32,207 bases of DNA from a virus, in the IMG/VR virus record IMGVR_UViG_3300028378_000016; one strand, written 5' to 3'. Under the pieces are notes generated by a model. That model saw only the letters and a list, made by a program, of their open reading frames with translations. It ran no database searches and had not been told where the DNA came from. Of the stretch, positions 1-32,207 are shown in pieces; the stretch's first letter is position 1; the number at the start of each line of letters is the position of its first letter. Both the position numbers and the translations under genes were made by a program.

Positions 1-127
1 CAAAAATTCCGCTGCAGCGTTTTGTTGGGTTGACGGATAAAAACGGTGGTATGACTGGGTAGTTTATATTACTGCCTGTCAACCATTATTTTTATGTTTT
101 TTATAGCTGTTTTTTACCCGTTTTATA
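1..127 (+). repeat. Terminal overlap; identical to 32081-32207, which indicates a circularly closed contig
   Basis: Read directly: caaaaattccgctgcagcg...cccgttttata occurs at both ends of the window. A length of 127 is typical of an assembler k-mer overlap. Confidence 0.95.
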
Positions 128-171
128 CCTGTTTTTTCATTTTCGCCAAAAAGTGATGGTAAAAAAGCCCT

Positions 172-732
172 ATGACACGCGAACTTTTCAATATACCCCC
201 CGCGATAACCGCCGGTGATGCTGCAAACTGGCGGCTGGTGCTTCCTGTATATCCTGCAAGCGCTGGCTGGGCGGCGTCTTACGTCCTAGTCAAGGCAACC
301 AATCAAATAACCATCAACACTAGCGCCGACGGTGACGACCACTTGGTCAGCATTGCCAGCAGTACAACCGCTTCCTGGCCCCCCGGCGTTTATAATTACG
401 CCCTGTATGCAACCAAGGACGGCGACCGGCAAAGTTTGGCCTATGGCACGGTGGAAATAACACCCGACTTTGCCAGTGCCACAGGCGGCATGGACGCCAG
501 GACCCCAGCGGAACGCCGGCTCGAAAGTTTAGAGAACACTTACGACACACTGGCCGCCAGGCACCTGGCATCAAAATCCGGCGGCAGCGTTTCCACCACC
601 GATAAGGAGCTTACAGAGCTACGCGAACAGATCAACAAGCAGCGGGCCGTTGTGGTGAGCGAACGCCGGAAAAAGCAGATACGCGAGGGTAAGCGGCCAG
701 GCACAAAAATTAAAGTGAGGTTTATGCGATAA
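172..732 (+). CDS. Hypothetical protein of the head module, immediately upstream of the portal gene
   Basis: 186-aa ORF. Its stop overlaps the portal start (TAATG). It has a beta-rich N-terminal half and a charged helical C-terminus. No family recognised. Confidence 0.6.
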   Translation: MTRELFNIPPAITAGDAANWRLVLPVYPASAGWAASYVLVKATNQITINTSADGDDHLVSIASSTTASWPPGVYNYALYATKDGDRQSLAYGTVEITPDFASATGGMDARTPAERRLESLENTYDTLAARHLASKSGGSVSTTDKELTELREQINKQRAVVVSERRKKQIREGKRPGTKIKVRFMR

Positions 733-2234
733 TGGCCTTTCGTGACGCGATACATACAACACTTGGCAATATGGCAACCAGGCTGGAGCACCGCGGCCAG
801 AACCGCACTGCCAGCAAGATGGCCGATAATAAGCCAATGACCAGGCGCAAAGCCCGGCGGGCCTATACGTCAGGGACGAACAGCCGCTTAACCGGCGAGT
901 GGGCCGCGCCCGACATTACCGCCGACGAAGCCATTTTTCGAAACCTGGTTACAACCAGGGCCCGCTCCAGGGACCTAGCCCGTAATAACGATTACGCAAA
1001 ACGCTTTTTTTCACTTATCCGAACCAACGTTATAGGGCACCAAGGAATCCGGCTCCAAGTGCGGGCCAAGAACAGCAACGGCCAGGGCTACGATAAAGGG
1101 GCCAACGATAAGCTGGAACTTGCCTGGAAGGATTGGGGCCAGGTTGGCAGCTGCACCACGTGCGGCACCAAATCCTGGCGCGATGTGCAAAACCAGGTTG
1201 TCGACGGCATGGCCCGCGACGGCGAAATCCTGATAAAATTTGTTGCCCCATGGAAACACAACAAATACGGCTTTGCCCTGCAAATAATTGAAGCCGATCA
1301 GCTGGACATCAGCAAAAACGAAACGTTGCGCAGTGGCGGCTCTATCCGCCTGGGCGTCCAGCGAGATGGCAGCGACCGGGTAACACATTACTGGATTACC
1401 GGCAAAGACGGCTTTTCAAAGCCCTACCCAGCCGCTGAATTTTTGCATTTGTTCCGGGGCGACCGGGTTGGGCAATCAAGAGGAATGCCGGAAACATCCA
1501 CCCCGGCAGCCAGGCTCAAGCAGATTGATGCCCACGAAGAGGCCCACGTTGTCGCATCCCGTTTAGGTGCCAGCAAGATGGGATTTTTCACCAGCCCTGA
1601 TGGTGACACCTATACAGGCGAGGACGTCGATGGCGAAGAGGACGACCACGACATCATCACCGAGGCCGAGCCCGGCACCTTTGAGCAGCTACCGGATGGC
1701 GTCAACTTTACCCCCTGGGACCCGCAATTCCCGGTTTCCACCTTTGCAGACTTTGAAAAAGCCGTTTTACGCGGTATCGCGTCGGGGTTGGGCGTTTCTT
1801 ATCACAGCTTGGCCAACGACCTGGAAGGCGTCAACTATTCATCAATTCGCCAAGGCGAATTGACAGACCGCAACACCTGGCAGGATTTACAAGCGTGGCT
1901 GATCGAACATTTATGCCAGCCTATTTATAAATCCTGGCTTTCTTATGCTTTGCTCACCGATGCTATAAACCTTCCTTTTGGCAAAATTGATAAATTCAAC
2001 GCGGCCATATGGCGGCCACGAGGCTGGTCATGGGTCGACCCGCTTAAGGAAAGCAAAGCAGCGAAAAACGACGTCGAGTGCGGTTTTAAGTCAATTTACG
2101 ACGTATGCGCGGAACGGGGAATGGACTTTGACGAGGTTATGGAGCAGAACAAACGAGCCCGCGAAAAAGCCGAGGCTGAAGGCTTTGTATTGCCGTTTTG
2201 GCCCAAAGAAAAAATGGAGACAGCAAAGCAATGA
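732..2234 (+). CDS. Portal protein, lambda gpB family
   Basis: 500 aa. Position is after the large terminase. Motifs such as RNNDYAKRFFSLIRTNVIGHQGIRLQ resemble lambda-type portals. Confidence 0.85.
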   Translation: MAFRDAIHTTLGNMATRLEHRGQNRTASKMADNKPMTRRKARRAYTSGTNSRLTGEWAAPDITADEAIFRNLVTTRARSRDLARNNDYAKRFFSLIRTNVIGHQGIRLQVRAKNSNGQGYDKGANDKLELAWKDWGQVGSCTTCGTKSWRDVQNQVVDGMARDGEILIKFVAPWKHNKYGFALQIIEADQLDISKNETLRSGGSIRLGVQRDGSDRVTHYWITGKDGFSKPYPAAEFLHLFRGDRVGQSRGMPETSTPAARLKQIDAHEEAHVVASRLGASKMGFFTSPDGDTYTGEDVDGEEDDHDIITEAEPGTFEQLPDGVNFTPWDPQFPVSTFADFEKAVLRGIASGLGVSYHSLANDLEGVNYSSIRQGELTDRNTWQDLQAWLIEHLCQPIYKSWLSYALLTDAINLPFGKIDKFNAAIWRPRGWSWVDPLKESKAAKNDVECGFKSIYDVCAERGMDFDEVMEQNKRAREKAEAEGFVLPFWPKEKMETAKQ

Positions 2235-4132
2235 ATCAACTGACACGCGACAAGATCAAGGAAATTACCAACCAGAAACACAGCCGGGCCTTTACTATGA
2301 AACTGGACCGGGCGGCAATCAACGAAGATGAACGCACCGTCGAGGCGGCTTTTTCTTCCGAGGATGAATACCGCCGGTGGTTTGGTATCGAGATATTAGG
2401 CCACGAAAAAGGCGAATACGACCTTGAATTTCTGGCGGGCGGAACTGCCCCGCTACTGGACCAGCACAACCACAGCAAAACCATAGGCGTTATAGAAAAA
2501 GCCTGGATTGATAAGGACCGCAAGGGGCGGGCCGTCGTGCGTTTCGGCAAAAGCGCAACAGCCCAGGAATATTTTGACGACGTCGTCGACGGGATACGCC
2601 AGAATATTTCCGTCGGGTATCAAATAACGGATATGAAACTTATAGAGTCAAACGAGGAAACCGGCGACAAGTACCGCATTAGCTGGGCACCCTTTGAAAT
2701 CTCTTTTGTTTCCGTCCCGGCAGATAAGACCGTTGGCGTTGGCAAAAGCGACAACGGCCACCAATTACCACAACAACAGGGTACAAATACTATGACACCA
2801 GAAGAGAAAGCGGCAAAAGAAGCAGAGGCCAAGGCAGCAAAAGAGGCGGAGGCTAAGGCTGCACGTGTTGAAATGCAGCAGCAGTTTGAAACCGAAAAAA
2901 AAGACATCATGGCCATAGGCAAAAAACACGGCTTTGATAATGAAGCCCTTAACGCCATAGGCGATGGCAAAAGCCCCGCCCAATTCCGCGACTATGTCCT
3001 GGAAGAGCTGGCCAAAAAGGGCATGAAACCGGCGGAAACCAAGGACGTGGAAATCGGCCTGAGCGAGAAAGAGGCGGAAAGCTATTCTTTCCTGCGGGTC
3101 ATTAACGCCCTGGCCAACCCGGCCAACAAAAAGGCCCAGGACGCCGCCGGTTTTGAGTTTGAGGCCAGCCGGGCGGTGGCCGATAAAATCGGCTCGACCC
3201 CCAACGGCGTGTTTGTGCCCCTGGATGTGCAAAAAAGAGAACTCACCGTCGGTACCGCCACGGCTGGCGGCCACCTGGTGGCAACGGAACTTTTAACCTC
3301 ATCCTTTATTGATCTTTTACAAAACCGTATGCTGACCAAGCGTATGGGGGCACGGGTCCTGTCCGGGCTGGTAGGCGATGTTGCAATACCCAGGCAGACA
3401 GGCGGGGCAACCACCTATTGGGTGGGCGAGTCCACCGACGGCACCCCGTCCGACCAGTCATTTGACCAGGTCGCCCTAACCCCCAAAACCCAGGCGGCAA
3501 TCACCAAAATTTCCCGCAAGCTCCTGCTGCAATCCTCACTTGATGTCGAGGCATTCGTTCGGGCCGATCTGGCCCTTGCCCAGGCCTTGGGCGGCGACCT
3601 GGCGGCCATTGCCGGGGCTGGCGGCAACGATCCGCTCGGTATAATCAATACCAGCGGTGTGGGCTCGGTCATCGGCGGCACCGACGGCGCGGCTCCGACA
3701 TGGGACCATATTGTGCAGTTATGGACCGAGGTTGCCCAGGACAATGCCGATTATGGCAGCCTTGGCTATATGACCAACTCCAAGGTGCTTGGCAAGCTGA
3801 TGCAGACCGAAAAAGCATCAGGCACCGGGCGTTTTATCGTTGAGCAATTCCCGGACAATGACGGATTTACCGGCCTGGCCGGGTCCAGGGCCGGGGTATC
3901 CAACCAGGTGCCTGGCGATCTGGATAAGGGCTCAAGTACCGGCGTATGTTCGGCGCTGATATACGGCAATTGGGCCGATTTGATTATTGCCATGTGGGGC
4001 AGCCTGGACATCGTTGTCGACGGCATAAGCTCCAATGACGGCGGGGTAACTGTTAAGACCTACCAGGATATGGACGTCGCCCCCCGCAACGCTGGCAGCT
4101 TTTCGGTAATGCTTGACGCCCTGACCAGCTAA
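2231..4132 (+). CDS. Fusion of a prohead serine protease (HK97/U35-like), an Ala/Glu/Lys-rich scaffold-like linker and an HK97-fold major capsid protein
   Basis: The ORF is open from 2198. The ATG at 2231 overlaps the portal stop (ATGA). The N-terminal part has protease-like ISVGY and FEISFVSVPAD motifs. A central AAKEAEAKAAKEAEAKAA repeat follows. The C-terminal ~300 aa look like an HK97-type capsid protein. Confidence 0.8.
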   Translation: MNQLTRDKIKEITNQKHSRAFTMKLDRAAINEDERTVEAAFSSEDEYRRWFGIEILGHEKGEYDLEFLAGGTAPLLDQHNHSKTIGVIEKAWIDKDRKGRAVVRFGKSATAQEYFDDVVDGIRQNISVGYQITDMKLIESNEETGDKYRISWAPFEISFVSVPADKTVGVGKSDNGHQLPQQQGTNTMTPEEKAAKEAEAKAAKEAEAKAARVEMQQQFETEKKDIMAIGKKHGFDNEALNAIGDGKSPAQFRDYVLEELAKKGMKPAETKDVEIGLSEKEAESYSFLRVINALANPANKKAQDAAGFEFEASRAVADKIGSTPNGVFVPLDVQKRELTVGTATAGGHLVATELLTSSFIDLLQNRMLTKRMGARVLSGLVGDVAIPRQTGGATTYWVGESTDGTPSDQSFDQVALTPKTQAAITKISRKLLLQSSLDVEAFVRADLALAQALGGDLAAIAGAGGNDPLGIINTSGVGSVIGGTDGAAPTWDHIVQLWTEVAQDNADYGSLGYMTNSKVLGKLMQTEKASGTGRFIVEQFPDNDGFTGLAGSRAGVSNQVPGDLDKGSSTGVCSALIYGNWADLIIAMWGSLDIVVDGISSNDGGVTVKTYQDMDVAPRNAGSFSVMLDALTS

Positions 4133-4145
4133 TACCAGGTAACAA

Positions 4146-4186
4146 CCAGGCAGCCGGACCAGTAAAAGCCGGGGCCAGCTGCCTGG
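4146..4186 (+). other. Stem-loop just downstream of the capsid gene (9-bp stem ccaggcagc/gctgcctgg)
   Basis: Perfect 9-bp inverted repeat at 4146-4154 and 4178-4186. No U-tract follows, so it may be an RNA stabiliser or processing element rather than an intrinsic terminator. Confidence 0.4.
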
Positions 4187-4217
4187 CAACCATTAATATA
4201 TGACAAGGTATAACAAC

Positions 4218-4379
4218 ATGAAACGCGAACCGGAAAACGTAAAAATCAAGCTCACCCGGCCCATGATCTATAATCAAAAGGCCGTTGAAAAAGACACTGT
4301 GCTGACTGTCACGCCCAGCGAGGCCAAGCGCTATATCAACATGAAAAAAGCCGTACCGGCTGACCCGCAAAAGAAATAG
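4218..4379 (+). CDS. Small hypothetical protein (53 aa), below the ORF-track size cutoff
   Basis: ATG at 4218, TAG at 4377-4379. Reads MKREPENVKIKLTRPMIYNQKAVEKDTVLTVTPSEAKRYINMKKAVPADPQKK. It fills the gap between the capsid and connector genes. Confidence 0.45.
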   Translation: MKREPENVKIKLTRPMIYNQKAVEKDTVLTVTPSEAKRYINMKKAVPADPQKK

Positions 4380-4385
4380 GCGGCC

Positions 4386-4670
4386 ATGTTTGCAACTGAT
4401 ATCGACGAAATTTTCAGCCCCGACGTGGCCCAGGAAATCACCCTGGACGGCGGCCTGGTGCGTATCCTGCCCGGCAATATTACCAGTGGGCCGTCTGAGT
4501 ACCACGGCGAAATACGCACCAGCTGGGATTTTACCGCCCCGGCGGTAGACCTTACCGGGCAGTACCTGCCGGAGATGGACGTCGTTATCAACGGGCTACA
4601 ATGGGACGTCGACCAGGTCACCTATGCTGGTGACGTGGTCGACTTTTCCCTTTCAAGAAAACTCACTTAA
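4386..4670 (+). CDS. Head-tail connector or head-completion candidate
   Basis: 94-aa ORF between the capsid and tail genes. Called from position only. Confidence 0.5.
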   Translation: MFATDIDEIFSPDVAQEITLDGGLVRILPGNITSGPSEYHGEIRTSWDFTAPAVDLTGQYLPEMDVVINGLQWDVDQVTYAGDVVDFSLSRKLT

Positions 4671-4675
4671 AAAAC

Positions 4676-5101
4676 ATGATACAGCTTGACCAGGCAGAAA
4701 CAGCAATAAACACGGTACTGGCTGACCAGCTTTTCGACGTGCCCCAGGGCATCCCCAGGCAGTTGGTGTTTTATAAAGGCGAAATGCCAGCCAAACGCAA
4801 GGGCAGCGAGGACGACGACGTCAGCTATTGTCACCTGCAGCCTGGCGCTTTTCGCTTTACCCGCCAGGGCATGGTCCAGCAGGTCAGGGCCGGCTTTGTA
4901 TTGTATTCCGGCGGGACCCCTGCCCAGGGCCTGGAAATGGTGGCCGATACTGCGAAAAAATTAAGCAAACTAGCCGGGCAGACATACAGCCCCTGCAGTC
5001 TGGTGGGGGAGATCACCGGCAACTTTGAAAATATTGAACACCCAAATTATTGGCTGGAAATTGATTTGCAGCTAACCACCATTAACGAGGCGCAACTATG
5101 A
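4676..5101 (+). CDS. Head-tail joining or tail-completion candidate
   Basis: 141-aa ORF. It shares an ATGA overlap with the next gene. Called from position only. Confidence 0.5.
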   Translation: MIQLDQAETAINTVLADQLFDVPQGIPRQLVFYKGEMPAKRKGSEDDDVSYCHLQPGAFRFTRQGMVQQVRAGFVLYSGGTPAQGLEMVADTAKKLSKLAGQTYSPCSLVGEITGNFENIEHPNYWLEIDLQLTTINEAQL

Positions 5102-5856
5102 AAGCATACAGATTTACAGGAACCTTTTTTATAGCCCCGGTTTTAGCAGATGGCAGCCTGTCCGGCAGCTGGCGGCGCGGCGGCAATATGTACCCGCTTA
5201 ATGTCAAGGTTGAAACGGAGAAGAAAAGCCAGAAATCAATGGAACATGACCGGGCAGGGCAGACCCTGGCCGTTGCAACCCAGATTTCTGATATTATCGC
5301 CAATGCAACATTGCGCCAGCTAGACAGCCGCGCCTTTTCGTGGGCCGTTTCCGGCGAGGCCACGGAAATGAGCGGCAGCGGCGGCACCATTACAGCGGCG
5401 GATCATACCGCACTGGCAGTCGGCGATTATCTCGACCTGCCACATGAAAACCTTACAAGCGTGGTTGTGGAAAATTCCGCCCAGGATACCACATACATCA
5501 AAGACGTTGATTATTTACTAGATGAAAAACTTGGCTTGCTTGCCATTCCGGCGGGCGGTGACATTTCCGAAAGCGACGCCATAAAAATAAGCTATGACCA
5601 TGCAGCCCCCAGCGGCTACAGGGTGAGCATAGGCACCAAGCCATTAATTCGGGTTGCCCTAAAAGGACACCTCAAAGAGACATACAGCGGCGACGAAATG
5701 TCCGTTTTGCTGCGCTCGGTGGTCTTGACCGCCCCGGACGGTATCAACCTTATATCTGAACTAGATGCAGAATATGAAGAGGTGCCCGTCGAAATGTCCC
5801 TGGAAACCCCAACCGGCTACACCAACCCCGGAACAATTGACGGGGTGCCGCTGTAA
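5098..5856 (+). CDS. Major tail protein candidate
   Basis: 252 aa. It sits directly before the chaperone and tape measure genes and is followed by a clean intrinsic terminator, as expected for a highly expressed tail tube gene. Confidence 0.6.
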   Translation: MKAYRFTGTFFIAPVLADGSLSGSWRRGGNMYPLNVKVETEKKSQKSMEHDRAGQTLAVATQISDIIANATLRQLDSRAFSWAVSGEATEMSGSGGTITAADHTALAVGDYLDLPHENLTSVVVENSAQDTTYIKDVDYLLDEKLGLLAIPAGGDISESDAIKISYDHAAPSGYRVSIGTKPLIRVALKGHLKETYSGDEMSVLLRSVVLTAPDGINLISELDAEYEEVPVEMSLETPTGYTNPGTIDGVPL

Positions 5857-5877
5857 TCCGGCCATACTTAATACAAA

Positions 5878-5899
5878 CCGCCGGGCCTGTCCCGGCTTT
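5878..5899 (+). terminator. Rho-independent terminator or attenuator after the major tail gene
   Basis: gccggg-cctgt-cccggc hairpin followed by TTTTT. Confidence 0.7.
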
Positions 5900-5916
5900 T
5901 TATAGGATAGAAAGCA

Positions 5917-6291
5917 ATGGCAAAATCTGAAGTAGTCGACCTGGGGCGCACCCAGGTAACCGTGAGAGAATTGACCCTGGAAGAAATCAAGGAGCTTTTC
6001 GATGCCACTGAAAAAAGCGCGACCGATGGTATTGTCAATATGCTGGAGAAGGCGACTACCATCAAGCGGGCCGACCTTATGAAAATGGCCCCTTCTGACA
6101 TGGAACCTATGCTCGACAAACTGGTAGAGGTTAACAGCTCTTTTTTAGGTCTATGTCGCCGGGCGAACAACCACGAACTGGCGGAAAGTCTGGAAACGCT
6201 TCTCAGCCAGGTTTCATTGATTGCGTTTTTTCAGTCATCGCCCACGGCCACGGGCAAAGAGCCTGGAAATACAGTTACAGCGACTTCCTAA
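5917..6291 (+). CDS. Tail assembly chaperone candidate
   Basis: 124-aa acidic ORF between the major tail and tape measure genes. It contains a T_TTT_TTA heptamer at 6141-6147. Confidence 0.55.
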   Translation: MAKSEVVDLGRTQVTVRELTLEEIKELFDATEKSATDGIVNMLEKATTIKRADLMKMAPSDMEPMLDKLVEVNSSFLGLCRRANNHELAESLETLLSQVSLIAFFQSSPTATGKEPGNTVTATS

Positions 6292-6312
6292 TAGCATTGA
6301 GGAATCTGCCCC

Positions 6313-7899
6313 ATGGTTGAAAACGAAAAGATAGAATATGCCCTGGCCTTGAACCTGTCCCGATTCCGCAAAAATGCGCGGCTGGCGGTGGGAAAAGTTG
6401 AGGACATGGACAAGAAAATCCGTAAATCGGTGAAAAACTCCGCCGGAGGATTTAACCAGCTGAAAACCGGCGTTTTAGCGGTGGGCACGGCAGCCACCGC
6501 GGTGGCAGCTGGCGGGCTGTTATTGATGAAAAAGGGGCTGGAGGATACCATCGGGCTGGCCAATGTCCAGGAAGATGCCGAAGTAAAACTTGCGGGGGTT
6601 ATCCGCGCCACCGGCGGCGCGGCTGGCTTTACCACCGGCGAACTCAAGACTATGGCCGCCGGATTGCAGGAGGTGACCACGGCGGGCGATGAAACCGTAA
6701 TCCAAGCGCAATCTGTGCTTGCCACCTTTAAGCAGATCAAAGGCGACCAGTTTCGCGACGCAACTCAGGCGGCACTTGATATGCAAACGGTTGTGGGCGG
6801 CGATTTGCAGGGCTCGGTCACCAGGCTTGGCAAGGCGTTAAATGATCCAGTTAGGGGAGTTTCAGCGTTGAACCGGGTTGGTGTTACTTTCAACGAAACG
6901 CAAAAGGCCACTATCAAGCGGTTGCAGCAATCCGGCGATATTATGGGAGCGCAAAAGGTTATCCTTAATGAGCTTGAATCAGAATTTGGCGGCACGGCGG
7001 CGGCGATCCGGGGCACATTTAAAGGCTCGGTTGATTCGGCGGCAAATGCCTGGGGCGATTTATATGAGCAGACCGGCTATGCCATCACCAAAAACAAGTT
7101 TTTTATCGAGTCAGCCAAACTGGTTGAACAGAAAATAATTGATCTTACTGGCAAGATACAGGGCAATGAGCAGGCCATGCGCGATTTAGCCAAAAAAGGC
7201 GGCCTGGCAGTTATTGACGGTATAGGGGCGGCAATCGAGGTCGTCCGCTTTTTCTATAACGGCTGGCAGGGCGTCAAACTAGCCGCCCACGGGGCGGTGT
7301 GGGGCATTGTAAAGGGCGCGGAACTTATCATTAAGGGGTTGCGTAAGGTCCTTTTCCCTTTAGATTTGTTGCTTACCGGCCTGGAAAAAATTGGGATTAT
7401 TGATTCTAACCCGCTCAAGGACTTGGAAAAAACGGCAGAGGGTTTCGCCGACCATCTTGGCGATGAGTTTTGGAAAAAATTTGATAAGGTGGAGGAAACA
7501 AACCGCAAGTTTGACGCGGCCAAGAAGAAGGTTGCCGATTTTCGGGCGGAAATCGGCAAAATATCCACAGAAAAGGTCGACGTTGCTCAGGACATTCAGG
7601 ACCAAGTGGACGCGGCCACCAAAAAAAATACAGGCGTCAAAAGCTACACCGGCAACGACGAGGCGGCGTTTAAAATGGTGGACGGCGTCTATCAACAAGT
7701 GAACCGGGGCCCGGTGAAAAACACCATAGATAAATTCAAATCGCCGGTGGGCGGCAGCCGGGAGAGCTACGAAAAAAGCAAACAGGCCGACAAAGTGCTC
7801 CGGCTCGATCTGCCCAACGGGGCCAGCTTGACAGGCGATTCAGACCAGACCGAAAATGTAATTGAAGGACTCCAGCAAGCGGGGTTGACGGCGCAATGA
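6313..7899 (+). CDS. Tail tape measure protein
   Basis: 528 aa. The TP901-like core pattern is present (AGVIRATGGAAGFTTGELKTMAAGLQEVTTAGDETVIQAQSVLATFKQIKGDQFRDATQAALDM). The protein is helical and Ala/Gly-rich. Confidence 0.8.
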   Translation: MVENEKIEYALALNLSRFRKNARLAVGKVEDMDKKIRKSVKNSAGGFNQLKTGVLAVGTAATAVAAGGLLLMKKGLEDTIGLANVQEDAEVKLAGVIRATGGAAGFTTGELKTMAAGLQEVTTAGDETVIQAQSVLATFKQIKGDQFRDATQAALDMQTVVGGDLQGSVTRLGKALNDPVRGVSALNRVGVTFNETQKATIKRLQQSGDIMGAQKVILNELESEFGGTAAAIRGTFKGSVDSAANAWGDLYEQTGYAITKNKFFIESAKLVEQKIIDLTGKIQGNEQAMRDLAKKGGLAVIDGIGAAIEVVRFFYNGWQGVKLAAHGAVWGIVKGAELIIKGLRKVLFPLDLLLTGLEKIGIIDSNPLKDLEKTAEGFADHLGDEFWKKFDKVEETNRKFDAAKKKVADFRAEIGKISTEKVDVAQDIQDQVDAATKKNTGVKSYTGNDEAAFKMVDGVYQQVNRGPVKNTIDKFKSPVGGSRESYEKSKQADKVLRLDLPNGASLTGDSDQTENVIEGLQQAGLTAQ

Positions 7900-8288
7900 T
7901 ACTTTTAACAGACGGCACCACCACTATAAATTTACCGCCTGATATGTACTGGCCGGATCAAAGCTGGACCGGCGTTGAAGCGGGCAGCGACGATTACAGC
8001 TTGAACGGGTCCCTGCATATCGACCCCTTTGTCAAACAGGCCGGGCGGCCCATTACTCTGCAAGGCGGCGAGAACTTCGGCTGGGTAACATGGCAGACTG
8101 TCCTTGACCTGGTGGACTGGGCTAAAGACCCGGGCAAGGAAATGACAATTACTATCGACAGCACAAGCTACACCGTCCGCTTTGACTACAGCAAGGGCGA
8201 CCCGGTAAAGGCTACCCCCATTTTCATGCTCAACCCGCCACGGCCAGACGATCTTTATTACATAACTTTGCGACTTATTGAGGTGTAA
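7896..8288 (+). CDS. Tail-tip protein, distal tail candidate
   Basis: 130 aa. It shares an ATGA overlap with the tape measure stop. Called from position only. Confidence 0.5.
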   Translation: MILLTDGTTTINLPPDMYWPDQSWTGVEAGSDDYSLNGSLHIDPFVKQAGRPITLQGGENFGWVTWQTVLDLVDWAKDPGKEMTITIDSTSYTVRFDYSKGDPVKATPIFMLNPPRPDDLYYITLRLIEV

Positions 8289-8291
8289 CAG

Positions 8292-10289
8292 ATGGCAATT
8301 CCCGAAACGTCCATAAAAATTATGGAAAGCCAAAACATGAGCGACAACGACGACGGCGGCGGGCGAAAGACGGGGCGCGAGATCGTCGACGGCAATATCA
8401 ATAATATGTTTAACGACATTTCCCGGCTTGACCGCACTTATGGCCGGGTAAGTCTGCGCGAAGCGTTTTTGTCCGTACAGACCGATACCACGGACATGTA
8501 TGCCGGGGCACATATTATCATTTCCAACCCTACAAAAGACCCGCTAGTCTCGGTCTGCATGTTCAAGACAACCAACGACTACGACTTTCGTACCGCAGCA
8601 CAGGACCGCATAGAAAGTTATGTCACCAGGGGGCCAAGGTATAACGGATGGTTTTGGGGAACCCAACTGGCAGGCCAGCGACAAATTTTACTTTTCCAGG
8701 CTGTTGGTACAGCAACGCCCGGCGTCGGCGACGTCCTTTTCTTGATCGAAAACGAGGACACCGCAGACGAGCAAAGCCAGTATGTCCGCATTACTAAGGT
8801 TGAGTCGACCACCCAAGATTTTACCGTAGGCAATACCACATTTACTCGTCAGATTGTCACCTTGGATATCGGCGACCCGCTGCGTGAAACCTATGGCGGC
8901 AATGAGATTTCCAACGACGACAGCCTGGAAACAAATATAAATAGCACCGTGGTTGCCGATGCCGCCGAATATTACGGCGTTATGTCATTGAGACAGCCGG
9001 TTTCTGTCAATGATGTTGCTATCAATGTCGACAGTATTTTTACCCACCTGGTGCCAAGTGCCCAGGCGGAAAGTCCGGTTGTTGACGTTTCCCTGGGCGA
9101 GGCCGGCCCGGTGAAGGAAAGCGGACAGGCGTATACCGACTATGTGCCCAGCTTTACCTTTGGCCATAACGCAACCTATTATTTCGGGCGCGGCATAAAA
9201 CCCGGTAGCCTTATTATAACCGCTGGTAACGGTGACACCTACACCGACAATAAGACCGGCGTTATGTACAACGGTGCCAACCAACGGGGCACTGTGAACT
9301 ATTCCACCGGCCTTGTGATATTTAAAGACATAGACGATTACACCGGCAGCCTTACCGCCCAAGCGATAATTGGCGCGGAGATATCCAGAGTTAACGATAC
9401 CAAGAAGATTGAAGTTGATATAAACAACCAGGGCTACACCTTTACCACTATTCTGGACCCGCTCCCCACCCCAAAAACACTCATTGTCGACTATATGAGC
9501 CAGGGCAAATGGTATCGGTTGCGCGATAACGGCAAAGGCGAAATATTGCCAGATATCGAAAAGACCGGCAGCGGCACCCTGAACCTGTCATCCGGCAGCG
9601 TGGCTCTTACATGCGGTGCCCTGCCCGATGTTGACACCAGCATCATATTTTATTGGGGCAACCCCCTGGAGGTTGAAGATATTTCCGGCACTGTCAGTAT
9701 TGATGTGCCGCAGATCGTACACACCCTGGCCGAATCGCCGGTAAAGCCAGGCAGCATAACAGTCACATGGCAAACTGGGGCGGGCACCGCTACCGCCACC
9801 GACGACGGCAGCGGCAACCTTTCCGGTGATGTCGTCGGGGGCACCGTCAATTATGCCGATGGCACGGTGATTTTCACCCCTACCGCCATCCCGGCAGCCG
9901 GGGCGGATTATACCTTTGATTATGACAAATACCCTTTTTCATCTGAAAGTACCGCCCCCACCGACCATGGCGCCGGTATTTACCAAGTTGAATTGACTGC
10001 CGGGCCCATTGAACCCGGCAGCGTTGCCTTTCAAATGAATATTAATTTTGGCATACACAGCCAGATATACAAGTTTACCGACCATGGCAACGGCACCATG
10101 AGTGCCCCAGGTTTCACCCTGGATACATCCATCACTCACCCGGAATATGAGGGCGGCGTTGAGGTTGGCGGACTGTCCGCCTCCGTGGATTATGTAACCA
10201 GCATTATACAAATTGACATTGGCAGTTTAAGCGGGATAGATAAATGGAGCCGCCCTGTCTATGGATATGATTTGGGATATGATTTTTAA
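8292..10289 (+). CDS. Large tail or baseplate structural protein
   Basis: 665-aa Thr/Gly/Val-rich, beta-type sequence in the tail-tip block. Confidence 0.5.
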   Translation: MAIPETSIKIMESQNMSDNDDGGGRKTGREIVDGNINNMFNDISRLDRTYGRVSLREAFLSVQTDTTDMYAGAHIIISNPTKDPLVSVCMFKTTNDYDFRTAAQDRIESYVTRGPRYNGWFWGTQLAGQRQILLFQAVGTATPGVGDVLFLIENEDTADEQSQYVRITKVESTTQDFTVGNTTFTRQIVTLDIGDPLRETYGGNEISNDDSLETNINSTVVADAAEYYGVMSLRQPVSVNDVAINVDSIFTHLVPSAQAESPVVDVSLGEAGPVKESGQAYTDYVPSFTFGHNATYYFGRGIKPGSLIITAGNGDTYTDNKTGVMYNGANQRGTVNYSTGLVIFKDIDDYTGSLTAQAIIGAEISRVNDTKKIEVDINNQGYTFTTILDPLPTPKTLIVDYMSQGKWYRLRDNGKGEILPDIEKTGSGTLNLSSGSVALTCGALPDVDTSIIFYWGNPLEVEDISGTVSIDVPQIVHTLAESPVKPGSITVTWQTGAGTATATDDGSGNLSGDVVGGTVNYADGTVIFTPTAIPAAGADYTFDYDKYPFSSESTAPTDHGAGIYQVELTAGPIEPGSVAFQMNINFGIHSQIYKFTDHGNGTMSAPGFTLDTSITHPEYEGGVEVGGLSASVDYVTSIIQIDIGSLSGIDKWSRPVYGYDLGYDF

Positions 10290-10298
10290 GGGGAATTT

Positions 10299-11909
10299 AT
10301 GTCGACAACGACCGTAGTAGTCAGACCATCTATTACCAAATATGCCGAGGAAAGCCAGGCGTTAAACTGGACCGACGCCAGCGGCGGCACCGCCTTTTGC
10401 AATTATTCCCTGGACACCCCGGCCCAGCAAACCGCCCAGGAGGTGGTCGCGGCCCAGCCTTTTGAAATTGATCTAACGCCCAACCTGGACACAAAAACCA
10501 TAGTGCCTGGCAGCGTTTCTTTTTCATGGGGCGGCAATCGCTACGTTGACCGGCTAGGAAAGCTCTACAAAAACCCAAAACCGGCAACCGGCGTCGGCGT
10601 CGAGGCGGGCAGCATTGACTATACCACCGGCAAAGTGCAGCTGAACAACTACGACAGCGGCGACAACACCATTACCATTCATTCTTTGTTGTCCCGTTCG
10701 GGTCGCCAGTTTATTGCATACGGCGTTTTTCGCACACCAGGGGCCCCGCTCAGGCCGGGCAGCCTGACAATACAGGGCGCGGCAGCGGACGGCACCGCTA
10801 TTACCGTAACCGCCGCCTTTGACGGCACAATCGACGAGCCGGGCGTCCAGGGCTACATTAACGTTGATACCGGCGTGGCCTGGCTGGCCTTTGGCGATTA
10901 TGTCACCGCAGCTGGCAACGAATCCGAGCCCTGGTACAGCGAAGACACCCTTGACGGCGCCGGCAATGTCTGGAAACCAAACCCGGTTTTTGCCGACACC
11001 TTCACCTATACTTGTGTCGTTTATAGTTATATTCCGTTGGATGCCGATTTGATCGGCCTGGACCCCGTGCGGCTGCCGACCGACGGCCGGGTCCCGATTG
11101 TCCGTAGCGGCAACGTTGCGGTAATACACAACACTCAAACCTTGCAGCTTGCCCCCGGGCTGGCGGCCGGGCAGGAAATAACCTTTTTCCGGCCTGGTAT
11201 CAACTCTGTACGGCTCTATGATGCAGAGGGCGTCTATGTGCCAACCACCTATTACAGCTTTGACGAGGATACACAAATTTTAACGATGGCGGATCCGCTG
11301 GACCTGTCCGGCTTTACAGAGCCGCTCATTGCAAACCATCGCGTAGAAGATATGGCCCTGGTCAATGATGTGCAGATTAACGGCCAGCTGAACCTAGCAA
11401 GGGGCGTTTCCCACGATTACCCGACAGATGGAACCTATGTTTCAAGCGCCATGCTCTATGGCGATCTGCAAGCCCGCGTATACAACCTCTTTGACCAAAA
11501 AACATGGTCTAACGATTGGAGCGACGACATGGTCGGCGACGCCGCCACCGGCACTTACAACGACCTTGATTTTCCACCGATTATTACCAACAAGGGGGCG
11601 GTTAAAGAACGTTGGGCCCTGGTCTTTGACGACGCGGGCAGCCATGTGCAAGTTATTGGAGAAAAATACGGCGTAGTGCATGACGGCTATATTTCCCAAG
11701 ATATCGAGCCTATAAACCCGGCAACCGGCCAGGCATTTTGGAAACTGGCTTATGAGGGCTGGGGCGCGGGCTGGTCTAATAACAATGTATTGCGCTTTAA
11801 TACCGAGGCCGCCGACGGCGGATTTTGGATTGCAAGAACGACACTACAGGGACCGGAAACCGAACCATACGACGAATTTACAATACAACCGAGGGGAGAT
11901 AGCGAATAA
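10299..11909 (+). CDS. Tail structural protein
   Basis: 536 aa in the tail-tip block. No family recognised. Confidence 0.5.
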   Translation: MSTTTVVVRPSITKYAEESQALNWTDASGGTAFCNYSLDTPAQQTAQEVVAAQPFEIDLTPNLDTKTIVPGSVSFSWGGNRYVDRLGKLYKNPKPATGVGVEAGSIDYTTGKVQLNNYDSGDNTITIHSLLSRSGRQFIAYGVFRTPGAPLRPGSLTIQGAAADGTAITVTAAFDGTIDEPGVQGYINVDTGVAWLAFGDYVTAAGNESEPWYSEDTLDGAGNVWKPNPVFADTFTYTCVVYSYIPLDADLIGLDPVRLPTDGRVPIVRSGNVAVIHNTQTLQLAPGLAAGQEITFFRPGINSVRLYDAEGVYVPTTYYSFDEDTQILTMADPLDLSGFTEPLIANHRVEDMALVNDVQINGQLNLARGVSHDYPTDGTYVSSAMLYGDLQARVYNLFDQKTWSNDWSDDMVGDAATGTYNDLDFPPIITNKGAVKERWALVFDDAGSHVQVIGEKYGVVHDGYISQDIEPINPATGQAFWKLAYEGWGAGWSNNNVLRFNTEAADGGFWIARTTLQGPETEPYDEFTIQPRGDSE

Positions 11910-12904
11910 TGGCACCACCAACAGTTTACCGATGGGATGATGATAATGCACCGGTTTTGGCTATCAATGATTCTGACACTTCGGCTCTTGTCGAAATTGT
12001 TAAAGCATGTCTAGTTGACGGTTACGGCTCAAAGATGCCACCGGGGGCAGGATACAGCTTGGAATTTGAAAACGCAGACGGCACTGCTATTGCTATAAAA
12101 AGCCAATCTCCAGATAGCAACGGGTTCTATTATTCAGTAGCTACAGAGCAAGCTCTGTACGAAGACCCTTTAAAAGATGAACACATTAACATAATCAATA
12201 TGTACGAAAACATGACTGATGCGATCTCAGGCATAAACAGCACGTATCCAGGGCGTTTGTTTGCGTGTTTTGACGACGACTCCTCATATTATGACGAGCC
12301 TATTGCCTGGGTTTTAGTTGCAGATGATAGAGCCTTTTACTTATTTTTGTACATCGAAGGAGACTGGAAGCTATCTGAAAATCCTGATTTTGACTATATA
12401 ACAGCTTACAGCAATGGATTTTTTGGCGATTTCAACACAATCAGCCCTGATCCATGGTCTTCTCTTGTGTGGGGTTATTCGACCCTGGGAAACAGAGGTA
12501 GCAGGTTTGGGATGCTCGATGAGTATCGCAATAGTATGAGTGGCGCACAGGTAAAACGTAGCCGAGGTGGGCTAGATCTTGACGGACATGACGTCTCGAT
12601 ATATCACGGCGGAGGCCCTTTTTGGGCAGAAGACGGCATGGGGCACTCTAGTGATAGCGACAAGACCACGCCATTTGGTGAAGGTGAACCTACTTTTATT
12701 ACACGACCAATGCTTAGTGATACTACCGACCCAAAAAATTTTAGAGGGTATATTCCGGGGTTATACTATCCGTGCCACAATCGGCCATATAAAAACTTAG
12801 AGCAAGTAACGGTTGCTGATAAGACGTTTTTAGCAGTTAGAATACGTTTTTATCCGTACGATGATGGGCAGGTCTTGATTGATTTAGGCGATTGGCGAGC
12901 ATAA
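11909..12904 (+). CDS. Tail-associated protein, possibly a receptor-binding candidate, in an AT-rich island
   Basis: 331 aa. It is translationally coupled to its neighbour (TAATG). Its GC content is visibly lower than both neighbours. Confidence 0.45.
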   Translation: MAPPTVYRWDDDNAPVLAINDSDTSALVEIVKACLVDGYGSKMPPGAGYSLEFENADGTAIAIKSQSPDSNGFYYSVATEQALYEDPLKDEHINIINMYENMTDAISGINSTYPGRLFACFDDDSSYYDEPIAWVLVADDRAFYLFLYIEGDWKLSENPDFDYITAYSNGFFGDFNTISPDPWSSLVWGYSTLGNRGSRFGMLDEYRNSMSGAQVKRSRGGLDLDGHDVSIYHGGGPFWAEDGMGHSSDSDKTTPFGEGEPTFITRPMLSDTTDPKNFRGYIPGLYYPCHNRPYKNLEQVTVADKTFLAVRIRFYPYDDGQVLIDLGDWRA

Positions 12905-12918
12905 AAAGGAGATAAGAC

Positions 12919-13236
12919 ATGGCGACATATAATGAGATAATAGTTAGTGATGATCTCTTGATCGGGAACGACACGCCTTACAAACCAGCTCATAGACATT
13001 CGCTGGCAGGCACTGTCTCAGTCAATGGCTCACCGTCAAAAAAGCGCATTGTCGTGATTAATCGTATCACGATGGAATACTTCGCTGTTACTGACTCAGA
13101 TGCACAAACTGGGATGTGGGAAATCACTCATTTGCCAGAGTATGACGAGCGATCATTGCTAGTGCTGGCATTTGATGACGCAGGCGAGTTCAACGCCGAG
13201 ATAGCAGACTTCGTTTCTCAAGTTGCCACGGCGTAA
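12919..13236 (+). CDS. Small tail-associated protein, beta-sandwich-like
   Basis: 105 aa, AT-rich. Its stop overlaps the next gene's start (TAATG). Confidence 0.45.
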   Translation: MATYNEIIVSDDLLIGNDTPYKPAHRHSLAGTVSVNGSPSKKRIVVINRITMEYFAVTDSDAQTGMWEITHLPEYDERSLLVLAFDDAGEFNAEIADFVSQVATA

Positions 13237-15335
13237 TGTCATATGATCCCGGCACAAACATTCTCTTTTCATTTCGAGTGGTCTATGAGCCGCCTAAAGG
13301 AAATGCTATTGAGTTTCGTCTGGGCGACTTCTCGCAGGTCTGCGAGATGTTTCTCCCGGCAGTCGGGGAGGTTGATTTCAGTCTTGCAACGCTTCTGCCT
13401 GTTTCGCTTGATTTTGCTTTTAACGAGAAGTGCTACCCGGATAATCAGCAGGAACAGATCATTCCAAAATGTGAAGAGATCAAGATCTATGTCGCCCCGG
13501 TCGGCCTGGTCGATTTCGACTTCTTCAAGCCGTATGACTGGCCGAGCGGCACGGTTGATTTCGATCTGGCCGACTGCCTTGGCGATGATCCACCGGAGCC
13601 TCCCCCGCCATGGTATGTCATACCGGCAAATATCAGCCAGGATTTTGCCGTCGGTTTCAAAACTGGCCAGGTTGCAGACACCCAAAAACGCAGCCGATGG
13701 AAAGACGCCACATATATCGAGCCGGAATATCGAGCCGGTTGGGGCCAGGGCGAAGTTGTAGACCGGCTGGTTAAATCCGGATTTATTGGACTGCCAGCAC
13801 TTTACCGTGAAAACCGGGTTGCTTTTGACAGACTGTTACGCAGCGAAAACGACATTTTTGCAGCGTGGCACAATCTCGAAGGCAATGACAGCAACGAAAA
13901 GCGCAGCATCTGGGACAGCACTACGGCAAAAGACGGCAAACTTAATGCTGGATACCGCGAGCCAGGGGCGAAAGATAACCATTTTGTCATCCCCTGGGGA
14001 ATCACAACAAAGGAAATTGATTTTTCCTTTGTTGTGCCCTGGGCGGTGCCGCCGCCCAATGACACATTGCATACAACAAAGTGGGGCCGGGCATGGTATG
14101 AAAAGATATGCATCCGCGATTATCTGCCGCCAGCAGGCACCGCCGTGGCTTTGGATTTTGAAACGCAAATTTCAGACGTTGGCGACAAGGACCATATTCA
14201 TTTCTGGTTTGATTCGCTTAGCTATGACGAGCGCTGCAACCACCGGGAGCCGTCCGGCTGGCGTGATCCCTACACCTACCGGCCGCCTCTTATCGTGCCG
14301 CAGACCCCGAACAGGAGGGCCTACACCAACATGAATAGCGCATTACTTAAAAAGGTTTCAGACAACATGCCATTGGACTTGTCCACCTTTTCTGCAAAAA
14401 TAGATTTTGGCTCATGGGTGTGGGATTTTTCCGCCAGCTTGCAAACCTGGTCATCATTTGATGCGGTGGAGCCGGACGAAAACGGTTTCCAAGAGGTAGA
14501 GGCTGATATAAACGGCTATATTTTCCGGGGCATAGTTGAACGGGCAAGCGAACAGGAACAGCGGAAAACCAGCTTTGCTATTCGCGGCCGTGGCCCGGCT
14601 GCAGAACTAGCCAGGCCATATGCCCCGCAGACCAGCTACACAGAAGAGGCCGAGCGAGGTGCCAGGCAGATTATAGAAGAACGCTTGAGCGGCACAGGCT
14701 GGGCGCTTGATTGGCAGATAACCGACTTTACTATCCCGGCTAACGTTTACACCTTTCACAATGCCACCCCGCTGGAAGCAATAAAGCAGATAACCGAGGC
14801 CCTGGGGGCACGTATACAGGCCCACCTGCACAGCAAAACGCTTAAAATACTGCCACGTTATCCGATCAAGCCATGGGAATGGGACACCACCACCCCAGAG
14901 CTTATTATCAGCGAATCGGTAATAATGACGTCGTCGCGGGATTGGCTGCCCGGCGGAAATTACAACGGCGTGGTTGTAAGTGGCACTAATACAGGTGTGC
15001 TGGTCAAAGTGATGCGAACGGGCAGCGGTGGCACCGAAATGGCACCAATGATAACCAACCCGCTTATTGTCACAACCGAGGCAGCAACTCAGCGTGGTAT
15101 ATACGAGATTGCCGCTTCCGGAAGCTGGCAGACTTACACAATCACTTTACCACTCAAAACAGAGCCGGAACAGCCCGGGCTTTTGCTGCCCGGGACCTTG
15201 TTGCAGATCAACCGAGAGAGGGAATCATTTAATGCCATGGTAACCGGCGTTAAAGTTACGGCAAAACGACAAAACGGGCTTAAGGTCCGGCAAATTGTTG
15301 AGGTGCAGCGATACCGTGGCAAACATTTGGCGTAA
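13236..15335 (+). CDS. Large tail-tip or host-specificity-type protein
   Basis: 699-aa ORF, the last large ORF of the tail block. Confidence 0.5.
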   Translation: MSYDPGTNILFSFRVVYEPPKGNAIEFRLGDFSQVCEMFLPAVGEVDFSLATLLPVSLDFAFNEKCYPDNQQEQIIPKCEEIKIYVAPVGLVDFDFFKPYDWPSGTVDFDLADCLGDDPPEPPPPWYVIPANISQDFAVGFKTGQVADTQKRSRWKDATYIEPEYRAGWGQGEVVDRLVKSGFIGLPALYRENRVAFDRLLRSENDIFAAWHNLEGNDSNEKRSIWDSTTAKDGKLNAGYREPGAKDNHFVIPWGITTKEIDFSFVVPWAVPPPNDTLHTTKWGRAWYEKICIRDYLPPAGTAVALDFETQISDVGDKDHIHFWFDSLSYDERCNHREPSGWRDPYTYRPPLIVPQTPNRRAYTNMNSALLKKVSDNMPLDLSTFSAKIDFGSWVWDFSASLQTWSSFDAVEPDENGFQEVEADINGYIFRGIVERASEQEQRKTSFAIRGRGPAAELARPYAPQTSYTEEAERGARQIIEERLSGTGWALDWQITDFTIPANVYTFHNATPLEAIKQITEALGARIQAHLHSKTLKILPRYPIKPWEWDTTTPELIISESVIMTSSRDWLPGGNYNGVVVSGTNTGVLVKVMRTGSGGTEMAPMITNPLIVTTEAATQRGIYEIAASGSWQTYTITLPLKTEPEQPGLLLPGTLLQINRERESFNAMVTGVKVTAKRQNGLKVRQIVEVQRYRGKHLA

Positions 15336-15543
15336 ATTCAAAACATTACTGGCAGAATCAACTATAGAGGTGGTCACTGTACAGTCGATCAACGCGGCCG
15401 GTACAAGCAAATGCACCACCTACCAAGGCGGCGTGGTAATCGTCAGCGGCGACAGCGTAGCTGTGGGCGACAAGGCCTTCATCCAGGACGGGCGCATCAT
15501 AGGCGAAGCCCCGGACTTAAGCTATTACGAGATTGAGGTGTGA
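15316..15543 (+). CDS. Small protein (~75 aa) at the end of the tail block
   Basis: The ORF is open from a TTG at 15295. A GTG at 15316 is preceded by gaggtg. The sequence is Gly/Val-rich and beta-like. Confidence 0.4.
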   Translation: MANIWRKFKTLLAESTIEVVTVQSINAAGTSKCTTYQGGVVIVSGDSVAVGDKAFIQDGRIIGEAPDLSYYEIEV

Positions 15544-15606
15544 GAATTGAAGCTGATGCAGGCCAACAACGATGACTATTCCGTCGTCAACGAAGAGGAT
15601 TGATTA

Positions 15607-15729
15607 ATGAGCAAAGCATGGAAATATCTACAAGAATTTGTTGGATGGTGTGCCTTTCTGGCGGTTTGCCTCTTTGTGTTTTTCGCCGTCTATTTACCAT
15701 GTAAAATTTTGGAAGACAAATGCGACTGA
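15607..15729 (+). CDS. 40-aa single-pass membrane peptide, first gene of the lysis region
   Basis: An aagagga ribosome-binding site lies 7 nt before the ATG. Reads MSKAWKYLQEFVGWCAFLAVCLFVFFAVYLPCKILEDKCD. It is below the ORF-track cutoff. Confidence 0.4.
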   Translation: MSKAWKYLQEFVGWCAFLAVCLFVFFAVYLPCKILEDKCD

Positions 15730-15835
15730 GGCCCCACCACGGCCCTGCGCCCAAAAAAGACAAGGTAATAAAATTCTCGGTCACGATGCCGTTGCAACGG
15801 CTGAGGGATATTATCAAATCGATATGGAGGAGGCT

Positions 15836-16105
15836 ATGTCAAAGATAGTCACGATTATCAAAGCAGTACAGGCCGGGCAGGAATTGAAAAACCCGGAAAA
15901 TTGGAAAAAGGGGCAAGTACTCACAAACCTGACCGGGGCTGTGGTGGCGGGCATTATAACGGCTCTGCACTGGTGGTACCCCGATGTGCCGCTACCTGAT
16001 GGTGTGGCCGAATATGCCGCCGAGATGATCGGCACAGCCCTGGTGCTTGTGAACCTGTACCTTACCTATGCAACCTCAACTAAAATAGGAGTAAAAAAGC
16101 AATGA
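15836..16105 (+). CDS. Holin-like protein with two predicted transmembrane segments
   Basis: ggaggagg sits before the ATG at 15836; the track ORF extends upstream to 15638. Hydrophobic stretches are LTGAVVAGIITALHWW and MIGTALVLVNLYLTYA. Confidence 0.5.
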   Translation: MSKIVTIIKAVQAGQELKNPENWKKGQVLTNLTGAVVAGIITALHWWYPDVPLPDGVAEYAAEMIGTALVLVNLYLTYATSTKIGVKKQ

Positions 16106-16362
16106 AATACGCATTCACGCTGTTGAAATTGGTACCTGTCTTCATGGATATCATTATGAAAATTGAAGAAGTTCTCCCCGAAAAACACAAGGGAGCTGAA
16201 AAACTTGCCTTGTTTCGCGGTATTGTAGAAAAGTTGTATCCCGATCTTATGAAGATGTGGGACATAATCGAAACACTGGTTGCAACAATAGTCAGGTTTT
16301 TCAATGATAATGGGGCTTTTGAGAAGAAAGCAGAGAGACCAGCAAAGCCTGAGCTTGACTAG
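16102..16362 (+). CDS. Lysis-region small protein, possibly LL-H-type holin-like
   Basis: 86 aa. It has an ATGA overlap with the previous gene, a hydrophobic N-terminus (LLKLVPVFMDIIM) and a KGAEKLALF motif. Confidence 0.4.
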   Translation: MKYAFTLLKLVPVFMDIIMKIEEVLPEKHKGAEKLALFRGIVEKLYPDLMKMWDIIETLVATIVRFFNDNGAFEKKAERPAKPELD

Positions 16363-16381
16363 TGTAGGGACTTTCTACAAC

Positions 16382-16400
16382 GCCACTGGTATTCAGTGGC
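16382..16400 (+). other. Hairpin (gccactg-gtatt-cagtggc) between lysis-region genes
   Basis: Perfect 7-bp stem with only TT downstream. It is a weak terminator or a regulatory structure. Confidence 0.3.
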
Positions 16401-16422
16401 TTAAAGTTAAGTGGAGGGTGCC

Positions 16423-16926
16423 ATGACATCGAAGTATGAAAAAGAAGATATTCGAAAAGTTCAAGAAGCGAAATGTGATGTGAACGGGTGCCAAATGGAA
16501 GAGACAGGAGTATGCGCCTTGCATGATGTAGAGGTAGAGAGAAGAGAGGGCATGAAAGCTCTGGTGGATAAGATTCCAGGAATTTTGACTCGTCTTAACC
16601 TTATATTAGGCACGACTGGATTAATCGGCATGATTATCGCGGCTAGTTTTCTCTACACCAGCATGGTCAAAACCGAGCTGCGCCAAGAGATTACCCTACA
16701 GAGGCAGGAAGGATCTGTATCTGTGTCTGAAATACGTTCCCTTGTACGTGATATAGCCGTTACACAAGGCAAAAACATACAGGCACAAAAATTTCAACTA
16801 AAACAGCTGTCAAGACTGAATACATCAATTTCAAACATGCTTGAAAGGCAAGAAACGTTTGAAGATTTAATAAACAAGCGGATTGATGCAAGGTTTGATA
16901 GCTGGGGAACTCAAATAAACCAATAA
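16423..16926 (+). CDS. Membrane-anchored coiled-coil protein, candidate spanin-like or lysis accessory protein
   Basis: The ATG at 16423 follows gtggaggg. There is one central transmembrane segment (LILGTTGLIGMIIAASFLY) and a helical C-terminus. Confidence 0.45.
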   Translation: MTSKYEKEDIRKVQEAKCDVNGCQMEETGVCALHDVEVERREGMKALVDKIPGILTRLNLILGTTGLIGMIIAASFLYTSMVKTELRQEITLQRQEGSVSVSEIRSLVRDIAVTQGKNIQAQKFQLKQLSRLNTSISNMLERQETFEDLINKRIDARFDSWGTQINQ

Positions 16927-16929
16927 ACC

Positions 16930-17286
16930 ATGAGTCTATACAGCGAACCCCTGTTTTTCCGACACGAATTCGCCTGCCGCTGTGGCTGTGGCTTCGACAC
17001 CGTGGATGCCGAGCTGCTCCAGGTGCTACTCAAGGCCAGAGAAGACCTGAACGCCCCGGTAGATATCACCAGCGGCTGCCGCTGCAGCCACCACAACGCC
17101 AGGGTAAACGGCAGCCCCAAATCAATGCACCTGCTCGGCCGGGCAGGGGATATAAACATACGTACCTACACCCCGGCACAAGTTCACGAATACCTCTGCC
17201 GCATCTACCCCGACAAATACGGTATAGGTAAATACACCTACTTCACCCATATAGATACCCGATCCGGCCCCCCGGCCAGGTGGTAG
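16930..17286 (+). CDS. Endolysin, peptidase M15 (zinc D-Ala-D-Ala carboxypeptidase-like) family
   Basis: 118 aa. The SGCRCSHHNARVNGSPKSMHLLGRAGD ... THID pattern matches the H/D/H zinc ligands of M15-type phage lysins. Confidence 0.8.
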   Translation: MSLYSEPLFFRHEFACRCGCGFDTVDAELLQVLLKAREDLNAPVDITSGCRCSHHNARVNGSPKSMHLLGRAGDINIRTYTPAQVHEYLCRIYPDKYGIGKYTYFTHIDTRSGPPARW

Positions 17287-17550
17287 ATAAACAAGAAAAG
17301 AGCCACCCCGCCACGATCCGCCAGCACACCATTCCCAAAGCTGCTCAAAAGGAAACCCCTCATTACCGTCAAGCGCAAACTCTGTACGAGCCTCTTCTCT
17401 TACATCAGCACAGAAAGAGCATGTTTTGAAAGTCTGAAAGTTATCTTTTTCAGTGACACTGCTACACTCGCAGCAGACATGGTTTTTTCTGGCTACTGGA
17501 TACGTCTCATTAAAGATTGATGGCCTCTCGCTACTGCCTATATCACACAT
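17122..17550 (-). CDS. Cys-rich (CCEC...CSFC) small protein whose reading frame runs antisense into the endolysin 3' end
   Basis: The ATG directly follows the VRR-NUC stop (TAAATG). The first ~75 aa are AT-rich and protein-like. The last ~55 codons overlap the endolysin gene on the opposite strand. Confidence 0.45.
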   Translation of the reverse strand: MCDIGSSERPSIFNETYPVARKNHVCCECSSVTEKDNFQTFKTCSFCADVREEARTEFALDGNEGFPFEQLWEWCAGGSWRGGSFLVYLPPGRGAGSGIYMGEVGVFTYTVFVGVDAAEVFVNLCRGVGTYVYIPCPAEQVH

Positions 17551-17931
17551 TTACACACCTCGCATTTGTACATATTCAAGAATTGACTTCTTGGCCTCGT
17601 CGAAGCCCTTACAAATATCAACTTTATAGCCGCAGTTCCGTAACCGCTCAATTTTATCTTTTTGGTCTTTGCTGGTCGAGCCGCCTTTGATCCTTTTCAT
17701 TTCGATAAAAAGACCGTGATACCCACCACGGGCGAGGGTGAAAAATAAATCTGGAACGCCAGCCTTGACACCTTCTGCCTTCATCTTTTTCGCAACTACA
17801 ACATTACGCAGACCACCGTTAGGGATTGCAAAAACGAACTCATCGTTGCCATTGAAGAACATGTCTGCCCATTGTATAAATTCAATCTGTTCTTGGCTCT
17901 CTGTTGGGAGTATTTGTTTCATTTGTTTCAT
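17551..17931 (-). CDS. VRR-NUC domain nuclease
   Basis: Pattern AIPNGG...GVKAGVPDLFF...GLFIEMK (PD-(D/E)xK type). The start at 17931 is preferred because gaaggag lies upstream; the ORF is open to 17976. Confidence 0.8.
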   Translation of the reverse strand: MKQMKQILPTESQEQIEFIQWADMFFNGNDEFVFAIPNGGLRNVVVAKKMKAEGVKAGVPDLFFTLARGGYHGLFIEMKRIKGGSTSKDQKDKIERLRNCGYKVDICKGFDEAKKSILEYVQMRGV

Positions 17932-18097
17932 CGCCCTTCTCCTTCTCAATCTGAAATATACTTTTTTCCCGCCCATCGTAGTGCAAGCATTTATATTCTG
18001 AACACCAATCGCCCTGTGATCGCTTGCACCAAGACTCAGGGCATAGGTCGTGCCGCCCGTATGCGTGACAGCCTTTTATCATTTTCTCACCTGCCAT
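17882..18097 (-). CDS. Small Cys/His-rich protein (71 aa)
   Basis: The ATG lies 1 nt after the MBL gene's stop, with GGAG 6 nt upstream. Reads MAGEKMIKGCHAYGRHDLCPESWCKRSQGDWCSEYKCLHYDG. It overlaps the VRR-NUC start by ~50 nt. Confidence 0.35.
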   Translation of the reverse strand: MAGEKMIKGCHAYGRHDLCPESWCKRSQGDWCSEYKCLHYDGREKSIFQIEKEKGDETNETNTPNREPRTD

Positions 18098-18098
18098 A

Positions 18099-18795
18099 TC
18101 AAGCTCCACAAACGTAAACAGGCACTCCCACAACTTCCTGCACCTTTCGCTTAAACAACTTTTCGTCACTATTGCCATCAGACAAATGTATCAAATGCAC
18201 CTCTTCCAGCTTGCCAATATCGTTCTCTTCGAAGAAATCCAGTACACGCTCAAGGCTCATATGAGAATCAAGCAATCTCTGTTTTTGTCCTGTCGGCATA
18301 TCCTGATCATTTAGAATATCGTTTGAAAAATTACACTCTATCATTATTTGAGTTAGTCCCTTAAACTTATATTCACAGTATGCAGTATCGGTTAAAAACA
18401 AAAGCTTTTCGCCCTTACTGTTGGCAATTAAAAAGCCAACAGGCTCAGCCGCATCGTGTACCGTTTTAAATGGCATTATGTCGAAATCGCCCAACTTGAA
18501 CTGGTTACCAGCACGGATGCGTTTACACCTATGCCCGCTTAATTGTAGTGCTAAAAACGTGCCTTTGGTTGCATATATGTCCATTCCTGCTTTTATTGCA
18601 TCCTTTGCACCTTTTGCATGGTCAAAGATGGTCGTGGGTTACGAGACACCCCACGACGGAAGACGTATCAAAATTCAATGCCTGTTTGATCTTACGGAAA
18701 GACAACCCAAACTCAATAAGTATAGATGTCTCTCCGCTTGAAACCAAATAGCAATTACCTTCTGAACTGCTCGCTATTGATTTTATTTTAAACAT
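18099..18795 (-). pseudogene. Metallo-beta-lactamase-fold hydrolase/nuclease gene split by a +1 frame change inside the HxHxDH motif
   Basis: The N-terminal 57 codons (18795-18622) end ...LVTHDHL-TGA. The +1 frame continues DHAKGAKDAIKAGMDIYATKG into the 161-aa ORF at 18099-18584. The start is coupled to the RecT stop (TAATG). Confidence 0.7.
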
Positions 18796-19631
18796 TAGTA
18801 ACCAGGATCCATTTCTTTTTTCAAGTCTGCTTCTGTTGATGCTTCGGTATCGTCAACCTGTTTAACTTCGCCAGTGTCAGTATCAACGTCGATAAAATCC
18901 TTGTTTCCATTATCAGAGTATCCACCATCTCCGACATAATCAGGATCCGCCTCTTGCGCCATACCGTCAGCCATACCGTCAGCCATATCAATAGACATTT
19001 GTCCATATTTACCGAGCAGCATTCTCAGCATGGTTTTTTCAGCCATTCCGTCAAACTCTTTTTTCCAAGGTGATGAATGTTGGTTGTATGACTTACTATA
19101 CTTTTTGCCATGCTCCCGCATATCGTCAATATTGCAATACATGGTTTTTTTGAAGCCGTTTATCGTTTCAATGTATGCAAAGTATCCGATAGGGTTTTCG
19201 CTTGTTTTCGTGCCTGTCAGGTCAATTTCTCCCGTCAGCTTACTTGATGATCTCAGTTCGCCTTCGTAAACAGTCCCGGCATTGATGCACCTATATACTC
19301 CGCTTCTCATTGCTAGTTGCACCAAGCCTTTATATCCAAGGATAAATTGAGGCTTTCCGCCGTATGCGATAATATAGGCAAAACCAAGAGACTTACTTAT
19401 AGGCAATTTCAACGTTGCCGCTTTTAATGCTTCCAGTACCACCAAGGCAGGTTCACACTTTTGGAGATAGCTGTCACCTGCGTAAAGGTCAACCAGTGAT
19501 GCAGTGAACAGATTAGCGTTATCAGCCAAGGCATTCTTGAACTGTTGCTGTATGCTATCGCTCGCCAGAACCTGTTTTAATTTGTCTACTGGTGTTGCTT
19601 GTTTTTTTGCTACTTCATTTCCTTGTGCCAT
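18795..19631 (-). CDS. recT: RecT-family single-strand annealing recombinase
   Basis: 278 aa. The pattern KCEPALVVLEALKAATLKLP...FILGYKGLVQLAMRSG is typical of RecT. The C-terminal tail is acidic. Confidence 0.85.
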   Translation of the reverse strand: MAQGNEVAKKQATPVDKLKQVLASDSIQQQFKNALADNANLFTASLVDLYAGDSYLQKCEPALVVLEALKAATLKLPISKSLGFAYIIAYGGKPQFILGYKGLVQLAMRSGVYRCINAGTVYEGELRSSSKLTGEIDLTGTKTSENPIGYFAYIETINGFKKTMYCNIDDMREHGKKYSKSYNQHSSPWKKEFDGMAEKTMLRMLLGKYGQMSIDMADGMADGMAQEADPDYVGDGGYSDNGNKDFIDVDTDTGEVKQVDDTEASTEADLKKEMDPGY

Positions 19632-19661
19632 TTTTGTCTCCTTTTATTTTATACGATAATA

Positions 19662-19690
19662 TGGTATTATGTTGTTAATTTATAATACCA
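19662..19690 (-). other. Intercistronic hairpin (9-bp perfect stem, 11-nt loop) between the ATPase and recT genes
   Basis: tggtattat ... ataatacca, read directly. Function is unknown; it could be an attenuator, a processing site or an operator. Confidence 0.4.
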
Positions 19691-19711
19691 CGTTATGATT
19701 TAATGTCTAGA

Positions 19712-21634
19712 TTATTCGACACGCAAAGTTTTATCCTGCTCAGAAACAATCAAGCTAATAACCTGCGCCCCAACTTCAGGAATGCTGGTTACGCTTTCCC
19801 TGTTATCAATAAAAATATTCGGTGAAAACTTATAGTGATTGCTCATCGTATTGATAATATCAAGACCTGCTTGAATCCGTGCTGCGTTATTCAGCGACCA
19901 GTAAGGCACACCGTCAACCGTCACTTCGCAAACTTCCCTCACGCCATCGTTAATTTGATCTTTAAACAATCGAAAAGAAACAAATGCAAACTTATTATTT
20001 ATCCGCTCTTCGAGCATCGAAACCTTTACCTTTATAAACTGCTCAATCAAAAACAAATGACCTTCGAGTATTTCGTATTCGTGGGCCAACGCTTTTTCTT
20101 GGGCGTTCAATTCTTCGATGCGCTTTTTGTTTTGCTCTGCCTGCTTTGCCGTTGATATTTGTTCCTCATAACTGGTTGCCTCGGCTCGTAATTCTGACCG
20201 TTTTTCCTTGATGGATTCTATTAGCTCGGTGTTTCCGTTTTCGAGTGATTTAACATCCTTTGTAAGCTCACATTGTTTAGATAAAGCTACTTGATATTCT
20301 TTATTATCAGCAAGCAGAGTAACAGCGTTTTCCAATACTTTTATTTCATTCTCAATGTCACGCTTTCCTTTCTCCTGAAACTTTATATTTTCGCCAAGCT
20401 CAGCAACTTCTTTTTTCTCCGCTGAAATAACGGTTTCATAGTTCTTGTTTTTGAAAGCCTGTTCCTTGCCTGCGGACTTGTTCGCCTCGATAAGATTTGA
20501 CTTATTGAGGTTAAACTTTTTTAAAGCCGCCTCTTCTTCTGTTGCAGTCATCGCCTTGCCGCACGTTGGGCAACTTTCAGCCGTAAATTCTTTCCCTACA
20601 ATCTGCTTGAACTCGCCCCGTAATCGCTCTAACTCGGCTTCGCCTTTTTTCAGGATATTTTCATGCCCGGCAATACTGTTTTTCTTGTTTTGAATTTCTC
20701 GGTTAAACTCTGCAATCCTGTCTTTAATTCCGCTCAATACTTTTTTCTTTTCGTAAATAGCAGAATTGTTTGTATTACCAAGCTCGCTTTTAATCTTTTC
20801 AATTTGATTATCGAGCGAGGCAATTTCGTTTCTCTTTTTACCTATCTCATCGCCGTTTTTAATTGAAAATATTTCTTGGTCTTTGCCCGCTACTTGTTTT
20901 CGTAATTCAGAAATCTTCTCATTTATTTCTGTGACATTTACATGCTCAACTTCATTCCTCGACAGCTCGTCGATACGTGCAGGAATACTTTTAATCTCGT
21001 CGTTTATCTTCTTTCTTGTTGCGCCAATTATCGCTTTTCTATCGTCGCATGTTTTGCCGTCAAGAATTGCAGGAAGACCGGATAAACTATCGTCCGAGTC
21101 AATAACGTCTTGATCCGTAATTCCTCCGCAAACCTCAAGCAGTAACTCCCGTTGTTTCTGCCAGGTTAAATTCTGCGAGAAATGTGTCGGGCTGGTGAGC
21201 AGTCGGAAAACATCCTCAGTACATGATAACGAAACCACCTTACTTGTAAAGTCTCCCTTGCTTGCAGGTACATCGTCAATAAAATAGTTGGTAGTGTGGC
21301 CAGTAAACTCCGCAACAGCCTGACCGCGCTTCTTGGTGTACTTTTCCTTGTAAATCTTTTTAAGTTTAATTGGTGAATCATCCAGTATGAAAACTGCCTC
21401 CACTTCATGTTCAAGTTTCGGAATCGCCACACCATCCTTCAAAGTCTTGATCTCAAATTGCTTCTGGTTAAGGCTGTCTTTATCGAACAGTAGCCAAGAA
21501 ACAGCGTCCATTAAGGTCGTCTTTCCAGTTGCATTATCACCAAAGATTTTTACGTCTTTGTTGTAAGTATCAAGGGTGAAATCCTTAATTCCTTTGAAGT
21601 TTCGCAGTACCAATTTTTGTAGTGTTAGTTTCAT
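19712..21634 (-). CDS. SbcC/Rad50-like SMC-type ATPase with coiled coil and a CxxC hook
   Basis: The start at MKLTLQKLVLRNFKG follows aaagggga. Walker A is GDNATGKTT. A long coiled coil carries CPTCGK. The C-terminus has IFIDNRESV. The track ORF extends to 21718. Confidence 0.8.
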   Translation of the reverse strand: MKLTLQKLVLRNFKGIKDFTLDTYNKDVKIFGDNATGKTTLMDAVSWLLFDKDSLNQKQFEIKTLKDGVAIPKLEHEVEAVFILDDSPIKLKKIYKEKYTKKRGQAVAEFTGHTTNYFIDDVPASKGDFTSKVVSLSCTEDVFRLLTSPTHFSQNLTWQKQRELLLEVCGGITDQDVIDSDDSLSGLPAILDGKTCDDRKAIIGATRKKINDEIKSIPARIDELSRNEVEHVNVTEINEKISELRKQVAGKDQEIFSIKNGDEIGKKRNEIASLDNQIEKIKSELGNTNNSAIYEKKKVLSGIKDRIAEFNREIQNKKNSIAGHENILKKGEAELERLRGEFKQIVGKEFTAESCPTCGKAMTATEEEAALKKFNLNKSNLIEANKSAGKEQAFKNKNYETVISAEKKEVAELGENIKFQEKGKRDIENEIKVLENAVTLLADNKEYQVALSKQCELTKDVKSLENGNTELIESIKEKRSELRAEATSYEEQISTAKQAEQNKKRIEELNAQEKALAHEYEILEGHLFLIEQFIKVKVSMLEERINNKFAFVSFRLFKDQINDGVREVCEVTVDGVPYWSLNNAARIQAGLDIINTMSNHYKFSPNIFIDNRESVTSIPEVGAQVISLIVSEQDKTLRVE

Positions 21635-21716
21635 CTTTTCCCCTTTAAAAGTTTTATCAAATCTGAACCCGTCAGCCAGTATGAAATCAATTGTTTCTTT
21701 TGCTTCTATACCTATC

Positions 21717-21744
21717 AATATACAGTGTTAAAAATATAAAGCAA
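21717..21744 (-). promoter_or_regulatory. Candidate leftward early promoter for the recombination operon
   Basis: On the - strand: TTGCTT, 16 nt, TATATT. Confidence 0.4.
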
Positions 21745-21788
21745 GGATAAAACAACCAACTTTAAATAATTTAATGCATAAAAATATA

Positions 21789-21836
21789 TTGCTATTTTTA
21801 AAACCATATTGTATTGTGTATTTATCGTAGTATAAA
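21789..21836 (+). promoter_or_regulatory. Candidate rightward early promoter(s)
   Basis: Two candidates: TTGCTA-17-TATTGT and TTGTAT-16-TATAAA. They lie in the 140-bp AT-rich divergent intergenic region before the gene at 21860. Confidence 0.4.
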
Positions 21837-21859
21837 ATCTTAAAAATAAGAGGTAAACA

Positions 21860-22081
21860 ATGATCTTTGCAGACGGAAGGGGAAAAGCTTTAACTGCTTA
21901 CCAAATAAATAGACGTATAAAAAACGTAGAAAGGGTTCGTGATTGGTTAAAAATAAACCCAGGAGGTCGGCCTAAAGATTGCGCAATGGATCTTGGGTTG
22001 AGCAATACAACTATATACTCTATTGCTAAACAGTTACGGGCAGAGAGAGCAGAGGATATTAAGGAGCATAGTAATGCATAG
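21860..22081 (+). CDS. Small HTH DNA-binding regulator
   Basis: 73 aa with an aagagg ribosome-binding site. The HTH-like stretch is RPKDCAMDLGLSNTTIYSIAKQL. Confidence 0.6.
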   Translation: MIFADGRGKALTAYQINRRIKNVERVRDWLKINPGGRPKDCAMDLGLSNTTIYSIAKQLRAERAEDIKEHSNA

Positions 22082-22907
22082 AGGATATCTAGCGCTATGG
22101 AGAAAACTTTCTGACCATCCTTTTTGGAAAGAAGAGAGAGAGTTTTCAAAAGCTGAGGCGTGGATAGATATTTTATGGGAAGTGCAACACAGCGAAAAAC
22201 CGCAAGAGGTGTTGCTTGGTATGACATGTCTTATATGCAACTATGGAGAGAGTTTAAAATCTCTTGAAACATGGTCTAAAAGGTGGAATTGGAATAAGTC
22301 GCGTGTTCGTAGGTTTTTCAAGTTATTAGAAAACATGGACCAAATCCGACACACCAGTGAACAAAAAACGACACGGATAACTGTCCTTAAATACAGTCAA
22401 TATGACCCAAGGCGAAACGCAACTGAAACGCAACTGAAACGACAGCGAAACGACAGTGAAACGCAAGCGACACCAGACAAGAATGTTAAGAATGTTAAGA
22501 ATGTTAAGAATGGTAAAAAAACTAAAGACATTGTTTTTAATCCTCATTCAATAAGGCCAGAATGGATAGAAGAAAAAGATTGGTCAGATATAATCCTTCA
22601 CAGAAAAAAGCACATAAAAAAACCACCTGAAACAGAACGAGCCTTTAACGGAATTATTAACCAGCTTGAAAAGGCGACTAAACAAGGTTTCTCATTAAAA
22701 GAATGTGTTGATCAAATGTGTTCAAGAGGCTGGCAGAGTTTTAATGTTGATTGGATGCCAGCAAAAAATGGGATTATGCAGCCAAGAAATAAAAAAGAGG
22801 TTCATGATGAAACAAGAGAACGATTTGCAAGGGAACTCCTCGAAGCAGGGGACACCGGATATAAACCAGATTATCGCCGCAATGAAGAGCTGGAGCATAA
22901 GATTTAA
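22074..22907 (+). CDS. Replication initiator-like protein carrying internal iterons
   Basis: aaggag lies 7 nt before the ATG at 22074. The N-terminus is winged-helix-like (YLALWRKLSDHPFWKE...SKAEAWIDILW). Tandem DNA repeats are embedded in mid-gene, as in lambda O. Confidence 0.55.
   Translation: MHRGYLALWRKLSDHPFWKEEREFSKAEAWIDILWEVQHSEKPQEVLLGMTCLICNYGESLKSLETWSKRWNWNKSRVRRFFKLLENMDQIRHTSEQKTTRITVLKYSQYDPRRNATETQLKRQRNDSETQATPDKNVKNVKNVKNGKKTKDIVFNPHSIRPEWIEEKDWSDIILHRKKHIKKPPETERAFNGIINQLEKATKQGFSLKECVDQMCSRGWQSFNVDWMPAKNGIMQPRNKKEVHDETRERFARELLEAGDTGYKPDYRRNEELEHKI
22414..22468 (+). repeat. Five tandem 11-bp iterons (GAAACGnnnnn), candidate replication origin
   Basis: gaaacgcaact gaaacgcaact gaaacgacagc gaaacgacagt gaaacgcaagc, read directly. 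The period is 11 bp. Confidence 0.6.
22479..22514 (+). repeat. Four tandem 9-bp repeats (aagaatgtt), followed by an A/T-rich stretch
   Basis: aagaatgtt occurs three times, followed by aagaatggt. Together they encode KNVKNVKNVKNG. Confidence 0.6.
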
Positions 22908-23367
22908 AGACAGGGCACCAACGGAAGCGGAAATGGTGATGTTGGCGAAGGAGTACCACGAAGACTTGAGGGAAGAAAAAATATCCAGTGAGTTGTTTTA
23001 TGAAATATGTATGATTCTTCGCAGAAAGAGTGAGTATTTCCCAAAAATAGCAAATGTTCTTTTCTATAAGCAAGAGGCACAAGAAATAATAAATCGCAGG
23101 AATATAGAGAAAGCTAAAAAAACACCAAAGATAGAAGACACGCGACATAAGCAAACTGGAGAATTTGGCGCAATATGTTCCGCTAATATCAATTTAATGA
23201 TAAATGGTAGTATCAGTATGGAAAGAGCTATCCACTTAAACACACCTATATATCTGGATGGCAGAATAGACATGGAGAGGGTTAGTGATAGGAACAAACA
23301 CCTTGATAGCAAGAGCCTACCAAACCCAAGTTCTTTTGTGAAAAGTTTACATAAATCAATCGGATAA
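22804..23367 (+). CDS. Hypothetical replication-module protein
   Basis: The ATG at 22804 follows aagagg; the track ORF is open from 22705. It overlaps the 3' end of the initiator-like gene. Confidence 0.5.
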   Translation: MMKQENDLQGNSSKQGTPDINQIIAAMKSWSIRFKDRAPTEAEMVMLAKEYHEDLREEKISSELFYEICMILRRKSEYFPKIANVLFYKQEAQEIINRRNIEKAKKTPKIEDTRHKQTGEFGAICSANINLMINGSISMERAIHLNTPIYLDGRIDMERVSDRNKHLDSKSLPNPSSFVKSLHKSIG

Positions 23368-23377
23368 AAACATGAGC

Positions 23378-23440
23378 AAATACCAAGGAGTAAATTATGA
23401 CGGCTGAAAACAGCAAACCAACTAAAATTGTAGATGTAAC
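23378..23440 (+). repeat. Repeat R1, copy A (about 63 bp), near-identical to 31602-31664
   Basis: aaataccaaggagtaaattatgac(g/t)gctgaaaacagcaaaccaac...aattgtagatgtaac is shared with a few substitutions. Confidence 0.85.
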
Positions 23441-23492
23441 GGCTGAACTAACCTGCCCCAAGCATTTTACCGACCAACTTGATACGGAGTGA
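23397..23492 (+). pseudogene. 31-codon truncated paralogue of the 116-aa ORF at 31621
   Basis: MTAENSKPTKIVDVTAELT... here versus MTAENSKPTRIVDVTHQLT... at 31621. The ribosome-binding site (aaggag) is the same. The sequences diverge after R1 and this copy stops early. Confidence 0.4.
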
Positions 23493-23571
23493 CGAGCTTG
23501 AATAACTTACCAAAGTCATTTGAAAAACCGCTGTGCTTGGGGTCAGAGTTAAGTGATTTGTTCTGTGATTA

Positions 23572-24015
23572 TTAACGCTTATTGAATTTATTGGCTAATG
23601 CGCTTATGCCTTGTGTAATTTTTGGAACAATATAGCTATGTACTTTAGGAGAAAGATCCTGTTCGTTTATTTTGAGAAAACAACTGATTATAAGTTTTGC
23701 CGTTTTATCTGGTAAGACCCCAATATGTTTTAGCTTCTTGTCGATAGTCTTTTGACTGAACGGGAAACAATCGTCGAGCTGTATCCATGTGTCCTTTTTG
23801 AAGAAAGGGCTGTTTGATCGGACAAAATAAACTTGATGATAGTTTTCAATACAACCTGGATTATCAGGTTTTGAATGTTTTTGGGATGTAGTTTTTACCA
23901 GCAGATATGGATCATTAGAGGCAGGATTGTTTAAGAGAACGAGAAGTTTTTTACCTTTTGTGCCATCGGAAAAAATGAAGTTTTCGGCAACAAAAATCGA
24001 GCCACGAGCAAACAC
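23572..24015 (-). CDS. Candidate toxin, MazF/PemK-like by motif layout, partner of the Panacea-domain gene
   Basis: The GTG at 24015 lies 1 nt after the upstream stop, with GGAG 9 nt upstream. GSIFVAENFIFSDGTKGKKLLVLLN...YLLVKTTSQ...DTWIQLDD...IGVLPDKTAKLI parallels the MazF strand order. The ORF is open to a TTG at 24075. Confidence 0.5.
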   Translation of the reverse strand: MFARGSIFVAENFIFSDGTKGKKLLVLLNNPASNDPYLLVKTTSQKHSKPDNPGCIENYHQVYFVRSNSPFFKKDTWIQLDDCFPFSQKTIDKKLKHIGVLPDKTAKLIISCFLKINEQDLSPKVHSYIVPKITQGISALANKFNKR

Positions 24016-24016
24016 T

Positions 24017-24583
24017 TTATGCGACTCCGAAATTGTGCAACATTTCTTGACGTTCGCGATGACGCTGTTTTGCAATATCGACAGGTAATTTTTTAGCAGA
24101 TTTACTGTCTATAGCTAAAGCATAATCAATTAATGCCAACATTCCTTTGGTTGCCTTGGTTGTGTTCCAAGGTTCATTTGGTAAATGGGAAATGTCAGAT
24201 ATTTCTTTTGCTTGAACATCTCGAAAAATTAATGAAATGTCTTTTAATAATTTTAATTCTCTAGGAGAGAAAAAGTCTAAGTCAGGTTTTTTCCCTTTTT
24301 TGGGGGCGATATGTTGGAAATCACCAGTGTCTTTGACGGTAACTAAAGATTTTAAGTCTTTTTGGGGAGAATCACTGATCTCTTCAAAAAATATTTTGGG
24401 GACAGGGCCTTGTTCCCATGCAAAATAGTTTAAATCTGTGACTGATTTACCAGTATTTTTGAAGTGCATAAAATCCAGAAAATATAATAATTTCATGAGC
24501 TTCGTTTTTCCACAAAATTTTGTTTTTTGTGAAAAATACAGAACTGCATTTATTAGCTTTTCTCTGGAATGTGTAATTATCAT
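24017..24583 (-). CDS. Panacea (DUF4065, SocA/PanA-like) domain antitoxin
   Basis: LINAVLYFSQKTKFCGKTKLMKLLYFLDFMHFKNTGKSVTDLNYFAWEQGPVP is the typical DUF4065 core. The start at M43 (24583) is preferred because the longer ORF runs upstream of the predicted promoter. Confidence 0.75.
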   Translation of the reverse strand: MIITHSREKLINAVLYFSQKTKFCGKTKLMKLLYFLDFMHFKNTGKSVTDLNYFAWEQGPVPKIFFEEISDSPQKDLKSLVTVKDTGDFQHIAPKKGKKPDLDFFSPRELKLLKDISLIFRDVQAKEISDISHLPNEPWNTTKATKGMLALIDYALAIDSKSAKKLPVDIAKQRHRERQEMLHNFGVA

Positions 24584-24638
24584 AGCGAAGATATCAATAC
24601 TCTGGTTACTGTTTTTCGTCAATAACTGTCTTTTCTTT

Positions 24639-24667
24639 ATGATATTGCGTGATAAAGGGAATGTCAA
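24639..24667 (-). promoter_or_regulatory. Promoter of the toxin-antitoxin cassette
   Basis: On the - strand: TTGACA, 17 nt, TATCAT. Confidence 0.5.
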
Positions 24668-24688
24668 ATTTGCATACACAGAACGACC

Positions 24689-24826
24689 TAGCTCACGGGA
24701 TTTTTGCAATTAAACCAAAAAATGAGGATTGAAAACATGAACACAGATAAACCCGAAAATAAGCTCGAAGCCGGACGTGCAAAATTCCGGTGCAGCGTTT
24801 TGTTGGGTGGACGGATAAAAACGGTG
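24689..24826 (+). repeat. Repeat R2, copy A (138 bp), about 95 percent identical to 31989-32128
   Basis: tagctcacgggatttttgcaattaaacc...ggataaaaacggtg is shared. I counted two 1-nt indels and about 4 substitutions by eye. Confidence 0.85.
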
Positions 24827-24921
24827 AAAGATAAAAATGTATATGTTTTTCTATTGACACTCCTTTGATAATGCTGTATATTATAATCATAAACAAAGGG
24901 AATTAACCCAAAAAAAAAAGG
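24817..24921 (+). repeat. Promoter module P, copy 1 (about 105 bp), near-identical to 25997-26102
   Basis: aaaaacggtgaaagataaaaatgtatatgtttttctattgacactcctttgataatgctgtatattataatcataaacaaagggaattaaccc(a)n-ggaga. The only difference is poly-A length. Confidence 0.9.
24854..24882 (+). promoter_or_regulatory. Strong sigma70-type promoter (P copy 1)
   Basis: TTGACA, 17 nt, TATATT. An imperfect AT-rich palindrome (aaaaatgtatatgttttt) lies just upstream. Confidence 0.65.
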
Positions 24922-24929
24922 AGATCAAC

Positions 24930-25217
24930 ATGAAAGCAATAATCGACATCATCAAAGCAGAAAATAAAAACGGACTGCATGACATCATTATAGCTCGCTA
25001 TAATAAGGACATCGAAGTTAATCTCAACACGGGCATCATGGACAACGAGATTCCTGAAATTGGCGAGACATTAACTGATGGAAATAGGGACATGATGGTT
25101 ATTGGTCATGTAGTTATTGACGGATCAGTTGGAGTTAAGTTTGAAAATTTCCCTTCAATTGTAGCGGGTTCTCAAATAGTTAAGATGTTGTCCGATGATA
25201 CAGTGAGGGTTAAATAA
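24930..25217 (+). CDS. Small acidic hypothetical protein (95 aa)
   Basis: A ggaga ribosome-binding site is present. It is the first gene after promoter P. About 15 acidic versus about 10 basic residues. Confidence 0.6.
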   Translation: MKAIIDIIKAENKNGLHDIIIARYNKDIEVNLNTGIMDNEIPEIGETLTDGNRDMMVIGHVVIDGSVGVKFENFPSIVAGSQIVKMLSDDTVRVK

Positions 25218-25558
25218 TGACACCAGAAAAAGCAAAAAACATTTATTGGGGAGCAATGCCGCTCCCCAAAGGGGCAAAATCTTTAGGCGAATACACAAGC
25301 CTCGGAAAGCGTGGGTGTTTGATCGAGCTGGCTAATGGCAAGCGTGTTGTAGGTAACGCTGGTGTGATCCGCAGTGTTAGAGGTGGAGCAATGCCAGGTG
25401 CCGGTGCACCTAAAAAGCCAGATTGGTTAAAGAAACGTCAAATCGGATTGCAGTTGCCCAACTGGATTATTGATAAATTGGATAATTTACCAGGAAGTAG
25501 ATCCACGGAAATTGAAGATGCTTTAATTGACAAATATGGGTGGAAGCCACCAAGGTAG
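25217..25558 (+). CDS. Hypothetical protein with a C-terminal ribbon-helix-helix-like segment
   Basis: TAATG coupling to the previous gene. RQIGLQLPNWIIDKLDNLPGSRSTEIEDALIDKYG resembles a CopG/Arc-type strand-helix-helix. Confidence 0.5.
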   Translation: MTPEKAKNIYWGAMPLPKGAKSLGEYTSLGKRGCLIELANGKRVVGNAGVIRSVRGGAMPGAGAPKKPDWLKKRQIGLQLPNWIIDKLDNLPGSRSTEIEDALIDKYGWKPPR

Positions 25559-25597
25559 TCCACCCAACCTAAATGACACTGATAGGAGGCAGAAATT

Positions 25598-25753
25598 ATG
25601 TATTGTTATTTATGTGGCAGAAAATTACATAATAACGACGGACACGATCTCAGGCAGCCTTCCGGCTACACAAGAAAAGTGCACTTTCGGTGTTACGAAA
25701 AATACAGATTAAAAAGAGAAGCAGATTTAAATCAAAACCTAAAGCGAGGATAG
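25598..25753 (+). CDS. 51-aa zinc-ribbon-like protein, below the ORF-track cutoff
   Basis: AGGAGG lies 7 nt before the ATG. Reads MYCYLCGRKLHNNDGHDL...VHFRCYEKYRLKRE. I prefer it over the track ORF at 25527..25712 in another frame. Confidence 0.45.
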   Translation: MYCYLCGRKLHNNDGHDLRQPSGYTRKVHFRCYEKYRLKREADLNQNLKRG

Positions 25754-25757
25754 TAAA

Positions 25758-25976
25758 ATGAAAAGCGGATACTACATAAAACGATGTAAAGATGACTCTC
25801 AAATGTTGCTATTAATTCAAGAGTGGCGAATTAACCCGAAAAGTCGCATTCATACGGAGGTAGCTGCAATTATTCATGAAGATAATATGCAAGGTTTAGA
25901 CCAAGATACTATACGGCAACTAGACAACGGTGCAATTATTGAAATGGAATTTCACGTAAAAGAAGAGGATGAATAA
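25758..25976 (+). CDS. Small acidic hypothetical protein (72 aa)
   Basis: gcgagga lies before the ATG. The C-terminus is acidic (KEEDE). Confidence 0.55.
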   Translation: MKSGYYIKRCKDDSQMLLLIQEWRINPKSRIHTEVAAIIHEDNMQGLDQDTIRQLDNGAIIEMEFHVKEEDE

Positions 25977-26015
25977 ATGGAAAATTCTAAACTACAAAAA
26001 AACGGTGAAAGATAA
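25977..26015 (+). pseudogene. Duplicated 5' fragment of the pentapeptide-repeat gene (MENSKLQK...), cut off by promoter module P
   Basis: atggaaaattctaaactacaaaaaa at 25977-26001 is identical to 26109-26133. The fragment reads into P and stops after 12 codons. Confidence 0.5.
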
Positions 26016-26102
26016 AAATGTATATGTTTTTCTATTGACACTCCTTTGATAATGCTGTATATTATAATCATAAACAAAGGGAATTAACCCAAAAAAAAGG
26101 AG
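25997..26102 (+). repeat. Promoter module P, copy 2
   Basis: See copy 1; the sequences match apart from poly-A length. Confidence 0.9.
26035..26063 (+). promoter_or_regulatory. Strong sigma70-type promoter (P copy 2) driving the pentapeptide-repeat gene
   Basis: TTGACA, 17 nt, TATATT. Confidence 0.65.
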
Positions 26103-26108
26103 ACCCAA

Positions 26109-26657
26109 ATGGAAAATTCTAAACTACAAAAAATGTTGAAAGCTCATAAAATTTGGATAGATTCGGATAAAAAGCAGGGAGAACAAGCCAATTTTTGCGG
26201 AGCCGATCTTCGTGAAGTCGATTTTTGTGGATTCGATCTTCGTGAAGCCAGTTTTTGCGGATGCGATCTTTCCGGATGCGATTTTTATGGGTCCGATCTT
26301 CGTGAAGCCAGTTTTTATGAATCCGAACTTCGTGGAGCTAATTTTCGCGGATGCGATCTTCGCAGATGCGATTTTTATGGGTCCGATCTTCGTGAAGCCA
26401 ATTTTTGTGAAACCGATTGTTATAAAGCCAAATTTTGTGAAACCGATCTTCGCGGATGCGATATTCGTAGAGCCAATTTTTATAAAGCCGATTTTCGCGA
26501 ATCCAATCTTCGCGGAGTCGATTTTCATAGATCCAAATTTTATAAAACCAATTTTTATGAAACCAATCTCTATGGATCCAATTTTCGCGGAGCCATTGTT
26601 CTCGGATCCAATCTTCATGAAGCCAATCTTGATTTTTTCAACGGGAGTTTCGTGTAA
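26109..26657 (+). CDS. Pentapeptide-repeat protein with 30 uninterrupted A(D/N)(L/F)xx units, Cys-rich
   Basis: Residues 27-176 parse without a gap as ANFCG ADLRE VDFCG FDLRE ... SNLHE ANLDF. About 11 Cys are present. The DNA shows 15/30-nt periodicity. Confidence 0.85.
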   Translation: MENSKLQKMLKAHKIWIDSDKKQGEQANFCGADLREVDFCGFDLREASFCGCDLSGCDFYGSDLREASFYESELRGANFRGCDLRRCDFYGSDLREANFCETDCYKAKFCETDLRGCDIRRANFYKADFRESNLRGVDFHRSKFYKTNFYETNLYGSNFRGAIVLGSNLHEANLDFFNGSFV

Positions 26658-26722
26658 AAGAAGAGGAGAGGGAGCAAAATGACATGGCAGAAAAAATCTA
26701 GCAAATATCTGAGGAGTACAAC

Positions 26723-26812
26723 ATGCGCAATCTAATCTGGAGCGGTTTTGTCGTGATGGTCATCGTGCCCGCATTCTATCTTGTTGCTGGCTTCATCGAA
26801 AAACTTAACTGA
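26723..26812 (+). CDS. 29-aa hydrophobic membrane peptide
   Basis: gaggag lies 6 nt before the ATG. Reads MRNLIWSGFVVMVIVPAFYLVAGFIEKLN. Confidence 0.35.
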   Translation: MRNLIWSGFVVMVIVPAFYLVAGFIEKLN

Positions 26813-27009
26813 GGAGAAAAAAATTAAAAATTCTAAACTACAGAAAATGTTGAAGACCTGGCAGAGATATTACCATTCGGGGAGTATGGAAAAATTCAAA
26901 TTAAAGAATTGGCGGCACTTCTTCAAGCTTACGGCTATCGAAGCCCAAGGTCTTAAGGAAATACCATGAAAAAAGGTTTGTCTCTTTTGCATAATAATTA
27001 TATTTGGTA

Positions 27010-27038
27010 TTGATACGGTATCCGTACCGTGCTATAAT
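27010..27038 (+). promoter_or_regulatory. Near-consensus promoter with a palindromic operator in the spacer, heading the packaging/late operon
   Basis: TTGATA, 17 nt, TATAAT. The spacer contains the perfect palindrome ACGGTA-tccg-TACCGT (27015-27030). Confidence 0.55.
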
Positions 27039-27085
27039 TAGTCAACAGTTGAGCAAAACAACAAACCAAAACGGAAGGGGCCGCT

Positions 27086-27187
27086 ATGACCGCCAGCCAA
27101 AGACAAAAGGATTTTTCTCATGTCATTATTGATACCGACGGAAACGAGTATGATAATTATTATGGCGAAAAATTGGTGAAAAACTAA
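27086..27187 (+). CDS. 33-aa small protein
   Basis: ggaagggg lies before the ATG. It has TAATG coupling to the next gene. Reads MTASQRQKDFSHVIIDTDGNEYDNYYGEKLVKN. Confidence 0.4.
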   Translation: MTASQRQKDFSHVIIDTDGNEYDNYYGEKLVKN

Positions 27188-27858
27188 TGGAACCTAAATC
27201 ATACAAAAAAACTAATGCCAAGAAAAAGGTCCGAGCTTGTAAAAGAGGAACAGCCTCACAAGCAATCGGTATTATAGAAAAAGAATCCGACACCTTTATT
27301 CTTACCTACGGACAGTTTTCCTTGATTGACGCCTTGGTGGCGATACTCGACCAAACAGGGCCAGCCCATGTTTCGGTAAGCACATGGACGGCGGCTCATG
27401 CTGACCTGTCTCGATCCGCCGAACTAATGGAGGCTGTAAACATCTTATCATTAAGGATGATTGTAGATAGATCATTTAAAACCCGCCAGCCTAAATATTA
27501 CGAACATATGATATGTCTGTTCGGCGAGGAAAGTATTCGGGCTATTAACACCCATGCTAAATTTATGACGATCAGGAACGAAAAATTCGACATTGTTGTA
27601 AGGACGTCGATGAATCTCAACGGTAACCCTAGACTTGAAAATATAGAGGTTTCTGAAAATAGCGAGTTCGCCGACTTTTTTGAAGAGATTGTGACTGGAA
27701 TATTTGAAGAGGTTGAGCCTGGGGAGCAAATATCTAACCCGCCGGAACTGAACCAAATAGAAGAAAGTCCGCTGTTTAAGCTGGTATCTGGTAAACATAT
27801 TGATTCATCAAATTTAAAGGAGGCATCGTATAGCCATGAGCTCGACAAAAAACTTTAA
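27187..27858 (+). CDS. PLD-like (single HKD-type, Nuc-like) domain protein
   Basis: THAKFMTIRNEKFDIVVRTSMNLN resembles HxK...(G/T)SxN. The N-terminal part (FILTYGQFSLIDALVAILDQ) resembles the PLD-fold start. Confidence 0.5.
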   Translation: MEPKSYKKTNAKKKVRACKRGTASQAIGIIEKESDTFILTYGQFSLIDALVAILDQTGPAHVSVSTWTAAHADLSRSAELMEAVNILSLRMIVDRSFKTRQPKYYEHMICLFGEESIRAINTHAKFMTIRNEKFDIVVRTSMNLNGNPRLENIEVSENSEFADFFEEIVTGIFEEVEPGEQISNPPELNQIEESPLFKLVSGKHIDSSNLKEASYSHELDKKL

Positions 27859-28069
27859 GAAAGCAAGGGCAAGTTTGTATTCATCAACTAGCGATATTGT
27901 TGTGGAGATGTTGGCTATACAAATGGACAGGGCCGAGGAGGCCCACAGGCGAATTGAAGAGGAGGGGATAGTAGTCCGTGACCTGAAAGGGTCTGTGATC
28001 CCCCACCCGGCGATAAAAATAGAAATAGATGCCGATAAGATTATCTCTGACTTAATTAAAAAACATTAA
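27836..28069 (+). CDS. Small protein resembling the C-terminal part of P27-family terminase small subunits
   Basis: AGGAGG ribosome-binding site. AHRRIEEEGIVVRDLKGSVIPHPAIKIEIDADKIISDLI parallels the EGLVV...NPa... core of that family. Confidence 0.4.
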   Translation: MSSTKNFKKARASLYSSTSDIVVEMLAIQMDRAEEAHRRIEEEGIVVRDLKGSVIPHPAIKIEIDADKIISDLIKKH

Positions 28070-28278
28070 TGACTGGCCAAGATCTAAGGGCGGCCAGGGA
28101 GACTACCCTCGGCCTCTCATCCCGCGCTAAACTAGGCGAAATAATCGGCACCAGCCCTAGCAATATACGTGATTACGAATCTGGATTAACTCCGATCCCT
28201 GGGCCGGTGGAACGGCTGATATTTTTGCTTTTAAAATACAAAGGGGCTCAAACCGCCATACTGGATGAGTACACTTAA
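28069..28278 (+). CDS. XRE/Cro-type HTH protein
   Basis: LRAARETTLGLSSRAKLGEIIGTSPSNIRDYESGLTPIP. It has TAATG coupling to the previous gene. Confidence 0.6.
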   Translation: MTGQDLRAARETTLGLSSRAKLGEIIGTSPSNIRDYESGLTPIPGPVERLIFLLLKYKGAQTAILDEYT

Positions 28279-28297
28279 CAAAGGGTAAGAAGATGAC

Positions 28298-28897
28298 ATG
28301 TTGACGATAAAACAGACAGCACCGAACAGCTTTAAGAAATCAATGAATGGGCTTGCTAAAAAACAGATGCCTTTTGCAGGTGCAATGGCATTGACCAGGA
28401 CCGCATGGGACATGAAGAAGAAAGAACTCGACCCGGGTCTGGACAAACACCTGGACCGCCCTACCCCCTTTACCAAAAAGGCTATACGAGTACAGAAAGC
28501 CAGAAAGAATCACCTTGTTGCTTATGTTCGAGTGGCCCCGCTGCAAGCAAGATACTTACGCTACCAGGTCAAAGGGGGAACCCGCCGCCCGCACAAAAAA
28601 GCATTGCTGGTGCCAGTCGGGCAAAGGCTCAACAAGTACGGCAACATGCCCCGGAGCACGGTTTCCAAGCTCATGCAAAACCCAAAAGTTTTTTCTGGCA
28701 TTCCCCACGGCAGAACCCAGCCCGGTATATACAAGCGATTAGGGCCCAAAGGCCGAAAGAAATTGCACTTGATGGTTGCTTATGAAAAGCGGGCCAGCTA
28801 CGAAAAGCGCTTTCATTTTTATCAGCTGGCCGAACGTCAAGCGAAAAGATCATTTAATAACAACTTGTTAGCAGCAAAGAGGGAAGCCCGGCGATGA
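28298..28897 (+). CDS. Basic hypothetical protein (199 aa)
   Basis: Lys/Arg-rich ORF upstream of the small terminase. No family recognised. Confidence 0.5.
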   Translation: MLTIKQTAPNSFKKSMNGLAKKQMPFAGAMALTRTAWDMKKKELDPGLDKHLDRPTPFTKKAIRVQKARKNHLVAYVRVAPLQARYLRYQVKGGTRRPHKKALLVPVGQRLNKYGNMPRSTVSKLMQNPKVFSGIPHGRTQPGIYKRLGPKGRKKLHLMVAYEKRASYEKRFHFYQLAERQAKRSFNNNLLAAKREARR

Positions 28898-28995
28898 TTG
28901 ATTTTTCACGGGTCCTTTCCGCGACGGGCGATGCGGGTATATTCGCGACCGCGTGTGTTTTCTATTTACCAAAAATTTACTAGGGCAACAACACA

Positions 28996-29463
28996 TTGGG
29001 TTTGCAATTTAATATCGACGAACTGAAGAGGGCGACCGGGAAAGGTTACCGCACCATAAAAAAGCGGCTGGCCGATTCCGGTGTTGAGCCAGTAAAAACG
29101 CAGGGTCGAGCCCTTATTTATGATACCGAGCAAGCCCTTGCCGCAATCTATGCTGGCCCAAAGACAAAAGAGGATTTAAGCCTTGAAGAAGAACGGGCCA
29201 AACTTGCCGTTGAGCAGAGCAGGAAGGCAAAACGAGAAAACGACCTGGCCGAGGGACAGGTGGCCGATGTGGAAATTTTGACGGATGTACTTGTGAAGGT
29301 TTCTGCGAACATTTCATCGACCCTGGACGCCCTGGCTATCAAATTGAAAAAACAGAATCCAAACTTATTGTCGAATGATATTGAACTTATACGTAAGCAG
29401 ATTGCCCGCTGTAAAAATGAAACTTCAGACCTGGTGATACATGGAAAATATATTAACCAGTAA
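28996..29463 (+). CDS. Terminase small subunit, Nu1-like
   Basis: TTG start per the track. The N-terminal HTH (ELKRATGKGYRTIKKRLADSGVEP...GRALIYDTEQALAAIY) is followed by a coiled coil, as in lambda Nu1. It overlaps the large terminase start. Confidence 0.65.
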   Translation: MGLQFNIDELKRATGKGYRTIKKRLADSGVEPVKTQGRALIYDTEQALAAIYAGPKTKEDLSLEEERAKLAVEQSRKAKRENDLAEGQVADVEILTDVLVKVSANISSTLDALAIKLKKQNPNLLSNDIELIRKQIARCKNETSDLVIHGKYINQ

Positions 29464-31402
29464 TATCCAGGCTGCCCTGGCGTCGGGCATGAAACCCCTT
29501 ATTGTACCGGAACCATTGACCATGGAAGAATGGGCCGAAAAGCATTTTTACCTTTCGCCGGAATCGTCGAGCATAACCGGCCAGTGGGAAACGCTGCCTT
29601 ATCAACGGGCCTGGCTTAAATGGTTTGGTAATGATGATATTGAAATAGTCGACTGCATGAAAGCGGCCCGCCTGGGCTATACAAAGTGCATAATGATAGC
29701 AGCCGGCTATTTCGTTGAACACCGCCACCGCAACATTGTTGTATTTCAACCGACCGACGGCGACGCCAAAGACTTTGTCAAAGATGAAATAGACACTATG
29801 CTGCGCGACGTGCCTATCGTGGGCAACCTGTTACGCTGTGATGCCGACGCCAAAAGCCCATACAACACCAACGACAAAAAGGTTTTTCAAACGTCAATTT
29901 TGGACATACGCGGCGGCCATAGCGCCAGGAATTACCGACGTATGACCAAAGATGTAGTCATATATGAAGAGCTTGACGCCTTTGAGCAGGATATCGACAA
30001 AGAGGGCAGCCCGCTATCTTTGGGTGACGTCCGCGTCGAAACGTCGTCTTTTCCAAAATCACTACGCGGCACCAGCCCAAAAACAAAGGGCCTTTCGCAT
30101 ATTGAGGCCAGCATTGAAACCGCCGACATGATTTTTCGGCGGTATCTGCCCTGCCCGATGTGCGGCAATATAGATTATCTGAAATGGCCAAACATGCGTT
30201 TTGACAGCAAGGCATTGACCGTTGCAACCATGCGTTGCGAGTTGTGCCACTACCATGCCGACTATGGCGAATATGGCAAAATGGATGCTGCCGGACAATG
30301 GCGCACCGAAAACGGCTACTATTACAGGGAAGATATCGACAAGTTTTTCAGCCCAGCCGACGAGGTTGTCGGTCCGCCCCGGCACCTGGGTATAAAAATC
30401 TGGTCGGCGTATAGCTATTTTAACACCTGGACAAAAATTGCAAGTGAATTTCTGGCAGCCAACAAGGCTTTGCAAACCGGGGATAAAAGCAAAATCAAGA
30501 CGTTTACAAATACCAAACTTGGCGAGACATACGAAGAAGTTGGGGAAAAGATCGAGGAAACGCTTTTTGATGACAGGCTGGAACAATGGCCGGATGGCTG
30601 CATACCCAAAGGCATTCTTGTTATCACCATGTCGGTGGACGTCCAGGGCGGCAAGAATGCCCGCCTGGAGCTGGAGGTGGTCGGCTGGGGCAGGGATGGT
30701 GAAAGCTGGTCGTTACTCTATGAGAAAATCAACGGCGATCCTGAATTTAAGGAAGTTTGGGACCATTTAGAGCAGTACCGGAAAACCACCTTTTTTCGCG
30801 AGGACGGCGTACCGTTGAAAATTCGCTGTACCACCGTTGATTCCGGCTTTAATTCAACAGCCGTCTATAAGTACACCACCCCCAAAAAACGCCAACGGGT
30901 CTTTGCCACAAAGGGCCATTCTACAGCTGGCAAGCCCCTGGTCAGTAAACCCAGCCTGGTTGGCACCAGGAAAGAAACGCCACTGTACATGATCGGCACC
31001 GATACCGCCAAAGAAACACTATTTACCCGCTTGCAGATTGAAGAAAGCGGGCCGGGGTATTGCCATTTTCCCATTGGCCGGGACCCTAAATATTTTGAAC
31101 AGCTCACCGCCGAAGAACGGAAAATCTTCTATGAACGCGGCGAAAAGAAAATACGCTTTGTAAAGAAAAAGGCCAACGCCAGGAATGAAGCTATAGACCT
31201 ACGTGTTGGCAATATGGTGGCCCTGGAAATACTCAACCCCAGCTTTGCTGCCCTGGAAAAACGCTATAATACTCTGGCGGCCAAATACCAGGAACAATTT
31301 GACCAGGACGACCAGGCAGAACGCCAGGCGCAGAAAGCAAAAAAGAAGATGAAACCCAAACGACGAACCAGGGAAAACGGGTGGACGAATGGCTGGAAAT
31401 AA
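29441..31402 (+). CDS. Terminase large subunit, lambda GpA family
   Basis: 653 aa with the YQRAWLKWFGNDDIEIVDCMKAARLGYTKC region, a CPMCG...CELCH zinc-finger-like segment and a C-terminal nuclease half. Confidence 0.9.
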   Translation: MENILTSNIQAALASGMKPLIVPEPLTMEEWAEKHFYLSPESSSITGQWETLPYQRAWLKWFGNDDIEIVDCMKAARLGYTKCIMIAAGYFVEHRHRNIVVFQPTDGDAKDFVKDEIDTMLRDVPIVGNLLRCDADAKSPYNTNDKKVFQTSILDIRGGHSARNYRRMTKDVVIYEELDAFEQDIDKEGSPLSLGDVRVETSSFPKSLRGTSPKTKGLSHIEASIETADMIFRRYLPCPMCGNIDYLKWPNMRFDSKALTVATMRCELCHYHADYGEYGKMDAAGQWRTENGYYYREDIDKFFSPADEVVGPPRHLGIKIWSAYSYFNTWTKIASEFLAANKALQTGDKSKIKTFTNTKLGETYEEVGEKIEETLFDDRLEQWPDGCIPKGILVITMSVDVQGGKNARLELEVVGWGRDGESWSLLYEKINGDPEFKEVWDHLEQYRKTTFFREDGVPLKIRCTTVDSGFNSTAVYKYTTPKKRQRVFATKGHSTAGKPLVSKPSLVGTRKETPLYMIGTDTAKETLFTRLQIEESGPGYCHFPIGRDPKYFEQLTAEERKIFYERGEKKIRFVKKKANARNEAIDLRVGNMVALEILNPSFAALEKRYNTLAAKYQEQFDQDDQAERQAQKAKKKMKPKRRTRENGWTNGWK

Positions 31403-31631
31403 ACCGAAACTTGCCGGGTCCAGATTGGGCCCGATTTTATACCGCGACAACGCTGAAATTGCCGACGCCCTAGGCGTCAATCATAACGATATCAAGGTAC
31501 TGGTCGACAAACACGGGCTCCCGGCATTTAAGATCGGCGGCCGGGGAAAATGGAAACTACGCCAGGCAGACCTTGACGCCTGGCTGATAGATCAACAAGA
31601 AAAATACCAAGGAGTAAATTATGACTGCTGA
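31389..31631 (+). CDS. Excisionase/MerR-type HTH DNA-binding protein
   Basis: IADALGVNHNDIKVLVDKHGLPAFKIGGRGKWKLRQADLDAWL matches the excisionase-family HTH pattern. Confidence 0.6.
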   Translation: MAGNKPKLAGSRLGPILYRDNAEIADALGVNHNDIKVLVDKHGLPAFKIGGRGKWKLRQADLDAWLIDQQEKYQGVNYDC

Positions 31632-31664
31632 AAACAGCAAACCAACCAGAATTGTAGATGTAAC
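31602..31664 (+). repeat. Repeat R1, copy B
   Basis: See 23378-23440. Confidence 0.85.
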
Positions 31665-31971
31665 ACATCAATTGACCAGCAAGGGCAAGGGCCGCACTCT
31701 GCTTTATTTGTGCGACGATGACAAATACTACACACAGGTGGAACTGGCTCGATTGATACCGATGTCACAGCCAGGCTTTTCCGCACGACTTGCTCGGAGG
31801 GGATGGAGACACCCGCGCATTTTACACAAAGACATGAATTCAACATCGAGTGGTCCGCGCAATGATGACAACGCCGAGCTCGGCGACCTGACCGGGCTGT
31901 CGGCAAATCCGCGAGACAGCAACCTAAAAAAAATCACTATTGGAACGTTTGAGAGAGGTTATTATGCGTAA
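31621..31971 (+). CDS. Hypothetical 116-aa protein, possibly HTH, the cargo between R1 and R2 copy B
   Basis: aaggag ribosome-binding site. YTQVELARLIPMSQPGFSARLARRGW is HTH-like. Confidence 0.55.
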   Translation: MTAENSKPTRIVDVTHQLTSKGKGRTLLYLCDDDKYYTQVELARLIPMSQPGFSARLARRGWRHPRILHKDMNSTSSGPRNDDNAELGDLTGLSANPRDSNLKKITIGTFERGYYA

Positions 31972-31988
31972 TTGCCGCTATAACGTTT

Positions 31989-32128
31989 TAGCTCACGGGA
32001 TTTTTGCAATTAAACCAAAAAAATGAGGATTGAAAACATGAACACAGATAAACCCGAAAATAAGCTCGAAGCCGGACGTCCAAAAATTCCGCTGCAGCGT
32101 TTTGTTGGGTTGACGGATAAAAACGGTG
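31989..32128 (+). repeat. Repeat R2, copy B (140 bp); its tail lies in the terminal overlap
   Basis: See 24689-24826. Confidence 0.85.
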
Positions 32129-32142
32129 GTATGACTGGGTAG
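32038..32142 (+). CDS. Possible 34-aa ORF inside R2 copy B
   Basis: gagga lies 9 nt before the ATG. Reads MNTDKPENKLEAGRPKIPLQRFVGLTDKNGGMTG. In copy A (24737-24868) an indel changes the frame after codon 14, so coding is doubtful. Confidence 0.25.
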   Translation: MNTDKPENKLEAGRPKIPLQRFVGLTDKNGGMTG

Positions 32143-32207
32143 TTTATATTACTGCCTGTCAACCATTATTTTTATGTTTTTTATAGCTGTTTTTTACCCG
32201 TTTTATA
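32081..32207 (+). repeat. Terminal overlap; identical to 1-127
   Basis: Read directly. Confidence 0.95.

Follow-up and report, generated by a model that had tools for sequence, protein, structure and literature searches.

A mobile Panacea toxin-antitoxin cassette in a circular phage genome, likely part of an integron-type array without an integrase

The attC site of integron gene cassettes, as defined by Bouvier 2009 (PMC2727003) and Nivina 2016 (PMC5027507), presents two to three extrahelical bases opposite the recombining AAC, at positions 16, 20 and 23-24, with a conserved T at 23/24 (PMC5027507). It is an imperfect palindrome of roughly 57-141 nt, its terminal boxes bearing AAC (R', on the bottom strand) and GTT (R''), and integron integrases (IntI) recombine it preferentially as the bottom strand. 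Promoter-bearing toxin-antitoxin (TA) cassettes are found in sedentary chromosomal integrons (Richard et al. 2024, PMC13108822), and insertion of integron cassettes at attG or other secondary sites is documented by Loot et al. (2024, Nat Microbiol 9:228), as cited in PMC12901181. PanA-PanT (Panacea) pairs form a type II TA system with EndoA/PemK/MazF-like toxins (Kurata et al. 2022, PMC8832971). Clusters of attC sites in phages have already been published, with recombination by IntI1 and with methyltransferase cassettes in the phage CALINs (Qi et al. 2023, PMC9892861); they have so far been reported mainly as predicted sites recombined by the class 1 integrase in the laboratory, and the case presented here is a well-documented new example.

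The locus lies in a 32,207-nt stretch of viral DNA (IMG/VR record IMGVR_UViG_3300028378_000016), which was analyzed whole and is called the window; sequences compared with it carry L numbers. The sites found here, 55-134 nt long, are like those of phage CALINs, and attC sites at large, in their R box (AAC/GTT), unpaired spacers, unpaired position 20 and T24 and variable loop, and the units they belong to are alike in their AA↓C ends (the arrow marks the crossover), in the complementarity of R'' to the far end and in their co-oriented arrays; methyltransferase cassettes occur in the present relatives as in the published ones, in both cases without a phage integrase. They differ from canonical attC cassettes in that all units but the TA one have their ORFs on the bottom strand with the site 5', in that at least two have their own promoters and in that the L boxes repeat TAAC in the R-box sense. 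Furthermore, whereas the published phage CALINs were assayed with IntI1, mobility is read here from natural variants, with one cassette at several sites. The TA unit resembles the TA cassettes of chromosomal integrons as a two-gene operon with its own promoter and attC among other cassettes, but it resides in phage genomes and couples PanA to a toxin of predicted MazF fold. As in attG insertion, cassettes are joined at a GTT/AAC triplet outside an integron; the places used here are the interior of a 116-aa ORF, the stop codons of genes and the loop of a terminator. Finally, a DUF4065/Panacea protein directly upstream of a small candidate toxin with a predicted MazF-like fold, and the association with phages, recall PanA-PanT, from which the pair differs in that its toxin family has no Pfam model and in that it occurs as a mobile cassette as well as in plain chromosomal loci of Desulfobacterota.

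Repeated flanks in a circular phage genome

The window is a circular phage genome of 32,080 bp with a 127-nt terminal overlap, in which two loci, A and B, share a left flank (R1) and a right flank (R2) in the same order and orientation. The R1 pair (23378-23440 at A, 31602-31664 at B) is identical at 60/63 positions, or at 66/72 when the alignment is extended to 23369/31594, and the R2 pair (24689-24826 and 31989-32128) at 135/140, with two 1-nt indels; the longest exact match in the flank alignment is 57 nt. Formal alignment thus confirms what a preliminary description of this DNA had noticed by eye, namely flanks shared by two loci, R2 copies about 95 percent identical and longest exact matches of about 57 bp. 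Its reading of R1 holds as well: R1-A (+ strand, with a TAAC end at 23437-23440) comprises a ribosome-binding site and the first 14 codons (about 15 in the earlier count) of a truncated 116-aa gene copy, the ORF of which is completed at locus B (31621-31971) and, by ORF reading, cut to 31 codons at locus A.

These repeats are very poorly explained as products of chimeric metagenome assembly, the least credible of the readings considered here, and the same applies to the junctions of the cargo. It is true that R2 interrupts short-read assemblies: Logan contigs end 30 nt into the repeat (24718 and 32018), and one contig (L002) runs from R2-A to R2-B. Against this, the same circle was assembled independently by MEGAHIT k141 (32,221 = 32,080 + 141 nt), such that SPAdes-type (127-nt overlap) and MEGAHIT (141-nt overlap) assemblies agree on the 32,080 bp, and 100%-identical contigs of several other samples span 4/4 flank junctions: L021 covers 23262-26448, L011 covers 17570-24718, L002 extends from 24638 to 124 and L003 from 26326 to 123. 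The earlier view that a simple misjoin is unlikely is thereby upheld, including at the four junctions where it had proposed to look for spanning sequence.

A discrete mobile toxin-antitoxin unit

Locus A contains a TA gene cassette of 1,244 nt (23440-24683; its top strand is the minus strand of the window) with a promoter, panA, a MazF-fold toxin gene and an attC-like site. The conserved block, shared core bases included, is 23437-24684, and the GC content of the unit is 35.5% vs. 47.3% for the genome. The same unit, 99.9-100% identical and with identical ends, is present in L015/L039, L017, L030, L031 and L032 between five left and six right flanks that are all different and otherwise unrelated to those of the window; these contexts come from short-read metagenome contigs, in which the two flanks of a 1.2-kb repeat may be on separate molecules, so that certainty is limited to the junctions themselves. 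For one of the contexts there are independent ENA and JGI assemblies (L015 and L039). R1 and full-length R2 are missing from all of these relatives, with only L015/L039 retaining the last ~30 nt of R2, which does not agree with the earlier picture of R1 and R2 as the borders between which contents would vary among relatives. Two proxies for the uninterrupted target already have TAAC precisely where the junction falls: one is the intact 116-aa gene, at 31661-31664, and the other a 68-aa gene of L042, at its stop, the latter being the position where L030 carries the TA cassette. No terminal inverted repeats or target-site duplications were found at the cassette ends. The segment 23440-24683 is a discrete mobile unit that ends at AA↓C, and the cargo limits given before, 23441 and 24688, are better set at 23440 and 24683, with crossover within TAA↓C and GAA↓C.

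All features of the operon lie on the minus strand. A sigma-70-like promoter (24639-24667; TTGACA-17-TATCAT, 11/12 consensus) is followed by the gene for a Panacea (PanA) antitoxin (24017-24583; PF13274, SocA_Panacea, E=1.7e-18) and by a 147-aa toxin candidate (23572-24015) whose start codon lies one base past the PanA stop (1-nt gap). PanA is most likely 188 aa long, with the predicted start MIITHSREK..., which is located 3' of the promoter and agrees with that of the homologue in L045, a Desulfobacterales MAG contig with a diverged PanA/toxin pair (85% identical) and a homologous promoter that, read from the sequence, is TTGACA-17-TATAAT. The toxin candidate has no Pfam or PHROG match and belongs to a family of 54 clusters; its AlphaFold model (pLDDT 88.8) predicts a MazF/PemK-like fold, with 27 PDB matches at E<=1e-3 in Foldseek to MazF/PemK toxins (E ~1e-4, TM up to 0.74). 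The pair is kept in 35 genomic loci and unites a Panacea domain protein with a toxin candidate in a two-gene operon, as PanA-PanT systems do; it would most likely act as an addiction/stabilizing module or as a defense module. Of the cargo as first described, the inverted, self-promoted Panacea/candidate toxin pair stands, with PF13274, the MazF-fold model and the promoter in its favor, and its limits are those corrected above.

attC-like sites of the cassette, its relatives and the neighboring unit

The attC-like site of the TA cassette occupies 134 nt (23433-23566; its bottom strand is the window + strand), a 127-nt portion of the folded site lying within the unit. It begins with a hybrid R' box, GATGTAA↓C, the spacer GGCTG and the L' box AACTAAC, continues as the stem CTG-CCCCAAGCA...TGCTTGGGG-T(23543)-CAG-A(23547) and closes with L'' GTTAAGT, the spacer GATTT and R'' GTTCTGT (23560-23566). 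When joined, the ends of the unit pair CACAGAAC/GTTCTGTG in an 8-bp R stem, with 5-nt unpaired spacers and a bulged L stem, in a fold with z of -3.9 and -3.1 that 0/200 shuffles equal; the site matches the covariance model described below at E=0.0011, and its bases at positions 20 and 24 (A23547 and T23543) are unpaired, opposite AAC. In the homologous 60-nt site of L045, R'', the spacers and the L boxes are unchanged but the stem-loop is a different, short one, and the L045 unit also starts at G↓TTCTGT.

Compact sites of 55-66 nt with this layout occur in L025, L026, L031 and L042, where the stems differ yet stay complementary and unpaired bases at positions 20 and T24 are found in the arm opposite AAC. 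The TA site, L025m, L026m and L042b have both unpaired bases, whereas L045 has only T24; the G of position 16 is absent from the compact sites. Throughout (TA 134 nt, L045 60 nt, others 55-66 nt), the palindrome runs from ...AAC to GTT..., with ACC in one site, the central spacers leave 5-6 nt unpaired per arm in both folds and alignment, and the terminal structure is variable (loops of 5-69 nt). A covariance model built from six sites recovers held-out sites in L031 (E=2.5e-5 and 0.017), L015/L039 (0.012) and L042c (0.19), all co-oriented with the TA site. It finds no further site in the window and no match, and with it no link to a host integron, in ~290 kb of Desulfobacterota loci (L049-L078); no Rfam family matches these sites. 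In the L stem, double changes are seen at 10/13 pairs and 94% of cells pair, with a covariation score of 0.43 vs. 0.16 in shuffles (0/500) and <=0.11 in slid controls, in an alignment that was fitted to the model.

The R'' box predicts the far end of its unit, at 7/7 positions in the TA, L042b, DUF5662 and MT-A70 units, 6/7 in the Dcm unit and 5/7 in L042m1, and complementarity over these six units extends to 21/24 variable positions (P=2e-10). Units are bounded at G↓TT (AA↓C) and rebuild an R' complementary to R''; one junction reads AAATAC↓C instead of AA↓C. Two different left partners were seen for the DUF5662 site, whose ORF is not followed by a hairpin. In L031 the order is MT-A70, TA, Dcm and the next unit, and array sizes are three model matches plus a fourth site identified by eye in L031, three in L042 and two in L025. 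The window itself has the TA site and R2-A 1.2 kb apart, which gives at least two attC sites with no intI nearby, as in a CALIN, R2 being included on weaker evidence and sites having been identified by the covariance model and by eye. The TA unit has its ORFs on the top strand and its attC 3' of them; in the DUF5662, MT-A70, Dcm, 72-aa and P-95-113 units the ORFs are on the bottom strand and the site is 5'. Inverted and promoter-bearing cassettes do exist in integrons. The opposite polarity, with each site 3' of its ORF, was rejected, as DUF5662 lacks a hairpin on its 3' side and the hairpin that moves with the TA unit is the left one. TAAC/GTTA has one and the same sense in the L and the R boxes, a point on which class-1 attCs differ.

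R2 is no passive flank and behaves as the recombination site of the adjacent unit, with four different left partners that are all joined at xAA↓C. Taken as a long attC-like site, R2-A spans 24678-24808 (+ strand) and comprises a hybrid R' ACAGAA↓C, the stem GCTCACGGGATTTTTGCA / TGCAAAATTCCGGTGCAGC, a 69-nt loop and R'' GTTGGGT (24802-24808), which is a 7/7 complement of ACCCAAC at 25562-25568. This 7-mer, which the 32-kb + strand contains only twice, is found 4 nt past the 113-aa stop and ~10 nt from the point of L042/L023 divergence, and it recurs at the same place in L043. The neighboring unit would accordingly extend over 24684-25567 (+ strand), with the R2-A site, J, the P1 promoter, 95-aa and 113-aa genes and the end ACCCAA↓C. 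R2 folds with an R stem, 5/4-nt spacers and unpaired positions 16/20(/24), and at the corresponding place L015 and L042 have short variants whose R'' is identical. The covariance model does not detect R2, the z of its fold is weak, at -0.8 to -2.5, and no compensatory changes are seen in its arms among four copies. R2 is probably the long attC of the neighboring cassette 24684-25567. A small ORF inside R2 is not taken for a gene, since R2-A has a frameshift in it and the four copies differ from one another by non-synonymous changes only.

At locus B, R2-B (31978-32110, + strand) is a second positionally conserved attC-like site, joined as CTATAA↓C within the loop of the 116-aa gene's terminator hairpin; its R'' box is followed by 18 nt of J (TGACGGATAAAAACGGTG) and then by late-region DNA. 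L038 has the same right neighbor as R2-B, with methyltransferase genes at the left. Of the other copies, those of L036/L043 are nearest to R2-A and that of L038 to R2-B, a distribution that marks R2-A and R2-B, by sequence comparison, as old positional paralogues. A recent within-genome duplication of locus B was rejected, with R2-A and R2-B in different positional lineages.

Origin of the matching flanks and routes of exchange

The 116-aa orphan gene is intact at 31621-31971 (+ strand), its 5' end being R1-B (31602-31664), with one TAAC at 31661-31664 and a second at 31981-31984. An 80-aa HTH_17 gene (31389-31631, + strand; PF12728, E=2.9e-9) lies upstream and overlaps R1-B with its last 30 nt. 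A single homologous cluster was found for the 116-aa gene, with a representative 94% identical. In L025-L029 the gene is located elsewhere, with its terminator hairpin (GCCGCTA..TAGCGGT) intact and without R2, and in the relatives it moves with R1 plus 88 nt of upstream sequence, again without R2. R1-A has two private substitutions, as expected of a decaying fragment; it is a truncated copy of the gene's 5' end, cut at TAAC. The 116-aa ORF is a resident gene and not cargo; the idea that it is itself a cassette was rejected, since it lacks both a partner box and a site upstream.

The decamer AAAAACGGTG (at 24817, 25998 and 32119, 39-48 being the terminal overlap; 0.12 expected) had been described as the sequence at which all three junctions break. 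It is located within the body of the neighboring unit and marks a separate, short-homology type of junction; as a crossover site it was rejected, in that the partner of the cassette end changes at AA↓C, within TAAC/GAAC, and the P2 junction falls in an A-run that the pentapeptide gene also has at its 5' end. P module copy 1 (24817-24917, + strand, 101 nt) carries the promoter TTGACA-17-TATATT at 24854-24882, and copy 2 (25998-26098, + strand, 101 nt), 100% identical to it, stands upstream of the pentapeptide-repeat gene, with that A-run at its left junction. Mobile regulatory cassettes of this kind, the PeSLs of T4-type phages, were reportedly described by Arbiol et al. in 2010. The P modules are like them as promoter modules repeated at gene boundaries of a hyperplastic region, with genes behind them that differ in relatives; the likeness holds for the P modules only, as the TA, DUF5662 and methyltransferase units move by AA↓C junctions beside attC-like hairpins and not by promoter homology.

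We consider it likely that locus A is a two-cassette array of integron-type gene cassettes, that is, an attC cluster without an integrase, in a phage genome. The TA unit would excise as a circle, with the bottom strand of its site (window + strand) folded, and would insert at the R' box of a resident attC or at an attG-type secondary site; the predicted circular-cassette junction is ...TTTGCATACACAGAAC↓GGCTGAACTAACCTGCC... and the predicted empty site ...ATTGTAGATGTAAC↓GACCTAGCTCACGGG.... At locus A, the site of the resident unit 24684-25567 would have joined the TAAC at codons 14-15 in a 116-aa gene copy next to it, deleting the rest of that copy and leaving R1-A, after which the TA circle would have inserted at the R' box of R2-A. 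At locus B, an older R2-type site would have joined a different TAAC, which follows the stop of the intact 116-aa gene by 10 nt. The two loci would thus be junctions of the 116-aa gene with an R2-type site at two TAAC positions 320 nt apart, and the flanks would match while the contents differ because different TAACs were used. Neither the window nor the retrieved parts of relatives yielded an integron integrase or any other recombinase, and no integron platform (intI, attI, Pc) was found; as no integrase is encoded, we infer both the acting enzyme, a host enzyme in trans, and with it the link to the host. The phage hosts are probably Desulfobacterota. No empty site, with R1 joined directly to R2-A, was seen among the 8 contigs with the exact R2-A/P sequence, all of which already carry the TA unit; a search of GenBank phages gave no DNA relatives, and IMG/VR yielded none by terminase, R2 30-mer or cassette end.

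A first departure from this integron-type reading would keep the hairpin sites as real but assign them to a non-integron recombinase, an unrecognized phage or host enzyme, within a phage system of its own with attC-like sites. This is unlikely, even though IntI is found nowhere in the window, the fetched relatives or the Desulfobacterota loci, most ORFs run against the polarity of their sites, the TAAC of the R boxes recurs with unchanged sense in the L boxes and the 116-aa HTH-like orphan is the left neighbor of arrays in four settings, as all structural features that define attC are present, including the AA↓C crossover and the unpaired positions 20/24, and as attCs of integrase-less phages are recombined by IntI1 (PMC9892861). 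Doubtful to much the same degree is a broader reading of the accessory regions as a phage-adapted cassette system, in which attC-like sites 5' of promoter-bearing forward genes would be shuffled between different backbones by a non-classical recombinase or a co-opted host IntI, with the 116-aa HTH-like orphan that borders the arrays as possible machinery.

The idea in the preliminary description of a reusable landing pad for cassette exchange survives insofar as there is traffic by apparent site-specific recombination, with identical TA ends in five left and six right contexts, but not as a pad made of R1 and R2 as a pair. In its strict form, with cargos swapped by homologous recombination through dedicated paired flanks, for example by the phage's own RecT, it is improbable: R1 and R2 do exist, keep their order at both loci and have the length that RecT-type annealing requires, and the variant L042 has a different cargo at locus A, but the L042 replacement breaks at 23384 and 24785, off the R1/R2 borders, and neither the five other contexts of the TA unit, nor the transfer of the 116-aa ORF with R1 but not R2, nor the separate lineages of R2-A and R2-B fit a paired pad. 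Among the relatives examined, diverse cargos placed exactly between intact copies of R1 and R2 were not seen. More improbable still is a non-autonomous single-strand transposon of IS200/IS605 or IS91 type, inserted 3' of TAAC and mobilized by an HUH transposase in trans. Insertion beside a conserved tetranucleotide, the lack of target-site duplications and terminal inverted repeats, and a right end of the unit that is itself GAAC/TAAC would all suit such an element; elements of the IS200/IS605 type carry a subterminal hairpin at either end and use a Y1 HUH transposase supplied in cis or trans. Each unit here has a single hairpin at one end, however, the box beside it is complementary to the far end, which is the circular-permutation signature of integron cassettes, the units are stacked in co-oriented arrays, and no Y1 or Y2 transposase was found.

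The identical TA cassette at several positions in related phage DNA is natural variation that shows the process in the wild, and whole arrays vary among phages with common backbone genes. Matching flanks around different contents can stem from attC sites joined to secondary sites in a neighboring gene. If the integron-type reading is true, such recombination would be a working route of phage accessory-gene exchange, for toxin-antitoxin pairs as for anti-restriction methyltransferases, and cassettes could pass in this way between bacterial hosts.

Repeated flanks in a circular phage genome

The window is the genome of a phage, with a Nu1/GpA terminase, portal, capsid and tail genes, RecT and an O/DnaD-like replication protein, in which Pfam/PHROG annotation, contig gene content and a recombinase search yielded no integrase. 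Its left repeated flank, R1, is the 5′ end of a 116-aa gene and is identical between copies A and B (23378-23440 and 31602-31664) at 60/63 positions; the right flank, R2 (24689-24826 and 31989-32128), is identical at 135/140 with two single-base indels. The 116-aa ORF is complete in copy B and meets a stop after 31 codons in copy A, and the genome has three occurrences of the decamer AAAAACGGTG where 0.12 are expected; the repeats, the two ORF states and the decamer, first noted in a preliminary description, hold up. Separately, the 11-mer CGGATAAAAAC lies at 23361-23371, shortly before R1-A, where it includes the stop of a 144-aa gene, and at 24812-24822, at the end of J, the stretch after the R″ box of R2 (about 0.3 matches expected by chance, by our own estimate).

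The assembly is circular, 32,080 bp long, and its termini overlap by 127 nt. MEGAHIT independently returned the identical circle (32,221 = 32,080 + 141), and contigs from further JGI, ENA and Logan samples, 100% identical to the window, read across all four flank junctions, so that a chimeric assembly is ruled out for practical purposes and the early judgment that a k-mer misjoin was unlikely is supported. Locus A is itself heterogeneous within the population: contig L042 is 100% identical up to 23384 and then carries two other cassettes in place of R1, the toxin-antitoxin (TA) unit and most of R2-A, and a Logan contig from another sample, L012, stops at exactly that divergence point.

Cargo, mobility and attC-like site of the TA unit

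The cargo of locus A (23440-24683) encodes on the minus strand a Panacea antitoxin (24017-24583; PF13274, E=1.7e-18) and, starting one base past its stop, a 147-aa toxin candidate without Pfam or PHROG match, whose family comprises 54 clusters and whose AlphaFold model (pLDDT 88.8) matched MazF/PemK endoribonuclease toxins (27 PDB hits at E<=1e-3). The pairing of Panacea antitoxins with MazF-like toxins has been described and validated before (PMC8832971). Together with a near-consensus promoter within the unit (TTGACA-17-TATCAT), the domain and the model thus support the earlier reading of a self-promoted TA pair, as far as sequence and fold go. The 35 genomic homologue loci (L044-L078) are nearly confined to Desulfobacterota MAGs, a few other phyla contributing single matches, a distribution that hints at the host range of the phage; most are plain chromosomal loci devoid of an attC-like site. 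One of them, in an Anaerohalosphaeraceae MAG (L044, 2832-3951), holds an 84%-identical copy of the cassette with the same terminus, A|TTCTGTG (the bar marking the crossover point), and a site lost after ACAG, and looks like a decayed, immobilised cassette. A homologous pair on a bacterial chromosome (L033, ENA ERZ22147072 contig, 9520-12454; toxin 86% identical at the protein level) lacks an attC-like site and adjoins a GmrSD-type restriction gene in a setting resembling a defence island.

Cargo A is a discrete mobile unit that depends on neither R1 nor R2. By exact-protein look-ups and a single metagenome scan, window positions 23437-24684 were recovered at 99.9-100% identity in L015/L039 (ENA and JGI contigs sharing one common context), L017, L030, L031 and L032, flanked by five different sequences on the left and six on the right; since the contigs are short-read, the count is of junctions and not of whole contexts. 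Next to the unit lie, among others, radical-SAM and Mom genes, a DUF2800 nuclease module and two DNA methyltransferases. Examination of the unit and its ends found no terminal inverted repeats, target duplications or recombinase gene. The unit's first bases, TAAC, pre-exist in two uninterrupted target proxies, namely the intact 116-aa gene (31661-31664) and, in L042, a 68-aa gene at its stop codon, the position that the TA unit occupies in L030. On the right the unit ends in GAAC (TAAC in L031).

TAA|C reads G|TTA on the opposite strand, the crossover of integron sites, and the TA unit is built like an integron cassette. When its ends are joined, CACAGAAC pairs with GTTCTGTG (23560-23567), and inside this R stem lie unpaired spacers of 5 nt, then a TAAC/GTTA stem, one arm with two lone unpaired bases, and a stem of 9 bp that closes on a 67-nt loop, the window's plus strand being the bottom strand of the site (folding z -3.9 and -3.1; 0/200 shuffles as good). 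In a Desulfobacterales MAG (L045), a TA pair of 85% identity, its unit likewise starting G|TTCTGT, comes with a site of 60 nt that keeps the boxes and spacers but has a different short stem-loop, and compact sites of 55-66 nt in L025, L026, L031 and L042 keep the layout and the complementarity while their stems differ. Known attC sites have an unpaired central spacer, extrahelical bases opposite AAC at 16/20/23-24 with a conserved T, and a variable terminal structure (PMC5027507, PMC2727003); the TA and compact sites carry unpaired bases at position 20 and T24.

A covariance model trained on six sites recovered held-out sites in L031 (E=2.5e-5 and 0.017), L015/L039 (0.012) and L042c (0.19), all co-oriented with the TA site, and found no match in about 290 kb of Desulfobacterota loci (L049-L078). 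Double compensatory changes affect 10/13 L-stem pairs, and the covariation score, from an alignment fitted to the model, reaches 0.43, where shuffles gave 0.16 (0/500) and slid controls at most 0.11. The sites further show a circular-permutation signature, in that the inner 7-mer of each predicts the far end of its unit at 21/24 variable positions (P=2e-10): 7/7 for the TA, L042b, DUF5662 (at its stop codon) and MT-A70 units (the last exactly where TA abuts), 6/7 for Dcm and 5/7 for L042m1.

Identity of the flanks and neighbouring junctions

R2 is probably the long attC of a neighbouring unit (24684-25567) made up of the site, J, the P promoter and the 95-aa and 113-aa genes. The TA unit, the 116-aa gene, unrelated DNA downstream of a VapE-like gene (L036/L043) and methyltransferases (L038) are its four left partners, and each join is at xAA|C. 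The ACCCAAC at 25562-25568, to which R2's inner 7-mer GTTGGGT is exactly complementary, has a single other occurrence on the plus strand and lies 4 nt past the 113-aa stop codon, about 10 nt from the L042/L023 divergence and in the same place in L043. With that R′ box R2 folds into an R stem, 5/4-nt spacers and a long stem unpaired at 16/20(/24) with a 69-nt loop, and short hairpins with the same GTTGGGT take its place upstream of J and P in L015 and L042c. Against this stand a weak folding z, no detection by the covariance model and no covariation among the four R2 copies, and we therefore keep the assignment at probable. As to its origin, R2-A groups with P-linked copies (L036/L043) and R2-B with a late-operon copy (L038), which argues for positional paralogues and not for a recent duplication. 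A small ORF inside R2 is frameshifted in R2-A and its copies differ only by non-synonymous changes, so it is probably not a gene. Methyltransferase genes occupy cassette positions adjoining R2-B or the TA unit at L038 414-2126 (two ORFs, assigned by motif by eye only) and at L031 134-958 and 2258-2842 (Dcm-type and MT-A70).

The 116-aa gene (31621-31971) is an orphan that forms one cluster and itself has neither a site nor a partner box. In L025-L029 it stands in an accessory region with R1, 88 nt upstream and an intact terminator hairpin, without R2, and is followed by cassettes at GAGTAA|C. Four array junctions fall in or near it: AAATAC|C in L042, GATGTAA|C at locus A, CTATAA|C at locus B and GAGTAA|C in L025-29. 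In four different settings the orphan, which by eye has a helix-turn-helix-like stretch (YTQVELARLIPMSQPGFSARLARRGW), borders cassette arrays on their left.

In a second junction class of the region, short homology drives recombination at the 101-nt P modules and gene starts, and it is to this class that the decamer, once proposed as the break point of a landing pad, belongs. The module (TTGACA-17-TATATT) has exact copies at 24817-24917 and 25998-26098, and in L023, L042 and L043 different genes stand behind it, with divergence setting in directly behind the RBS and start codon. Such shuffling of promoter modules is distinct from the AA|C junctions and resembles the PeSL cassettes of T4. Nearby, at 26109-26657, 15-nt periodic DNA repeats build a 182-aa pentapeptide-repeat protein (PF00805, E=2e-43), and the gene's RBS and first ~10 codons are present three times (25966-26008, 26098-26140, 26812-26854), two copies being remnants that point to earlier rearrangements. 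A 223-aa protein (27187-27858) without Pfam match shows by eye an HxK...N-like motif (HAKFMTIRNEKFD...TSMNLNGN) reminiscent of PLD-family nucleases.

Proposed route and place among known systems

Building on established unit boundaries, site anatomy, arrays in relatives and multiple insertion contexts, we propose that the units would excise as circles and that a host-supplied integron integrase would recombine the folded bottom strand with the R′ box of another attC or with an attG-type secondary site, a kind of cassette insertion described by Loot 2024, as cited in PMC12901181. At locus A, an adjacent 116-aa gene copy may have been joined, at the TAAC of its codons 14-15, to a resident R2-A, with loss of the rest of the gene and R1-A as the remnant, whereupon the TA circle would have entered at the R′ box of R2-A; at locus B an older R2-type site may have joined at a TAAC 10 nt past the gene's stop, inside the terminator loop. 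Joining of R2-type sites to TAACs of the 116-aa gene would yield matching flanks with different contents without any dedicated landing pad, and the R1/R2 pad originally envisaged is indeed not borne out, since the TA unit recurs independently of both flanks.

This case belongs to a known kind, the integrase-less attC clusters of temperate and virulent phages, which include methyltransferase cassettes and of whose sites 5/6 tested recombined with IntI1 (Qi et al. 2023, PMC9892861); the methyltransferase cassettes of the L031/L038 relatives match those reported. Promoter-bearing TA cassettes are likewise a known special class in chromosomal integrons (PMC13108822). Unusual in the units here are the location of most ORFs on the bottom strand, the presence of an own promoter in at least two of them, and L boxes that run in the sense of the R boxes. 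To this kind the present analysis adds a PanA/MazF-fold cassette, an explanation of the flank pattern and natural-variant evidence of cassettes moving now among phage genomes with different backbones.

Follow-up and report, generated by a model that had tools for sequence, protein, structure and literature searches.

A phage protein of 30 uninterrupted pentapeptide repeats behind a duplicated promoter cassette, tentatively read as a decoy of host DNA-handling proteins

The stretch of DNA analysed here (the window, 32,207 nt) is a complete, circular, siphovirus-like genome of roughly 32.1 kb found in lake and salt-lake metagenomes. Matches to portal, capsid, tape-measure and GpA-type terminase proteins bear out the phage origin proposed in a preliminary description of the sequence. 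TerL is at most 39% identical to known phages, and a TerL search of GTDB genomes for a host gave no match. The profile of a 223-aa gene flanking the locus was also tried and discarded as a route to the host, as it reached only scattered MAG contigs (Desulfobacula, Planctomycetota, others) and Corynebacterium prophages, giving no usable host call. A megablast search of the 5-kb neighbourhood against GenBank phages returned no match, and no tRNAs were found in the window. The phage is small and probably not temperate; neither an integrase nor a repressor was detected among the genes with precomputed Pfam hits, and with no integrase the protein described below is more likely to act during infection than in lysogenic conversion.

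The locus centres on a gene for a pentapeptide-repeat protein (PRP), here called PRP-A, with the following features:

24817..24917, plus strand: sister promoter cassette heading the operon orf95-orf113-orf51-orf72, 100% identical over 101 nt to the cassette before PRP-A
25966..26008, plus strand: upstream remnant of a PRP gene start, reading ATGGAAAATTCTAAACTACAAAAAA before the cassette interrupts it, and overlapping the orf72 stop codon (direct-repeat family, 74% identity to the true start)
25998..26098, plus strand: 101-nt promoter and leader cassette before PRP-A, an exact duplicate of 24817-24917
26098..26102, plus strand: Shine-Dalgarno sequence AGGAG, 6 nt 5' of the ATG, read from the sequence
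26109..26657, plus strand: PRP-A coding sequence, 182 aa, stop codon included (open reading frame list; Pfam PF00805, E=2.3e-43)
26115..26162, plus strand: codons of the predicted N-terminal capping alpha-helix, residues 3-18 (AlphaFold DSSP helix H3-18, pLDDT 94-96)
26187..26636, plus strand: array of 30 pentapeptide units in unbroken succession (residues 27-176), predicted to form about 7.5 solenoid coils (unit-by-unit parse; 5-residue strand periodicity in the model)
26203..26462, plus strand: apparently the youngest part of the array, with a 90-nt (6-unit) period, 2.9 copies and 81% identity (TRF, 36-nt exact repeat, GC gradient)
26634..26667, plus strand: 3' end of PRP-A and the following AAGAAGAGGA, which repeats the orf72 3' end (25936-25969)
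26812..26854, plus strand: downstream remnant of a second paralogue, PRP-B, 86% identical to the true start, its ATG decayed to ATT

Direct reading of the sequence places the ATG start codon of PRP-A 6 nt downstream of AGGAG, a strong ribosome-binding site, and the identical protein was called on 7 metagenomic contigs. Residues 27-176 parse exactly into 30 units with zero insertions, as had been described, and the Pfam match to the Pentapeptide family PF00805 is far past chance (145.7 bits, cut-off 20.2, E=2.3e-43). PF13599 and PF13576 likewise exceed their cut-offs, and all Pfam domains found in PRP-A are of the pentapeptide-repeat kind. The units follow the consensus A/S/C/T/V at i-2, D/N at i-1, F/L at i, R/Y/C/H at i+1 and G/E/K/R at i+2. 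The N-terminus is hydrophilic, which together with the pentapeptide-repeat-only domain matches suggests a cytoplasmic, non-enzymatic protein. From its sequence PRP-A has a net charge of -4 (-6 for the solenoid), a pI of 5.5, 30 D+E and 26 K+R, and its C-terminal coils are rich in Tyr. Summed charges are -8 over solenoid faces 1 and 2 and +2 over faces 3 and 4, an asymmetry reached by 12% of shufflings of unit order (p=0.12). An acidic "stripe" such as that of AhQnr was therefore rejected, the face asymmetry not being significant.

AlphaFold models PRP-A as a beta-solenoid (pLDDT 87.9) with a strand every 5 residues. The matches listed in a Foldseek search of the PDB with this model were all pentapeptide-repeat structures, the best among those listed being 5di5 (TM-score 0.82, rmsd 1.6 A). 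Model and matches together support the right-handed quadrilateral beta-helix predicted earlier. The model has a single helix, at residues 3-18 near the N-terminus; its last 11 residues are modelled as non-helical at low confidence (pLDDT 52-68), and it shows neither loops nor a C-terminal helix. PRP-A would be a stand-alone solenoid of roughly 36 A, an N-terminal cap helix followed by 30 units in about 7.5 coils, with loops, a catalytic domain and a C-terminal dimerisation helix all predicted to be absent.

The DNA of the array is highly regular, in agreement with the preliminary description. Three perfect copies of GATCTTCGTGAAGCC and a fourth with one mismatch are present (expected 0), and TRF reports 15-, 30- and 90-nt periods. 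Within the gene, the longest exact repeat (36 nt) lies at 26275/26365, and GC content is 46-48% in 26203..26462 against 36-38% in the 3' units. Other frames are open as well, as had been noted: a minus-strand frame runs for 164 aa and another plus-strand frame for 156 aa. Expansion of repeats, as suggested, or their contraction is supported by the 90-nt period, by a 12-unit paralogue and by the precedent of the near-identical phages L and ST64T, whose pentapeptide-repeat genes differ by one 15-bp unit (PMC8022706). The locus appears to evolve through duplication of units, 15 nt or 90 nt at a time, through recombination at short sequences that the gene ends have in common, and through gain and loss of paralogues.

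The 11 cysteines of PRP-A are limited to coils 1-5, where five occupy i-2 (interior), five i+1 (surface) and one i. Their number and regular placement were correctly described, but they are not special: in sister populations C50R is fixed and C117S is present at approximately 50% (2 of the 11 cysteines replaced), and unrelated phage pentapeptide-repeat proteins also have Cys at i-2 or i+1. On the same two replacements, a conserved metal or disulfide motif was rejected. Codons at i+1 form a transition series (CGY 12, TGY 5, CAT 2, TAT 8), and the cysteines fit transition drift from CGY through TGY to TAT. AT-biased drift of this kind would convert Arg (CGY) at the exposed i+1 position to Cys, His and Tyr.

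The cassette upstream of PRP-A contains a promoter, TTGACA-17-TATATT at 26035-26063, in which 11 of 12 positions match (-35 at 26035-26040, -10 at 26058-26063). Promoter-like sites as such are no more numerous in the region than in shuffled sequence. A "dedicated strong promoter" had been proposed; the promoter is not unique to PRP-A, the 101 nt of its cassette being identical to those of the neighbouring operon's promoter. In salt-lake populations the depth of 25998..26098 exceeds that of its flanks and at least 4 different sequences follow it downstream. Host RNA polymerase would transcribe PRP-A from this sigma70-like cassette, and the same cassette would serve several early or accessory genes across the phage population. 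No RNA runs containing the PRP-A region were found; we infer expression during infection and its timing. There is no terminator-like site after PRP-A, and two calls inside the gene are repeat artefacts.

Remnants of PRP genes lie on both sides of PRP-A. On contig L045, an intact 12-unit PRP (P0003) occupies the position of PRP-B, after the same small membrane-peptide gene, whilst in the window PRP-B is decayed; the paralogues thus differ in size, 12 units against 30. P0003 had been considered a short orthologue of PRP-A, an assignment revised because its contig places it at the downstream paralogue position. Both P0003 and sister variants run on into a longer tail (..SVYGQTN..), and the repeat at 26634..26667 is likely a recombination joint that shortened the C-terminal tail of PRP-A. 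The sole neighbour of PRP-A is a 29-aa membrane peptide, with no adjacent partner candidate. The variable region around the gene adjoins a Panacea-domain antitoxin-like pair.

PRP-A is an accessory gene, at a locus undergoing fast rearrangement in the phage population, and the comparisons support a function that evolves rapidly. Two related phages (L004, L005) lack the PRP whilst their flanking 223-aa gene is 66-72% identical, and population contigs delete PRP-A through the joins 26094>27067, 24913>27067 and 25551>26700. Joints inside the gene (skips of 244-347 nt and a 225-nt back-step) were left out, since their supporting sides span only 21-36 nt within the repeat. Population SNPs include substitutions compatible with the solenoid rules (D>N, L>I, F>L, V>I, T>A, C>S) and changes at surface positions (C50R, Y60S, E73K, E36G). 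The pN/pS of approximately 0.65 indicates weak constraint; the underlying SNPs were called on short contigs within a repeat, and some of them may be mis-placed. In run X22, PRP-A is approximately 99% identical to the window and the flanking genes approximately 96.5%.

Phage-encoded pentapeptide-repeat proteins are common, with 298 phage records carrying them in GenBank. Close relatives of PRP-A were found neither in IMG/VR nor among GenBank phages, where all are below 60% identity, and no functionally characterised phage member was found in the literature searched. The stand-alone orf232 of Salmonella phages ST64T and L, in the P22-like early-left operon, resembles PRP-A, as do ORF19 of ST104 and the proteins of Staphylococcus phages Romulus, Remus and Twort and of Rheinheimera phage Barba. 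These are early or accessory genes for proteins of approximately 110-250 aa, 30-41% identical to PRP-A over the repeats. PRP-A differs from them in its 30 uninterrupted units, its own duplicated cassette, the remnants of a second paralogue, and its host and lineage.

The best database matches to PRP-A (E down to 4e-27) are phage and prophage fusions of a PRP to a C-terminal DUF5758 (P0001, P0002, P0004, P0005, P0010, P0020). They have ADLRG-type units and the capping-helix motif in common with PRP-A, the motif L..(I/M)L..H..W(L/I)....G..A.(L/F) recurring in P0001, P0002, P0010 and P0012. Their DUF5758 (PF19062, E about 1e-36) is roughly 105 aa long; Pfam finds no PF19062 in PRP-A. A degraded DUF5758 downstream of PRP-A was also considered and rejected, as tblastn with the DUF5758 parts of P0001, P0002, P0004, P0010 and P0020 finds none in the window. 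DUF5758 has no PDB relatives, and nothing functional on it was found in the literature searched.

We tentatively favour, though at somewhat less than an even chance, the reading that PRP-A binds a host DNA-handling protein, or serves as a decoy for one, with no enzymatic activity of its own. It would act by stoichiometric binding, a rigid DNA-sized rod occupying the substrate-binding site of the host protein and blocking or redirecting it, and a type II topoisomerase, or a nuclease acting in DNA-targeting defence or in repair, would be the most plausible target. Guilt by association counts for such a role, and so does the precedent of Qnr, MfpA and AlbG as gyrase binders. The PL operon of the P22-like phage L has its PRP gene flanked by ral (antirestriction) and gene 17, with erf, abc1 and abc2 (anti-RecBCD) further downstream, and P0001 belongs to a phage early region, with the immunity region on one side and YqaJ/RecT downstream on the other. 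The proposed logic of an early, small, non-enzymatic decoy is like that of Ocr, ArdA, Arn and Gam/Abc-type inhibitors, whose folds are unrelated to that of PRP-A. Those proteins are strongly acidic, and PRP-A is nearly charge-balanced by comparison. Its net charge of -4 and the non-significant difference between its faces make it a poor polyanion relative to Qnr, which counts against a decoy, as do the lack in the model of a C-terminal helix like that used by MfpA and the existence of many pentapeptide-repeat proteins with no DNA role (HetL, PipB2, NleL, DotG). PADLOC-DB yielded 0 families for PRP-A at E<=0.01. BREX is inhibited by Ocr but not by McbG or QnrB (PMC7261183), indicating that solenoid shape alone is insufficient for anti-defence activity.

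A generic protein-protein scaffold is less probable than a decoy but is the nearest contender, unlikely though it may be. PRP-A would then use its variable faces, decorated with Arg/Tyr/Cys/His, to hold a phage partner or a host factor that has no part in DNA handling (membrane, division, translation or signalling). Beyond the Qnr group, most characterised PRPs do not mimic DNA, and HetL, PipB/PipB2, NleL/SopA and DotG score at least as high against PRP-A as Qnr or MfpA. The near-neutral charge, the Tyr-rich C-terminal coils and the exposed i+1 position, the most variable both within PRP-A and in the population, are consistent with a scaffold, and the nearest relatives fuse their solenoid to DUF5758 as if to a targeting module. 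By contrast, the ral, abc, erf and RecT neighbourhoods (P22-like phages, L012) point to DNA-metabolism conflicts, and the 29-aa membrane peptide is all that adjoins PRP-A where a partner might be expected.

It is distinctly improbable that PRP-A is a true analogue of Qnr, MfpA and AlbG, binding host gyrase or topo IV for protection from natural gyrase poisons or to throttle host supercoiling for phage replication. Those three proteins bind gyrase (PMC7980463, PMC3089455, PMC10886550), and phages do target gyrase with small proteins, Igy and Gip (PMC10886550). Qnr (QnrB1, AhQnr), MfpA, EfsQnr, AlbG and McbG have the fold and the roughly DNA-like rod diameter of PRP-A, and monomer length is similar (182 aa against 183-218 aa for topoisomerase-interacting PRPs); the TM-score of the PRP-A model to MfpA is 0.62. 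However, a profile search against the Qnr and MfpA families, proposed in the preliminary description as a check, does not make PRP-A a member. It scores 55.8 bits against NCBIfam Qnr NF033086 (cut-off 240), 38-53 bits against the QnrA/B/C/D/E/S/VC models (cut-offs 425-500) and 39.9 bits against MfpA NF000349 (cut-off 360), and is no more similar to gyrase-binding PRPs than to DotG, HetL and designed solenoids. Qnr proteins are "strongly negatively charged" and have two surface loops, of which loop 2 is essential for gyrase protection (PMC3089455), and MfpA is an elongated B-DNA-shaped homodimer formed via a C-terminal helix (PMC7980463). PRP-A has neither loop 1 nor loop 2, a modelled N-terminal helix in place of the C-terminal dimerisation helix and, from its sequence, only a weak net negative charge. 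Unlike the topoisomerase-interacting PRPs it is phage-borne and varies in unit number between paralogues, and 12 against 30 units is hard to square with one set geometry fitted to gyrase. For PRP-A, gyrase binding and DNA mimicry would be putative roles, and the available tests do not favour its membership of the gyrase-binding group.

Nor is PRP-A at all likely to be a largely or wholly functionless repeat in decay or selfish expansion, kept open because pentapeptide-coding DNA is stop-free in all frames. The open frames, the pN/pS, the flanking gene fragments, the decayed sister paralogue, the deletion variants and a C-terminal tail truncated by recombination would all suit decay. Against it stand the intact start, the strong RBS and the promoter copy, retained or acquired; all 30 units obey the solenoid rules and population substitutions conserve the fold. 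The higher identity of PRP-A than of its flanks in X22 and the identical protein in several independent assemblies argue the same way. Least probable is a moron-like superinfection-exclusion or defence gene shielding an infected or carrier cell from other phages, for which the promoter copy, the variable region beside the Panacea-domain pair, a weak match of PRP-A to Hailong HalA and the presence of pentapeptide repeats in some defence proteins, including the domains of this kind that NACHT sensors can carry (bioRxiv 2022.07.19.500537), are outweighed by doubtful stable carriage with no integrase or repressor detected, no PADLOC match, no terminator after the gene and no effector domain.

The decoy reading can be extended to the whole locus, although we think this a rather long shot. 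The locus would then act as a counter-defence cassette of a new kind that diversifies rapidly. A portable early promoter would drive one or two paralogous solenoid decoys, their length tuned by 15-nt and 90-nt units and their exposed i+1 residues by the one-step R/C/H/Y codon square, so that they keep pace with variable immunity proteins of the host that target DNA. If so, phage PRPs would be widespread, unrecognised anti-defence DNA mimics, which would explain their adjacency to ral, gene 17 and abc in P22-like phages. Proof that PRP-A, or the better-placed orf232, is a decoy would bring a large fold family into the anti-defence repertoire and explain a recurrent early-operon gene. As it stands, PRP-A is in our assessment ordinary in kind, a correct annotation with a functional guess rather than a discovery. 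Its locus does illustrate cleanly, in a single natural phage population, how such genes evolve: units expand, a promoter cassette is duplicated, and paralogues are gained and lost.

The ORF at 26109..26657 (+) encodes PRP-A, a pentapeptide-repeat protein (PRP) of 182 aa, from an ATG with AGGAG 6 nt 5' of it. Parsed unit by unit, residues 27-176 are exactly 30 pentapeptide units back to back with 0 insertions, and the protein matched Pfam PF00805 at 145.7 bits (E=2.3e-43), confirming the uninterrupted array reported in the preliminary description. The five positions of a unit, with i the F/L residue, were occupied as follows.

Commonest residues by position in the repeat units of PRP-A
i-2: A 11, S 7, C 5, T 4, V 2, F 1
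i-1: D 14, N 10
i: F 15, L 12
i+1: R 12, Y 8, C 5, H 2
i+2: G 13, E 10, K 3, R 3

The DNA is as regular as had been described. There are three exact copies of GATCTTCGTGAAGCC and a fourth with one mismatch (expected 0), TRF detected periods of 15, 30 and 90 nt, with the 90-nt array at 26203-26462 holding 2.9 copies at 81% identity, and an exact 36-nt repeat lies at 26275 and 26365. Unit expansion, as proposed earlier, is supported. The other frames are indeed open across the gene, with one of 164 aa on the minus strand and another + frame of 156 aa; start, RBS and domain match are found in the annotated frame only.

An AlphaFold2 model from an alignment of 23 sequences (mean pLDDT 87.9) begins with a helix (residues 3-18), continues as a solenoid with one strand per five residues to about residue 173 and ends in a short low-confidence tail. 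Among the Foldseek matches listed from the PDB, all were pentapeptide-repeat structures, confirming the predicted fold. The top superposition among them was the designed solenoid 5di5 (TM 0.82, rmsd 1.6 A), with a TM of ~0.62 for MfpA and lower values for most AlbG and Qnr chains. PDB sequence searches were unspecific, with DotG, designed solenoids and HetL outscoring Qnr and MfpA.

The carrier is a phage, as stated earlier: the window encodes a portal, a fused protease-capsid, tape measure and tail proteins, and a Nu1- and GpA-type terminase, alongside RecT, an SbcC-like ATPase, VRR-NUC and an O/DnaD-like replication initiator. Positions 1-127 and 32081-32207 are identical, and independent assemblies measure 32,207 and 32,221 bp; this 127-nt end overlap and the two assemblies indicate a complete circular assembly of ~32.08 kb. 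There was no integrase among the called genes of the window and no tRNA was found in it. GenBank phages match its TerL at 39% identity or less, placing the phage far from anything cultured, and a TerL search of GTDB genomes gave no host match. Lake-water metagenomes are its source (99% of sampled words); many salt-lake metagenomes contain diverged relatives. GC content is ~53% in the structural module and 35-42% over 18-28 kb, the region holding PRP-A. This sharp split between positions 1-17000 (structural) and 18000-28000 (recombination, replication and accessory genes) suggests a mosaic origin of the halves.

A near-consensus sigma70 site, TTGACA-17-TATATT at 26035-26063, precedes PRP-A. The 'dedicated strong promoter' of the preliminary description stands as to the site but is not private to PRP-A, since the 101 nt at 25998-26098 recur as a 100% identical direct repeat at 24817-24917, heading the preceding operon orf95-orf113-orf51-orf72. 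This exact duplication is recent. In salt-lake metagenomes the depth of the element exceeds that of its flanks, and no fewer than four different sequences or genes come after it; this behaviour suggests a portable cassette of early promoter and leader. A 140-nt repeat (24689-24826 and 31989-32128, 96% identity) contains a 43-aa ORF (MRIENMNTDKPENK...), with one copy before the early promoter and one just upstream of the structural module. The junction AAAAACGGTG is common to both copies and to the joint upstream of PRP-A.

The surroundings of PRP-A hold remnants of further copies, including PRP-B, a second, downstream paralogue that is decayed in the window.

Features flanking PRP-A
25936-25969 and 26634-26667, 3'-end repeat: the PRP-A 3' end and the following AAGAAGAGGA repeat the orf72 3' end
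25975-26001, upstream start remnant: copy of the first 25 nt of PRP-A (ATGGAAAATTCTAAACTACAAAAAA), overlapping the orf72 stop and cut off by the promoter cassette
26724-26813 (+), gene for a 29-aa hydrophobic peptide (MRNLIWSGFVVMVIVPAFYLVAGFIEKLN): uncalled, RBS GAGGAG, between PRP-A and the PRP-B remnant
26812-26854, downstream start remnant: third start copy, its ATG decayed to ATT, just after the peptide gene

A contig from another ENA assembly (L045) carries an identical peptide gene followed by P0003, an intact 12-unit PRP 51% identical to PRP-A, indicating that the lineage once had two tandem paralogues and that the window lost the second. A longer C-terminal tail (..SVYGQTNCHYNDWPTVKRDRC) is present in P0003 and in the salt-lake alleles; PRP-A stops early at a probable recombination joint. 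Sister-population contigs without the PRP-A gene show the joins 26094>27067, 24913>27067 and 25551>26700, and the related phages L004 and L005 keep the downstream 223-aa gene at 66-72% identity with no PRP upstream of it. PRP-A is thus accessory and its locus unstable. By sequence comparison, orf51, orf72 and the PRP look like a ~1.6-kb insertion relative to L005. Separately, orf113 (25217-25558, +) ends in a ribbon-helix-helix-like segment (RQIGLQLPNWIIDKL..STEIEDALIDKY) resembling a 70-aa protein (L005 5786-5998) directly upstream of a 224-aa gene in L005.

PRP-A belongs to a known, common and functionally uncharacterised kind of phage protein. By tblastn, PRP genes were found in 298 GenBank phage records, all less than 60% identical to PRP-A, and among the dozens of phage pentapeptide-repeat structure predictions in BFVD, none has a functional name. 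The P22-like phage L carries the analogous PRP (orf232) in its early-left operon, after N and ral (antirestriction) and ahead of gene 17, cIII, kil, erf, abc1 and abc2; at this gene phages L and ST64T are separated by one 15-bp unit (PMC8022706). The best database matches to PRP-A, P0001 and its relatives, have the N-terminal helix motif in common with it but carry an extra C-terminal DUF5758 domain that PRP-A lacks. P0001 is encoded by a temperate phage, flanked by the immunity region and YqaJ/RecT. Together, the phage L operon and the P0001 setting indicate that PRP genes recur in phage early regions beside DNA-conflict genes. This recurrence is the main, if indirect, support for a counter-defence or host-takeover role. 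We tentatively favour PRP-A as an accessory solenoid, expressed during infection, that would bind or decoy a host protein stoichiometrically, the most plausible target being a DNA-handling protein. Somewhat less likely, PRP-A is a generic scaffold.

Fusions of this type of PRP solenoid to a C-terminal DUF5758 form a family in phages and prophages (L012 6750-7595; P0001, P0002, P0004, P0005, P0010, P0020). Cys and His residues are conserved in its DUF5758, for which sequence searches gave no PDB relative and the literature searched no paper.

Of 25 population SNPs in the PRP-A gene, 7 are synonymous and 18 nonsynonymous; with 110 synonymous and 436 nonsynonymous sites, pN/pS is ~0.65, a value to be read with caution because the SNPs come from short contigs inside a repeat. 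The amino-acid replacements fit the solenoid pattern: at i-1 D>N, at i L>I, F>L and V>I, and at i-2 T>A and C>S. Surface positions vary freely. In sequencing run X22 the gene is ~99% identical to the window, against ~96.5% for the flanking genes. It appears that the fold is maintained, and particular surfaces far less. The 11 cysteines, described earlier as unusual, occupy i-2 (buried, five), i+1 (exposed, five) and i (one). Cys alternates at i-2 with other small side chains (A, S, T, V), and it recurs there in relatives such as P0010. At i+1 the codons CGY (12), TGY (5), CAT (2) and TAT (8) are all linked by single transitions, and a like G>A / C>T pattern is seen at i+2 (GGA 11, GAA 10, AGA 3, AAA 3), i-1 (GAT 14, AAT 10) and i (CTT 11, TTT 15). 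GC content drops along the array from 48% to 36-38%, and cysteines occur in coils 1-5 only. The simplest reading is that an ADLRG-type unit was amplified and is now drifting to the AT-rich composition of the region, Cys being an intermediate of that drift. We rejected the cysteines as a conserved functional motif, correcting the earlier emphasis, because every contig from the salt-lake sister populations has Arg for C50 and about half have Ser for C117, and i+1 cycles through H/Y/C/R in an unrelated Corynebacterium prophage PRP (L030).

A true Qnr- or MfpA-like gyrase role, the likeness first proposed, is improbable. Against the curated NCBIfam models, PRP-A fell far short for Qnr (55.8 bits, cut-off 240), MfpA (39.9, cut-off 360), HetL (98.9, cut-off 260) and Alr5209 (88.2, cut-off 125). 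MfpA is an elongated homodimer shaped like B-DNA through C-terminal interactions (PMC7980463), whereas the PRP-A model has no C-terminal helix for such dimerisation. Gram-negative Qnr needs two surface loops (PMC3089455); PRP-A has none. A negative charge is described for the Qnr family, and a strong one for AhQnr (PMC3089455); PRP-A has a net charge of -4 from sequence (D+E=30, K+R=26; pI 5.5). Its four faces carry -5, -3, 0 and +2 by unit register, an asymmetry matched in 12% of unit-order shuffles; coils 1 and 2 are acidic (-3 each), those after them vary between -3 and +2, and the C-terminal half has most of the tyrosines. BREX is blocked by Ocr but not by McbG or QnrB (PMC7261183), so solenoid shape alone is insufficient. 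These tests do not disprove binding to a DNA-handling enzyme but take away specific support for a 'Qnr/MfpA-like DNA mimic'. A DNA-mimic role would be a guess, and PRP-A fails membership tests (family cut-offs, loops, C-terminal dimerisation) for the only characterised DNA-mimicking pentapeptide-repeat group.

Slightly less probable again is that PRP-A is a decaying ORF. The least likely reading is a role in exclusion or defence.

Elsewhere in the window, a SocA/Panacea-domain antitoxin-like gene (Pfam E=1.7e-18) and a 147-aa partner without a family match lie at 23572-24709 (-), on the strand opposite their neighbours, possibly as a toxin-antitoxin-like or counter-defence pair. The adjacent ORFs 8292-10289 and 10299-11909 (+) match positions 1-649 and 693-1197 of the 1200 of phrog_6128, and are a split or naturally bipartite large tail-region protein. 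In L030 (Corynebacterium megadyptis), the 321-aa PRP (5000-5965) is followed 2 kb downstream by a homologue of the 223-aa gene of the window. The exposed i+1 of this PRP cycles as in PRP-A, in a high-GC genome, and such cycling may be a general trait of phage pentapeptide-repeat proteins, beyond AT drift alone.
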